A stretch of 64,000 nt of DNA from Candidatus Dojkabacteria bacterium (GTDB taxonomy: Bacteria > Patescibacteriota > Dojkabacteria > SC72): assembly GCA_040765985.1 (NCBI GenBank), contig JAXGRK010000004.1:5773-69772 (forward strand). Direction: 5' to 3'. Made by a program: the position numbers and the translations under genes. Positions 1-64,000 of this stretch are shown piece after piece (position 1 is the stretch's first letter; each line of letters opens with the position of its first letter). Under the pieces are notes generated by a model that worked only from the letters and a program-made list of their open reading frames with translations, ran no database searches and had not been told where the DNA came from.

Positions 1-1043
1 TCTGGTATCCAAAAGAAACCACCTTCGTAAAGTTTATTCCAAAACAAACTATTGCCTTTTGCCTTAACAGCTAATGCCATAATTAGAGGAAGTAAATCTG
101 TAGGAAAGTATGGCCATGGAGCTGCCTCTACTTTTTGTAACAGATTTTTTGTAAATGGTTCAACAACTTTTAAATCTCCATTACTTACAGAGTATGCAGT
201 ATCTTTATCATATTTAATTTCAACTCCAAATTTAGCAAATGTTTTGTTTATCAATTGAAAATGTTGTGGTATAGCATTTTTAACTCTTACATCCCCACCT
301 GTCATTGCCCCTAGTGCTAGAAGTGTTGTTATCTCATGATGATCAGAAGATATTGAAAACTGAGTACCGTGTAAACTCTTTACTCCATGTACTGTAAGTG
401 TTGAAGAGCCAACGCCCTCAATATTTGCTCCCATCTGAATTAAAAAATTACAAAGATCTTGAACATGTGGCTCAGATGCAGCATTTACCATTACAGATGT
501 GCCTTTAGCCAAAGCAGCTGCCATTGCAAAGTTCTCTGTAGTAGTAACTGACATGTAATCCTGCCATAGCTGACCACCTATCAAACCATCAACTGCTTCA
601 ATCTTAATGGTTTCTCCAGATGTTATCTTTGCACCTAAAGTACTTAATACTTCAAGATGTGGATCTAATTCTCTAATTCCAAGAGAACATCCTCCAATCT
701 CCTCATTGACCTCCAATATTTTGTGTCTATGCAACAAAGGAGCAAGTAAAAGGACTGCCCCTCTCATACCAAGTGGGAAACCAGTGTCGTCAAAAGATTT
801 ACAGAATCCGGAGTTATCAATTAATATCTCTTCTTTCTCTTTGTCCCACTTAATTACTGAACCCAAACTCTCCATTAGGTCAATTAATTTTGAGACATCA
901 GTTAACTCTGGGAAGTTTTTAATTGTAATTGGCTCATCTGTAAGCAAAGTAGCACATAGAATTGGTAATGCAGAGTTTTTGTTTCCAGCAGGAGTAATTA
1001 CTCCACTTAATTTATTTCCTCCTTTAACTATTAAGTTTGACAT
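1..1043 (-). CDS. murA: UDP-N-acetylglucosamine 1-carboxyvinyltransferase (MurA); 3' end lies beyond the window edge
   Basis: Own minus-strand translation from ATG 1043..1041: MSNLIVKGGNKLSGVITPAGNKNSALPILCATLLTDEPITIKNFPEL...EIGGCSLGIRELDPH... It stays open to position 1, and is absent from the ORF track because no stop lies in the window. Matches the MurA N-terminus and Cys active-site loop. Confidence 0.85.
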   Translation of the reverse strand, partial: MSNLIVKGGNKLSGVITPAGNKNSALPILCATLLTDEPITIKNFPELTDVSKLIDLMESLGSVIKWDKEKEEILIDNSGFCKSFDDTGFPLGMRGAVLLLAPLLHRHKILEVNEEIGGCSLGIRELDPHLEVLSTLGAKITSGETIKIEAVDGLIGGQLWQDYMSVTTTENFAMAAALAKGTSVMVNAASEPHVQDLCNFLIQMGANIEGVGSSTLTVHGVKSLHGTQFSISSDHHEITTLLALGAMTGGDVRVKNAIPQHFQLINKTFAKFGVEIKYDKDTAYSVSNGDLKVVEPFTKNLLQKVEAAPWPYFPTDLLPLIMALAVKAKGNSLFWNKLYEGGFFWIP

Positions 1044-1052
1044 ATATTGGTA

Positions 1053-2100
1053 TTAAATAATATTAATTTCACACTCTAAATCTAAATTAGTTTTAGATTT
1101 AATATCATCTTTAATGTTGTTAATAAATTGAAGTATCTCTTGACCAGAGCAATTACCGTAGTTTGTAACAATCAACGGATGATGTATCCAGGTACCTACT
1201 TGTCCTTCTCTTTTGTTTTTCCATCCTAATTTTTCAAGTATATATGCAGCAGGTATTTTAACGATATCTGGTTTGTTTGTTTCAAACTTTGGTAATTCTG
1301 GAAACTCATTAAGTAACTGTTTGTATTTAGATATGTGAATATGTGGGTTTTTAAAAGTACTACCACAGGAACCGTACTCCTCAACTTTAGGAAGTTTTTC
1401 TTCTCTGATTTTTTTTATCGTCTTGTATAAAGTTTTTGGTGTAATATCATTTTCTTCCAGAGATTCTTTAATACCAGAATATTCAAGATATTTATCATCA
1501 ATGTGTCCTTTAAAAATGGGTAATTTAAATGTAACAGATTTAACAATCATTTTGTTTTTTAATTCTTTTTTAAAAATACTATCCCTATATCCGAAGTCAC
1601 ACTCAGAATTCGTTAGTATTTGTATCTTGTGATTCTCCATATTAAATATTTCAACCTCAGAAATGAAATCTTTTATCTCAACCCCATACGCTCCAACATT
1701 TTGAATGGGAGTAGCTCCTACTGTACCAGGTATGTATGCCAGATTATGCAAGCCCATTAAGTTGTTATCTATACTCCATTGTACAAAAAGAATCCCAGTT
1801 TTCTCCTGCTTGTATATTTACTTCAAAAAACGAATCTGTTTTACTTACTATCTTTTCACCCAAATTTTTGACTTGTATTACATTACCCTTAAAGTCCTTA
1901 GTAAAAAGAATATTTGAACCACCTCCAAGAATTAAGAAATTTTTACTATCAAGATATTCAAAAAGTTTTGTATTTGTAAAATCTTTATCAGAATCGATAG
2001 AACACAGTGTGTTAGCCATTACATCAACATGAAATGTATTCAAAGTTTTAATAGATACATTACTTAGTATGTTCATTAAGCAAGTATATATCAGATACAA
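1053..2100 (-). pseudogene. murB: UDP-N-acetylenolpyruvoylglucosamine reductase (MurB), one frameshift as sequenced
   Basis: ORFs 1765..2100 (..LILGGGSNILF..) and 1053..1757 (..AYIPGTVGATPIQNVGAYG..) together make MurB. The frames join (ENWDSF|VQWSIDNNLMG) if one base of the A5 run at ~1785-1789 is removed. Confidence 0.85.
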
Positions 2101-2115
2101 AAAAACAGTAGATAT

Positions 2116-3309
2116 CTATTTAAGATATTCACTTAAGATATTTTCTAAAATTGAAGATACTGCATTTGTTGGAAACAGTGTATCTAGCTTTTTTGTATCA
2201 ATATCTCTTAAAGCTTGTTTTTCTAACATTTCAATTTCATTTGTAATGTCACTTTGCTCTAGATCTTTCTCTTCTAGAATATTAGCAGTACCAATATCGT
2301 GAAGTATTTTTGCATTCAAATACTGTTCATTATGTGTAACCCAAGGGATAGGGATGAAAAGGGCATATTTTTTTAATACCCCTATTTCATATACAGTATT
2401 CGCACCAGATCTTCCAACAAAGAGATTCATACTATTTAAGACATATCCAATAGTTTCACTATCTATGAATTTTTTGATTACGAATCTTTCATTTTCCTGT
2501 GCGGTTAAACCTTGTTTAATATCTAAACCTTTTTCATAGTCCTTAAATATTTCGTTTTCTCCAGTTTGAAGCAGTACTTTATATTTTTTTAATAACTTAG
2601 GTAAAGAGTTAAATATTTTTGTGTTTATACTATGAGAACCAAGTCCTCCTCCAGAGATATATACGAAAGGGAGATCTCTGTTTGTTACTAAAGGAAACTA
2701 TATCTTTATCCGTTTTAGGAGATATCTCTTTTTAAAGATATCTTTTCTAACAACATTACCAACGTGAGATGTTTTCTGTTTTGAGAAAAACCTTGTTGAA
2801 TCCTTAAATGATAAATATACTTTCTTGGCAAATTTACCAACAATCTTGTTTGAGAGACCTACTGATACAGTTTGCTCATGAAGATATACTGGTTTTTTGT
2901 ATATCCATCCTGATATACATACAGGCACAGAAACAAAACCACCCGAAGAGATTATGAGGGTGGGATTAAATTTCTTCATAATTTTAATAGAATCAACAAG
3001 CCCATTGAGAGATCTTAGTAAAAGAGAGGAATCGTGTTTAAAGACAACTTCCTTTGTAGCTTTCCTGCTCTAATGTAAGGTATTAAATTGTGAATTTTTA
3101 AATTGCTTCTGTTCGAGAGAGTTTCCTACTTTCTCATTTTCCATACCTAAGTCACCTCCTACATAAAGGATATTGGACACAGGTATATTGTAGTTATCAA
3201 TTAAAGAATCAATTAAGCTTTTTGCAACAGATATATGACCACCACTTCCTCCTCCAGTAATCAGAATTTTAATTTCAGATTTAAGCATTTTTTGTATATC
3301 TACTAACAT
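2116..3309 (-). pseudogene. murG: MurG glycosyltransferase (lipid II synthesis) with two apparent in-frame TAG codons (2698-2700, 3070-3072)
   Basis: Segments 3070..3309 (ILITGGGSGGHISVA), 2698..2979 (SSGGFVSVPV) and 2116..2697 (FVYISGGGLGSHS...FVGRSGANTVYEI) share one frame. Next to the 3070 TAG, the conserved AGKLxR segment (IPYIRAGKLQRKLSLNTIPLF) reads in the adjacent frame. Confidence 0.85.
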
Positions 3310-4464
3310 TTAAAAGTAAACCAAATGCAATCATAGTTACCATTGTACTAGAACCACCGTAAGTAAGAAAGGGAAGAGGAATTCCAGTTAGAGGGATGAT
3401 TCCAACATTTGCGGCCATGTTAAAAAATGCTTGACACGCTAACCATACAGTTATCCCAGTTGCCAAAAACTGACCTTCTTTATCTGGAGCACCAAGAGCT
3501 ATTTTGAACCCTCTCCAGAGAAAAATACCCAAGATATTACTATTATGGCACCTCCAAGTAGTCCAAATTCTTCTAAAAGAACAGCGAAAGTAGAATCAGT
3601 GAATGCAGTATTTTCAACTAAATACCCAAACCTTTGTCTAGATTGTCCAAACCCTTTCCCAAGTAATCCTCCACTTCCAATTCCTATTAGAATTTGTTGC
3701 ATCTGATACCCAGTACCTTGAGGATCTGCTACCTCTCCTTTAAGAATGAGATTGAGAAATGTTTGTATTCTTGACATCCTATACGGTTCTAAAAGTATTG
3801 CGATAACTCCAAGTAAGAAAATTAAAGGTATTATTCCAAGTGATCCAACTCTATGTGCATTATCTTTTCCTGAGAGGAAAAGCATTATAAAAGCAGTTAC
3901 ACATATAATCATTGCAGTACCTAAATCTGGTTCAAATACAATTAACAGGGCTACTAGTCCTAAAATAGCAAGAAAAGGTACTAATATTTTCAAGAAACCT
4001 TTTTTTATTGAATCTTCGAATTTTGTATATGAATATTCCTTTTTGGAAAACCAACTTGCAAAATACATCACTATTGCTAACTTAGCAAATTCAGCTGGCT
4101 GAATGGGTGGTAGGATCCGAATTGGAACCATCTTTTTGAACCGTTAACTTCGTTACCGAAAGCAAGTACCAATATTAGTAATACTATTATAATTAGAAGT
4201 ATGGAAAGGAGAATTTCAGTAATTTCCTGTAATCAATAATATAAGCAATAAATCCCAAAATCCCACCAAAAAGTAACCAAGCAATCTGTAATGTAAGAAA
4301 ATGAAATTGATTATTAAAAGGTTCCTGATTAGCTAAATAAACACTAGCATCATATATCATAATGGCTCCAAAAATGGCCATAATAATCAAAAATACCAGT
4401 ATTGATTTATCTGGAGATTTTCTCTGAAGTGAACTTTTCTTTTGGTTTTTCTTTTACTCGACAT
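3281..4464 (-). pseudogene. ftsW: SEDS-family cell-division protein FtsW/RodA, at least 4 frame changes
   Basis: Start ATG at 4464 (MSSKRKTKRK..). ORFs 4193..4390, 3499..4131 and 3281..3532 carry FtsW-like segments (NGSKRW / IQPAEFAKL / GIPLPFLTYGGSSTMVTMIAFGLLLN). Sits in the murG-ftsW gene context. Confidence 0.8.
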
Positions 4465-4496
4465 TATTTCTCTATTAATATACTATATATCTAAGA

Positions 4497-5089
4497 ATGA
4501 CTCAAAATAAGAAAAAAATTGTAATATCTGTTGGGGTCCTGGTGGCTCAGGTAGTACTACAATTTCTAAGATGTTAGCCAATCATTTTGGTATTAAACAT
4601 ATTTATGCTGGAGACCTTTTTAGAAAGGCAGCAAAGGAACGAGATATTGAATATTTCGAAGAATTTCTTCAACAGATATCAAAAGGAGGGAATAGTTTAG
4701 ATTTTGAAATAGATGGGATGTTAGAAGAGTATGCGAAAAATGGAGATGTTGTTCTTGATAGTAAGGTGTATGGTCTTTAGCCAAGGTAAAAGGGATTAAA
4801 GTGTGATGTCTCAATATGGTTAGATTCCAAGATTGGTGTGAAAGTAAAGAGACATTTAGGTAAAGAAAATCTTAAAGGTTTGAAAAAGGTAAAAAGATAT
4901 TTTGAAATTAAGAGCAATTTAAAGAAAAAGATATAGAATTGATAAGGAAAAATATTGGAGATTGTATAAAGTGAGTATGATAAGCCAAATTTGTACTATA
5001 ATATCATATTAGATACATCTAATATGAATGAACAGGAAACATTTAATTTAATTTTAGAAAAAATTAAAGATGGAGGATACATTAAATAA
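4497..5089 (+). pseudogene. Archaeal-type (d)CMP kinase-like P-loop kinase, several frameshifts
   Basis: MTQNKKKIVISVGG-PGGSGSTTISKMLANHFGIKHIYAGDLFRKAAKE... is recovered after restoring one G in the G4 run at ~4533-4536. Later segments (DVSIWLDSKIGVKVKRHLGKEN, YNIILDTSNMNEQETFNLILEKIKDGGYIK*) lie in other frames. Confidence 0.6.
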
Positions 5090-5315
5090 TAGTGGTGGGG
5101 ATGTAAATACACAAAATACAAATGGTACATCACATGTTGATCCTAATTTGCCAAAAGAGTATATCGAGAACAAGGAAACACCGGAGGATTTAGATGTGAC
5201 ATGGACAAGATGGGAGTGTCTTAACTGTGGTTATGTATACGAGGGTGTTGAAGTATTAAAAAAATGCCCAAAGTGTGGCAATGAAAATCCTGATTTGTTT
5301 GAGGATGTTGATTAG
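5070..5315 (+). CDS. Small zinc-ribbon / rubredoxin-like protein with acidic N-terminal tail
   Basis: Intact 81-aa ORF with CxxC...CxxC (WECLNCGYVYEGVEVLKKCPKCGNENPD). Its start overlaps the 3' end of the kinase-like gene in another frame. Confidence 0.5.
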   Translation: MEDTLNNSGGDVNTQNTNGTSHVDPNLPKEYIENKETPEDLDVTWTRWECLNCGYVYEGVEVLKKCPKCGNENPDLFEDVD

Positions 5316-5319
5316 AATC

Positions 5320-5403
5320 TGCCGAGAGGGGGAATCGAACCCCCACTCTATTTCTAGAACAGGATTTTAAGTCCCGCGCGTCTGCCTATTCCGCCATCTC
5401 GGC
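5320..5403 (-). tRNA. tRNA-Leu (anticodon UAA), long variable arm, CCA not encoded
   Basis: Minus strand GCCGAGATGGCGGAATAGGCAGACGCGCGGGACTTAAAATCCTGTTCTAGAAATAGAGTGGGGGTTCGATTCCCCCTCTCGGCA. Acceptor GCCGAGA/TCTCGGC; anticodon loop CUUAAAA; T-loop GGTTCGATTCC. Confidence 0.9.
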
Positions 5404-5448
5404 TAAGAGTTATGTATTTTAAAATACATTGTTCTATTTATCAATACT

Positions 5449-5524
5449 TGGAGGTGACGATGGGACTCGAACCCATGGTAGTGGTTTTGCAGACCACGGC
5501 CTTAACCAGCTTGGCTACGTCACC
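5449..5524 (-). tRNA. tRNA-Cys (anticodon GCA), CCA encoded
   Basis: Minus strand GGTGACGTAGCCAAGCTGGTTAAGGCCGTGGTCTGCAAAACCACTACCATGGGTTCGAGTCCCATCGTCACCTCCA. Anticodon stem GTGGT/ACCAC with loop CUGCAAA. Confidence 0.9.
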
Positions 5525-5531
5525 ATGTTGA

Positions 5532-6961
5532 TTAAGATCCAATTATATCCTTGACTAAAGAAATCTCAAGTATACTGTTGTTGGATCTATTTTTAATAGA
5601 ACTGCCACTAATAATAGCAATTTTATCATCTAAATCCAACTCTCCATAAGAGTATACACACTCGACTGCTTTAGATATTACTTTATCTCTATCTCCTGAG
5701 AGTTCTTTTAGATAGTATCCTTTTACCCTCTTAGAAGAGAATTCTGCCGAATCCTTTGTAAATCTGTTCCAATTTCCCAAATTGGAATATTTAATCTATG
5801 CCTAGAGATACTTTGAGATGTTTTACCAGTTTCAGAAATTACAACAACTCCTTTTAGATTTAAATTCTGAGAGATATCAAAAAGGGAATTACACAGTATA
5901 TCAGTTTCCATACTTGCCTGAGTATATCCTTCTACTCTTTGTGGTCTGAGGACATTCTCAACTTTTAAAGCAATATCATTTAACATTTTTACGATTGCGC
6001 AGGACTTACCAGTTGATGATTCCGCCGAAAGCATAACAGCATCACACCCATCCATTATCGCATTGGCTACATCACTTACCTCTGCTCTTGTAGGTCTTAA
6101 ATGTTCTTTCATTGATTCAAGCATTTGAGTGGCAACGATTACTGGTTTCCCGACCGACCTACATTTATATATCAATTGTTTTTGAATAATTGGAACTTCA
6201 GGAAGTGGTATTTCTACACCCATATCTCCTCTTCCAATCATCACGCCATCCACAAAGTTTAGTATCTGATCAAAATTATCTATTCCCTCTCTATCCTCTA
6301 TCTTTGCAATCAATTTGATTTTACTATTTCCGATAATTTCTCTAATATTAGCAACATCATTTACATTTCTTATATATGAAGCAGAAATAAAATCGAAATT
6401 ATTATTTACTGCATATTTAATGTCATTGATATCTTTCTGGCTTAGGGAGGGGAATTTTAAACGAGTGTTTGGAATATTAACTGTTTTTAATGGTTTAAGA
6501 GTACCACCCTGTTCTACTTCACAACTGATTTCTTCATTTTTAATATCCAATACTCTAAGTATTATATTCCCATCGTCCAGAAGTATATTACAGTTTCTAG
6601 AGATATCCTTGTGCAGGGAATCATATGTAATTGCAATGTATGTAGTAGCCGAAGTTTCAGGTATTATATACTCTTTAGGAACAATTATTACTTTATCTTT
6701 TTGTTTAAGTTCTATCTCCTTTTCAAACCCAGTAACACGAATCTTAAAGCCCTTAGTATCAAGCATTAGAGCAACTCTAGGAGAGATTCCTCGTATACTT
6801 TTAGATACTCTATTCAATTCATCAAAGTCTGCAAAAGAGGCATTGATTCTTGCTACATCCATACCATTTGTAATCATCGCTCTTAAGACTGTTTCATCCC
6901 AAGAAGTTGGCCCTATTGTTGCTATTATTTTCGTTTTAGAAAAAGAATCCATATATATCAA
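5532..6961 (-). pseudogene. pyk: Pyruvate kinase, one frameshift near 5723-5780 separating the C-terminal ~80 aa
   Basis: The 412-aa ORF 5723..6961 (KIIATIGPTS...MVARGDLGVEIP-like GRGDMGVEIPLPEVPIIQK...) overlaps ORF 5532..5780, which supplies the C-terminal regulatory-domain end. Confidence 0.9.
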
Positions 6962-7087
6962 ATATACATTAAGAGAGAGATTAAGAACAACCGTTTTCTT
7001 ATCCTATATTATTTCAATTTGCCAAAATATATTTTGAGTATGTAAAATGCTAATATATTATTTATATTAAATGTAATTTACTGTGTT

Positions 7088-7495
7088 ATGAAAAAATTTA
7101 TAAAGAATTTAATACAGTATATGTTATGTGCATATTTTATACTGACAATATTTAAAGGTATCTCTATACCAACAAATTCAATATACTTAATATCTTCATT
7201 GTTAATATTGGCTTTTGCTGTGTTCTTCTCTTCTGCAATATTAAGTTTCTTAACAATAAGGGAGAATTTCTTAACAAGTTTCATAATGGTATTGTTAATT
7301 AGTCTCGGAATATTTTTTCTTCTTCAAGAGTTAATGCCTGGTTTTAATATTGAGGAATATGAATTCAATGGTATAGATACTGGTAATCTAGTTATACATC
7401 CATTTACGATTACTTCGATAATTACAATGGTAATTGGAAGTGCTGGATTCTCTTTTGTCTCATCAATGTTGAAAGTTCTTGAGAAAAGTTCATAA
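7088..7495 (+). CDS. Small 4-TM membrane protein (holin-superfamily-IV-like topology), function unknown
   Basis: Intact 135-aa ORF with four hydrophobic stretches. The antisense ORF 7078..7284 is judged spurious. Confidence 0.45.
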   Translation: MKKFIKNLIQYMLCAYFILTIFKGISIPTNSIYLISSLLILAFAVFFSSAILSFLTIRENFLTSFIMVLLISLGIFFLLQELMPGFNIEEYEFNGIDTGNLVIHPFTITSIITMVIGSAGFSFVSSMLKVLEKSS

Positions 7496-7513
7496 TATTG
7501 TATAATCAGGACT

Positions 7514-7747
7514 ATGAGTGAAACCATACAAAATATACTATTGTATATACAAATTGGAATTAGTGTACTAGTCGTAATATCTATTCTTTTACAAAATAGG
7601 GCTGAAGGGTTGGGGAAGATGTTTGGTGGTGGTGGAGAGGTATTTAGAACTAAAAGAGGTTTAGAAAAATTTCTTTACTACTTTACAATTATTTTAACTT
7701 TCCTCCTTATTGCTATATCTTTGTTGATATATAAATACTCTGTCTAA
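7514..7747 (+). CDS. secG: Preprotein translocase subunit SecG
   Basis: 77 aa and 2 TM, with the typical LLQNRAEGLGKMFGGGGEVFRTKRGLEKFL segment between the TM helices. Confidence 0.8.
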   Translation: MSETIQNILLYIQIGISVLVVISILLQNRAEGLGKMFGGGGEVFRTKRGLEKFLYYFTIILTFLLIAISLLIYKYSV

Positions 7748-7754
7748 AGATTGA

Positions 7755-9533
7755 ATGGTTAATTCAAACGAGAACGAAAAAAAAACTATCCGTAAATCAA
7801 TGAAAGAGGCCTTTGAGTATATTATTCCTTCTAAGGATGTGATAAAGGTGGGGCCTAAGAAAAACAAATTAACCTTTAGGGATTGGTTGTGGGAGTATCC
7901 CAACAATATTGATAATCTTTTTAAAAATACTGCACCTCTTAGTTTTATAACTATTTTTTCAATAATAGGTTTAGCACTTTTTGCTTTTCTTACTAGTTCT
8001 ATATTTGCAAATGTTATATCTAAGGAAAAAGAGGATATTTTTGTGGAGGGAAGCGTGGGTGCGATATCTTCATTTAATCCGTTGTTTACTTCACAAAGTA
8101 ATGTAGATGCAGATATTCGAGCTTTAGTTTTTGAAAAGTTTGTAAGCATATCCAAAGATGGGACTCCAACTGCCGGAATTGCAAAGGAATGGAGCGCTTC
8201 TGTAGATGGTAAAGTCTATGATATTACAATATCCCTGGATCATAAATGGCAAGATGGTAAACCATTAACTTTGGATGATGTGCTTTTTACTTTTGAAATT
8301 GCTAAAGAGCTCGCTTCAAAATTTAGCTATGATACTATTGGGTCCCCCTTGAAAGATGTAAGTATAGAGAAAATATCAGAGGATAAGATACGATTTACAC
8401 TTTCTGAAAGTAATGCGACTTTCTTTGAGGCAATATCTGTATATATTATACCTAAGCATAAGTTTGAGGGTGTCAGAACAGTAGATATACCTTTTGATTC
8501 TTTTGCAAAATATCCTCTTGGTTCTGGCTCTTATCAAGTGTATAGATCTGAGCCAAATGTTGTATACCTTAAAGCATCGGATTATCATTCTCCAAGACCT
8601 GAAATTGATACTTTCATATACAGAATATATTCAAATAATGATGCACTTGAAGCTGCGTTTAGAAATGGTGTTCTTGATGCTATGGGAACTGTTGATCATT
8701 TTAGTATGTCTTATGTTGAAGAATACTCTGGATATAATGAATACTCTGTTATTTTGAATTCAAGGTTAAGAATGATATTTTTTAATACAAGAAAAGAGAA
8801 ATTCGAAAGTAAAGATTTTAGAATTGCTATTAACTACTTGCTTAACAAAACATTACTTCTACAGAAAGCAAATATTTCAGGGGAGGTTGTTTATTCCCCT
8901 ATTCCTACTTCTTCTTGGGCATACAATGAAGGGAGCATAATTAAATATGAATACAATCCGCAGAAGGCAAAAGAGATTTTAAATAGTATGGGGTATATTA
9001 AAAATGAAAACAGTGGGTATTTTGAAACAGAGAACAAGAAAATTCTTAGTTTAACGTTAAGCTACTATGGTAATGATTTAAATGAAAGAATAGCATTGTC
9101 TCTTAAAGAAATATTAAAAGATGAAGGTATTGTTCTTAATTTAGAATCTTTAACATATACTCAACTTACCCAAGAGATTGTTGCTACAAGAGACTTTGAA
9201 CTTTTAATGTATGAGGTTGAAACAACTATTGACCCAGATCAGTATAATCTATGGCACTCACTTAAAACAAACTATCCTGATTTAAATCTCTCTGGTTACT
9301 CATACGAAAGGGTCGATATCTTACTTGAAGAAGCACGTAAGAGTTTAAAAAGAGATAAAAGAGTATCCAATTATGCATTGTTTCAAAAATATTTAACACA
9401 AGATGTTCCTGTAATCTTTCTGTATCATCCAAAATATATATATGAGATAAAGGAGAGCATAAATATTGGAGACATAAGTAATATTCTTTATCCTTATCAG
9501 AGATTTGAAAATATAGGTACTTGGGAGAAATAA
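7755..9533 (+). CDS. ABC-transporter substrate-binding protein, family 5 (peptide/nickel, OppA/DppA-like), N-terminal membrane anchor
   Basis: Intact 592-aa ORF with a TM at ~aa 60-85. SBP_bac_5-like segments are present (FVEGSVGAISSFNPLF, GIAKEWSASVDGKVYDITI, KWQDGKPLTLDDVLFTFE, LNLSGYSYERVDILLEEA). No permease or ATPase genes are adjacent. Confidence 0.75.
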   Translation: MVNSNENEKKTIRKSMKEAFEYIIPSKDVIKVGPKKNKLTFRDWLWEYPNNIDNLFKNTAPLSFITIFSIIGLALFAFLTSSIFANVISKEKEDIFVEGSVGAISSFNPLFTSQSNVDADIRALVFEKFVSISKDGTPTAGIAKEWSASVDGKVYDITISLDHKWQDGKPLTLDDVLFTFEIAKELASKFSYDTIGSPLKDVSIEKISEDKIRFTLSESNATFFEAISVYIIPKHKFEGVRTVDIPFDSFAKYPLGSGSYQVYRSEPNVVYLKASDYHSPRPEIDTFIYRIYSNNDALEAAFRNGVLDAMGTVDHFSMSYVEEYSGYNEYSVILNSRLRMIFFNTRKEKFESKDFRIAINYLLNKTLLLQKANISGEVVYSPIPTSSWAYNEGSIIKYEYNPQKAKEILNSMGYIKNENSGYFETENKKILSLTLSYYGNDLNERIALSLKEILKDEGIVLNLESLTYTQLTQEIVATRDFELLMYEVETTIDPDQYNLWHSLKTNYPDLNLSGYSYERVDILLEEARKSLKRDKRVSNYALFQKYLTQDVPVIFLYHPKYIYEIKESINIGDISNILYPYQRFENIGTWEK

Positions 9534-9536
9534 ATA

Positions 9537-9621
9537 TGCCAGAAGGGGGAGTTGAACCCCCACCCTCTTAACGAAGACTACGTTCTGAACGTAGCGTGTC
9601 TGCCATTCCACCATTCTGGCT
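9537..9621 (-). tRNA. tRNA-Leu (anticodon CAG), long variable arm, CCA not encoded
   Basis: Minus strand GCCAGAATGGTGGAATGGCAGACACGCTACGTTCAGAACGTAGTCTTCGTTAAGAGGGTGGGGGTTCAACTCCCCCTTCTGGCA. Anticodon stem CTACG/CGTAG with loop UUCAGAA. Confidence 0.9.
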
Positions 9622-9651
9622 TGAGCACAATTTTATCATATCTTTGTAAAA

Positions 9652-10763
9652 TTATTCTTCCTTTGAGGTTAGGGATACTTTAATTTTTCTTCTTATCTCT
9701 TTTCCATTGTCGTTATCAGGATCTATATTTTTATACTCTCTTAAGAATACATCCTTATTGATTATACTTTCTTTTTTAGTAGGAGTTTTTTCATTAGTAT
9801 TTTCTTTTTGTTCTTCTTTCTTTTCTTCTCCCCCAAATAGCTCTCTAAGAGTTTTTGTGTCTCTCTCATTATTCCCAGAATCTTTTTTACTAATTAAAGT
9901 TTCAACCTCTTTTATTTTTCTTTCCGTTTTGTTTCCATCTATCAAACTTCTAAATATATTTGTTAAAAGAACTCCAAGAAGGAAACCGGCAAGTACAAGA
10001 AGAATTAAATCGGTATTGGTTTTAAATGTATTTATAACATTATCTTTAGTTATTTTTGAAAAAGAAAAAATAATATCAGAATCATCTTTGGTATCTACTT
10101 TTTGACTATCCCCTACATTAAAAGTAACTGTTTCCGAAAGATTACTTGCAAAACCATATTTTCTTGAATATGCAGTAAAAGAGTAAATTCCTTCAGATAC
10201 CCCCTCTTCAGGAGTAATCTCTGCTTTCCAATCCCCTTCTTCATCTGCTAAAACAATTTCAGAATAGTTATATGCATTGGCAGTAAGTGTAAATATTACT
10301 TCTGAGTTAGCCAAAGCGGTTCCAGAAATAGAAATTTTTGTTTCTCCAATGTCTGGAATATTAACGATTGGGGTTCTAGGAATAACTATTAGTTCATATT
10401 CCAATATCTTAATTGTGTCTGTATTGTCAAAAAATCTAAATTTGATTTGATGCCTACCAATACTCAATGCAGGGAAGGTGTAAGGACTTTTAATTTGAAC
10501 AAAATCTTTTCCATCCAGACCTAATTCAACACCTTTCTGGTCAACAGAGGGGTCTGTGAAAGTAATTACATAGCTTGGGTTATCAGTGTATGTAGGAAGA
10601 GTAAAACCAAGTAAGTTAGCAATCTGTTTATTTCTTTCATCTTCCTGCTGATCTAATTCCTCAATTTCAGCTGCTTTGACTTCCCTTAATGATGTGTCCT
10701 GCTGGGCGTACAGATGTAACGGAGATAGGAAAGTTATTAATGTTAAAAGCAGTATTTTTTCAT
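9652..10763 (-). pseudogene. Secreted surface protein (signal peptide, beta-rich/Ig-like middle, C-terminal TM plus Lys/Glu-rich tail); 1-nt shift at codon 3
   Basis: ATG at 10763 then an A6 run. The downstream frame reads KILLLTLITFLSPLHLYAQQ... and is continuous with ORF 9652..10467. TM segment LILLVLAGFLLGVLLTNIF lies near the C-terminus. Confidence 0.6.
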
Positions 10764-10795
10764 ATCTATATTGTATAGGTAAAGACTAAAATTTT

Positions 10796-11287
10796 CTAGT
10801 CTACTAATTTATCAATAAATAAAACACCTTTAGTATGATCATACTCGTGTTGTACTTCTCGTGCTTCTTGATTAGAGAAAATTTCTCTTCTTGTTTTTCC
10901 ATTTCTATCTAAATATTTAACTTTTATCTTCTTATCTCTTGCTACTTTACCTTCGAAATTAGGAATACTTAAACACGCTTCTAATCCGATAATTTTTTCA
11001 TTTTTTAACACCTTAATACTTGGGTTTATCATTACCTCAAAGCTATGCGAATCTTCTCTAAGAATACAGAAGACATTTTTATGTATTCCAATTTGAACTG
11101 CGGCTAATCCTGCTGCAGAGTACCCTTCTTGAGTAAGTACGTTGCTTGCTGTATATATTAAATCATCAATAAAAGATTGGAATTCCTTTGTTGTGATCTC
11201 TTCAAGTGATACATCTTTAGAAGTTTCTCTAAGGAATTTCTTCTCTTTTTCGTTTTCTATTGTATATATTTTCAGACATTTATTCAT
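10796..11287 (-). CDS. def: Peptide deformylase
   Basis: Intact 163 aa with the three PDF motifs: GLAAVQIG, EACLSIP, HEYDHTKG. Confidence 0.9.
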   Translation of the reverse strand: MNKCLKIYTIENEKEKKFLRETSKDVSLEEITTKEFQSFIDDLIYTASNVLTQEGYSAAGLAAVQIGIHKNVFCILREDSHSFEVMINPSIKVLKNEKIIGLEACLSIPNFEGKVARDKKIKVKYLDRNGKTRREIFSNQEAREVQHEYDHTKGVLFIDKLVD

Positions 11288-11335
11288 ACCCGAATTATAC
11301 CATATGATTTAATTCAGGTTCTCACTTTAATATCT

Positions 11336-13111
11336 CTATCTCGAATTAAACAGCCAATCAAAGATAGATGTAGATATCCCAAGTACAGATTTCTGTTTTA
11401 AAGTATTTGTCTTCTCAAGAGTTCTTAAATATGTCATATCTAATATTATTTGAGCCGAACTTTCTTTATTATCACTAAAGCTTGCAACAACTTTTACCCA
11501 ATGTTGTGAGTGATTAAGTAAATCTTGAGAGATTGTAAACGTTGCACTTTGTTGTGTAGAAGATTCAAGTTCTTTATTATCAAGATATATTACTACTTTT
11601 TCTAGTAAGCTATTCTCAGAGATTGGGTTTAGGGTGTATTTAATGTCTATATCTTGAACACTTTCTGGTATATATTTTTTACCTTTAGTAATCACTGGTT
11701 CAACAATACTAATGACTTGTGAAGAAGTCACTTTATTTTTAGTTGGGGTATTCGTAGGAGTATTTGTTGGCGTAGGATCTGGAGTTTCTGTAGGTGTTTC
11801 ATCCGGTATTATCTCTGGGGTTTCCTCTACAATTGGAGTTTGTAACTTAAGTACGGCGGAGGTTAAATCTACTAATCCGTAACCAAAGAGAATATCTTGC
11901 CCTACCTCACCCAAATCTACAGCAGTTTCTCTCAATACAGTTCTAATCTCTGAAGCACTACATGTGGGACATACAGAGAAAAGAAGAGCAGCTGCACCAG
12001 CTACATGTGGGGTTGCCATACTTGTACCACTTAAATATTTGTATGTACTCCCTATATATGTTGAGTAATTGTATACTCCTGGGGCTGCTAATTCTCCTCC
12101 AATATTACTAAAACTTGCAAGTAGATTCTTACTATCTGTAGCTACTACGCAGATAGCATTGCTGTAGGCGGCTGGGTATGAACATGGTGCACCACCATCG
12201 TTACCAGCAGCAGCAACAACAACAACCCCTTTACTAGAAGCGTAGTTAACGGCATCTTTTAACACGAGAGAATCAGTAGTAGATCCCAAGCTTAAATTAA
12301 TTACTCTTGCACCATTGTCTGTTGCGTAATATACTCCTTTGGCTACATCAGAAAGATACCCATATCCTTGTGAATTTAAAACTTTAACAGGTATTAGTTT
12401 CGAAGTATGACTTACTCCTACTACTCCTGCTTGATTGAATGATGCGCTTGTAATTCCAGCTACATGAGTACCATGCCCATTATCATCGTTAGCATCAGAA
12501 TCATTATTTACAAAATCATATCCCTGTACGATATTATTTACTAAATCAGGGTGATTGATTTGTATTCCAGTATCTACAATAGCGACCTTAACACCCACTC
12601 CATTACCGATATCCCATACCTTGTCTGCTCCTATTCTAGCAATACCCCAATCAATATTATCTGCAAACATTTTTACGGGTATATCTGTTTCTATTTGTGC
12701 ATTTAGTTCTTGTTGTAAAGAATCAATATTACTATCCTCTGATATATTAACAACATATATTCCATTACTATTTTGATCTTCTGTAAATTCGATAGAATAT
12801 TTTTCTTCTAGTAGAGTTTTCTCTTCCTCGGACAGATTTTCATCAACCTTGATTACCTTCCTTGTTTCTTCAACCTCCAATATTCCTTGTTTATCTTGAA
12901 TAACACTCTCCGTTTCTTCATTTAACTGTGTATCAACTTCTAGAACAGGTGCAGTTGTTGTAATATATCTTGAAGTAAAATACTCTTCATCGTAATTGAT
13001 TGAACTTTTTTCTGTATATTGAAAAATTGCACTAATAACGAGAATAAGGAGAATAAATCCTAACAGTAAAGTGCTAATTCCAAGTACAACGAGCAGTTTT
13101 CGATTTTTCAT
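11336..13111 (-). CDS. Membrane-anchored subtilisin-like serine protease (peptidase S8) with Pro/Thr linker and C-terminal beta domain
   Basis: Intact 591 aa. N-terminal TM; catalytic-triad contexts VAIVDTGI (Asp), HGTHVAGI (His), GTSMATPHVAGAAALL (Ser); linker PDETPTETPDPTPTNTPTNTPT. Confidence 0.9.
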   Translation of the reverse strand: MKNRKLLVVLGISTLLLGFILLILVISAIFQYTEKSSINYDEEYFTSRYITTTAPVLEVDTQLNEETESVIQDKQGILEVEETRKVIKVDENLSEEEKTLLEEKYSIEFTEDQNSNGIYVVNISEDSNIDSLQQELNAQIETDIPVKMFADNIDWGIARIGADKVWDIGNGVGVKVAIVDTGIQINHPDLVNNIVQGYDFVNNDSDANDDNGHGTHVAGITSASFNQAGVVGVSHTSKLIPVKVLNSQGYGYLSDVAKGVYYATDNGARVINLSLGSTTDSLVLKDAVNYASSKGVVVVAAAGNDGGAPCSYPAAYSNAICVVATDSKNLLASFSNIGGELAAPGVYNYSTYIGSTYKYLSGTSMATPHVAGAAALLFSVCPTCSASEIRTVLRETAVDLGEVGQDILFGYGLVDLTSAVLKLQTPIVEETPEIIPDETPTETPDPTPTNTPTNTPTKNKVTSSQVISIVEPVITKGKKYIPESVQDIDIKYTLNPISENSLLEKVVIYLDNKELESSTQQSATFTISQDLLNHSQHWVKVVASFSDNKESSAQIILDMTYLRTLEKTNTLKQKSVLGISTSIFDWLFNSR

Positions 13112-13136
13112 TTAGTAGAATAATCTTTTAATTTAT

Positions 13137-13748
13137 TTACTCTTCTTCTATTTCTACCTCATCGTCTTGGTTACTGTTATTTCCCCCCTTGTTATTACTT
13201 TTAATCTTAGAATCCTTTTCAACATATTTTTCTTCTGTTTTAGTAATAACCTTTTGAATACTCTCTTGTGCTTGTCCTTCAGGTGCTTTGTCTAAAACAG
13301 TATTTAATACAGCTAAATGTCTGTCTCTAATCTCTTGGGTTGTTTGAGCATTTTCTTCTTCAGTATACTGTTCCTTCTCCATAGCTTTTTCTGCTTTACC
13401 TAGGAGTTTTTCAAATCGATACTCTAGTTTCTCCATTACCTTTGTTCCCTGTTCTTCATTTAAAGTTTCCATGGCTCTTAACTTTCTCTCAGCGAATTCC
13501 AGTGTTTTCTCTATTTTCTCTTGTTCATCAAAAGTGAGAAGTAATTGAACATCTTCAAAAAGAGTTGTTAAGAAGTAAAAAGGACTCTCTGGAGATATGC
13601 CCTCAGTATCCTCTGTTTCAGATGTAATTTCAATTTGAACACTCTCATCGGGTGCTGAGATTACCATTGGATCTTCTTCTTGAGCAAATACGGATACTGG
13701 TATTACCAGAACCCCTATTGCAAAAAGGGTATATAAAAGTCTTTTCAT
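13137..13748 (-). CDS. Secreted coiled-coil protein (DUF5667-like)
   Basis: Intact 203 aa. Signal peptide MKRLLYTLFAIGVLVIPVSVFAQ, then SPESPFYFLTTLFEDVQLLLTFDEQEKIE, then a Glu/Lys-rich helical remainder. Confidence 0.55.
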   Translation of the reverse strand: MKRLLYTLFAIGVLVIPVSVFAQEEDPMVISAPDESVQIEITSETEDTEGISPESPFYFLTTLFEDVQLLLTFDEQEKIEKTLEFAERKLRAMETLNEEQGTKVMEKLEYRFEKLLGKAEKAMEKEQYTEEENAQTTQEIRDRHLAVLNTVLDKAPEGQAQESIQKVITKTEEKYVEKDSKIKSNNKGGNNSNQDDEVEIEEE

Positions 13749-13830
13749 CTTAAAAAGATGTAAAAAGTTATTAATATATTTAACAACGTATAAGCAAGAA
13801 ATGCAATATTAAATGATATAATCGGTAACT

Positions 13831-15304
13831 ATGTTAAGTATTAACTCAATATCCATCTCTAAAGGTGGAAATGAAATATTAAAAGATATTACTCTGTTTA
13901 TGGGCCCTAATGAAAAGATAGGGCTTGTTGGTGTTAATGGTGCAGGTAAATCTGCACTGCTTAAGATTATTGCTGGGAAAGAAGAGCCAGATTTAGGAGG
14001 TATATATTTTAATGGAAAGATGTCATATCTCTCTCAAGAGATACATAAAGAGATAATTAGTGAGATGCCAGACAAAGAGGATATTACAATAGGGGAGTAT
14101 CTCATTATTCAAAGGGATTAGATATACAGGAGTGGGAGATAAACAAATTTCTTAACAATATGAATATGAGAGGTAAAACCTCAGATTCAATTGTAGGAGA
14201 ACTCTCTGGTGGTCAAAAGATTAAAGTCGAACTTATCAGAATCCTTTTTGAAAAATCCAACCTACTGATCTTAGATGAGCCAACTAACTTTTTAGATATC
14301 CCCTCTACACAGTGGTTAATGGGATATTTAGTTAATTACCCCTACTCTGTATTAGTTGTATCCCACGATTTAAGACTTATGAATAAAGGGATAGGTAAGA
14401 TATGGTATTTAAATGATATTAAACATAGTGTAGAGGTATATAAAGGTAACTATGATAACTTTCTTAAACAGATAGCTTTAAAGATGAATTACTTCTAAAG
14501 CGTCTCAAAGCACAGGAGAAAAAGGCAAAGAGGGTATTTGAGAATGCAATGACTCTTTCGAAAAGAGGTAGTTCAAAAGAAAAAATGAAAGCTGCTAGAA
14601 AGTTAGAACAGGCCAAAAAAGAAAAAGAAATTGTAAAACAGATATCTCTTGAACTAGTAAAAAGTAAAGAAGATGAAAATACAGATACCTACTCCCATTA
14701 ATTGTGGAAGAAATGTTTTACATGTTGAGCATATATCAAAAGAGTATAAACAGGGAGTCAAAGTTTTAAATGATGTGAGTTTTGAAATGAGAGGAGGTGA
14801 GAAAGTTGCAGTAATTGGTCAGAATGGTGCAGGTAAAACAACGCTTTTAAAAATTCTTGTTGGCAAATTAAAGTAAAGCAAAGGCAAATATACTTGGGGC
14901 AAGGAAATTGGATGTTGGATATTACTCACAGGAATGAGGGATTAGATTACAATCAAACAGTACTAGAGAATATTCATGGATTAAATTGGGGAGATATTGA
15001 TAGAAGGGCTTTTCTAGGAAGGTTTTTAATTACTGGGGAGATGGTTAATCAAAAGATTAAAAACATTATCAGGTGGTGAGAAAACTAGTTAGCATTGGCT
15101 AAACTTTTTGCAAATAGGCACAATGTATTGGTATTAGATGAACCAACAACATATTTAGATTTTGATTCACAGAATATGTTGCTTTCAGCTTTAAAGGAGT
15201 ACAAAGGTACTATACTAATAGTCAGCCATGAGCCACAGTTTGTTAAGCTACTAGATATAGATAAGAAATTACTTCTAATGCCGGAAGAAATTCGGATACT
15301 TTAA
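13831..15304 (+). pseudogene. ABC-F family ATPase (two ABC domains), at least 6 frame disruptions plus an apparent in-frame TAA
   Basis: Fragments 13831.., 14160.., 14673.., 14894.., 15095.. carry GVNGAGKSALLK, LSGGQKIKVEL..LILDEPTNFLD, GQNGAGKTTLLK, VLVLDEPTTYLD and a Lys/Glu-rich inter-domain linker. Confidence 0.85.
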
Positions 15305-15410
15305 AGAGGAGTATATAGAAAGGGTTGGGATTACTTAAAATCAATGCAAATATCTTGAATATATATATAATTTCTACTATAGTCTATTTGTTAATGTATT
15401 AAATATTTCT

Positions 15411-16740
15411 ATGAAGAGATATGATTATCTAATTGTTGGTGCTGGTCCTGCTGGTCTTTTTGCATGTTATGAATTTTTGAAAAAAGGAAAGAAAAATATC
15501 CTTCTAATTGACCTAGGTAAAAGAATTGAGGATAGGAAAGCAAAAGATGTAATGGTAGGTATCGGTGGGGCTGGTACATACTCAGATGGGAAATTAACTC
15601 TTACAGCTAATCTCTCATGAGAAGGCATTCCATTTGATTTCTAAATTTCAATATAAAAAATTTTAGACTATGTAGATAGTATATTTAATAAATTTGAAGT
15701 TGATTCGGAGTACTGCGAAAGAAACGGATGAATTAAAAGAACTAATTAAAGAGGCAGAAACTAATGATATTGAATTGGTATTAAGAAAGGCAAGACATGT
15801 AGGTACAGATAAATTAAAAACTTTTGTTGAAAAATTCCAATCTTATGTCTTTATCTAATGATGTAGAGATTAAGGATAGTACAGAGGTTGAAGATATAAT
15901 AGTGAAAGACAATGTTATTAAGGGAGTAATTACCAAGGATAAAGAGAATACTATCTGAAAAGGTATTACTAGCTCCTGGAAGAGTTAATGCTAGATGGTT
16001 GCAAAGGTTAGCTGATAGGTACAAGATAAAGTATATTTATGACAAAGTTGAGGTTGGTGTAAGAGTAGAATTCCCATCCTCTATTATGCAAAGACAGGCA
16101 GAAACACTTTATGAGACTGTATATAAAAGTTAGAACTAAAACATACCAAAGATATAGTTAGAACATTCTGTAGCTGTCCTAATGGCTTAGTAGCAATAGA
16201 GGAGTATGATAGCTATGTATGTGTTAATGGTCATTCTAATTTCAGATCATGGAAGTAAGAACTCAAATTTCGCATTTCTTTGTGAGGTAAATCTTAAGGA
16301 ACCATTGGAGAACTCTATTGCCTATGCTAAATCAGTTGCAAGAACTTGCCTCTTTATTAGGTGGTGGGAAACCTCTTTTACAATCGCTTTATGATTTGAG
16401 AGATGGTAGAAGAAGTACATGGTCTAGATTAGAAAAATCTTTTGTAGAGCCAACTCTTTTAAATGTAGTTCCTGGGGATATATCTATGGGATTACCACAT
16501 AGAATAGTAAACATTATTGAAGGTTTAGAAATTTTAGATAAAGTAATGCCAGGAATTAACTCTGGGTCAACCCTACTCTATGCACCTGAAGTAAAGTTCA
16601 GGTCATCTAAAATTCAAACAGATAAAGCACTTCAGACTTGTGTTAATGGATTGTATGTTGCAGGAGATGCCTCCGGTCTCTCTGGCTCTATTACTGGAGC
16701 GGCAGTTACTGGAATTATGGCTGCCAGAGGAATGAAATAG
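15411..16740 (+). pseudogene. FAD-dependent oxidoreductase (COG2509-like), multiple frameshifts
   Basis: N-terminus YDYLIVGAGPAGLFACYE...GGAGTYSDGKLTL. C-terminus (ORF 16318..16740) LYAPEVKFRSS...GLYVAGDASGLSGSITGAAVTGIMAA. The middle is scattered over three frames. Confidence 0.7.
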
Positions 16741-16743
16741 CGA

Positions 16744-17446
16744 CTAATCGAATATTGTTCCTACATTTTCCGTAATATATACCTTTGCCTTTCTCTCGAT
16801 TTTTGGAATCGGGCTTGAATGTACAAGATAGATTAAACATCTGTATCCTGCATCTATCGCGGGGTAGATATCAGATGTTAAGCTATCACCTACAACCAAT
16901 GTTTTATTTATATCGAATTTATGATATATTCCAGCTTTTTTCAACCAATCGAATCTTTTAAATCATTGATATCAGTTGTATAGAAAGGTAAATCTAAATC
17001 CTGTTTATATTTATTTTTAAAAGCTTTCTGAATCTTCTCAATCTTCTTTTTTGTCCAAGATTCTTGTGCATGAGAGTAAACACCCATTTTAACTCCAATG
17101 TCATTTATTTGTTTAAGAGTTTTTACTGTATATGGAAATATCAAAGGAGAAAGATTATAAAATTTTTTATAGAAATCTTTTTTTAGAGATTTATAAATTT
17201 CTTTTTTATTGTACTTAATATTATTATTTGAAAAATATTTTCAATTGCCTGAAGTGTTGATTCGTCAACAAGCATAGGTGCTAAATTTTTAAAATAAAGA
17301 TCGGTTGAAATTTTTTGAATTTCTATTGTAATTTCTGTTTGTTTATTTAGATTTTCTTTTTTATATATCTGTTTAACAATCTTTAGAATCGCTTTATACA
17401 TCTTTTTTCTAAAGTAAGAGCCAGTATCTACTAATGTTCTATCCAT
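16744..17446 (-). pseudogene. HAD-superfamily hydrolase, frameshifted
   Basis: FDMDRTLVDTG (motif I) in ORF 17183..17446. SH-type motif II region in 16941..17144. VVGDSLTSDIYPAIDAG (motif IV) in 16744..16944. Confidence 0.7.
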
Positions 17447-17594
17447 ATCAAAAAGGACGGATTATATATTATTTTGTGAAAAAAAATTCTTTATTTCTTT
17501 TCGTCTTCATAATCTAGTAATTGTATACGAAATCTATTGTGATTTCAAAGTAAATATAATATATTTAACCATATTAATTATTAAATATATCAAT

Positions 17595-18350
17595 ATGGAA
17601 ATAATAATAGTACTTTTCATAATTTTTGTAATCACAGTATTTGCTGGATTCAGAATAATACCTGAAGGATTTCAAGGATTAGTTCTTACACTTGGTAAAT
17701 ACTCTAGAGAGCTTAAGCCAGGTTTAAATCTTGTTATTCCATATTTTGAAACAGTCCAAAGAGTTGATATTAGAGAACAGGTTATGGATATTCCAAATCA
17801 GGAAACAATTACATTAGATAATGTATCTTGCGTTATAGATGGTATTGTTAGGTTTAAAGTTGTGAATTCTTCAGTTGCAATTTTAAAGTTCAAAACTTTA
17901 GGAATCAGATATCTGCTAAATCACAAACAGCTCTAAGAGATGTTGTAGGAAGTGTTTCTTTAGATGATTTGCTTTCAAAAGAAAAAACAGTTGCAGAAGA
18001 GATTAAAGGAATTGTTGATATAGCTGCAGAGAATTGGGGTGTAGATATATCTGCTGTTGAGGTACAAAATATTGAGATACCTGCAGATATGAAAAGAGCT
18101 ATGGCACAACAAGCAGAGGCAGAAAAGAGATAAGAAGGCAAGAATAATTAAAGCGGAGGGAGAGAAAGAGGCATCGGTTAAGTTATCTGAGGCAGCTCAA
18201 ATACTTTCTAGTTCAAAAGGAGCTCTTTCTTTAAGAACTTTACAAACATTAAAAGAAATATCTGCAGATCCAGCTCAGAAAATCATTATGACTATACCTA
18301 ATGATTTTTTTGATTTAGGGAATACAATTAGAAATAGTATTAAGGAGTAA
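17595..18350 (+). pseudogene. SPFH/band-7 (stomatin/prohibitin-like) membrane protein, frameshifted
   Basis: N-terminal TM followed by FRIIPEGFQGLVLTLGKYSRELKPGLNLVIPYFETVQRVDIREQ. Later segments (VEVQNIEIPADMKRAMAQQAEAEKR...) lie in another frame. Confidence 0.75.
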
Positions 18351-18352
18351 CT

Positions 18353-18832
18353 CTATCTAATTATTTCTAAGGTTATAGATGCATCCTCACTTGCATTAAA
18401 TGACCCTGTATATTCAAAGTCTTGCATTACTTGTGCACACATTAAATCAGGATTAGGTTCTAATATATTTACATAGATTGTTACCTGCTCAGGATAGCTT
18501 TCTGCAACAGTTGCATCAACGGTAGCACTATAGCAGGGGTTTGGTAACTGTCCTACTACTGTATACTCTAATTGTTTTCTCCTAGATAAATTTTCAGTAA
18601 TGAGAAGCCATCTTCATTGATAACAGGTTGATTATCCATATTATCATTATTAATTATTTTACTATTGTTATCCTCTTTTTCCAAAATCTAGAGAATCGCT
18701 CAAAACACCACTGGCATAAACTAGTAGAAAAGAGTATTAAATCTATTACAACAATTATTACTGCTATAGATATACTTATTATTAAAAAGAGTTTTTGTTT
18801 TTAATAGGACAACTTTTAGATGTATTTTTCAT
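18353..18832 (-). pseudogene. Small membrane-anchored/secreted protein, unknown function, frameshifted
   Basis: ATG at 18832 and TM LFLIISISIAVIIVVIDLILF. The C-terminal segment EYTVVGQLPNPCYSATVDATVAESYPEQVTIYVNILEPNPDLMCAQVMQDFEYTGSF is in a different frame. Confidence 0.4.
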
Positions 18833-18851
18833 ATATTAATATTAAAAAAAA

Positions 18852-19471
18852 TTACTTCTTTCTACTCTTTCTTTCTTCGTATTTGTATATCAATATTATC
18901 CATATACTTCCTAACATAATCATTATACCTGCAAAAGACATCACCATATCAAAATACTGTATTCCCATATTAGCAAGTTACTCCCCCTACTACACTAAAT
19001 ACAGCAGTAAATGCACTTATTATCGTCTCATACATAGCGTACTGTCTACCTTCTCTACCACCATCTACGTTTAGAGCAAAGAGTTTTCTCCAGTTTGTTA
19101 CATTTAATGCAACACCTAGACCGAATATAAATTGGAGAAGAAGTAGTGATATTGTGAAGATATATATGGATAGAATACAAAAGGTATTCCCATTAGTATT
19201 ATACCCACAAAATTATTAGTATTTCATCCTTATCATTTTGTACTTATCAGTTAATTGCCCTAAGGGAATTTGGGCAGATGCACGTGTAAGGAAATATATT
19301 GCAGTACCAATACCAACAAACTCTATTGTATTTTGACCTAACTTGTTTGCAAGATATAGGCCTGTTAGGGCAGATAATATTATGAACCCCATGCAAATAC
19401 ATCAGAGAAGGTAAGAAATATTACTACCTTATTAATATTTCTGATACTTATTTCTTAATATTTTTTAACAT
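18852..19471 (-). pseudogene. Polytopic membrane protein, MFS-transporter-like half (about 6 TM), frameshifted
   Basis: Reconstructed VVIFLTFSDVFAWGFIILSALTGLYLANKLGQNTIEFVGIGTAIYFLTRASAQIPLGQLTDKY... plus C-terminal TMs. Family assignment is weak. Confidence 0.35.
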
Positions 19472-19482
19472 AGGTTGTGTTA

Positions 19483-20542
19483 TTAATTGATTACTCCTCC
19501 ACCTAAAACATACTCTTCTTTATAGAATACCACAGATTGACCTTTGGTAACTGCTCTCTGTTCGGAATCAAATTCTACTCTTACTTTACCATCCTCCAGT
19601 GGAATTAAATTGGCACTTACCTCTTTTGCTCTATACACTGCTTATCTTTGTGTAGTTTTAATATCGGATTCTAACTTGTCAAAATATATCCAGTTTAAAT
19701 CAGTTGCAATTAACTCTTTAGACTGTAAATTTTCATTTGAACCAAGTATTACCCTATTACTTTCTTTCTCAATATCTACGACAAACATCGGTTCTCCAAT
19801 ATGAATTCCCAAGCCCCTTCTTTGGCCAATCGTAAATCTTGATATTCCCTCATGATATCCCAATATATTTCCCTGCGTATCTACTAGCATCTCACCTTTA
19901 GGTAGTGTTTTAGAACCGTGTTTTTTAAAGAAAATCTCTATAGTCATTATCTTTGCTTAAAACAAATTTCTTGACTATCAGGTTCTGACGCACTTAAAAG
20001 ATTTATATTTTTAGCAATCTCTCTTACTTCGAGTTTAGTATATTGTCCTAATGGAAATACTGTTTTAGATAGCTGGTTTGAGATAGATTGTAAAGAAAAT
20101 AGCTTTGGTCTTTATTAGTATCTTTACCTTTTTTTAATAGATATCTGTTACCACTTTTCTCAACATTCGCATAGTGACCTGTTGCAATATATTCAATACC
20201 TAACTCTTTAGCTTTCGAAACTAGACCTTCAAACTTAACATACCTATTACAGATTACACAGGGATTAGGAATCCCGTCCACTTTCATACTCTGAAATGAA
20301 GTAATTTAAAACATATTTCTTAAAATCATTTTCAACATTAAAAACATAATGGGGGATATCTAATTGCTCACAGATATTTTAGCATTTTGAGAATTTTCGC
20401 AAACTGTATCAGTATTCTGTTCACTCCACATCTTAAGTGTAACTCTACAACATCGTATCCATTTTTTTTAAGTAAATATGCTGCTACTGAGCTATCTACT
20501 CCACCACTCATTCCAAGTAGTACTTTTCTTACTTTTCTTCAT
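19483..20542 (-). pseudogene. mnmA: tRNA 2-thiouridine(34) synthase MnmA, several frameshifts
   Basis: [31 protein letters not shown] (PP-loop). ORF 20048..20287 has NPCVICNRYVKFEGL...IATGHYA. ORF 19642..19947 has TIGQRRGLGI. Located next to iscS-iscU. Confidence 0.85.
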
Positions 20543-20912
20543 GTTTTTTTCTGTAATCATCTATAGCTGCTTTAACTTTTATGCCTCTGCTAAATTAGAG
20601 CAGTGCATTTTTAATGGTGGTAATCCATCTAGTGCTTCACCTTACCTCCTTGTTTGTAATCTTTAACGCCTCCTCTAATGTTTTTCCTTTTATCATTTCT
20701 GTTACCATACTACTTGTAGCAACAGCAGCACCACATCCAAATGTCAGAAACTTAATATCTGTAATTACATTATCTTTTACTTTAATATACATTTTCATAA
20801 TGTCTCCACATCTAGGGTTTCCTACCTCTCCAATACCATCTGCATCTTTAATCTCTCCTACATTTTTAGGGTTAAAGAAATGCTCCATTACTTTTTTACT
20901 GTACTGCTCCAT
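20529..20912 (-). pseudogene. iscU: Fe-S cluster scaffold protein (IscU/NifU-type), frameshifted near 3' end
   Basis: ORF 20637..20912 has GNPRCGDIMKMYIKV...FGCGAAVATSS. The C-terminal GEALDGLPPLKMHCSNLAEA / [13 protein letters not shown] is recovered in shifted frames. Confidence 0.85.
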
Positions 20913-20918
20913 ATATTT

Positions 20919-22083
20919 TTACTTTTTAATTAAAGGTGACATATCTCTTAACCTCTTAATGATACTTGGTAAATTACTTAATACAAAATCTATTTCTTCC
21001 TTAGTATTCTCTTTAGACAGAGTTAATCTTAGAGAACCGTGTGCTATCTCATGAGGTAGACCTAATGCAAGTAATACATGAGATGGATCAAGTGAGCCAG
21101 AGGTACATGCAGAGCCACTAGAGCCACATACACCCAACTGATCTAGTAAAAGGAGTATAGATTCCCCCTCTATATATTTTAAAGCATATATTTACATTTC
21201 CAGCCAATCTATTTTGTATATCTCCATTTACAATTGTATCAGGTATCTCTTTTAAAACACCTTGTATTAAAGAATCTCTTAATTGAGTCACATAGGTGTT
21301 TTTCTTTTCAATATCCTTCGTTGCTAATTTAATAGCGGTGCCCAATCCAACAATACTAGCCACATTTTCTGTTCCTGCCCTCATATTTCTCTCTTGTCCA
21401 CCCCCATGAATCATATTTGATATCTGAGTACCCTTTTTAATATACAAGACCCCTACTCCCTTTGGGCCATTAAATTTATGTGCAGAAAGAGATAGTAGAT
21501 CTATATTTAACTTCTTTACATCAATTGGAATATTTCCAATTGCCTGTACAGCGTCTGTATGAAAATATATACCTTTCTCTTTTGCTAAAGCCCCTATTTC
21601 TTTAATGGGTTGGATTGTACCAATCTCATTGTTAGCAAACATAACGGAGATTAGTATTGTGTCTTTTCTAATAGCTTTCTTTAAGTCTTTAATATCTAAT
21701 ATTCCGTTACTTTTAACAGGTAAGTAGGTTATCTCAAATCCATACTTTTCTAAATATTTACATGTATGAAGTACAGCGTGGTGTTCTATTGAGGTTGTAA
21801 TAATGTGTTTACCCTTATGTTCGTTTTTAAACGCAATTCCTTTTATACCCCAGTTATCTGATTCACTACCGCCACTTGTAAAAAATATTTCATTGGTATT
21901 TGCACCTAAAGCTTTTGCTACCTCTTTTCTTGATTTTTCTATTGCTTCTCTACTCTCATGTCCTAAAGAGTAAATACTAGATGGATTACCATATTTCTCT
22001 TTTAAGTAAGGTAGCATTGAATCTAAGACATCGGTATGTATTTTAGTAGTAGCAGCATTGTCCATATATATGAGTGTTTTCAT
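20919..22083 (-). pseudogene. iscS: Cysteine desulfurase (IscS/NifS-type), one frameshift in a homopolymer at ~21177-21180
   Basis: ORF 21118..22083 (FTSGGSESDN, SLSAHKFNGPKGVGVLY) and ORF 20919..21137 (GSSGSACTSGSLDPSHVLLALG). Removing one base of the run restores FKYIEGESILLLLDQLGVCGSSGSAC. Confidence 0.9.
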
Positions 22084-22116
22084 ATATGGAATTTTATCAC
22101 TAATATTGATATTTAC

Positions 22117-22623
22117 CTATATCTTTCTACTATTATACGCCCAATGAAGTACTGCTTGTCTCTGTCTTTTTCTACATTCTAAATCTAGATGTTTACAGTT
22201 TTTTTCAATAGCGGATATATGTCTTTGAATAGCTTTCCATCTTTTAATCTGTCTTTCATCCTCTGGAGGTATTCTTCTTCCCATGTAGTATCTAGCGTAC
22301 CATTGAAACCATCCTCTAGGGTCTTCATGATATATCCAGCCCTTTTTCTTCCAATACGAGAGTGGCATACTTGCATCTACTTTAAAGTAGTTAAGGGATA
22401 TATCTTTTCTTAATGGGGAGAGCTTAGCATTCTTAAACCAATCTTTAGGAAATTCATTCTTACAATCTGTCATATATTTACCACCAAATACACCAAGTTC
22501 TAACATCTCCTTTGGTGTTAATTCTGGTTTAAAGTCTGGATCAAAGTTTTTACCAATAGGTTCAACAAGAAAATATACATAGTCTTGTTGCATTAAATCG
22601 TTTACAATTACCTTTTTTCTCAT
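22117..22623 (-). CDS. Conserved uncharacterised cytoplasmic protein (168 aa)
   Basis: Intact ORF with no TM or signal peptide. Distinctive motifs DPRGWFQWYARYYMGRRIPPEDERQIKRWKA and AVLHWAY, which I recall from a widespread uncharacterised family but cannot name reliably. Starts 7 nt after the heliorhodopsin stop. Confidence 0.6.
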   Translation of the reverse strand: MRKKVIVNDLMQQDYVYFLVEPIGKNFDPDFKPELTPKEMLELGVFGGKYMTDCKNEFPKDWFKNAKLSPLRKDISLNYFKVDASMPLSYWKKKGWIYHEDPRGWFQWYARYYMGRRIPPEDERQIKRWKAIQRHISAIEKNCKHLDLECRKRQRQAVLHWAYNSRKI

Positions 22624-22630
22624 CTGTACT

Positions 22631-23395
22631 CTATGGTCTTAATGTTCCACCAAATACTTGCCATGCAAGTAAGGTTTTAGCTACTAAGGAAAGTATTATG
22701 TAATAAGTTTCTCCGTAAAGGTAGTTTTTCCATGGTCCAATCTTTTTGTACTGTAAGAACATATTAATTGCAAAGCTATTAAAGAAGATAAAGATACTTA
22801 CATATATCCAGTATACAAAGTCAGGAATGTTACCACCTCCAAACTCTCTAGCACCGTATACATAGATACCAAATACTACCCAGGGAACTATACCTGCTAT
22901 ACAACCTAGGATAAAGGTTAACCAGTTAACTTTCTTTTGACCGGAGTTATGTACTTCCATAGCTAAGCCGGTTAGGTTCATTAGTGCATCTAAGAAAAAT
23001 ATCATTACTAAACTAGATAGATCATATATTCCAGAAAGGAAACTTATTGCTATCATCATTACACTTGCACTTAGGGCATACTCATACCATCTTACTTTGT
23101 TAATACCAAGTTTTAGATTTTCTTCATATCTCTTTCTGTATACGGTTGAGATGAAGAGATGCGCAAATGCACTCATAAAGAAGAATATTGCTACAAACCA
23201 TGCAATATTAACTTCCCCTATCTGCTCTGTAGCAGGTAAAAGTTTATGTAGTTGTACATCATATTTAAGATAATTAATTGTAATGGGTACAATACCTCTT
23301 TCAGGATCGCTGATTATTAAAACAACTATACCCTGTATGAGATGGAAGAACCCCATTATTAAATTAAAGATTCTTAGTTTTTTAAACTTATCCAT
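22631..23395 (-). CDS. Heliorhodopsin (7-TM retinal protein)
   Basis: Intact 254 aa. Family-diagnostic segments are FHLIQG (TM1 His), VRWYEYALSASVMM (TM3 Glu), GCIAGIVPW, FFNSFAINMFLQYKK and SLVAKTLLAWQVFGGTL, with the putative Schiff-base Lys at codon 22676..22678. Confidence 0.85.
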   Translation of the reverse strand: MDKFKKLRIFNLIMGFFHLIQGIVVLIISDPERGIVPITINYLKYDVQLHKLLPATEQIGEVNIAWFVAIFFFMSAFAHLFISTVYRKRYEENLKLGINKVRWYEYALSASVMMIAISFLSGIYDLSSLVMIFFLDALMNLTGLAMEVHNSGQKKVNWLTFILGCIAGIVPWVVFGIYVYGAREFGGGNIPDFVYWIYVSIFIFFNSFAINMFLQYKKIGPWKNYLYGETYYIILSLVAKTLLAWQVFGGTLRP

Positions 23396-23735
23396 ATGTG
23401 TGAAATATGTAATATATTAATTAGTCTATGTTATCATACCAGTCGTGGAATAGGAAATGATTTTCTAATGTGGTAACTACTCTTTGCGATATTTCTTTAT
23501 TTCGGAGTCTTTATTGATATCCTTTATTAAAATATGTATTTCTAATTGAAATACCATTTATTTATGTGTATGGTAGAGGTAGGAAAATTCATAAATTAAT
23601 AGTACTAGTGGAAAAAGAACTACAACAAGAAATTGAATCTACGGTAAGTTTAATAGATGAAGTTACTGCATTATATCCTCAGATGCATGTGTCTTTGCCT
23701 CTTGACCATATCAAACCAGATGAGTTTATTTTGAT

Positions 23736-24055
23736 ATGAATTCTTACGAAAAAAGATTTTCAAATATTCTTCAATCAAAGGGTCTTGTTGTATTTAGAGA
23801 ACCAATTATCGAAGGGTTAAACCATATACCAGATTTTTTTGTCTATAACAGAAATTGTTTTAAGGGAAATTAGTAGAATTAACTTTGTATGATAGGGAGT
23901 GTTCTAATTTGAATGCTAGTAGAAAAAGTAAAGAAAAGAAAAAGAGACAGATTGCTGAGTTAGAGAGTTGTGGTATTCCTTTTGTTGTAATATTTAGAGA
24001 GAACATGAAATCAATTAGAAGATATTGTGATTGTAAACTTTTTTTAAAACTTTAA
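23736..24055 (+). pseudogene. Small PD-(D/E)xK nuclease-fold-like protein, one frameshift
   Basis: MNSYEKRFSNILQSKGLVVFREPIIEGLNHIPDFFVYNRN | GKLVELTLYDRECSN...ELESCGIPFVVIF. The hPDF...(x)n...VELT arrangement resembles a restriction-endonuclease-like core. The upstream short ORF ends in an ATGA overlap with this start. Confidence 0.35.
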
Positions 24056-24127
24056 ATAGAGTTTCTGTTTGATGTAATAATGGATAGATGATAGTATAGA
24101 TAGTATATAAATTATTATTATTCTAAT

Positions 24128-24511
24128 ATGGGATACACAGATAATATTGAAGATAGAACTTTAGAAAACGGTAACTTTAGAAAAGTTCTTTATACAGGGA
24201 AGTTTATGCAATTAGTAGTTATGTCTCTAAAACCAAGTGAAGATATTGGTGAAGAGGTACATGATACAGTAGATCAGTTTTTTAGAATTGAGAAAGGTGA
24301 AGCCAAAGTAGTTATGAATGGAGAAGAAACCATACTTACTGATGATATGGTAGCAATAGTACCAGCAGGAACACTACATAATGTAATAAATATGTCAGAA
24401 ACAGAAGATTTAAAACTATATACAATATATGCTCCTTCTAATCATCCAGAAGGTACAGTACATGCAACAAAGGAAGAGGCAATGGCTGCAGAGCAAGAGC
24501 ATCGTCATTAA
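24128..24511 (+). CDS. Cupin-domain protein
   Basis: Intact 127 aa. GEEVHDTVDQFFRIEKGEAKVVMNGEE...VPAGTLHNVIN is a two-motif cupin pattern. Confidence 0.75.
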   Translation: MGYTDNIEDRTLENGNFRKVLYTGKFMQLVVMSLKPSEDIGEEVHDTVDQFFRIEKGEAKVVMNGEETILTDDMVAIVPAGTLHNVINMSETEDLKLYTIYAPSNHPEGTVHATKEEAMAAEQEHRH

Positions 24512-24529
24512 ATCTCTTTGAATTGGATT

Positions 24530-24558
24530 AAGAGGAGTATAAAAACCTCCTCTTTTTT
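24530..24558 (+). terminator. Rho-independent terminator after the cupin gene
   Basis: AAGAGGAG-tataaaaac-CTCCTCTT followed by a T6 run. Overlaps the reconstructed 3' end of convergent dcd. Confidence 0.7.
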
Positions 24559-24559
24559 A

Positions 24560-25079
24560 TTAAAGCTGTGGAGGGGTAACTCCGTTTTGATTGATATATT
24601 TACTTATCTTTTGTCCCTCTATCTCAGATGAAAGTATTGCGAAAAGATATGTCCCTACTCTCTCATATTGATACTATATTGAAAAACCCATTGTTTTTAA
24701 TCTCTAATACTGAACTTTCATTGTTAAAAGGTAAACCATCTAATACCATAGCAGAGATATGTATACTCATTCCACATCTAGCATAAGTACTGGTACCATC
24801 AATTAAAGTAAGTATATCTTTATCTGTTTTTAATACCTCTTTTGTTGATCCTAGTACAAAATCATTTGGTTTTAATACATAGGCGTTCTTTGAAAGGGGG
24901 TACTTAATATATTCAATTTCTTTAGGATTGTTACTATCAACTATTTGATACGGTTTAGGGATTAGTAGCTGGTTTCCTAGATGTAAACTTATACCATTTG
25001 GTTCTAATTGATACTCCCCATTGATTATTATTTTTCCTTTATCAATATATTCTTTAATTGTCGAGTTAGAGAGAAACAT
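24560..25079 (-). pseudogene. dcd: dCTP deaminase (dUTPase-fold), frameshifts in the last ~35 codons
   Basis: ORF 24663..25079 reads MFLSNSTIKEYIDKGKIIINGEYQLEPNGISLHLG...STYARCGMSIH...LEIKNNG. The C-terminal LSSEIEGQKISKYINQNGVTPPQL* is in another frame. Confidence 0.75.
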
Positions 25080-25203
25080 TTTTATAGAGTTTTATATACT
25101 ATTTATATATTACAGTATTTTTTAATATACACAAAGATATCCCAAATTATTTTCATAGAATCTTTTTACTGATATACTTTGTCGATTTATACTAGAAAAA
25201 AGA

Positions 25204-26175
25204 ATGAAAAATCTTAAAAAATATATATCTCCTTTAATTACAATATTTGTACTTATGCTTTTTGGTTTTTATTTATACCAAAACCCTGAAATCATTGAGC
25301 TTGTCTTCTCTACTCATTGGATATATATCGTATTGATAATGGGAGTATATTTATTAGTATTCCTGTTTGAGGGTCTTTTTATAAAAATATCTCTAGATAT
25401 ATTTCAAAAGAGTATTAAAGTTGGTGAAAGTTTTTTTCTTGCTACTGTATCAAGAATAGGGAATTACTTACTCCCTATGAGGGCCGGAGCGGTATTTAGA
25501 GAAACATATTTAAAGAAGAAATATGATTTTTCTTACTCTAACTTTCTTTCTACTTTTTACGGTTATTATGTAATATTCTTTTTAACTAATTCGGTTATAT
25601 CTGTAGGAATACTACTAATCAAATATTTTAATAATAATGAATTATATTTAACTCTGATGACATTTTTCTCTTTAATATTGGTTGGAATGTTAGCTCTTAT
25701 TTTTATAAGATTACCTATTGATAGATTTATTAAAAAGACAGATGGAATAATAGGGAAAATGTTAACTTACTTAAATAAATTTATAAAAGGTTGGGATTTA
25801 ATTGTTAAAGATAGTAAAGATTTTCTTATGTTACTTCTAATATCTTTTGGAAATATATTCCTTAATGTAATAATTGTATATGTAGAATTTATTGCTATTG
25901 ATAAGAAGTCTAAGATTTTAGATGTCATATTTTATACTGCTATATCTGGAGTTTCCTTACTTGTAAGTATTACTCCAGGTTCACTTGGTATTAGAGAGGG
26001 TATTTTTTTGCTTACTTCGAAGTCTTTGGGATTAACTGAGCATGAAATTATGCGTTTGGCCTTTTTAGATAGAGGGGTAATGTTTATTTTGCTTCTTATT
26101 TGTTTATTAGTGATTATGCTTTTTTATAAGAAATTAACATTAAAACAGATATTCTTTGGTAAAGACAATAAATAA
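25204..26175 (+). CDS. Lysylphosphatidylglycerol-synthase-TM-region (flippase-like, UPF0104) membrane protein
   Basis: Intact 323 aa with ~8 TM. Has SRIGNYLLPMRAGAVFRETYLKKKY and ITPGSLGIREGIFLL segments typical of this family. Confidence 0.65.
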   Translation: MKNLKKYISPLITIFVLMLFGFYLYQNPEIIELVFSTHWIYIVLIMGVYLLVFLFEGLFIKISLDIFQKSIKVGESFFLATVSRIGNYLLPMRAGAVFRETYLKKKYDFSYSNFLSTFYGYYVIFFLTNSVISVGILLIKYFNNNELYLTLMTFFSLILVGMLALIFIRLPIDRFIKKTDGIIGKMLTYLNKFIKGWDLIVKDSKDFLMLLLISFGNIFLNVIIVYVEFIAIDKKSKILDVIFYTAISGVSLLVSITPGSLGIREGIFLLTSKSLGLTEHEIMRLAFLDRGVMFILLLICLLVIMLFYKKLTLKQIFFGKDNK

Positions 26176-27487
26176 ATACAATATTTTGTTGTTACTCTTG
26201 TTGCTAATATTTACCATATTGATAACCTTTCTGGCTATTAAATTAAAAATGGGGTTATCTCCTGATTCGTCATACCACTTAGATGTCTCAAAAGCGTATT
26301 CTACAACTTTGAAATTCCAGATAACACAGTAGATACTTATAAATATAGAGATATAACTAGAATTGCTTATCTATATTATTGGATAAATGGAAGAATTTTA
26401 AATATAAATAACGGTTTAATTAACGACATTATACTCTTGAGATTAGTTAATGTTTTTTACTCTGTACTAACAGTTTGTGGTGTATTTCTTTTAAGTAAAG
26501 AGATTATCAAAAAGAAATTTGGAAAGTTACTACCTCAATTCTTCTTAACTAATACCTTAATGTTTGTATTTTTAAGCTCAAGTATAATTATGACAACTTA
26601 GCAAAATTTGTTCTAAGTATTTTGTTTTTGTTAAATTTATTAAATGGTGATTTTAATTTTTACTTTTAATGTTACTTACCCTATGTCTAGGTTGTTTGAC
26701 TAAATATACTATTCTTCCCCTTGCTTTCATATTAGTGATTCTGTCTATGATAGATATATATTCAAAAGAGAGGGTATATTTAAAACTATTCAATTAAAAA
26801 AATATTTTACTTCACAGTCTTACACACTCTTTTCTTTGGATTTCTTAACATACAGCTTTACGGAGTGAATTTAATCAAATATGGAACAATAGAACCAGTT
26901 GTGAACAGATATTAACACATGAGCAATGTTTAACAAATGGGGTATATTACAGAGATAATGTTACTTTCAAAGAAAAGAGAAATTGAAGGTATTGGGGATG
27001 CAGTTGACTTGATTCTTTCCTCAGAGAGATTGGATCCAATTCGATACTTTTTTAAATGGTTGCCTAATATTACTTCAGAATATACAGGAATAATGGCAGA
27101 TAACAGCTTGTATATGCCTACTATTTTTAAATTATTTATATATCTGCCTTATCAATTGGATTTGGCTTGGGTATTATCAAATGGAAGAATTGGAAAAAAG
27201 TTGATAAGTATCTTCTGACTATATTCATATTTTATATTTCAATACTTTTTTTCTTTCAAAATTACAGTATGTATTTAAGATTTAACCATTACTATTTAGC
27301 ACTACAAGGAAGATATATTTTCCCTGTGATATCGATTATGTATATACTTTTTTCAAAATCTCTTCTATTTATTAAAAAAGATTGGATTAGATATCTGATA
27401 CTTATCCCAATCATCATTCTATTCATCTACGGTTGTATACCATTCTTTTTTAGTAATGTACCAAGTTGGTGGTTTATAAATATCTAA
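26156..27487 (+). pseudogene. Polytopic GT-C-type (ArnT/PMT-like) membrane glycosyltransferase-like protein, heavily frameshifted
   Basis: Hydrophobic segments across all three frames. The intact C-terminal ORF 27167..27487 contains YLALQGRYIFPV. Start uncertain (possible TTG at 26156). Confidence 0.4.
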
Positions 27488-27504
27488 TTTGAAATATCCA
27501 AGTA

Positions 27505-28667
27505 ATGAGATACATAGGAACAAGTGTTAGAGGAATTAGAACTCCAATTATTAAAGGTGATAATTTGGAAGATATTGTAATAGAGTCGATTTTTAGGGCT
27601 GGTAAAGAACACAATTTTGACTTAAATGATAGAGATGTAATAGGAATTACCGAAGCAGTAGTTGCAATTACTCAAAGCAACTATATCTCTAAACAAGAAT
27701 TAACAAAAGAGTTTAAGAAAATATTCCCAGATAAGGTGGGTGTTGTATTCCCAATACTTAGTAGAAATAGATTCTCTTTGATATTAGAATCTCTTGCAGC
27801 TGCATGTTATTGAAGTCCATATTCTTTTTAGTTATCCCTCGGATGAGGTTAGGTATTTAATGGTTAATAAGATAGAATGTATGATTCAAAAATAAACCCT
27901 TGCAAAGATTCTTTTGATGAAGATAGGTATGAAAACTTTTTAAAGAGAAAGAGATATTACACAAATTTACTAATATTGATTACGCTAAATATTATAAAAG
28001 TTTAGGAAAGAACAATGTGTTTATACATTTCTCTAATGATCAAGGTATATTCTTAATTTTACTAAAGATGTTTTAATTGCTGATATTCATACAAGATTTA
28101 GAACTAAAAAGATTATTGAAGAAGGAGGGGAAATACTGTTTTAAGTTTATTAATTATATCATTCTCACCATCAAAACACATGGATTTAATACTGATTACG
28201 GTTATTGGGTTCAAACTAAGGTTGGAAAAGAGAAACTAAAACTATTTCCAAAGAGTGTGACAAGTTAGTTAATTCAATCCAAATAAGAATAAAAAGAAAC
28301 AGGTAAACTTGTGATAATGGTATATGGAGATGGAGCTTTTAAAGATCCTGTAGGAAAATATAGAGGTGCTTGAATCCTGTTGTTTCTCCTGGCTTTACCA
28401 ATGGTTTAAATGGAAGACCAAATGAGGTTAAACTAAAATATATATCTGAAAACTGGGATAAAAAGGGTAGCTTAGATAGCTATGTAAAAGATATTATCAA
28501 TGAAAAGAAAGACCCTGATTTTAAAACCGAAAAATCTTTAGGTACTACACCCAGACAATTAACTGATCTTTTGGGTAGTTTATGTGATTTAACTAGTGGG
28601 AGTGGTGATAAGGAGTACCCCTGTGATTTTAATACAGGGATATTTCGATGATTATACAAAGGAGTAG
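27505..28667 (+). pseudogene. F420-0:gamma-glutamyl-ligase-like (CofE-fold) protein, frameshifted
   Basis: N-terminus MRYIGTSVRGIRTPIIKGDNLEDIVIESI...DRDVIGITEAVVAITQSNYI. C-terminus ..GSGDK-STPVILIQGYFDDYTKE* after a frame change. Confidence 0.5.
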
Positions 28668-28689
28668 TTTTAATATGTTATACTAAAAA

Positions 28690-29440
28690 ATGAAAAAGTC
28701 ACTTGTAATATTGATTGGTTTTTTAGTAATTTCTCTTTTTGTTGTTTTAGGTATTTTCTTAATTAAAGAGAAAGGGATATTTGATTCACTAAGAAAGAAT
28801 AAGCCGGAAATTGAGAACTTAGTTTCAATACAACAAGCAGAGCTTTCTTCTTTTGTTTTTCGTTATTCAAGATACTCCAAATAACCATATATTAAATATA
28901 AATATAACGCCATTTTAGATTAAATATTTCAGAAAAGGAAATCAAAAGTTTTAAAATAACAAACTTTCAGGCAACTAACAACAATGATAAAGAAGTTATA
29001 CTTGTTCATCCTACGAACTTAGCAATTGATACAGTAGGTAGAACATTTTTATTTACAACACAAGAAAGTATTTACTTTAAAAGATTTAAAAGCATCAGAG
29101 AATAGTATTATGAGTATTCTGTTATTTGTATCTGAAGTAAAGAAATTTAATGAAGTTAAAAACCAAGGAGATGTCTCTCCTAATTTCGGTATTATCATTT
29201 CAAATATTGGGTCTGTAGATTTTATGAATCCATTTCAAAAAGTGAAGCCGTATTTGATGGAACTAAGTATCTTGAGTACAGTGAAATACCTTTGAATACT
29301 TTAGATACAGATATTCGGTTTGACATAGTTATTGAATTTACGGATGGTAATCTATATACAAAAAGACTTGGATTTCAAAAATTACTGGAGAATCATTTAA
29401 ATCTGAAAGCACTCCTATTTTTCCAATATCTGAACAAGAG
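28690..29440 (+). pseudogene. Membrane-anchored hypothetical protein, frameshifted
   Basis: ORF 28690..28884 starts with TM SLVILIGFLVISLFVVLGIFLI. The continuation is scattered over ORFs 29110.. and 29292... No recognisable domain; end approximate. Confidence 0.3.
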
Positions 29441-29457
29441 TAGTATAGTTAACTATA

Positions 29458-30576
29458 TTAAATTTTGCTTTTCAATCTTAACACTCTTTTGACTTTTTCA
29501 TTGACTTCTTCCTCCGTAATTATTTTTTCATTTATCGCCTCTAAGAATACAATCATATACATCTTCTTGAATGGATAGAACACTACTATAAAGCAAAATA
29601 TCGTTACCCGCAATTAAAAGCATCTCTCGCTATGTCACAGTATTGTCCTACACTCTCTATAGAATCCATTTCCATGTCATCAGTAATTAACACTTTGTCA
29701 TATCCTAGATTTTGTCTAAGTTTTTCTGTTAAAAGTTTGTATGATACTGTAGATGGTTTACTATCAATATTTGGATAGAGAATATGTCCTACCATTATTG
29801 CCTCGACACTTCCCTGCTCTACTAGATATTTAAAGGGGTAGATATATTCTTCAAATTCATTTTCTTGTATATATACTTTTGGTAATGAGTAATGTGAGTC
29901 GGGTGAAGAGTTGCTGTGACCAGGATAGTGTTTTGCTACAGATATTATCCCTGAATCTGTGTATCCGCATAATTGCATAATCTGACTTCTGAGAAATATC
30001 TTCAATACTTCCCCGAAATACTCTTTGATACATAAAGGAGTTTGGATTAGTGATATATTCAACAACAGGAGCTAAATTAACATTTATTCCTAAATCTTTT
30101 AATATGAGTGCCTTTCCTTAGCAATATCGTATGCTTCTTGGGGGGTATTCATATTTTTTTGAGATATTGTTAAAACATTACTTCCTTTTTAATCTAGCAA
30201 CTATCCCACCCTCTTGATCAATTGAAATTAGTAGAGGGATATTAGAAATCGATTGAAGATTGGCATTTAACTCTTTGAGTTGTTCAAAGGACGATATGTT
30301 TCTACCTAGTAATAGGATTCCGCAATGTGTTTGTTTCAATTAAATTTGAAATATTCTCATCGATATTTATACTTGAGAAACCAAGACACTTGAAGTTGAC
30401 CGACTTTTTCCTCGATACTCATTTCTGCAAGAATTTCTTCTTCAATGGGAGAGTCTTTGCACTATTCTTAAGCTTCCTTCAATACTATGTGTTGGTAAGA
30501 AGTTTCTAAGTATAGCTAAACAAAGTAGCACAGAGGTAAGCAGTAAAGCAAAAACAACTCTTAATATTACTTTCAT
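29458..30576 (-). pseudogene. nagZ: Glycoside hydrolase family 3 (beta-N-acetylhexosaminidase, NagZ-like) with signal peptide, several frameshifts
   Basis: MKVILRVVFALLLTSVLLCLA..; LLISIDQEGGIVARL; ORF 29604..30065 has AKHYPGHSNSSPDSHYSLP and VLITDDMEMDSI; the tail INEKIITEEEVNEKVKRVLRLKSKI* is in a shifted frame. Confidence 0.75.
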
Positions 30577-31215
30577 ATATTTATACTATCATTTTTACTT
30601 TCTTTTTTAAAAAGAGATAGCTTAAGAAGGCAAAGGGAATCATACTTAAAAATATTTTCATTACTGTTAGTAGTATCGGTTCTCCATTTTTTCATTATTA
30701 ACATCATTACAATACTCCATGGTATCATACTAATTACTGTGGATATGTAATATTTAAAGAGATATTTGTTAAACCAAATGCATATGAGGCGAAATCGTTA
30801 ATGTAAAAGTAGAAAGTCTAAATAGAAAGAATCTCTCTGTATCAATTCTTTTTGATATCTCTTCAATTCTTTCAATTCCTTGTTCTCCAATAAATATCGT
30901 AAGAACTTTTTTCCCGTAATTTCGAGATAAATAGAAATTAGTAATAGATGATATTAGCCATGTTAATATTGAATAGAATATTGCATTTTTACCAAAAAGT
31001 ATAAACCCAGTTACAAACAGTGCAGATGTACTTAATGGTGCAAATATCTGTCCAACTATCTGTATTAAAACATAAAATATTGGTGCTAAGGGTCCGGCTT
31101 TATAAATAAAAGTAGATATGTCTTCAGAAGAGAATCTGTTTGAGATGTAAAGTAATAGTGCAATCAATAGTAATGAAATAAGAAAAAAAACAATACGTTT
31201 AAAGGTAATCTTCAT
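30573..31215 (-). pseudogene. DedA/TVP38-TMEM64 (VTT-domain) family membrane protein, frameshifted in the 3' third
   Basis: ORF 30769..31215 reads ..AGPLAPIFYVLIQIVGQIFAPLSTSALFVTGFILFG..FYLSRNYGKKV... The reconstructed end overlaps the nagZ start in an ATGA. Confidence 0.65.
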
Positions 31216-31248
31216 TACACATTATACAGCAAAAGAAAAAAAATAAAG

Positions 31249-31283
31249 AAAAAAAAGGATGGAGTACCGACATACAACCATCC
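31249..31283 (-). terminator. Rho-independent terminator (minus strand) just upstream of the dedA-like promoter region
   Basis: Minus strand GGATGG-ttgtatgtcggtact-CCATCC followed by T8. A TATAAT box (gctgTATAATgtg) follows, before the ATG at 31215. Confidence 0.65.
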
Positions 31284-31635
31284 AAACACCAGGAAAGTAT
31301 GCATTACGACATACTGGGTTTGGCCAAGAAACGCAAGTAAGGAAATAATAAAACTTCAATACTTGTTAATGTTCCAAGGTGTCAATGTTCGAATCATCAA
31401 CATATCCCTTAAATCCTCAGAAACATCTAAAATAGAAAAATCGGTTCTAAATTAGAGTTCGCTAGCAACCTGTTAGGATTTAAAAGTCCTAGTGTTTATA
31501 TGCTAAATAGTACCACAACAAATGTCAATAAAAAATGTTGGGTATAATGTTATAGGTTTGCAAGTTGGTATTTGGTATCTTGATAAATAGGAATAAAACA
31601 TACTTATGTCTCATACTATAACACCAGTAGTTTCT

Positions 31636-32889
31636 TTATACTTTGTTCGTTTTATTTAAATCTGGTTCGTTACTTTTTGTATTAACATTACCTTCTTTCT
31701 TCTTCTTTTTTAAATATATGAAGACAATTGCAATAATAAGAATTAATACAGCACTTATTATATAGATGATTTTAGCTAACATATTCGAATTATCCTCTTC
31801 GTTGTTACTAGTTATTACAGTTTCTCCTTGTTCTTGAATATTTAATTTGAATAGTTCTTCTTTATTACTAACCATCCCCTCTTCGTTTTGTGCCATTGCT
31901 GAAACTGATAGAGTGTTACCTTCTAGATCAGTTGCACTTACTATGATATACCAGTTACCATTTTCATCAGCTTTTGCTGTATATGTTTTGTTCCCTATTG
32001 TTAGGAAAATATCGTCCTGTTGGCCTGCTATTCCAACAATTTTTATAACACTATCTTTATTGGCATTTACTTCATCTTCTTTTGGTTCTACAACAAAGTT
32101 ATCAATTATTATAAATTCTAATGATGGGACTACAATATTATCATCGATATCAGTTTCGTTAATCTCTATTTTACTAATTGGTTTGTCAGGGATAGCAGTT
32201 TCTTCCGATATATCTTTTGTGCTTTCTTCAGAAGTATTATCAACTTGCTCTTGTGTATTTACAACGGGAGTATTATCTATAGGGGTAGTTTCTTCTGTGT
32301 TATCTACTGGGGTAGTATCTTCTTGCGTATTATCTACAGGATTTGCTTCTTCTTCAGAATTGTCTCTTTCCATAACTATGTCAAAACCATATACTTTAAA
32401 GGCGTGATCACCACTTACAGGAGTGGTTCCACTTCTTCTTTGACCATATGGATAAACATCTGTATCAGAGTAATACCAAGCAGTCGCATTCTCTGAATAG
32501 TAAGCGGTCCCTATCCACATTGAATATGTGTCTTCTTTATCCAGATAAATAGTTAAATCCTCTGTATATAAATCAAAACTTTCCCACCCATCACCTGACC
32601 CCATTCGTTTATTTAGGGTAACAAGTGGCCATCCTGTTGTTTCATTCTTAAGTTGTAATGTGACTGTATCTCCTTGGTGTCTATTTTTTAGAAATACTTC
32701 AATTTGTGTAATTACATTCTTTGTTACTTTAAAAGTTTGATTTCTGTAATATTCTTTATATACAACAATCGCAGCTCCTCCCTCTGTTTGACTTTGATCT
32801 AATACCACGTCATATGCTTCTACTGGTAGCTTATACAGAAAGAGTGTAAACAGAAATGAAAGGATAGAAAAAAGAAAAATTTTTTTCAT
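31636..32889 (-). CDS. Secreted, C-terminally membrane-anchored surface protein with acidic Thr/Pro/Asp/Asn repeats
   Basis: Intact 417 aa. Signal peptide MKKIFLFSILSFLFTLFLYKLPVEA; repeat region NPVDNTQEDTTPVDNTEETTPIDNTPVVNTQEQVDNTSEE; TM IIYIISAVLILIIAIVFIYL followed by KKKKKEG. Confidence 0.7.
   Translation of the reverse strand: MKKIFLFSILSFLFTLFLYKLPVEAYDVVLDQSQTEGGAAIVVYKEYYRNQTFKVTKNVITQIEVFLKNRHQGDTVTLQLKNETTGWPLVTLNKRMGSGDGWESFDLYTEDLTIYLDKEDTYSMWIGTAYYSENATAWYYSDTDVYPYGQRRSGTTPVSGDHAFKVYGFDIVMERDNSEEEANPVDNTQEDTTPVDNTEETTPIDNTPVVNTQEQVDNTSEESTKDISEETAIPDKPISKIEINETDIDDNIVVPSLEFIIIDNFVVEPKEDEVNANKDSVIKIVGIAGQQDDIFLTIGNKTYTAKADENGNWYIIVSATDLEGNTLSVSAMAQNEEGMVSNKEELFKLNIQEQGETVITSNNEEDNSNMLAKIIYIISAVLILIIAIVFIYLKKKKKEGNVNTKSNEPDLNKTNKV
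32231..32355 (-). repeat. Imperfect ~27-30-nt tandem repeats inside the surface-protein gene
   Basis: Plus strand has gtattatctataggggtagtttcttct / gtgttatctactggggtagtatcttcttgc / gtattatctacaggatttgcttcttcttc, encoding the (T/N)PVDNT(E/Q)E units. Confidence 0.7.
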
Positions 32890-33072
32890 TAAATTATTAT
32901 ATTATTTTAATATATACATATTTAAACATTTTAAATTAAAAGTCAAACACGTACATTCTTGTGTTTTACAGTTTTGCTTTTTATTAGATATTTATTAAAC
33001 TTCACTTTCAACTTTGAACATAAAAATATTAAATGCTATTATTTAAATATTTAGTTATTAAAATAGTATAAA

Positions 33073-33764
33073 TGGCTGACATACAAGAAGAAGATATTAA
33101 TTCCATTGAAAATCTTATTGTTAAGCAACCTGATGTTAAAAAGGATAATATTGACAATACTGTAGAGGAAGAAACCCCTCTCGCTACTGTTTTATTATGT
33201 AAACAGCTATTGGGGAAGATTTTGAAGAAAATCCTGAAAAAGTTGTAATTAAAATGTTTGAAGATAGAAAAGAGATAGCTTTACGATATGATATGCCTAT
33301 ATATGAAGATTTCAAAGATAAAAAAGAATTCTATCTACAGTTAATAGATATTGCTAAGAAAAACAACTTTCCAATTTCCTATGTTAAAAAATCAGTATTA
33401 AGTAATATTGGAAGTGCTGGAGGAATCAACTCTAAAGGCGAAATTGTTGTTCCAGATATTGATTTTGGAAAACAGTACAGAGAAAGAAAGGTACTATTGG
33501 GGGATTGCATTTCAGCATGAATTGTTACACCTTTTACAATCCAAAATGAATCCTAGTATGTCTATTGAAAGAATGGAGTACGAAGCATATGTTCTAACAT
33601 CTATCCCAAATGCTTTGGGATTGCATGAAGATGCTCCGAAGGGATATTTTCAAGATTATCTTTTAACTAACGAACTATTTGAAAATATTATGAAATCTTG
33701 TCTAACTTATTATAAAAATATAGGAATTAAAACTGAAGATATTTCTTGGATTAAAAAGAGATAA
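33073..33764 (+). pseudogene. Hypothetical HExxH (putative zinc-metallopeptidase-like) protein, 2-3 frameshifts
   Basis: ATG at 33073 (MADIQEEDINSIENL..). ORFs 33254..33520 and 33408..33764 overlap. The latter carries WGIAFQHELLHLLQS. No signal peptide. Confidence 0.4.
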
Positions 33765-33805
33765 GAGATTGTAATTTGTAATAATAATTTAATATTAAAA
33801 TATCT

Positions 33806-34564
33806 ATGATATCTGTATTCATTTTTATCATTGTTCTTCAGGTTCTATTCTTTCTTTATGCCGCTATAAAGAAAACAGACAAAGTTACAGATCTATCCTA
33901 TGGTCTTACTTTCATACTTGCTTCAATATTTATATACCTACTAAATATTGAATACGCATCTCTATTCAAAACAATACTTGTTATTTTAGTATCTATTTGG
34001 GGATTAAGATTAGCAATATATCTATTTATTAGAATCTTAAAAACAGGTAAAGATAAAAGGTTTGATGGTGTGAGAGAAGATTTTAAAAGATTCGCATCAT
34101 TTTGGATACTTCAAGCAATTTCAATATTTATAATACTACTACCTACCACATACATTTTGATTAGTAAGGAAGATATGACTCTTAATTGGATATCATATAT
34201 TGGATTAGGGATATCTATTTTAGGTATTGTAATAGAAGGTATAGCTGATTACCAGAAGTATGTATTTAAGAATAAGGAAGAGAATAAAGGAAAATGGATT
34301 AGTTCAGGATTATGGAAATACTCTAGACATCCAAACTATTTAGGTGAGATTATGATGTGGGTTGGCATCTTTACTTACTGTATTGTATATATCAATGGGG
34401 TTGCTTTAATTACTATACTATCCCCTATTTATATTACAGTATTACTTGTAGCTGTAAGTGGTATACCTACTTTAGAAAAGGAGTATGATATTAGGTATAA
34501 GGATAACCAAGAATACTATAGATACAAGGATAAGACGGGCATACTATTTCCAAAGATTACATAA
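33806..34564 (+). CDS. DUF1295 / steroid-5-alpha-reductase-like polytopic membrane protein
   Basis: Intact 252 aa with ~6 TM. C-terminal GLWKYSRHPNYLGEIMMWVGIF motif typical of this family. Confidence 0.7.
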   Translation: MISVFIFIIVLQVLFFLYAAIKKTDKVTDLSYGLTFILASIFIYLLNIEYASLFKTILVILVSIWGLRLAIYLFIRILKTGKDKRFDGVREDFKRFASFWILQAISIFIILLPTTYILISKEDMTLNWISYIGLGISILGIVIEGIADYQKYVFKNKEENKGKWISSGLWKYSRHPNYLGEIMMWVGIFTYCIVYINGVALITILSPIYITVLLVAVSGIPTLEKEYDIRYKDNQEYYRYKDKTGILFPKIT

Positions 34565-34625
34565 AGTATTTTGTATGTTAAACTACTCTGTTGGTTACTT
34601 CTAATTAAAATTGGGTAATAAAGAT

Positions 34626-35425
34626 ATGAAAAAAAGTCAAAGAAGAAGATAATCAAAGAGAAAAAGAAAACTAAGAAAAAAGAGATTAGTAATAAAATAT
34701 TGTTCTATGTTTTAATATGTATTACATTCTTTTTGCTATTCATGTATGGATATATATTGGGTCTTCAGCATAAACATAGTGATCTTATCTCTAGAATCAT
34801 CCCTTCATATTTCATTCAAGAGGATGGGACAGAGATGTTAACAAAAACTTTTTATATTAAATCCAATTTTAATAATGAAAAAGTTAATATAATAAACTCA
34901 ATTTCTTTTCCTCATTCATGGCATTTTGATGAAATAAAGGTAGATGATGATAATAATAATAAAGATATTTTAAATGCAAAAAAATATGTAGTTTCTAGTC
35001 CCGAAGAGAATATAAAATTAATTATTACTCCTAAGAGTGTAAATAATCTTAGAAGTGTCATGTCTACAACTATAGATACAACACTTAATGTATTGTCTGG
35101 TGATGTAGTTGAGAAAAGATGTTTAGGTACCTATGATGTATTAGAATCAGAACAATTTGAATATATCTCTTTATATAGAGAGAATCTTAATTCAAATGAG
35201 ATTAAATATGTCCAAGAAGTTAGTTCTGTTGCGAATTCTCAAGAAAGTAATTATATTTCAGATGAGTTTCTTGTATTTAAGAGAAACGGTGGTTTTATTC
35301 CTGGTAAAGATTTTGTTTGGACTGCTGATATATCTTTAGAATTTGATGAATCTATGATTGATGCACAAAAGAATGAATACTTAATAATAATTGATGAGAT
35401 AGTATCTTCTTTGCGTATTAAGTAA
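34626..35425 (+). pseudogene. Membrane-anchored hypothetical protein, frameshift in the Lys/Glu-rich N-terminus
   Basis: ATG at 34626 (MKK..), then ORF 34700..35425 with TM FYVLICITFFLLFMYGYILGL and a ~200-aa unassignable ectodomain. Confidence 0.45.
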
Positions 35426-35540
35426 ACGGGTAATTTGGAAAAATATCAATTAAAACGAGTAACAAGTTGAATAGTATTGCCCTATCTAGATTTTTGTCAT
35501 ATTTGGATGTATAATATACCCAAAATTTATATATTTAAAT

Positions 35541-37142
35541 ATGGAAAGAGAGTCTTTAGACAAAGAGAGTTCAATTAGCTCTAAAATGAGTCGTAGAGAA
35601 TTCCTAAAATTTAGTATTACGGCCTTATCGATTGCTGCATTAAAAACAACAGGATGGAGTGTTATGGAGATTGATAATCAAGATGAAAATAATTTCGATG
35701 AAGCAGCTAAATCATATATTGCCAATACAAATAAACAGGCAGAATTGGTATCTCAAAATATAAAAATGGATAAAGGAGCTTCCCCTTCTAATATATGTGG
35801 CCCACTAGCTACATCTATTCTCATGGGTTGGAAATTAAATACTGATGGAACTATTTCAAACATCTCTAATAATAAAATGAGAGACACTAGGTTAAGTGGA
35901 ATAACTCCTGAAGTTATGTGGCTGGGTAGACCAGATGATGGTTCTAAGAGATATGAATATGCTTTTCCAGAAAGTGAATATAATAAATACCATATAAAAC
36001 AAAGTATCGGTACACTGGATTTTGATAATATTCCTAATATTAAAAATTTAAAACCTGGAGACTTTCTGTTTTTAGATGGTGGTTCCTTCACCCACTACGT
36101 CGCCATATCAAGAAAAGATAATCAAGGAAGAGTATTTTGTGTTTCAAATGTACATGGAGAAAAGAAAGGTGAGTTTGTAATTAAGGAACTTATGTTATGG
36201 GATCCTGTTAAAAAAGATGGATTTCTCAGAAATTGGTCTAAAGGAGTTGGCCCAGAGAAAGCTAGAACTGGTACATCTGGTTTCTATCTTTGGAGAAGAA
36301 AAGAGAAAGCAGAAAACTTAATAGATGATGATGTTGCAGAAAAATATAGAGATATTTTAACAAATGAAATGCGTAAACAGAAAAAAGGAGAATGGAATGT
36401 ATATGTAAACGAGATTGGTAAAGGAGAGATATTTTCTTGGAAAGAAAATATCCCATACCATGCTGCCTCAACAATTAAAGTTCCCATCTCTATTTTAAGT
36501 TTAGAAGTGATTAAAAATAAATATAGAGATGAAGTTTTTTTAAACGGATTGGAATCAGTACTTAACAGTAAAGGTGTAGATGGACGAACCTTTTATCAAT
36601 TAATTCATGCAATGTTAGTAAATTCAGAGGAGAATGCTACAGAGAGTTTGGCTCATTTCACATCTAAACATATAGATTTAAAAGATGGGTTTTTAGCTTT
36701 AGGAATGCATAATACTTCCTATGAACCAAGGAGAACAACTCAGAAAGATTTATTTAAATGTTGGGAAAATATATTTTCAAATGAGGCAATTGATTTTGAT
36801 ACAAAGGAAATTGCATTAGATATGCTTCAAGAGTATACAGAAAACGACGACCACTTTATTGGAGAAATGAAAAAAAGGTATTTTTATACAAAACAATGGA
36901 ACAAAAGAGGAACAATTGCTTCAGATATATGCACAGTACAAGATTGTGGTATTGTTGAAATACCAACACTAATTGGTTCTAGATGTCTATATATTGGTAT
37001 TGCTGGAACTTCAAAAACAGGAAAAGAGATTTCGTATGAAGAAGCATCTGAATTTATAAATTACTTAGTATCAAAGGTAGCAGATTATGTACGTGATAGT
37101 GCAACCATAAAGAATTTCAAGGGTAGATATATTAGGATATAA
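35541..37142 (+). CDS. Tat-signal exported fusion: papain-like (C39-like) cysteine peptidase domain + class-A beta-lactamase-fold serine hydrolase domain
   Basis: Intact 533 aa. Twin-arginine motif SRREFLKFSITALSIAALK; N-domain Cys/His contexts SPSNICGPLATSILMGW and GGSFTHYVAISRKD; C-domain HAASTIKV (SxxK), NSEENATE (SxN-like), NKRGTIASD (K-T/R-G-like). Confidence 0.6.
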   Translation: MERESLDKESSISSKMSRREFLKFSITALSIAALKTTGWSVMEIDNQDENNFDEAAKSYIANTNKQAELVSQNIKMDKGASPSNICGPLATSILMGWKLNTDGTISNISNNKMRDTRLSGITPEVMWLGRPDDGSKRYEYAFPESEYNKYHIKQSIGTLDFDNIPNIKNLKPGDFLFLDGGSFTHYVAISRKDNQGRVFCVSNVHGEKKGEFVIKELMLWDPVKKDGFLRNWSKGVGPEKARTGTSGFYLWRRKEKAENLIDDDVAEKYRDILTNEMRKQKKGEWNVYVNEIGKGEIFSWKENIPYHAASTIKVPISILSLEVIKNKYRDEVFLNGLESVLNSKGVDGRTFYQLIHAMLVNSEENATESLAHFTSKHIDLKDGFLALGMHNTSYEPRRTTQKDLFKCWENIFSNEAIDFDTKEIALDMLQEYTENDDHFIGEMKKRYFYTKQWNKRGTIASDICTVQDCGIVEIPTLIGSRCLYIGIAGTSKTGKEISYEEASEFINYLVSKVADYVRDSATIKNFKGRYIRI

Positions 37143-37272
37143 GTTAACTTATACTTATGTTTTTAAATCTAGGGAATTGTATATATAAAGAGAAAAGCCC
37201 GAGATTTATGAAGTTATTGTTAGTAAAAAATTTACCAAACGAACCTCTACTCAGAGCTTTTTCTTGTACTTT

Positions 37273-37578
37273 CTATGGAAGTTTAACAATAATCGCCCAT
37301 ATTTGCATAAAAAAGACTAAATTACAGATGATTTGACCAATGAGATTTAATTCTTTATAGAGAATATGAACTAACGTAAAAAGAAAGCTTAATCCGATTA
37401 AAAAGAAAAGAACACTAATTTCTTTTAGAAATACATTTGTTAGCATTGCTAGTGCAATATCAATAGGTATTGGTACTTTTAAAAAATCCAAAAGTATAAC
37501 TGCACCGTCAAAACCCACTGATCCTATCAATGTAAATGTCTGCCACAAGATTAATAATTTCACTATTTTTTTAGGCAT
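37273..37578 (-). CDS. Small 3-TM membrane protein, unknown function
   Basis: Intact 101-aa ORF dominated by hydrophobic helices. No homology recognised. Confidence 0.4.
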   Translation of the reverse strand: MPKKIVKLLILWQTFTLIGSVGFDGAVILLDFLKVPIPIDIALAMLTNVFLKEISVLFFLIGLSFLFTLVHILYKELNLIGQIICNLVFFMQIWAIIVKLP

Positions 37579-37634
37579 TTCTATCTCCTTTTATTGTACA
37601 TATTTACAGCAGTTAAATGCTGACATATCCGAAT

Positions 37635-37680
37635 GGATAGCTTTAATGGTATTAAATATTTAATACTAAAAAAGCTATCC
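37635..37680. repeat. Nested inverted repeat (10-bp outer stem enclosing an 18-bp perfect palindrome) in an intergenic gap
   Basis: GGATAGCTTT-aatg-GTATTAAATATTTAATAC-taaa-AAAGCTATCC, between the stop of 37815..38210 and the start of 37273..37578. Confidence 0.7.
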
Positions 37681-37814
37681 ACTCATAAAAAAGAGTTATA
37701 TAACCTTCCATAGATTTTTAAAGTGCAAGATAGATATATTATATCAAAAAAGAGAAGAATTTACTATGGGATAGTATACTGCTGGTAGGAGGAATTTGAC
37801 AGAATTTAAGGTAA

Positions 37815-38210
37815 TTATTTAGTTAATTCTAGACATTCGAAAGTATTAACTTTTCTACCATTTGAAATACCTTGATCAGAGTATGAACAACCAGTACCAC
37901 AGGAGTAGTCCCAGTTTTCTTCCTTTAAATCTTTCTTTTCAGCTTCTTTTATTGCCCACTCACGACATTCTTCTAGTGTTTGGAACTGTCCATCATCTAT
38001 AATTGAATGAGAACCTACATACCACATAGAGCCATACCAAGGATATTTCATATCGTGTTCCTCATCTTTTTCCATAGCAAGGTTAATAAGAAACCCTACA
38101 AAAATAATACCTATAAGATATTTCAATAAGGTCAAACAACCCGTAGCGACCTTCTTTTTTGTTGAGATTTCTTCTTTCGGTTCATCTATAAAGGATGTGT
38201 GATTGATCAT
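37815..38210 (-). CDS. Small single-pass membrane protein with Cys-containing ectodomain, unknown function
   Basis: Intact 131 aa. TM CLTLLKYLIGIIFVGFLINLA, then a Trp/Cys-rich domain (..ECREWAIKEAEK..DYSCGTGCSYSD..FECLE). Confidence 0.45.
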   Translation of the reverse strand: MINHTSFIDEPKEEISTKKKVATGCLTLLKYLIGIIFVGFLINLAMEKDEEHDMKYPWYGSMWYVGSHSIIDDGQFQTLEECREWAIKEAEKKDLKEENWDYSCGTGCSYSDQGISNGRKVNTFECLELTK

Positions 38211-38262
38211 ACTTATTGATGATAAAATAGAAGAATATATATTTTAATAGTAGTGTAAAATC

Positions 38263-38340
38263 TGGGGTGGATGATGGGAATTGAACCCACAACATTCGGT
38301 TCCACAAACCGATGCTCTAACCAATTGAGCTACATCCACC
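38263..38340 (-). tRNA. tRNA-His (anticodon GUG) with genome-encoded G(-1) and CCA
   Basis: Minus strand G-GTGGATGTAGCTCAATTGGTTAGAGCATCGGTTTGTGGAACCGAATGTTGTGGGTTCAATTCCCATCATCCAC-C-CCA. Anticodon stem TCGGT/ACCGA with loop UUGUGGA. Confidence 0.9.
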
Positions 38341-38361
38341 ATATGAATAGATTATACCAGA

Positions 38362-39688
38362 CTATTTCTTTTTCTGATAACTAATATTAAACTCTTTTTC
38401 AAAAGAAGATTCCTTTATCAATCCTCTCATCTCTTCCTCACTCATATCACTCTCTATCCATATATGAGGTGGAGTTTTTAATTTTTGTTCTAAATACTTT
38501 TTAATATCTAATATCTTAACCTTCTTTGCTTCTTTAATAGATATGTTTGTATTAAAAATATCTGTTCCCTCAAAAAATGATGTTGCTGCCCCCTCTGCTA
38601 ACTCTTCATTGAATTTAGTAGTCCTAGGGAAAATATATGTACTAATTACATCATCAAACCACTCTTTACCCTTTTTTGATTTTAAAAAATTCAAAGCTTT
38701 TGTGTAAAGAAGAATATATAACTCCTCCAAAGTCTTTTTAACCTTATCCTTCTCTGAAATAAACCTAAAACCATTCATATCATAACCATACGCTAAGCCC
38801 CCTGCTCTAAATGTAGAGAAATCATATATTAAACTTAATTTCTCTCTTAAAATATCATAAGCCAACCAATCGAGTAATCTTGCATATATATATGCTGTAG
38901 CATACTGTTTGTAATCTGTCTTTTTCTCTGTCTTATCGAAATATATGAAAGAGATATTGATACCATTAGCCCTATCATCTGTAAATGTCCCTACCCTATA
39001 TCTATTCTTAATTTCAATATCTCGAAAGCTATCCATCTCTGAAGGTTTAATCTTTTTAGAAATCTCCTCTAATTTCTTGATTACTGTACTCTTTAATTCT
39101 CCTTTACTTTGAATTGCAAAAACGCAATTACCAGTTACAAATCTTTTACTGTAATACTTTTCTAAATCATCAACAGTTATCTTTTTAATTTCCTCTATCT
39201 CTCCAAGTACATCGTAAGTAAACTCATCTTGTATATCTTTGAAGAAGAAATCTAAACTTAAAAGGTAGGGATCTTTCTCTTTTTTAAGTTTTCTACTCTT
39301 TTCGGCTAAGATAATGCCTCTCTCTTTCTCCATCTGAGTACTAAACCTCTTTTTAGAGAAAGTAATCAAGTACTCCAACCTTTCTAAAACTCTCATATAC
39401 CCTTTCTCGTTTGAATTACATGTAAAGTAAATATTTTTTCTTGTTGTATTCGCATTTGTATATAGTTACCTTAGGATTTTATCTATATACCCTGTTTTCA
39501 GAACCTATCTATTTCTGATTTATTTTTAAAAAATACCATTGGATTAAAAACCATATGCTCTAAAAAATGTGGCAGTACCATGAGAATAGCCCCAACAGTT
39601 TCAAAACAGCTACCTGCTTTTAAAAAGAAAGGATTGTAAAATTAAAATCAATTGTTGCAAGGATTATCTTCAAAGTGAACAACTTTCA
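38362..39688 (-). pseudogene. Peptidase M16 (pitrilysin/insulinase) family protein; N-terminal ~100 codons frameshifted
   Basis: The 344-aa ORF 38362..39396 is intact. Upstream, from ATG 39688, MKVVHFEDNP... and the zinc motif HGTAHFLEHMVF (HxxEH) read in shifted frames. Confidence 0.65.
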
Positions 39689-39743
39689 TACATTGTCAGA
39701 TTTCATATATGTATATATAATATTATTGTATCTATTTTTAGTT

Positions 39744-40603
39744 ATGATAATTTTAACATATACTGTATAATATTATTCTAGGTATACATATTCAGCATAT
39801 TCCGTAAAAAATTAGAAAAATACTCTAACAAAGGAAAGGAAGAATGTTTTATGAATTCTTTAAAACAGGTGATAAAGAGCAGTATGGAGAAGGAGATATG
39901 TTTTGGGGTATTACAATTACCAAATATTAGAGATATAGCATGTATAAAAGATATTTCAAAGATATATCTTTTGAAGAGTAAAAGGATTGATAGAGGTAAA
40001 TACATGAAATTGGAGTTAACAGGATACATAATACTTACATATAAATATAGAGAAAGGAGACAGGGAGAGAAAAAAGTATATAGATTCTATATTAATATTA
40101 TGCTTGTAAGGGATGTAATAGCTGGGACACATTTATCAGTTTATCATGTTCTAAGATTATTGGTAACTACTTAGTAGAAGTAAAAGTAAAAGAGATATTC
40201 TATATACCTTAATAAAGTAATAATTTTATGAAACAAAGAATATCCATTGTGTATCTACCTACTCTTTTATTAAACAGAATGATTTAAAAAGATACACTAA
40301 AAATATCAAAGATGTTACTTATATAAACATGATTTAATACATAAGGCAGTAGGATGGATGTTAAGAGAGGTCAGTAAAAAAGATATGGATGTATTAAGAA
40401 AATTTCTAAATATAAGTATAAAAAGAAAATGCCTAGAACAACATAGATACATATTGAAAGTGAATAAAAGGAGAGAGAGGGAATATCTATTTAAGTATGT
40501 AATTTCCTGCTATATTATATCAGAACCTATGCCTATTCCACAAATGTTAAGGCTCATTTTAGGTGTTACTGTTACAATATGCTTTAACATAAGACCTTTC
40601 TAG
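39744..40603 (+). pseudogene. DNA alkylation repair enzyme (AlkD-like HEAT-repeat family), heavily frameshifted
   Basis: Fragments FFKTGDKEQYGEGDMFWG, LPNIRDIACIKDISKI, HKAVGWMLREVSKKDMDVLRKFL, KMPRTT / RYILKVNKRREREYL are distributed over all three frames. True 3' end probably near 40500. Confidence 0.6.
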
Positions 40604-40604
40604 T

Positions 40605-42417
40605 ATGTCTAAAAAAAGAAAAGTTTAACATTAAAAGATTATTTTCAAATTTCATTATGGTCGTTAAAGATTAATTGGGAGATATCTCCTTTTATCACAG
40701 TTGTATATTTTATCCACGATTTTTAATAATATAAACAGTATCCTCTATTCTTTTGTAATTGGAGTTATTATTGATACATTAATAAAGCTTTCGAATGAAA
40801 GTATAAGAGATATAAGTAGTTTAATACCCTTAATATTATATCTTGGAGGTATAGAGCTTTTAGTAATCATATCTAATTCTCTATCTGGAGAATATTGTAA
40901 TCGTTTTAAACGAAGGTTAACTAGATCTTACCTTTCTCGTTTTGAATATGAGAAATTAATGAATTAGGAGTTCCAGACTATACAGCTTCCAGAAGTGACC
41001 AATGATAAAATGCAGATAACTCATGATTGGTTATGGAACATTCCAGATGCCAAGTGAGATTATAGTGGATTTTAGTATATGCCTTTGTTGAGCAATTATT
41101 GCGGGGACGGTATTTCCGATTTTCTCCTTGGATTAGTTTGGCCATTTTACTTGTTCAATACCATATTATTTCCAAAAGAAAGTTGTAGCATCTTAAAGAT
41201 TTTGAATGGCAAACATCGAAAAAAATGTTGAATTAACAAAGAAAACGGTGGATACAACATTCTCACTGTAAGTTCTGATCAAATTGATGAAATATCTTTA
41301 GTTAGTGGTTTTAGATTTTTTGACAAAAAATTCCGTGATTTTTTGATTACTTTAATAAAAGGTTTTGATAAAATATTAAAGAAAGAGGAATTTTCAGGTT
41401 TGAAATTGAGATTTTAAATCTCTTAGTAATACTTAGTGTAGTTCAATGCAAGTATTCTTTACATGGTTTTAAAACAGAGTATATCCATTGGACAAACGAC
41501 ATTTTTTCTGAAATTACTGTCAAAATTTTTATGGTGGAATCTCGGGATTGTTTTCTAATATAATATATCTTAGGGATATTGTCTTAAAGTAAAGTATAGA
41601 TTTTCAATAGCAGATCTGCAATAGTAGATGGAAATACGAAGCTTGAGAGATTAGATTACACCTCCATCCATTAAAGATCAAATAATATAACGTTTAAATA
41701 TCAAATTCAGAAGTATGTTGAAATTTTTCTTTAATTATACACTCTAGTGAAAAGCTCATGATAATAAAGTAGGAAAATGGTGCGAGGAAGAGAAAATCGA
41801 CTTTGGTCAACTTCTTTGCCTTAAGAATTTATGATCCTCAGAAAGGTGCAATATTAATAAATGGAATAAATCTTAAAGAGCTTTCATGAATGATTGGTAT
41901 AAAAACATGGGAGTACTTTTCAGGAATTTTTAATTTTTATGGAAATTTAACCGCTGGAGAAAATATATATATATAGGAAAGTCTGTTAAAAAATTAGATA
42001 TGAAAAAAATCAAAATTGCTAAAAATGCTGATGCCCATGATTTTATAATCAAGTATAAAAATGAATTTCATTAGGTATGAATGAAAAATTTAAAATGGTA
42101 TTAGACAAGTAATGGTCAGCAACAAAAAATTGCTATTGCTAAATTCTTTTACAGAGATACTCCTTTCGCTATATTTGATGAACCTACATCAACAATAGAT
42201 GCTGATTCAGGTATAAAATATTAATAAAATATATAAATTTCACTAATAAAACAGTAGTAATTATCTATAAATTCTCAACTTGATTAGAAATTAGATAGAA
42301 TCATCTGCATTATTAGAGATACGAGGAAAATAAATTGAAGAAAGTACACATAAACAGCTTATTGAATTAAATAAAATATACGCTGATAATTTTAGAAAAC
42401 AGGCAGAAGAGGTATAA
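40605..42417 (+). pseudogene. ABC exporter, fused permease-ATPase (MsbA-like), very heavily disrupted
   Basis: N-terminal TM region in ORF 40701..40967. NBD fragments [68 protein letters not shown], and end ..YADNFRKQAEEV*. Confidence 0.7.
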
Positions 42418-42468
42418 CTAATAGTAAAAGCAGTAAAGTATTCTATTAATTTGTACATATTTTAAAAA

Positions 42469-43150
42469 TGTTTAAAACAATGTTAATATCTTTAGCAATA
42501 ACCTTTATTTCTTTTCAGAGGTATACCACTACCAATGATGAAGTATCTAGTCACAATATATACTCCCTCAGATTGTTGGGTAATATTTGAAGAAGGTATA
42601 TGATTTAACAGAGTATCTTAACTTCAACATGATGTATGTTAGATATTCGTAGTGGTGTGGATTAGATATGACCCAAGACTTTATAACTAAAGATGATACA
42701 GGAATAGATCATAAGTATAGTAGCTATTCTTTGCTTGAGCAATCCATTAGTGATATTACAGATGAGCAAAAAGTTGTATTATACAACGATACTCAGCAGA
42801 CATCTGTAACTAATGATACTAGTACTGAAAGAAAGTTATTGAATTCTAATCCTTACAATCTAATAGTTCCCTACTCCTATCAATCTCCCTATACTGGATT
42901 CCTACTTAATGATTAAGAAAAATAATCCAGGAGGTATTAAGAAATTTAACGCATTCTGGAGATTGTTTTAATATTTTTACTTGTAGTCCCTGCACATGGA
43001 TTTGGTATATACATGATACTTAGATACAAAGTTCCTTCACTGTGGAATACCAATTTTAATTTTATGTATTGGCATGTGACTATCATTAGCAATGGGAATA
43101 CTGAGTACTAAGTCACTTTTTACAAAGATTGAAGATATATTTCTCTCAAG
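42469..43150 (+). pseudogene. Hypothetical secreted/membrane protein, disrupted
   Basis: Begins MFKTMLISLAITFISF. ORF 42668..42916 lies inside, with a hydrophobic tail near 43000-43130. No domain recognised; boundaries approximate. Confidence 0.25.
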
Positions 43151-43234
43151 TTAAAAAATTAGAACAAAGATATTTGATATTTTATTCAACATTATCTATA
43201 CTTTTTAACATTAATTTATTAAAGTTTTTTTCAA

Positions 43235-43791
43235 ATGGAGTATGCAATTGGAATATTAATATTAGTTGGTATATTAGTAATTTACGTAATCTCTCTTAAC
43301 AATACGCTTGTTAAGATGAAATTAACTATAAATATGAGGCAATAGCGGATATTGAGACATTTTTGAAACAGAGATACGATATGATTCCTAACCTTGTATT
43401 GAGACAGTAAAAGGATATGCTAAACATGAAAAAGGAATATTTGAGAATGTTTCAGAGTTAAGAAGTAAAGCTATGAGTGCAGGAAATTATTGAAGAAAAT
43501 TCAGTGGAGGAGAGCTTCAGAAAGGATATCAAAGATTTTTGCTATAGCAGAAGGCTATCCAGAACTAAAAGCAAATGAGAACTTTCTTAATCTTCAAGCA
43601 AATCTTAAAGATATGAAGAGATGAGATACAGGAAATCTAGAAGGTTTTTACAATGGGACTGTAAGAGACTTTAATACTAAGATACAGGTATTCCAAATAG
43701 TAAATTGTTTTGAATGTATTTAGGCTTTAAAGCATTTCCATTTTTAGAAGCAACTGAAGAAGAAAAGAAGAATGTTGAGGTTAAATTCTAA
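43235..43791 (+). pseudogene. lemA: LemA family protein, heavily frameshifted
   Basis: MEYAIGILILVGILVIYVISLNNTLVKMK..; AEGYPELKANENFLNLQANLKD; RRFYNGTVRDFNTKIQVF; FKAFPFLEATEEEKKNVEVKF*. Confidence 0.7.
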
Positions 43792-43801
43792 CTTAGTTAG
43801 A

Positions 43802-45520
43802 ATGAAGAAATTTAAATCATTATTTATTCTCTTAGGAATACTCCTATTCATTACGCCCATATATGCTCAAGAAGATGAAAGGATCTTGGGTGCAAAAGTA
43901 TGAGATTACTATAAATGAAGATGCAAATGTCTGATATTAAAAGTATTCAATTTAGACCCTCATCTACGATTTCTAGACACGGTTTAGAATGGAGAATACC
44001 GTATGTATATTCCCTTAATGCTTTTAGAAGAGCTACTAAACTAGATGTAAACAGTGTTACTTACTATCCATTGTTAAATCCAGAACTTAAAACACTTAAT
44101 AAATACTCCAGAAATGATGAAAATGGATGGGCGATATTATTGCAGGTGGAGATACAGATACATATATAAATGGTACCTATGCTCATGAGAGTGTGGATTA
44201 CACATTGAAATATTCAGGCATCTCGTATTTTGATGAAAATGATGGTGTTTTAAATGTTATTGGTCCTGGTTGGAATATTCCAATTGAAAATGCTTCTGCT
44301 TATGTTAAACTTCCAGGAGAGATATTAGAATTAATCTGTTTTACAGGCCCAGATGGTTCTCAGCTACAAGATTGTACAATGGATAAAGATACAGAGCGTA
44401 GTTTCTCTGTAACACCAAATGGTATATTAGATGCATATGAAGGATATACTTTTGTTTCATCGTGCAAAAGGGTAGTATTGAGAACACAACAAAAGAACAG
44501 ATACTCCTTGGGATATTAAACAATATAGGGATACTACTCCCTATTCCTGTAGGTATCTACCTTTTTGGATTTCTAAAAAAGAAATATAGAAATCAGAAAC
44601 TAACAGTAATTCCATACTATGAACCAGATAAAGATATGGATTCTTTATTAGGTGCAACATTACTAAATCCTTTGTATAAACCAAAAAATATCTCTGCAGC
44701 AATTATTGAATTAGCTACTAAAGGATATTTTTAAAGAATTAAATGCTGAAAAAAAGAAGTTTGAATTTGTAAAAAGTGAGAAAGATGCTAGCGATTTACC
44801 TCCTTATCTAAAAAGATTGTTGACAGTATATTTGCTTCTGGAGAAACGGTACCATTAAGTAAATTAACATCCTTCTATCAAACATCTACAGTACCTATAC
44901 ACTCTGTTTACAATCTCCTTAAAGAGGAGGATGTTTCATAAAAATGTACAGAAATTAAAATCAGCTTTATTAATTATACATTACAATACATAATTATTTT
45001 TTCTACTATCATTCATAAGCTTATTTAGCATCTACAATTGGATGGTTGATAGGTATTATAATCTCATTAATATTACTCTTTATCTTTGGAATTGGTTTAG
45101 TTTCAAAACTTCAAAAGGAAATGAAATATATAAATTACTTGGTTTAAAACTTTACATTAATACTGCTGAAAAACACAGAATAAGAGTTTCACTACAATGA
45201 CCTAAAAAATATATGGTGTATTTGAGAAATTACATACACGCAATGATATTTGGTTTAGAAGAAATGGGCTAATGAATTTAAAGATATATATTGAAAATCT
45301 GATTGGTATGAAGGAGATTTCACTACATTCAGTTCTTACTATCTAAATTCAATTCTTTAGGTAGTTTTAATAATTCATTATTGAGTAAATCCTCTCCTCC
45401 TGTAAGCTATAGTAGTGGCAGTTTAGATCTGGTGGTTGGAGTTCAGGTGGCTCTGGATTTGGTGGTGAGTGGAAGCTCTGGTATTGGTAGGTGAGTGGTT
45501 CTGGTGGTGGTGGTTGGTAA
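43802..45520 (+). pseudogene. DUF2207-family membrane protein (usual LemA neighbour), heavily frameshifted
   Basis: Signal peptide MKKFKSLFILLGILLFITPIYAQ; HGLEWRIPYVY; ORFs 44127.. and 44462..; Gly/Ser-rich C-terminus (GSGGGGW*). Confidence 0.6.
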
Positions 45521-45541
45521 TATTTAATAGCAACTAAGAAT

Positions 45542-46245
45542 ATGAGTATATTTGATTTTTCTTTTTTGGAGACAAAATTTCAACAATATCATTTGGTGAT
45601 TTAAGAAAAGATAGTTGATTTAAGAAAAGCTAATATATACCCCTTTAGTGAGAACCTATCAAGCAATATCTCTACCTGATGATTTCTGGAAAGAGTTAGT
45701 AAAAATATTTAAAAGAACAGATAGCGATGAGTTAGAAAGAGCATTCTCAATATTTTGGGCTGATGGAGATAACATTTTAGTGAAGTAAACCTTTGGCTCT
45801 GATAGAATGGTAACAGAAGTGGAGAGTTCAATCCAAGTTAAATACTCCTACCCTACTAGAAAGGGATACGCTAGAAAAGAGGCAATATTAGATAACTCTA
45901 CTATTAAAAGAAAAGACATTTTCTACAATGTGCCAAAGTTTAGAAGTCAGTATCTTTTTAATATCCATACACATCCTAAACATGTTGCATACACGAGTGG
46001 ACAGAAGTATTACAATTTTTCTCAGCACAAGATATTAAATCTTTAATATCTTCTAAAGCAATATAACTAGGTTAGTAACAGATAAATTTTGGATTTTAGT
46101 TAGAACAAAGTACTCCAAGTGATGTCTCTACCTTTTAGACAATCAAGTTACTCCAGAGTATTTAGAAGATACACTGCATATCAGTGTATACAAAGCAGAG
46201 TTTAACAAAAAAGCATATAGATATTCTTTAGTAGAAAAAACCTAA
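45542..46245 (+). pseudogene. JAB/MPN (JAMM-motif) domain protein, heavily frameshifted
   Basis: ORF 45807..46046 contains FNIHTHPKHVAYTSGQKYYNF followed (after a frame slip) by SAQDIKSL, i.e. an HxH...S..D JAMM-like pattern. Confidence 0.4.
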
Positions 46246-46909
46246 TTCACTTTTCTTACCTTGATATAAAGTATAAGATTGAGTAAAGATGTTAATAATG
46301 ATGCAACATAAGGTAAAACCAGCAGCATTTAATACTGTTTGCTTTAGAATATTCTCTTCTTCAATTAGATTGTATTTTCTAATAAAAGAGATAGCTCTTT
46401 TAGAAGCATCAAACTCTATTGGTACTGTAAATGGTGAATAGTGCAGAACTAGAGAAAGGATAAGGCCAATATATTGGGTATATAATAATAGATTAAGTGC
46501 AAAACCAATGACAATTAGAAGCCATATATCCTAAAGTTATATTAACAATAGGTACTAAACCATTTCTTAGGTTAAAAAGTATAGATTTAGAGTATTTTTG
46601 TGCTACATGTCCTAATTCATGAGCACTTACATATCAACAGCAGAAGAATTTTTAGCTGATGTAGATAGTGTTACAGTATCATTTCTTGGATCAAAATGAT
46701 CAGAAAGAAACCTACCTGAAATATTTAAATCAATTTGAAACTGTTCTCCCTCTATTATCTTTCATGGCAACCTGCTCTCCTGTTAATTTTATTACTAGGT
46801 ATAATCTTAGATATTCTTGAATATGATGATGAAAGAGAGATCATATCTGGAATATTGTAACTAAAAGTATTGCAGGTATTGTATATATTAAATATGAATC
46901 TAAATACAT
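46228..46909 (-). pseudogene. YugP-like neutral zinc metallopeptidase (Zn_peptidase_2 family), frameshifted
   Basis: MYLDSYLIYTIPAILLVTIFQ..; LNISGRFLSDHFDPRNDTVTLSTSAKNSSAVD..SAHELGHVAQKYSKSILFNLRNGLVP; C-terminal TMs. Confidence 0.6.
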
Positions 46910-46929
46910 AGAAGCTGAGATTAAACTTT

Positions 46930-47432
46930 TTAGATAATTTGATAGATAGAGAAACCCAATACTACTCTCCAATAGAGGGAACTTGATGACAAATTAGATA
47001 TAGCTAGGTAATAAATATTGATATGTCCAAATGCTTTTATTCATTTGCCAAATACACTAAATTACAAGAAAGCCACCTTTAAAAAGTATTCCTAATATAT
47101 GACCAGATTTTCTTTTTGAAATAAAGTAAGAGAGTATAGGTTGAGTAATGATAAATGGAAGAACATATATTAAAAAGTATGTAGCACCATTGACTTAGTA
47201 CGGTAAAACTAGCAGTAATAGAGGTAAGAATAGTATAGCTAATGTTTTCTTTAATCCAAAAGGTTAGTGTCGAATATACAATTAAGAGATTAACAACAGA
47301 GCCAACTAATAATTGCAGTTTTCCAATAATTGAGGGGTACTAGTATAGACAGGGAGTACACCATTGAGTAAAGGACTTTAATTTCTCAAAATTAAGATTT
47401 AAGATAGATATCTTTTGTTTTTCTAGTATCAT
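46930..47432 (-). pseudogene. Hypothetical polytopic membrane protein, frameshifted
   Basis: ATG at 47432 (MILEKQKISILNLNFEKLKSF..), followed by hydrophobic segments in several frames. No family recognised. Confidence 0.25.
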
Positions 47433-47524
47433 AATTAAGTATAATATATTTAAAGTGTGTACATACATTCTATCATATACTAAGAAACATTAATTAAAAG
47501 TATTAAAATTTAAGAGAAATATCA

Positions 47525-48372
47525 ATGGAGATTTACAAACAAGATAAAAAATATTTATGTATGTTAGCACCCTCCTTTGTTTCAATGTATATGAGTATCC
47601 AGAGATAATATATGCAGAATTAGAGCACTTGGCACATGACTAAAATTTATAGAGAGTAACCTTTAGTGCAAAAATGACCTCCAATCTTTCTTTACTACGA
47701 AATTCTTGAGAACAGAAAGATAGAACCTGGATATCCATCATGCCCTACCACTTATTAATATGATTAGAGGAAAGTATCCTCACTTAATTCCTAATCTTGT
47801 ACCTGTACACTCTCCAATGGGTAGTATGGCACTAATTGTTAAACATTTTTTTCCAGGGTATGAGGTTGTATTTATAGGGCCATGTTTAACAAAAGATGGA
47901 AGCTAAAGAGAGATAGGTACTGTAGATGAAGTATTAACCTTTACAGAGTTAGATGAACTTTTAAAAAGCATAATATTCCTGAAAAGATTACTGAATCTAA
48001 ATATCAGATTACATTTGATAAATTGTATAACGATTACACTAAGGTATATCCTCTGTCAGGTGGTCTATCAGAAACACTTCAGTACAACGATATATTAAAA
48101 AAAAGTGATATATTAGTTGCTGATGGAATGAAAAACATCATTAAAATCTTAGATGGATTTAAAGATGGATATTACAAAAAATAGATTTTTGGATATACTC
48201 TCCTGTGAAGGTGGATGTATAAATGGACCTTGTATTAATTATAAATTTCCAATTAAAGAAAGAATCAAAAGGGTTAGAAGTACAAGATTACGCATCTAGA
48301 TATGAAAGAGATTTAGGGAGAACAGGAAGAAAGATAGATGCTAAAGGAATAGATTTTAGTAGAAAATTCTAA
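47525..48372 (+). pseudogene. [FeFe]-hydrogenase large-subunit C-terminal-domain-like protein, heavily frameshifted
   Basis: YLCMLAPSFVS; SSCPT..LIPNLVPVHSPMGSMALIVK; VVFIGPCLTK; LSGGLSETL; ILSCEGGCINGP. These resemble the H-cluster-binding motifs but lack the CC doublet. Confidence 0.5.
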
Positions 48373-48390
48373 ATTAATATTACACTACTT

Positions 48391-48841
48391 ATGAATATGT
48401 ACATGGAAGAAGCTATAAACCAAGCTCGTAAGTATGAAAAAAGTCATGGAGGACCTTTTAGTGCTATTTTGTATGTGAAGGTAAGATCATTGCATCTGAT
48501 CATAACAGAGTCATTAAAAACCATGATGCTACATGTCATGCAGAGATTCTTATGATGCAAAGAGCAAGTAAAAATTTAAAGAGTTTGATTTGTCAAATTG
48601 TGAAATATATACCACTGGTAAACCTTGTAAGATGTGTGAAGGAGCTATTAATTAGGCAAAGATAAAGAGAGTATATTATGAAATAGCTATAAAGATGCCT
48701 TGAATATGGGCTTTGATGATGAGAAGGGTAATAACCAGGATATTGTTTATGAAAGAATAGAGAGTACTCAAACAGGTAAAATGGTGGGGAGTGAATTCTT
48801 TGAATACAGAAAGTATGTATTAATTCTTAATATATACTTTT
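48391..48841 (+). pseudogene. Nucleoside/guanine deaminase (CDA-fold zinc deaminase), frameshifted
   Basis: MEEAINQARKYEKSHGGPFSAI..; DATCHAEILMMQRA (HAE); TTGKPCKMCEGAINWAKIKRVYY (PCxxC); MGFDDEKG. Confidence 0.65.
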
Positions 48842-50916
48842 AAATCTACTGCCTGTGTTTCTGTTAATATTGCAGGATTCATATCTATGCTATGTATCAT
48901 TTATGTAACTAACATTCTTTAAGACATCAATCATTTCAATTAACTTCTCTTTTGCTAAAGCGTTTCCCTCTACTTATCTCATCAATTATAGTTACTGCCT
49001 TGGAAAACATATTAAGTTTTTTTAATAATGTTTTTACAGTCTCAGGTACTAAGAATATGCTGTATATCATCACATATACTTCGTATATATACCACCTTGG
49101 CCTATCCGCTATTAAATGACCGAATCAATCCTTTTCAGCAGCTTTTGATAACCAACTATCAATACCCTCTCTATTTGCTCAATAAAGAACTGCTAATTTG
49201 GTTCTACCATTTCTTGTATTAGAACTTCTGGAGATTTTTTACCTGTAGCTTTCTGTATATTTAATGTTAAAGCTTCAAATTTTTCTTGGAACTCTGAGAT
49301 AGTTCTAATATCAACAAATACACCTTTAAAATCAGTTTTATGTGTTAAATCCTTTGAGGTGGCTTTAATAACAATGGGAAAGTTCTTACTTGCAAATGTA
49401 ATTGCCTCATCTATATTTGCCGTAATTAACTGTTTAGGAAGCTGTATACCACACTCTTTAGCAATCTTTTCAGTAATATCATCTGGTAAAACAGTTACTT
49501 CATCTTTTAGATATTCATTTACAGCTTTTTTGTATTTACCCTTTAATTGTAAATCAGATACTTTTCTAATACCCCCTTCTCTATCTTGCATCTCATAGTC
49601 TGTTACCTTACTAATTAATCTAACACTATCCTCTATATTATTAGACACATACATACCGTAAGCTCTTAAAATCTTGTTCCCATCACTAATATCACTACCG
49701 CCTAAAAAGCATGAAAATATTGGTTTTGAAGTTTGTTTCTGTATCTCTACAATACTTTTAGCAACACCTGAAATGTCTGTTACTAATTGAGGAGTAAGTA
49801 TTACCACAAGAGAGTGAACGGATATATCATCTAAGAGGGTTTTAATTGTATATTCATATCTATCAAGTAAAGCGTCACCTAGAATATCCACTGGATTATT
49901 AATATTAGATTGTAAAGGTAAAAATTTTGCTAATTTGTCTTTTGTTTTTTCTCCTATCTCTGCTAATTCTAAACCAAATAGCTCAACAAAATCAGTTGCC
50001 ATAATGCCTGGACCACCAGCGTTTGTTACAATACCAACACCCCTTCCCTTTGGTAGCTTTTTACCAGAAACAACCTTAATCATATCGAATAGCTCTTCAG
50101 AACTCTCTACTTTAATTAAATTTGACTTCTTAATTGCTGCAAGTGTTGTATCGTATGAGGTAGCTAGAGAGCCAGTATGAGAAGAAATGGCCTCTTTTGC
50201 CTTTTGAGAGCTTCCAGGAGCTATAATAATCATTGGCTTTGTACTTCTGTTTGCTATTTCAATAAAGTCTTTACCATCTGTAAACTCTTCAAGATATATT
50301 GCAATAGACTCGGTATCTGTATCTTTCTGCAGATATTCAATTAACTCATTCTCATTAATATCTGCCTTGTTACCAATAGATATTACTTTAGAAAAACCGA
50401 TACTATCTCTAATAGCTAAATCTAATATAGCTGTACAGAAAGCACCAGACTGTGAAATAAAAGCAGTAGAGCCCTTCCCAGGATTCTTTCTTGCAAATGA
50501 AAGATTTAAATTAATACTATTATTAATTATTCCTAATGTATTAGGACCAATTAACCTAATATCTGCTTTCTTTAATTTATTAGCAATCTCTTGCTCTAAT
50601 GCTTTACCCTCTGGACCTATTTCTTTAAATCCTGATGATATTATTATTACACCACTAACTTTTTCAATACAATCATCTACAACACTTTCAACAAACTGAG
50701 AGGTATAACTATACATACTAAATCTATACTACCCTATGCTTAGAATATCTGGATAACAAGTTTACCCTCTATCTCTTTATATGAGATTAACAGGATATAC
50801 CTTTCCAGTGTATCCTCCTCTAGTATATTACTGTATATTACACTACCTATCTTAGCTTTTCTTCAAAACCCCTACTGCAACAATACTTTTAGGAAAAGAA
50901 TATTATATCTTTTCAT
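48820..50916 (-). pseudogene. Acetate--CoA ligase (ADP-forming), fused alpha/beta type; middle 507 codons intact, both ends frameshifted
   Basis: ORF 49193..50716 (IISSGFKEIGPEGKALE.., ATP-grasp part). Upstream fragments are PKSIVAVGVS..GYTGKVYPVN. The downstream fragment ..IDMNPAILTETQAVDLKVYIKN* is in shifted frames. Confidence 0.8.
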
Positions 50917-51769
50917 TTATTATAGAATTATCTAATATATTCGATATATTGTAATTCTTTACCTCATTGACAACTGTACCCTTATCCTTTCTGTTTTTTA
51001 AATTTGAGTAGTAATCTTTCATCTCTTTATTTCTATATATCACCCCAGTATATATCTTTTTCGTATCTTTTACCTTACTTTTAGCTAAATCGATATTGTC
51101 TGTTTCCTGTACTTTAGAAATTTTACTTTTTAAATTCTCTAAACTATTCTCTGGGTTGTATGTAGGACATACCTGTATAATTTCAATTACACTAAAGCCT
51201 TTATGCTTAATACCTGATTTAATAATTTCGGATAGTTGACTGGGATCTGCGGAAAAACCCCTTGCATAGAAAGAGGGGTTTAAGCTCAGTACTAACTCCC
51301 CAATATTAATATCTCCCTCTGTTTTACCATTAGGAAAACCATACATACCTTTCCCCTTTTTAGTTGTAGATGTAATCTGACCAGTAGTTAGTGCAAAGTT
51401 CTCATTGTTATGAATGAGTAGTGTAATATCATAGTTAGAACGAATACCGTGTATTAAATGATCTATACCCTCATGTAAACATCCACCATCACCAATATCT
51501 GCTATTACAGTCATATCCCTATTCGCAATATGACATCCTACTGCAAAAGGAATGGCTCTTCCATGTAATCCTTTTACTCTAAAGCCCTCTATCTTGTCTC
51601 CACCATTTCCATTACATCCAATATCAAAAGAGATAACGACATCACTTGGATGTTTACCTAAATTAACGAGTGCCTGTTTTAGTGCAATATGAATATTAAA
51701 ATTACCACATTCTGGACACCAGGTAGGTTTTGCATCTGTATTGTAATCTTTAATATCTATTTTTTTCAT
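50903..51769 (-). CDS. 2-oxoacid:ferredoxin oxidoreductase, beta (TPP-binding) subunit
   Basis: Intact 288 aa. TWCPECGNFNI, DIGCNG, VIADIGDGGCLHEGIDHLIH (TPP-binding GDG). The start overlaps the alpha-subunit stop as ATGA. Confidence 0.85.
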   Translation of the reverse strand: MKKIDIKDYNTDAKPTWCPECGNFNIHIALKQALVNLGKHPSDVVISFDIGCNGNGGDKIEGFRVKGLHGRAIPFAVGCHIANRDMTVIADIGDGGCLHEGIDHLIHGIRSNYDITLLIHNNENFALTTGQITSTTKKGKGMYGFPNGKTEGDINIGELVLSLNPSFYARGFSADPSQLSEIIKSGIKHKGFSVIEIIQVCPTYNPENSLENLKSKISKVQETDNIDLAKSKVKDTKKIYTGVIYRNKEMKDYYSNLKNRKDKGTVVNEVKNYNISNILDNSIINEKI

Positions 51770-53470
51770 TTTCTTAAATACTCTAATATATCATCTACAA
51801 AAAATGGTCTTCCATCGAAATTGTTTATTGTATTAGATATGTAAAAATTAGTTTCTTGTTTAATCAATTTCCCTAATCCATTACTTTGATTGTTTTCAAT
51901 TAAGACAATTTTTGTATTCTTTTTAGTTAATTCCAAAAGTTTTTGGTATTTAAAAGGATATATATATTTGTAATGTAAGTACCCTATTCTTTTCTTACTC
52001 TGTTTCATTGCATCTAATACAGCATTTTTACTGCTACCTAAACCAACAAAAACAATGGATGGATCCGATGAACCATAGTATTTTGGCTCTGGAGTATTTT
52101 TTTTCAATGAAGTTAACTTTCTCATTCTTTTTTCTGACATATTCACAATATCTATTTCGTCTTCTGTACTAATACCATCTTCATTATGCTCATCACTATT
52201 GGTTAAATATGTTTTTTTACCATTTTTTGGTATCCATCTAGGGGAAACACCACTTCTAGTTATTAAATATCTCTGTGTACCGTTTTGTAAAAGACCTCTA
52301 TCAAGCCCTTTCGGTTTAGGTAATTTAGATATATTGAAGATAGATTCTGCAATATGTTTTTCAGTAAGTAAAATAACAGGTATCTGAAACTTCTCAGAGA
52401 TATTAAATGCATCTTGGATTAGTTCAAAGCTGTCTATAGCGTCACTAGCACATAGTACACATTTAGGAGACTCTCCATGACCTGCGTGTAGGGCAACATT
52501 TAAATCAGAAGCACCACTCCATGTAGGTACTCCTGTACCACTCCCGGCTCTTTGACCTAGAACAATGACTAGAGGAATCTCTGTCATTCCCGAGCATGAT
52601 ATGCTTTCTGTCATTAGATCAAATCCACCTCCAGAGGTTGCAGTAAAAGCTCTTGTTCCCATATACATACTTCCCATTACCATTTGTACTGCAGTTATTT
52701 CACTTTCTGCTTGCTTTACAACAATACCAGTCTTTTCATATGTATTACCTAATACTTCTAGTATAGAGGTGGCAGGAGTCATAGGATACGCATAGTAAGC
52801 CCTACACCCAGCAGAGATAGCTCCCAAAGCTATAGCTTCATTTCCAGTTAATACCTTAGATTTAGACCACTGTACTGCTTTAATACCAGATATTTTTGAA
52901 ATATTTTGCTCTTTTAAAGTTGATAGATTGTAACCTGCCTTAATGCATCTTTTTCTGCTTGTATATCAACGCCCTCTTTTTTAGAAAAGTATTCAACAAC
53001 TACTTTCTCAAGTAACTTAATATCTAATCCTAAAACTTTCCACAAAGCACCTAACATTACAACATTTCCCATAATGAGGGGGGCTTTCTCTTTTGTAGTT
53101 ATATCAGCGCTATCTATATATATAACCTCAATTTTTGTTTTTTAATATATTCTTTTGCCTTTTGATTAAAGGTATACTCTTTTACAGAGTGAAGAAGAAC
53201 ACCATTTTTCTTAATAGAGTATATATATTCGTCTAGTGCCTCTTTTGCTATACAAACAAGAAAATCACACTTTTTAGTTGGAGAAAGAACATTGTCAGGT
53301 GAGAAATCAATTTGATATGAAGAGTAACCTCCTTTGATAATGGAGGGATACTCTCTATATGCAAATGTATGATATCCAATATTTTTAAGTGCTTTACTAA
53401 CAAATTTCCCAAGAGTATTGATACCTTGTCCAGATTGTCCTCCAATTTTTATGGAATATCTATTCTTCAT
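51766..53470 (-). pseudogene. 2-oxoacid:ferredoxin oxidoreductase, fused gamma-alpha subunit; frameshifts between 52830 and 53110
   Basis: ORF 53114..53470 is the gamma-like N-terminus (IKIGGQSGQGINTLG). ORF 51766..52827 is the alpha core (GAISAGCRAYYAYPMTPATSI..). The linker region reads in other frames. Confidence 0.8.
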
Positions 53471-53566
53471 TTATTGAGCAGTTTGTATATCTATTTAGGT
53501 TACCACTAGTAAAATATATTGTCAAAATGATTACAAATTAGCTAAAAGTAATGTAGAATATCTGGG

Positions 53567-54519
53567 ATGATAGATAAATGCAGTATAACAATTGAATCAG
53601 GTAAGGGAGGTAATGGAATAATCGCTTTTGATAGGGATAGGAAAGCGGATGGTGGTAGTGGTGGTAAGGGTGGAGATGTATATATTGTTGGAGATGAAAA
53701 TATACATGATTTTTCTAAGATAGTCCAGATTAAAACATTTAAAGCCCAGAGTGGTTATATTGGTGAAAAGAACAAAAGAACAGGTAAAGATGGTACTGAT
53801 TTAGAGATACATGTTCCTTTAGTGACAAAGATTTTTAATGGTGATGATACAGAGATTTTTACTATGTCTAAACATGGGTATAGATTGAAAATTTTAGATG
53901 GTGGTTTAGGTGGCTTAGGAAATTTTGCACTAAGAGGTGAGGGATGGGATGGTAAGTTATCAAGAACTAAAGGTGGTGAATTACAAAGTAAAAGCTTAAA
54001 CTTAGAGCTTAATCTTAAGGGGGACGTTATCTTTTTGGGCTTTCCTAATGCAGGTAAATCTAGTATTGTTAATTCTTTAAGTAATGCTAAATACAAGGTA
54101 GCACCGTATGAGTTTACTACACTTCAACCCCAGTTAGCTGTAATGGATAGATATATCCTTATGGATCTACCTGGTTTGATAGAGGGGCATACAAGGGTAA
54201 GGGTCTTGGAATTGATTTTCTTAAGCATACTAAATATGCAAAACTGCTAGTTCATTGTATTAGTTTAGAGAATGAGGATTTAAAAAGTATATAACGATAT
54301 GAGGAAAAGAGTTTGTTAATATTTCAGAAGATTTACATTCATTAAAGAGCTTGTTGTATTCACAAAAGCAGATATATATTCTAATGAACAGTTAGTTGAT
54401 GTTGAAAAAAACACTTAAGAAAGATTTTTAAAGACTTTTTAATTATGTCAGTATTTCGCAAGGAAGATATTGAGAAATTGAAGAAAGAATTAAAAAAAGA
54501 GATTGAGTTCTATTTCTAA
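53567..54519 (+). pseudogene. obg: GTPase Obg, frameshifted in the G domain
   Basis: ITIESGKGGNGIIAFDRDRKADGGSGGKGGDVYIVGD (Obg fold); GFPNAGKSSIVNSLSNAKYKVAPYEFTTLQP; DLPGLIEG. Later parts are in shifted frames. Confidence 0.85.
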
Positions 54520-54524
54520 TCCCG

Positions 54525-55274
54525 TTATCTAAAGCCAATTTTAGCATTCCACTGTAGATCTGGTTTATCACCCATACTATCTACTAACCACTCAAGATAC
54601 TCCTGTCCGTTCTTTCTATCTCTTCAAATGTTTTACCCATATATTTACCAAAGGACATCTCTCTCATTACTTGTGGTTGTTTAGTAATTAGCATCATATT
54701 ATCAATATTTAGTTTTGTATTAGCTTCAAGATATTTGTACAAGTCTTTAAGAAAAATATACATCACTTAATGCATCATGTGCTTTAATATGATCTTTATC
54801 TTCCTTTTTGTATAGCCCTAGATAGTATCTAAGGTACTGTAGTTTGTAACTTTCTAAATCGTATCCATCATCTGTAGTTAGTTGCATTTCTAGCTATCTT
54901 TAATGTACATATTTTCTTTCAATATTAATACCTTTTTTTAACACTTCAGAATCAAATTCAATATTATGAGCAACCCATATATACTCTTTAGCTAAATACT
55001 CCAGATACTCTTTTAATGAATTTCCTTTATATTCGGGATCTATACCCTCTTTTTGGTAATTTTGAATCTTGGAAAGTATCTAAATCTACAACATCTTCAG
55101 GAGTAATATTATGTATTGCCATGGCTCAAAAGAAATCTCTTGTACAGGTTTAAAATACATATTCATGTATATGTTAGGATCATCTGTTATGAATGCCAAT
55201 TGAAGAAGGTCTTTACATTGTGTATCTGTTGTTTCTGTATCTATATACAGTAATTTATTTTATTCATAAGTCAT
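54525..55274 (-). pseudogene. DEDDh-type 3'-5' exonuclease (DnaQ-like) with C-terminal DUF3820-like tail, frameshifted
   Basis: LLYIDTETTD (Exo I), WVAHNIEFDSEVL (Exo II), KAHDALSDVYI (Exo III). ORF 54584..54766 plus QEYLEWLVDSMGDKPDLQWNAKIGFR*. Confidence 0.65.
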
Positions 55275-55370
55275 AGATTTTAACACGTATATTTTTACTA
55301 ACAAATATTTGTAATTTAATATATATATTGATATATTTTTGAAATAACTTTTAGAAAATTGATATGCAAG

Positions 55371-55871
55371 ATGAAAATATTACAAAAAATAGTACCAGTT
55401 GTTGTTACTGTGATAATCGTGTCCGTTCTGTCTATTGGTATCTTTGTATTCTTAAACAAAGAGGAGGTTCCTACCAACAGATGTAAAATGGAACAAATAT
55501 TGATTTAAATTTAGAAGATAGTAATACCAATATGAGTAATGTAGAAGATTTTGAAGAGTTAACTATCACAACTTTACAAGAAGGTAGTGGGAAGAAGCAA
55601 TTATAGGAAATACTGTTTCGGTTCATTATGCAGGCACTCTAAGTGATGGAACTTAGAGTTTGATAGCTCATATAACAGGGGGACACCATTTGAGTTTACA
55701 CTGGGTGATGGTATGGTTATAACGGGTTGGGAAGAGGGAGTAAAGATGAAGGTAGGTGAAATTAGAGAATTAAAGATTCCATCATCAATGGGATACGGTG
55801 ATACGGGTTCTGGCCCTATTCCTGGTAAAGCAGGTTTAATATTTAAGGTTGAGTTACTTGAGATTAAGTAA
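55371..55871 (+). pseudogene. FKBP-type peptidyl-prolyl cis-trans isomerase, membrane-anchored, frameshifted
   Basis: TM IVPVVVTVIIVSVLSIGIFVF. The C-terminus FDSSYNRGTPFEFTLGDGMVITGWEEGVKMKVGEIRELKIPSSMGYGDTGSGPIPGKAGLIFKVELLEIK* is contiguous in one frame. Confidence 0.8.
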
Positions 55872-57285
55872 CTAGAACTTACCCAATACCATTAGTATAC
55901 CGATTAGAAGTAGTAATACACCTGCAACAAGGTGCATATATCTGATATTTTTTCTTTCAATCTTTAACATCTTCTGCTTTTTAGTGCCAATATATACAAG
56001 TATTACAGTTGCAAGCATGGTAAGATAAAGATCACATTGTAAAGGATTAGAGAGGGAAGAGCTTTTATAAATCCATCATTTGCAAGTAGACCTCCTAAGA
56101 TTACATATGGAATAGTACATGGATAAATAGTGTTACAGAGACCTACTACAAAAGCTGCAATAGGTGATGTAACTTTTGGATTAGTTTATTACTTTTGGTC
56201 TTAGAAATAGGGGCATCTCTGTTCCAATTCTTCGGTTTATATGAGAAGAAATCTTTTAATCCAAGCACTCCTAATATTATTGCTGCAATACCAAGTATGA
56301 AATTCATTCCTAGTTTACCATACATAAACTCTCTTATTGAGGTAATCGAATTTACTACTTCAAAGCTTTAATAATTAGAAAACCGTAAAGTATATACATT
56401 ACTAGTACTGCAAGAATAAAGAGAGACCTGCAAGTAAAACTTTTTTCTACTACCAGGATTGTATGTAATTATTGATATTAAAACTAAAGCTAATACTGAC
56501 AATGCACAAGGATTAACGGAATCTGCGAGACCCAAGCTAATTACTCGCCCTAACGTTACTGTTTCTTCATCTTCGATATTTTCATCTTGACTATCTTCCA
56601 CAATATTAACAGCTATATCTTCCCCATTCCATAGAAGTAGCCATCCATTTAATTTGATGGCATGTTCGTATGTTAAATTACCTCCAGGATATTCAACTAA
56701 AGTTTCATTTACTTTTTCACCTTTTAAATCTTGAATTGCTTCAGATACATTATCTGCATATATGAAATTCTTAATTATACTGTTCTGTTCATCAGTGAGT
56801 TTAGTTAAAGACTTTCTAATTGCTACTCGATCTTTTGAGTATATATGGGGATATCTCTCTAAATCAGTTAATCTCAAATCATTAAAAGATTTTTACTGTT
56901 CCATCTGAAAGATATATTGTATTTGATTGTGCTTGGGAAATCATACTATCAATATTATTTATTATTGGAGTATCACCTGCTTCGTGACTATCTTTATTAA
57001 ACATCACTTGTGGTATTCCTAAGCTTAAACCGTATATATCTGCATATGTGTTAAATACTTGTGAATTTGAAATATTTTTATACATTTCATACTCTATTAC
57101 AATAAATCCTCCCTCTTGAACTTTGTATCTGTAGTACTGGTGCTACCTGTGCGCAATGAGGACACCCTATCCCTGTAAATGATATTGCAAATTTTGTATC
57201 TTGATTAGCATTAACGTTGGTTTGTGGGATAAAGAACATTATCAAAAAAATTACTGTTAGTATTTTTACTTAATATCTTTTTCAT
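55872..57285 (-). pseudogene. Thioredoxin-like (CPHC) domain fused to CcdA/DsbD-type thiol-disulfide transporter membrane domain, frameshifted
   Basis: Signal/TM then FAISFTGIGCPHCAQVAPVL; ORFs 56882..57085 and 56368..56877 (..GLADSVNPCALSVLALVL..); further TMs reach the TAG at 55872. Confidence 0.65.
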
Positions 57286-57313
57286 TTGTTCTCAAATGTA
57301 ATATTATATCCCA

Positions 57314-58478
57314 ATGACCAAATTAGAACTTTCTAAAAAACAGATTTCTATTGTTGATTCAGTCATAGATTGGTATATGATGTCTGAACAAAAGTATATC
57401 ACATTAGGTGGTTATGCTGGAACAGGAAAAACTACTATTCTAGGAGATATATCAAAGAGGTTACATAAAGAAAAAAATGCTATTAAAAATTGCTTTCTGT
57501 AGCTATACTGGAAAAGCAAGCAGGGTATTGGAAAGAAAACTTAAAGAAAATAACTCGCTTTTTCCATCCGATTACATTGGTACTATACATAGGTTAATTT
57601 ATAGAGCAATTGTTGATGAAAGAGACAACATTTTGGGATGGGAAAAAATCCCTAATACAGATTTTAAATACTCATTGATAGTAATCGATGAGGCATCTAT
57701 GGTTACAGAGGATATTTGGAATGATTTACTTAGTTTTAATATCCCTATTCTAGCAGTTGGAGACCATGGACAGCTTCCACCAATTAACAGTTCTTTTAAT
57801 TTAATGGCTAAACCAGATTTAAAGTTAGAAGATATATATAGACAGGAGGGTGATAATCCAATAATTAAGATTTCTGAGATTGCTAGAAAGGAAGGTAATA
57901 TACCTTTTGATATTTATGGTAAAAATATTAAAAAGATTCATAAAAACGATGAAGATACACAGGAGATTTTAATTGATATTTTTGAACGTTTTGATTTAAA
58001 TACAATGGTTTTGTGTGGGTACAATACAACTAGAATTAAATTAAATAAAGGGATAAGAGGGCTGCATTTTGATAAAAATACACCTCAAAGGGGAGATAGG
58101 GTAATATGTCTTAAGAATAATAGGAATGAGAGTATATATAACGGGATGACTGGAAATATTTTGAGTATATCTAAAGAGAAATTACATGGTTTTTCTTACT
58201 ATGATACTGAGATAGAACTAGATTATGAAGATTTTACATTTTGGGGAAAAATTTCTATAAATCAGTTTAATTCGTCAACTCTAGTTGATTTAAAGATGAG
58301 AGATGTAAACTATTTCGATTATGGATATGCTCTTACTGTACACAAAGCACAGGGTAGTCAAGCAAAAAGAGTTGTTGTTTTTGAAGAAAGGTTTTCCAAA
58401 ATGGATGATGAAACTTTTGCAAGATGGTTGTATACAGCAGTAACCCGTGCAGAAAAAGAACTTCTCATCGTAGCATAA
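57314..58478 (+). pseudogene. RecD/Pif1-like SF1 DNA helicase, one frameshift near 57480-57500
   Basis: TLGGYAGTGKTT (Walker A), LIVIDEASMV (Walker B), LAVGDHGQLPPI, GYALTVHKAQGSQAKRVVVF. Confidence 0.8.
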
Positions 58479-58483
58479 TATAA

Positions 58484-58503
58484 GGTCTGACCCGGGTCTG
58501 ACC
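58484..58503 (+). terminator. GC-rich hairpin-forming element (possible terminator) just after the helicase stop
   Basis: GGTCTGACCC|GGGTCTGACC. The two halves are both a direct repeat and a near-perfect inverted repeat (core palindrome GACCCGGGTC). Only a weak T-rich tail follows. Confidence 0.35.
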
Positions 58504-58691
58504 CTCTCTTCTTATCTATTTTGCTTTTAACTCGAGCGTTTTTTCTTTTTAGCTTGTAAAAGTCCGTACATTGTACAATCGTTTTTTCTCATCATGTGTT
58601 TGATAAACAGCAGGAGAACAAGATAAAGATCGGGTTGATGGTGACAGAGGTGGGTCTGTCACTAATATGATTCTGGGTATATAATTGAGGT

Positions 58692-59430
58692 ATGATAATA
58701 AATAAAGCAAAAGACGAGAAAATTTTGAGGGAAGCAGCTACTATATCTGTATCAATCCTTAGGCAGCTAGGTGAGGATATAAGAGAGCAAATCACTCCTT
58801 TAGAGATAGATAGAAGAGCTGCTGTTTTATGTCGTGAATATAATGTAAAACCTGCTTTTAAACGTGTAAAAGGATATGATTTTAATACGTGTATCTCTGT
58901 TAATGATGTTGCAGTCCATGGTATTCCTAAGGATGTACCTTTGAAACAAGGAGATTTAATATCAATAGATTTTGGAATTATCTATAAAGGATTATATACA
59001 GATCACTGTTGGACATGGAGTATTGGAAAGCCGAGTAAAGAAAATGAGAGATTAATTAAAGCAGGGAGAGAGGCAGTAGAGAATTGTATTCCTCTTGCTG
59101 TTTCAGGTAATTATACTGGTGATTTAGGATATGAAATGGAGAGAGTTGCTAAAAAAAATGGTTTTAATGTATTAAAAATGTTTATAGGGCATGGTATTGG
59201 AAAGACATTGCATGATTCTCCTGATATCCCTGGTTATGGGAAAAAAAGTTCAGGAACTCTTCTAGTTTACAGTGGTATGGTTATATGTATTGAATGTCAG
59301 GTTGTTGATGATACTGGCAGGAAAAATTTCCATAGATCCAGATGGATGGTCGGCAAAAACCAAACATGGAGGCAACAGTGTAATGTTTGAATATATGGTT
59401 ATTGTTGGGAAGGACAGCCACTATTTTTGA
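58692..59430 (+). pseudogene. map: Methionine aminopeptidase type I, frameshift in the last ~40 codons
   Basis: ORF 58692..59390 reads ..NTCISVNDVAVHGIP..GDLISIDFG..YTDHCWTW..FIGHGIG... The C-terminus DPDGWSAKTKHGGNSVMFEYMVIVGKD is in another frame. Confidence 0.85.
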
Positions 59431-59547
59431 ATACATTAGATTGGAGTACACAATCCTTTAATTTTCTCGTTTTGTTTCCAATGAGAGTTGTAATATATGT
59501 TTTTATGATAAAATATCAAAGTTAATGGTAATTTTAAAATCAAAATT

Positions 59548-60508
59548 ATGTCAAACATGAATAATATATATGATATTGCAATAGTTGGAAGTGGTCCTGC
59601 TGGGCTTTCTGCAAATGTTGCCCATGCACAAGTAGATATAAACTTAAAAATATTGTATTTGGAAAGTTGTTGGGAGGACTCATAACTGAGGCGCATAAAG
59701 TTTGTAATTATCCTGGTTTTATAGATATTTCTGGAATTGATTTGGGAATAAGATTTCTATGAACAGGCAAAACACTGTGGTGGTGAGTATAGGACTGAAT
59801 ATATTACGGATATCAAAAAAGAAAATAATTTGTTTTTTTTAACTAGTGATCCTGGTAATACATATCAATCTAAAAGTGTAATATTAGCATTAGGTACAAA
59901 CAGAAACAAATTAAATCTTAAAAACAAGGACTACTACTTAGGCAAAGGGTTATCTTACTGTGCTACATGTGATGCAATGTTTTATAAAGAAAAAACAGTT
60001 GCTGTAATTGGTGGAAGTAATGCTGCTACTATGGCTGCATCAATGCTTTCAGATATTGCAAAGAAAGTTTATATAATATATAGGGGAACAGAGTTAAGAG
60101 GTGATCAACTTTGGATTGATGAGGTGAAAAACAATGAAACATCGAAATTATATATACAACAATATTAATTGGATTAAGAGGGAGAGAACAAGTGTGAAAA
60201 AGTAAAACTTTCTAGAACATATAACGGGTTGGAATATTTAGATGTTGATGGGAGTATTTGTAGAAATTGGTTCTGAAGCCAATGTTGATTTGGCAAATAA
60301 GCTGGGCTTAGATTTAAATGAGAAAGGATATATTAAAGTGTCAAAAGACCAATCAACAAGTATTGAAGGTGTATGGGCTGCTGGAGACTGTACAGATGCA
60401 TCAAATATGTTTGATCAAGTTGTAACAGCTACTAGCGAAGGAGCAATTGCCGCTAATAGTTTGTATTCATATTTAAAAAGTGGTCAAAAAGCCCCTGATA
60501 CATACTAG
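59548..60508 (+). pseudogene. trxB: Thioredoxin-disulfide reductase, several frameshifts
   Basis: YDIAIVGSGPAGLSA (FAD); GLSYCATCDAMFYKEKTVAVIGGSNAA (CxxC redox centre + NADPH site); GVWAAGDCTD. Confidence 0.85.
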
Positions 60509-61014
60509 CTTGTCCTACTATTTACAAAATCAACCCATTCTTGAAGATAGTTAGAACTTGACCATATTTTTTCTTTGCCAACCCCATATTCAATATGTCC
60601 ACCATATGATTCTATTAAGTCTGCTTCAACTTTTAATCCACTATTTGGATTATTCCTGTCATTATCATTCCTATCTCCCCCTTTACAGAACACATCTGGT
60701 CTAACTACTTCTAAAACTTCAGCACAGTTAGTAGCATTGGGATTTTCATGTATTATCACATAATCTACGCCCTTAATTGCATCAACTATCTCTGCCCTGT
60801 CTTTTGCTGGAATAAAAGGTTTTCCTTTTTTGTTAACGCACCTACTATCTCCATCTACAATTACGATTAATGTGTCTCCAAATTTCTTAGATTCCATTAT
60901 GCAAGACACATGTCCAGGATGTATTGGATCAAAAAATCCTGATGTACAGGCAATTCTCTTGTTTATTAACTCTTTATCTTTTATTCTAGGGAATTGCTCG
61001 AGTGAAATAATCAT
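60505..61014 (-). CDS. Cytidylyl/adenylyltransferase-family protein (RfaE domain II / TagD-like nucleotidyltransferase)
   Basis: Intact 169 aa. SGFFDPIHPGHVSCI (HxGH), LIVIVDGD, VDYVII. The stop overlaps the trxB stop (CTAG). Confidence 0.7.
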   Translation of the reverse strand: MIISLEQFPRIKDKELINKRIACTSGFFDPIHPGHVSCIMESKKFGDTLIVIVDGDSRCVNKKGKPFIPAKDRAEIVDAIKGVDYVIIHENPNATNCAEVLEVVRPDVFCKGGDRNDNDRNNPNSGLKVEADLIESYGGHIEYGVGKEKIWSSSNYLQEWVDFVNSRTS

Positions 61015-61235
61015 AAATATACTGTTAAAACTTATTTAATATTTAATCAATATTCTTAGTATATTACAATATATAACTTATAGGTATGTAAGAGTAATAG
61101 CACAACCTGTAGTAGTAAATATTTAACAAAGATACAGTATATTGTAGCCAATAACTATAAATCAAGATACTACAGGACTTTGACGGACACAAGGGGTTGA
61201 GGTAATCTGGACTACTTAATACAACCTGTTGTTTA

Positions 61236-61679
61236 ATGAAATGTCCATACTGTGGAAGTGCTACATCAAAAGTAGTAGATAAAAGAGATAATACAGACGA
61301 CTTCTCTACCAGAAGGAGAAGACAGTGTTTAAGATGTGGTAGAAGGTTTACAACTTATGAAAGAATTGAAAAAGTTGAAGTGGTTGTAATTAAAAAAGAT
61401 GGCTCTTTTGAACAATTTAATTGTGATAAATTAAGAAAAGGTATTAAGAAAGCTTTAAACACTGATAAAATTACAGAACAAGAATTAGATGAGTTCTGTG
61501 ATACTGTAACCAGAAAGGCAATGACTAATACCAACCCTATTACTACTACTGAGATTGGTAATATGGTTTTAGAGTGGTTAAAAACTTTAGATCCTTTAGC
61601 ATATATGAGATTTGCTTCTGTATATAAAGATTTTGAAACTGTAAACGATTTAAAAAAAGAACTTGAAAATCTAATTTAA
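61236..61679 (+). CDS. nrdR: Transcriptional repressor NrdR (zinc ribbon + ATP-cone)
   Basis: Intact 147 aa. MKCPYCGSATSKVVDKRD...RRRRQCLRCGRRFTTYERIE and an ATP-cone. 11 nt upstream of nrdD. Confidence 0.9.
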   Translation: MKCPYCGSATSKVVDKRDNTDDFSTRRRRQCLRCGRRFTTYERIEKVEVVVIKKDGSFEQFNCDKLRKGIKKALNTDKITEQELDEFCDTVTRKAMTNTNPITTTEIGNMVLEWLKTLDPLAYMRFASVYKDFETVNDLKKELENLI

Positions 61680-61690
61680 TATTTACTGTA

Positions 61691-64000
61691 ATGCCCCGAG
61701 TAAAAAAAGATAAAAATATTTCTTTCAAAGTTAGAAAAAGAGATGGAAGATTGGTTGAATTTGATCAAGAAAGAATTACTACCTCTATTTTTAAAGCGGC
61801 CGAGAGTGTAGGTGGTAATGATAGAGAAAGAGCTAAAAAAGTTTCAGATGAAGTTGTGAAGAGATTAGTAAATAAATATCCTACTGATGAAGAGATTACT
61901 ACTGAGGAGATATTCTCTGAGGTAAAAGAGACTTTAAAAGAGATGGGCCATGGTAAGACCGCTATTGCTTTAGAATTGTTTGTTAATCTAAGGAATAAGG
62001 TTAAAAATATTAAATCTTTAATTGATGCTGAGGAGTTAGTACGAGGATATATTGGTGAAGAGGACTGGAGGGTTAAAGAGAATAGTAATATGGCGTATTC
62101 ATGGCAGGGCTTGAATAATCATATATCTTCTTCTGTTCAAGCAAATTACTGGTTGTATTCTACGTATCCTAAGAAAATATCTAACGCACATATAAATGCA
62201 GATCTTCACATTCACGATTTGGGTATGCTTGCAACATACTGTTGTGGTTGGGATTTAAAGGATTTGCTTTTAAAGGGTTTTACTGGAGTTCCTGGTAAAA
62301 TATCTTCTGCTCCTGCTAAACATTTTGGTGCTGCATTAGGTCAGTGTGTAAACTATCTATATACTCTGCAACATGAGGCAGCTGGTGCTCAGGCGTTTTC
62401 TAGTTTTGATACATTGCTTGCCCCATTTATTGCCTATGATAAGCTTACATATTCTGAAGTAAAACAAAAGATGCAGGAATTTCTTTTTAATATGAATGTT
62501 CCTACAAGAGTCGGATGTCAAACCCCATTCACAAACATTACAATGGATTTGGTACCTAACGGTATGTTAGCAAAAGAAAATGTCATTATTGGTGGTAAAC
62601 CGCAGAAAGAAAAATACTCTGATTTTCAAAAAGAGATGGATATGATTAATCAAGCTTTCTGTGAAGTTATGATGGAGGGTGATGCTCAAGGTCGTCTTTT
62701 TTCCTACCCTATTCCCACCTACAATCTTACGAAAGATTTTGATTGGGATAATCCTAAACATATTCCTTTGTGGGAAATGACCGCTAAATATGGTATCCCA
62801 TATTTTCTAACTTCATTAATTCTGATATGAGTCCTGATGATGCTAGATCCATGTGTCCTTTGGCTGGAGATGAGAAAGTTTTGATTAAATCATCACGAGG
62901 AGGGGCTTAGAGTTCTCTGATATTAGAAATGTTTATGAAGGTCATTCTAAGCAGATAGAGTATGAAATATTTAGTGATGGAAGATTTGTAAGGTAAGTTT
63001 AACAAGTTTGAGAATCAGGAAATGATCAAGTACTCTATCAAATAATCACAGTATTAGAATGTCTAGAAAACATCTTAACTTTTTGTTTTGGAAAACAGTA
63101 ATTCAAATATCAAAGAGTTGATTGGTTCACAACTTACTACAGATATGTATCTTCCTTTACTCCTTAAATGTTTATGAAGGTAAAGGGTAACAAGATTTAG
63201 GATATTTTGTAGGAGCTTATGCAGGTTATGGAAGTTTTGATGAAGAAACTGCTGTTGTATTTTCTCTTTCTTTAGATCAGAAAAAAGATGTTGTTAAAAA
63301 AAACTAATTCATATATCTGAAACATATTTTGGAGCTAATTTTTCAATTAAGGAATACGAAGACAGTAAACTACTTACTTTAAAAATACATTCAAAAGCCG
63401 CTGTAGGTCTATGTAAAGACTATGTAATTGGAAAAAGAGAAGAAAAAGCATATACAGCAGGTTGTATGAAACATCTAAAGAGTTTAGATTAGGAGTTTTT
63501 TGGATGGTCACTACGCTACAGATGGTGGAAATAGGAATAGAATATATACTTCATCTAAAATGGTTAAATCTCTTAATATGTTAGCCGCGACTCTTGGTAC
63601 TACCACATCCATTTATAAGATAGCAGGGATGGACGTTTAGGAAAAGAATACTAACTATGCAGTATTGATATATAAGCTTGGTAGAAAACAGTATGGAGAT
63701 TTTGGTTTAAAAAAGACAATATGTTGTAGGTAAAGATAAAGGATATTAAGAAAATACCAAATAGTTCAGCATACTGTTTTGAAATAAATAATGATAAACC
63801 AATATTTACAGTTGGTAGTACTGGTATTCTAACTCATAACTGTAGACTTAGATTGGATAATAGAGGGTTAAGAAAGAGAGGTGGTGGTCTTTTTGGCGCA
63901 AATCCTCTTACAGGTAGTATTGGTGTTGTCACTATTAATATGCCAAGAATTGGATATTTAGCAAAAGATAAACGGGATTTTTACAAAAGGTTAGATAAAT
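61691..64000 (+). pseudogene. nrdD: Anaerobic ribonucleoside-triphosphate reductase (class III, NrdD), interrupted by an intein; 1-nt shift at ~62808-62811; continues beyond window
   Basis: ATP-cone N-terminus (KVRKRDGRLVEFDQERI). ORF 61691..62830, then after the slip ..NFINSDMSPDDARSM. The C-extein from 63841 reads CRLRLDNRGLRKRGGGLFGANPLTGSIGVVTINMPRIGY. Confidence 0.85.
62854..63840 (+). mobile_element. Intein with LAGLIDADG homing-endonuclease domain inserted in nrdD (many internal frame disruptions as sequenced)
   Basis: Starts CPLAGDEKVLIKS (block A-like) and ends VGSTGILTHN followed by Cys+1. Two LAGLIDADG-like motifs: LGYFVGAYAGYGSFDEE and FLDGHYATDGGNRNRIYTSS. The length of 987 nt is a multiple of 3. 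Confidence 0.8.

What the first reader, a model, noticed from the sequence alone, without database searches (positions are those of the whole stretch)
62854..63840. LAGLIDADG intein inserted immediately before the CRLRLD Cys motif of class III ribonucleotide reductase
NrdD reads ..DDARSM, then 987 nt that begin Cys-Pro-Leu-Ala-Gly-Asp-Glu-Lys-Val-Leu and end ..Gly-Ile-Leu-Thr-His-Asn. The host protein then resumes with Cys-Arg-Leu-Arg-Leu-Asp..RGGGLFG..GSIGVVTINMPRIGY. His-Asn/Cys+1, a Cys1 block A and two LAGLIDADG-like motifs are the hallmarks of a canonical intein with a homing endonuclease. As I recall, the +1 Cys lies in the strongly conserved (C)CRL(R/S)LD segment that carries the thiyl-radical cysteine, which is a typical intein home. 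The insert length is exactly divisible by 3 and keeps the exteins in frame. Yet its interior contains many stops and frame slips, whereas the C-extein is clean. Whether the family's first Cys of a CC pair is missing or is the intein's Cys1 cannot be settled from this sequence.
Basis: partly seen in the sequence, partly recalled or inferred. Interest (0 to 1): 0.65.

Follow-up and report, generated by a model that had tools for sequence, protein, structure and literature searches.

The report
NrdD intein, garbled by assembly errors
This is a real, widespread self-splicing intein with a homing endonuclease, sitting between the two catalytic cysteines of an anaerobic ribonucleotide reductase; its stops and frame slips are almost certainly assembly errors, and it appears to start at a proline rather than the usual cysteine.

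Summary
NrdD (61691 onward, + strand) is interrupted at 62854-63840 by an intein that ends His-Asn and is followed by Cys-Arg-Leu-Arg-Leu-Asp.

The same intein is intact at the same site in at least 58 species-representative genomes. These include Patescibacteria/Dojkabacteria, Anaerolineae, DPANN and other archaea. One of them, L007, is 95% identical in DNA to the window.

Against L007 the window's copy has 14 small indels (15 in the patch 62803-63700) and two stop codons. Many are homopolymer-length errors. They occur at 1.7 per 100 nt, the density also seen in another patch of the window (54187-56441) that breaks unrelated genes. Between patches there are none. I read this as patchy assembly or sequencing error, not decay.

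The "canonical Cys1" reading does not hold. All 104 intein-free homologues read SMCCRLR. Occupied alleles read SMC|P...THN|CRL. Distant relatives at this site read C|CF...THN|C, with their own Cys1 aligned to this Pro. The inserted element is therefore 62857-63840 and starts at Pro.

With Cys at block F:4 and Thr at G:5, but Asn rather than Trp at B:12, it looks like a class 3-type intein variant. The splicing mechanism is inferred, not shown.

The parts
61236..61679 (+). nrdR (context; intact 147-aa ORF immediately upstream of nrdD)
   Evidence: ORF list. The same gene in the syntenic loci L003 and L062 carries Zn_ribbon_NrdR and ATP-cone.
61691..62856 (+). NrdD N-extein (ATP-cone plus the N-terminal part of the NRDD barrel). 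It has one 1-nt deletion at about 62803-62808. Its last codon, TGT 62854-62856, is the first Cys of the host CC pair (extein -1).
   Evidence: Pfam PF03477 and PF13597. It is 83-94% identical to Dojkabacteria NrdD. T5->T4 relative to L007. Empty allele L062 reads ATG TGT | TGC CGA.
62857..63840 (+). The intein as an inserted element, Pro1 to Asn. It is 984 nt here and 990 nt (330 aa) in intact relatives. It comprises a HINT splicing domain and a LAGLIDADG endonuclease.
   Evidence: blastn to empty allele L062 breaks at 62856|62857 and resumes after 63840. There are 58 genome loci with full-length intact copies. Foldseek top hits are the TliVMA and PhoVMA inteins, PI-PfuI, PI-SceI and I-DmoI.
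62857..62889 (+). Block A (PLAGDEKVLIK), with Pro at the position normally held by Cys1
   Evidence: TIGR01445 profile position 2 aligns to the Leu after Pro. A control class 1 intein aligns its Cys to position 1. Cys1-type relatives align their Cys1 to this Pro.
63059..63082 (+). Block B (MSRKHLNF): Ser B:7, His B:10, Asn B:12
   Evidence: Alignment columns. B:12 is Asn or Gln in 44 of 44 Pro1-type relatives.
63194..63238 (+). LAGLIDADG motif 1 (DLGYFVGAYAGYGSF). TAT (Tyr) at 63227-63229 stands where every relative has GAT (Asp).
   Evidence: (D523Y).
63483..63550 (+). LAGLIDADG motif 2 (FRLGVF.DGHYATDGGNRNRIYT), interrupted by a +2 indel at about 63501
63763..63786 (+). Block F (SSAYCFEI). 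Cys F:4 is TGT 63775-63777.
   Evidence: Some Cys1-type relatives carry the class 1 Asp (Y-D-F) in this column, which fixes it as F:4.
63823..63840 (+). Block G (GILTHN): Thr G:5, His G:6, Asn G:7
   Evidence: The TIGR01443 intein_Cterm match ends on the +1 Cys.
63841..64000 (+). Start of the NrdD C-extein (CRLRLDNRGLRKRGGGLFG...). The +1 Cys at 63841-63843 is the second Cys of the CC pair, the thiyl-radical position. The gene runs off the window end.
   Evidence: Alignment to T4 MGCR and T. maritima SCCR is taken from PMC4493059.
62803..63729 (.). Error-rich patch: 15 small indels (62803, 62901, 62992, 63031, 63079, 63156, 63186, 63194, 63296, 63459, 63501, 63557, 63617, 63647, 63700) and stops at 63188-90 (TAA) and 63727-29 (TAG)
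   Evidence: Pairwise alignment to L007.

Best explanation
WHAT IT IS. It is a copy of a widespread, NrdD-specific intein that carries a homing endonuclease. It is inserted between the two adjacent cysteines of the ...SM-C|C-RLRLD finger-loop motif of a class III ribonucleotide reductase. The host is a Patescibacteria (most likely Dojkabacteria) genome.

THE FRAME SLIPS AND STOPS. They are most likely consensus errors. The assembly has error-rich patches, about 1.5-1.7 small indels per 100 nt, enriched in homopolymers. These alternate with error-free stretches. The real gene probably reads through as one ORF, as it does in the 95%-identical genome L007.

WHERE THE INTEIN STARTS. The intein proper begins at Pro (62857), not at the preceding Cys. 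That Cys is the host's first catalytic-loop cysteine. Excision therefore restores SMCCRL exactly.

HOW IT SPLICES (inferred, not shown). Because residue 1 is not a nucleophile, the first acyl shift of class 1 inteins cannot occur. The most likely route is the class 3 one.
1. The block F Cys (F:4, 63775-77) attacks the Cys(-1)-Pro1 peptide bond.
2. The N-extein is passed to the +1 Cys.
3. The C-terminal Asn cyclises.
4. An S-to-N shift joins the exteins.

SPREAD. The LAGLIDADG domain presumably cuts empty ATGTGT|TGYCGN alleles. That would explain why hosts with near-identical NrdD differ in carrying the intein.

SHOWN VERSUS INFERRED. Shown: the intein's identity, site and boundaries; its intactness in relatives; and the pattern of the errors. 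Inferred: the splicing route, endonuclease activity, and the sequencing technology behind the errors.
For: INTEIN IDENTITY AND SITE
- Intact homologues at 55-81% identity occupy the same site in 58 genome loci. 49 of 49 parsed loci read RSM-C-P[LI]xG...AYC[FL]E...LTHN-CRLR.
- Matches to TIGR01445, TIGR01443 and PF14890.
- Foldseek hits to intein-endonucleases.

ERRORS RATHER THAN DECAY
- L007 is 94.9% identical over 11.2 kb and has nrdD plus intein as one 1027-codon ORF.
- The window differs from L007 by 68 indel events, 61 of them frameshifting. 61 of the 62 frameshifting indels counted lie in ORFs that are intact in L007.
- The indels are confined to patches: 54187-56441 has 35 in 2255 nt, and 62803-63700 has 15 in 898 nt. 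There are none between patches.
- In the 54-56 kb patch indels outnumber substitutions (35 to 33).
- 50% of the 1-2 nt indels lie in runs of 3 or more bases, against 24% of bases expected there.
- Several look like shifted boundaries between adjacent homopolymers, for example GGGAAAG->GGAAAAG and CCCT->CCTTT.
- Substitutions in the intein still favour third codon positions (9/10/29).
- All NrdD indels fall in 898 of the 2310 nt of the gene held in the window.

PRO1 BOUNDARY
- 104 of 104 intein-free homologues read SMCCRLR. 15 of 15 occupied ones read SMCP.... None reads SMCRL.
- Protein lengths fit: 1019 = 689 + 330.
- The DNA break lies between the two Cys codons.
- 53 distant relatives at the same site read C|CF...THN|CRL, with their Cys1 aligned to this Pro.
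- HMM register.
- Both cysteines of the pair are essential in T. maritima and N. bacilliformis NrdD (PMC4493059).

CLASS 3-LIKE ROUTE
- The class 3 prototype MP-Be DnaB intein also begins with Pro1 (PMC2807308).
- Pro1-type relatives have Cys at F:4 in 44 of 44 cases and Asn or Gln at B:12 in 44 of 44. Cys1-type relatives show Asp or Ser at F:4 in 7 of 53 and varied residues at B:12.
- Thr-His-Asn in block G.
Against: - No reads are available, so error and very recent real mutation cannot be separated directly.
- Two damaging changes are substitutions, not indels: Asp->Tyr in LAGLIDADG motif 1 and Trp->TAG at 63727-29. One of them alone would truncate NrdD if real.
- 18 of the 58 short indels are not in any repeat of bases.
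- The error patch overlaps the intein rather well. That may be chance, since about 40% of the window is ORF-poor. It may also reflect strain polymorphism disturbing the assembly or polishing.
- Class 3 membership fails on one defining residue: B:12 is Asn, not Trp. The +1 residue is Cys, seen so far only in the Bvi IcmO class 3 intein.
- The covariation rests on few independent events, about 2 state changes on a crude NJ tree.
- The AlphaFold model is only moderate (pLDDT 64), and no coordinates were available to check the geometry.
Confidence: 0.75

Rival explanations
1. The gene is a genuine pseudogene. In this strain nrdD and its intein have really accumulated frameshifts and stops, and the organism relies on another RNR or on salvage.
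For: Two in-frame stops and a catalytic Asp->Tyr change are substitutions. About 40% of the window is ORF-poor, as in genomes undergoing reduction. Other public contigs of relatives (L001-L003) also show disruptions inside this intein.
Against: 61 frameshifts lie in ORFs that are intact in a 95%-identical genome, and in one patch indels are as frequent as or more frequent than substitutions. That ratio is far above what I would expect from natural bacterial divergence (my own expectation, not a computed result). The indels cluster in patches that cross gene borders and begin or end inside genes. In nrdD there are 0 in the first 1112 nt and 15 in the next 898 nt. Amino-acid conservation and the third-position bias are preserved. 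The broken genes include likely essential ones such as FtsW and a TadA-like deaminase. Intact proteins near-identical to L001 and L003 exist (P0054-61, P0037).
Confidence: 0.1
2. It is a canonical class 1 intein. The Cys before Pro is Cys1 and does the N-S acyl shift. The mature NrdD is then ...SM-CRLRLD, one Cys shorter than in intein-free relatives.
For: A Cys sits directly upstream, and His-Asn/Cys+1 is canonical. Automated annotation would call it Cys1. T4 NrdD has Gly at the corresponding position (MGCR), so that residue is not universally Cys.
Against: No intein-free homologue has SMCRL (0 of 104). The inserted DNA lies between the two Cys codons. Homologous inteins at the same site keep the host Cys and add their own Cys1, which aligns with this Pro. 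The block A register puts Pro at position 1. Both Cys of the pair are required for activity in two NrdDs.
Confidence: 0.1
3. The Pro1 boundary is correct, but splicing follows the class 2 (KlbA-like) route. The +1 Cys attacks the Cys(-1)-Pro1 bond directly, and the block F Cys plays only a supporting role.
For: The +1 residue is Cys, as in class 2 inteins and unlike nearly all class 3 inteins. The class 3 Trp at B:12 is absent.
Against: The class 2 signature residues are absent. Those are Ala1, Ser G:6 and Asp F:4; here they are Pro1, His G:6 and Cys F:4. [quoted passage not shown] F:4 is Cys in 44 of 44 Pro1-type members, whereas Asp occurs only among Cys1-type relatives.
Confidence: 0.15
4. 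The broken interior is a decaying or out-of-frame homing endonuclease inside a still functional intein. This would be the late stage of the homing cycle, or a non-canonical architecture with the endonuclease in another frame.
For: Inteins with out-of-frame or antisense endonucleases have been reported in actinobacteriophages. The LAGLIDADG Asp is changed to Tyr in the window.
Against: The frame changes also hit the splicing blocks. They occur between blocks A and B, and just before block F. Any frameshift upstream of block F/G and the C-extein would prevent splicing and truncate NrdD. Close relatives have the endonuclease in frame and intact. No long alternative-frame ORF exists across the region.
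Confidence: 0.03

Closest known systems
Class 3 inteins (prototype mycobacteriophage Bethlehem DnaB intein; also Msm DnaB-1, Mle DnaB, Dra Snf2, Bvi IcmO)
   Same: Residue 1 is not a nucleophile. The MP-Be DnaB prototype also starts with Pro and is a 341-aa intein with an endonuclease. Both have Cys at block F:4, Thr-His-Asn in block G and a conserved His at B:10. Bvi IcmO shares Cys at +1.
   Different: B:12 is Asn (Gln in a sister clade) rather than the defining Trp. The host is NrdD rather than a helicase, terminase or Cas4-type protein. The hosts are Patescibacteria, DPANN and other anaerobes. The nearest relatives are Cys1 inteins at the same NrdD site, which hints at an origin separate from the supposedly monophyletic phage/helicase class 3 lineage. 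No biochemistry exists for it.
Class 1 inteins with LAGLIDADG endonucleases (PI-SceI, PI-PfuI, TliVMA/PhoVMA inteins)
   Same: Overall architecture: a HINT domain split by a two-motif LAGLIDADG endonuclease. They also share His-Asn plus Cys+1, insertion at a catalytic site of a nucleotide-metabolism enzyme, and patchy presence or absence among close relatives. They are the best structural matches.
   Different: There is no Cys, Ser or Thr at position 1, and F:4 is Cys instead of Asp.
Other RNR inteins and introns (RIR1 inteins of class I/II RNRs; the putative nrdD intein of Clostridium phage c-st; the T4 nrdD group I intron)
   Same: RNR genes are favoured homes of homing elements. nrdD was the most often split RNR gene in a survey of phage genomes (PMC3653736).
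   Different: Those described are class 1 inteins or introns at other sites. I found no paper describing an intein between the two Cys of the NrdD finger loop.

Membership tests
Intein (HINT self-splicing element) | In-frame insertion at a conserved host site that is absent from close homologues | tested here: met
   104 intein-free NrdD homologues of about 689 aa, up to 94% identical, against occupied alleles of 1018-1024 aa. The DNA break is exact.
Intein (HINT self-splicing element) | Splicing blocks A, B, F and G, with C-terminal His-Asn and a nucleophile at +1 | tested here: met
   TIGR01445 scores 22-25 bits (cutoff 24.5). TIGR01443 scores 17.8 bits (cutoff 15.6). PF14890 is weak at 20 bits for the window's repaired copy but is precomputed for relatives. 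THN|C is present in 49 of 49 loci.
Intein (HINT self-splicing element) | HINT fold | tested here: met
   AlphaFold2 model of homologue P0002: pLDDT 70-93 in the N-terminal splicing part, 64 overall. Foldseek hits to inteins at E = 4e-13 to 1e-3. The window's own copy was not modelled.
Intein (HINT self-splicing element) | Protein splicing activity | not testable with these tools
   Needs expression and mass analysis.
Class 1 intein | Cys, Ser or Thr as the first intein residue | tested here: not met
   Position 1 is Pro by three tests: the empty-allele comparison, alignment to Cys1-type relatives at the same site, and the TIGR01445 register with a control.
Class 3 intein | Non-nucleophilic first residue | tested here: met
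   Pro1, as in the MP-Be DnaB prototype.
Class 3 intein | Cys at block F position 4 | tested here: met
   AYCFE. The column holds the class 1 Asp in some Cys1-type relatives, which fixes the register. It is Cys in 44 of 44 Pro1-type members.
Class 3 intein | Thr at block G position 5 | tested here: met
   LTHN in 49 of 49 loci.
Class 3 intein | Trp at block B position 12 | tested here: not met
   The block reads H-L-N-F. B:12 is Asn in this clade and Gln in a sister Pro1 clade, and is never Trp.
Class 3 intein | Ser or Thr at +1 (usual, with one known exception) | tested here: not met
   The +1 residue is Cys, as in Bvi IcmO only.
Class 3 intein | Block F branched intermediate and an obligate F:4 Cys | not testable with these tools
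   Needs mutagenesis and thiol-lability assays.
Class 2 (KlbA-type) intein | Ala1, Ser at G:6 and Asp at F:4 | tested here: not met
   Here they are Pro1, His G:6 and Cys F:4.
LAGLIDADG homing endonuclease (two-motif, monomeric) | Two LAGLIDADG motifs, each ending in a catalytic acidic residue | tested here: inconclusive
   Relatives have LGYFVGAFAGDGS and GHYATDGG. The window has Tyr for the first Asp (63227-29), inside an error-rich patch.
LAGLIDADG homing endonuclease (two-motif, monomeric) | Endonuclease fold | tested here: inconclusive
   Foldseek matches PI-PfuI, PI-SceI and I-DmoI, but the endonuclease part of the model has pLDDT of about 35-65.
LAGLIDADG homing endonuclease (two-motif, monomeric) | Site-specific cleavage of the empty allele, and homing | not testable with these tools
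   Only indirect evidence: presence or absence among NrdDs that are 92-94% identical, and spread across bacterial and archaeal phyla.
Class III ribonucleotide reductase NrdD | NRDD barrel domain, ATP-cone, and the finger-loop Cys motif | tested here: met
   PF13597 at E=8e-97 and PF03477. The motif SMC|CRLRLD aligns with T4 MGCR and T. maritima SCCR. The glycyl-radical part lies beyond the window end.

The most novel reading that the evidence does not exclude
The window holds a member of a large and old clade of NrdD inteins. Members fall to 17-30% pairwise identity and occur in both bacteria and archaea. They have no N-terminal nucleophile (Pro1). They would splice through the block F cysteine, with an amide residue (Asn or Gln) at B:12 in place of the class 3 Trp. 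The clade arose among Cys1 inteins at the same site. That would make it a second, independent origin of class 3-type splicing, outside the phage/helicase lineage that has been regarded as monophyletic. The intein sits between two redox-active catalytic cysteines and uses two further cysteines (F:4 and +1). Its splicing might therefore depend on thiol or redox state, tying maturation of an oxygen-sensitive enzyme to anoxia. This last point is pure speculation.
Probability: 0.45. Interest if true: 0.6.

Novelty: new variant of a known kind. Interest (0 to 1): 0.4.

Why it matters
For this window, the practical lesson is that the "decayed intein" is an assembly artefact. About 40% of the contig carries the same damage, so frameshifted genes here should not be read as biology.

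For intein biology, the family is worth a look. It splits the two essential cysteines of the NrdD radical loop. It starts with Pro. It meets three of the class 3 criteria, fails the Trp criterion, and has Cys1 sister inteins at the same site. If splicing does go through the block F cysteine, two things follow:
- Class 3 chemistry is not confined to one phage-derived lineage.
- Its Trp is replaceable.

That is directly testable with a reporter construct. I found no paper describing it in 6 literature searches, but the proteins are already in public databases with Intein_splicing domain hits. The novelty lies in the interpretation, not in the sequence.

Tried and rejected
- ALTERNATIVE GENETIC CODE. 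Treating TGA or TAG as sense raises coverage by ORFs of 100 codons or more only from 0.60 to about 0.69-0.70. The disruptions are frame changes, not only stops. Rejected.
- NATURALLY SPLIT INTEIN. The first frame break comes 17 codons after the junction. No start codon precedes the last in-frame 37 codons before the C-extein. The N-extein itself is frameshifted. Rejected.
- OUT-OF-FRAME OR ANTISENSE ENDONUCLEASE. There is no long alternative ORF, and relatives have the endonuclease in frame. Rejected.
- RNA ELEMENTS. An Rfam scan of the window found only 4 tRNAs, so there is no hint of an intron.
- SEQUENCE SEARCH OF THE PDB with the intein profile. Only a marginal hit to the Mja TFIIB mini-intein (E=0.1). 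Not useful for fixing the N-terminal register.
- PHMMER ALIGNMENTS OF NrdD TO SOLVED NrdDs. They did not cover the CC motif. I relied on the motif alignment published in PMC4493059 instead.
- tblastn FOR MAPPING FRAMESHIFTS. It ran through stops and merged frames. I replaced it with my own frameshift-aware dynamic programming.
- AlphaFold2. The model was too weak in the endonuclease domain, and no coordinates were available, so the distance from the F:4 Cys to the scissile bond could not be checked.
- Tori & Perler 2011 (PMC3133030) is not held in the library.
Full report
1. WHAT IS IN THE SEQUENCE

On the + strand an intact nrdR (61236-61679) is followed by nrdD from 61691. A conceptual extein-only translation hits Pfam NRDD (E=8e-97) and ATP-cone.

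- ...DDARSM ends at 62853.
- TGT CCT TTG GCT GGA GAT GAG AAA GTT follows from 62854.
- ...GGT ATT CTA ACT CAT AAC ends at 63840.
- TGT AGA CTT AGA TTG GAT follows, and the gene runs off the window at 64000.

A frameshift-aware protein-to-DNA alignment against intact homologues shows 11 frame changes and two in-frame stops inside the insert. It also shows one frame change in the N-extein at about 62803-62808.

2. THE INSERT IS A REAL, WIDESPREAD INTEIN

Examples come from an Acidobacteriota MAG and a Methanophagales MAG, at 58-60% identity over its full length.

A scan of one genome per GTDB species found 58 loci with full-length matches. They include Dojkabacteria and other Patescibacteria, Anaerolineae, Ratteibacteria, Woese-, Aenigm-, Nano-, Micr- and Iain-archaeota, Thermoplasmatales, Bathyarchaeia and Methanobacteriota.

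In 49 of 49 loci that I could parse, the reading is RSM-C-P[LI]xG ... AYC[FL]E ... G[ILV]LTHN-CRLR over 326-337 uninterrupted codons.

Both LAGLIDADG motifs are present in relatives: LGYFVGAFAGDGS and GHYATDGGNRNRIYT.

An AlphaFold2 model of homologue P0002 (mean pLDDT 64; the splicing domain is good, the endonuclease poor) finds these as best PDB matches: the TliVMA and PhoVMA inteins, PI-PfuI, PI-SceI, PI-TkoII, I-DmoI and mini-inteins.

Intein-free NrdDs up to 94% identical (689 aa) coexist in the databases with occupied ones (1018-1024 aa). This is the patchy distribution expected of a homing element.

3. THE STOPS AND FRAME SLIPS ARE MOST LIKELY ASSEMBLY ERRORS

Locus L007 is a short-read SPAdes contig of an uncultured Patescibacteria MAG. 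It is 94.9% identical to window 52843-64000. It has nrdD plus intein as a single 1027-codon ORF, and intact TrxB, exonuclease, FKBP and DsbD-like genes. L062 also has all these neighbouring genes intact.

The window differs from L007 by 466 substitutions and 68 indel events within the window.
- 61 events are frameshifting, and 61 of the 62 frameshifting indels counted lie in ORFs that are intact in L007.
- The indels are confined to patches. 54187-56441 has 35 in 2255 nt (1.55 per 100 nt) with only 33 substitutions. 62803-63700 has 15 in 898 nt (1.67 per 100 nt). The clean stretches between patches have none.
- Half of the 1-2 nt events lie in runs of 3 or more identical bases, against 24% of bases expected there.
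- Several look like shifted boundaries between neighbouring homopolymers: GGGAAAG->GGAAAAG, CCCT->CCTTT, A6->A8, and T5->T4 twice.

Within nrdD there are no indels in the first 1112 nt and 15 in the next 898 nt. The affected stretch starts 51 nt before the 62854 Cys codon and ends about 110 nt before the intein's end, so it does not follow the intein's borders.

Intein substitutions relative to L007 still favour third codon positions (9/10/29). Apart from two changes they are conservative.

A frameshift inside an intein would truncate the host protein. Selection therefore cannot explain why the intein alone would decay.

The rest of the window shows the same picture. Only 60% of bases lie in ORFs of 100 codons or more. 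Long stretches, for example 40604-49192, hold recognisable gene fragments in alternating frames.

I conclude that the damage is technical. The error profile resembles an unpolished long-read consensus, but the technology is my inference.

What remains uncertain is whether two substitutions are real: GAT->TAT at the first LAGLIDADG Asp, and TGG->TAG at 63727-29. "987 nt, divisible by 3" is a coincidence. Intact copies are 993 nt from Cys to Asn, and the window's indels sum to -6.

4. WHERE THE INTEIN STARTS

- All 104 intein-free homologues read ...DDARSMCCRLR.... All 15 occupied ones read ...DDARSMCP...THNCRLR.... None reads SMCRL.
- Protein lengths fit 689 + 330 = 1019.
- At the DNA level the empty allele L062 is ...ATG TGT | TGC CGA CTT.... 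The occupied allele is ...ATG TGT | CCT TTG ... CAT AAC | TGT AGA CTT.... blastn breaks at 62856|62857.
- An exhaustive phmmer search found 278 related inteins. The 99 I could align over nearly their full length all sit in NrdD at this site. 44 start C|P.... 53 start C|CF..., which means they keep the host Cys and have their own Cys1 aligned with this Pro.
- The NCBIfam intein_Nterm model aligns its position 2 to the Leu after Pro. In a control Cys1 intein (the extra NrdD intein of L003) it aligns position 1 to the Cys.

The element is therefore Pro...Asn (62857-63840). The preceding Cys is extein residue -1, and splicing restores the CC pair.

[quoted passage not shown] Both cysteines are needed for activity in T. 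maritima and N. bacilliformis NrdD (PMC4493059).

5. HOW IT PROBABLY SPLICES (inference)

With Pro at position 1 the class 1 N-S acyl shift is impossible.

Class 3 inteins are defined by a non-nucleophilic residue 1, Trp at B:12, Cys at F:4, Thr at G:5 and usually Ser or Thr at +1. The prototype MP-Be DnaB intein starts with Pro1. Bvi IcmO is the one known case with Cys+1 (PMC2807308, PMC5222942, PMC4031507).

Here the residues are Pro1, Cys F:4 (AYCFE), Thr G:5 (THN), His B:10, Asn at B:12 and Cys at +1.

Among relatives:
- Pro1-type members have Cys at F:4 in 44 of 44 cases and Asn or Gln at B:12 in 44 of 44.
- Cys1-type members show Asp or Ser at F:4 in 7 of 53, and N/H/F/C/V/I/S at B:12.

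The Pro1 state is old. Pairwise identity within it falls to 17-30%. It changes only about twice on a crude NJ tree. So this is conservation across deep divergence rather than many independent covariation events.

The most likely route is attack of the block F Cys on the Cys(-1)-Pro1 bond, transfer to the +1 Cys, Asn cyclisation and an S-N shift. A class 2-like direct attack by Cys+1 is the main alternative. The class 2 signature (Ala1, Ser G:6, Asp F:4) is absent.

6. COMPARISON WITH WHAT IS KNOWN, AND NOVELTY

- As an intein with a LAGLIDADG endonuclease in an RNR gene, this is ordinary. The proteins are already in public databases with Intein_splicing hits.
- It is not a class 1 intein, because the defining residue was tested and not met.
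- It works most like a class 3 intein but fails the Trp criterion. It lives in a different host gene and different organisms, and its closest relatives are Cys1 inteins at the same site.
- Reviews describe class 3 as monophyletic and of phage/helicase origin.
- Six literature searches found no description of an NrdD intein of this kind. The library is incomplete, however.

I therefore rate it a new variant of a known kind, with the mechanism unproven.

7. VERDICT

- Observation: confirmed.
The intein and its site are right. "Canonical Cys1" and the significance given to the internal stops are not.
- The copy in this window is most likely a functional gene misrepresented by assembly errors.
- Interest is moderate. 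It comes from the Pro1, class 3-like reading of the family, not from this damaged copy.

Noticed in passing
window 4144-5722, 14499-16290, 17937-19641, 27814-29183, 40604-49192, 54251-56367: These ORF-poor stretches hold recognisable gene fragments in alternating frames: ABC transporter, ABC-F ATPase, SPFH/stomatin, LemA, TadA-like deaminase, FtsW, exonuclease, FKBP and a DsbD-like protein. Only about 60% of the window lies in ORFs of 100 codons or more. Where the 95%-identical L007 covers the window (52843-64000), the same genes are intact in it.
   Followed up: partly
window 59830-60168 and 60242-60508: Thioredoxin reductase (TrxB) is split into two ORFs by frame changes. It is a single ORF of 316-327 aa in L007 and L062.
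   Followed up: partly
window 60343-60843: This segment overlaps the CTP_transf_like gene (60505-61014, - strand). It differs from L007 by 105 substitutions per 500 nt (about 21%), while neighbouring segments differ by 3-5% and some by 0%. The mosaic divergence suggests recombination between strains, or a chimeric consensus.
   Followed up: no
L003:2180-3150 (ENA ERZ2624663 NODE_10866): The NrdD of this relative carries a second, unrelated intein with a normal Cys1, at RVGCQ|CVSQDTEILT...VFITGN|TPFSNITMD. That site is empty in the window (RVGCQTPFTNITMD).
   Followed up: partly
L001:2041, 2307, 2581; L002:1415, 1468; L003:about 4216-4226: Public low-coverage contigs of relatives also show frameshifts, or a 44-nt deletion, inside this intein. 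Intact and near-identical proteins exist elsewhere (P0054-P0061, P0037). I did not examine whether intein polymorphism disturbs assembly at this locus.
   Followed up: partly
L062:12091-12225 and L007:about 11915-12050 (downstream of the window end): In these Dojkabacteria-type loci the glycyl-radical motif (CEVYSRVVGYIRPV) lies on a separate 44-aa ORF about 20 nt after the stop of the 689-aa nrdD. Other lineages (P0008, P0009) have it fused to the C-terminus. NrdD therefore appears to be naturally split here into a large chain and a small glycyl-radical peptide.
   Followed up: partly
window 63865-63867: The C-extein reads NRGLRK (GGG). The relatives inspected read NRELRK, NRVLRK or NRQLRK, and L007 has GAG. 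This is a window-specific change in a conserved segment outside the indel patch.
   Followed up: no
window 61120-61170: ATACAGTATATTGTAG lies upstream of nrdR and nrdD. I did not look for a second box.
   Followed up: no
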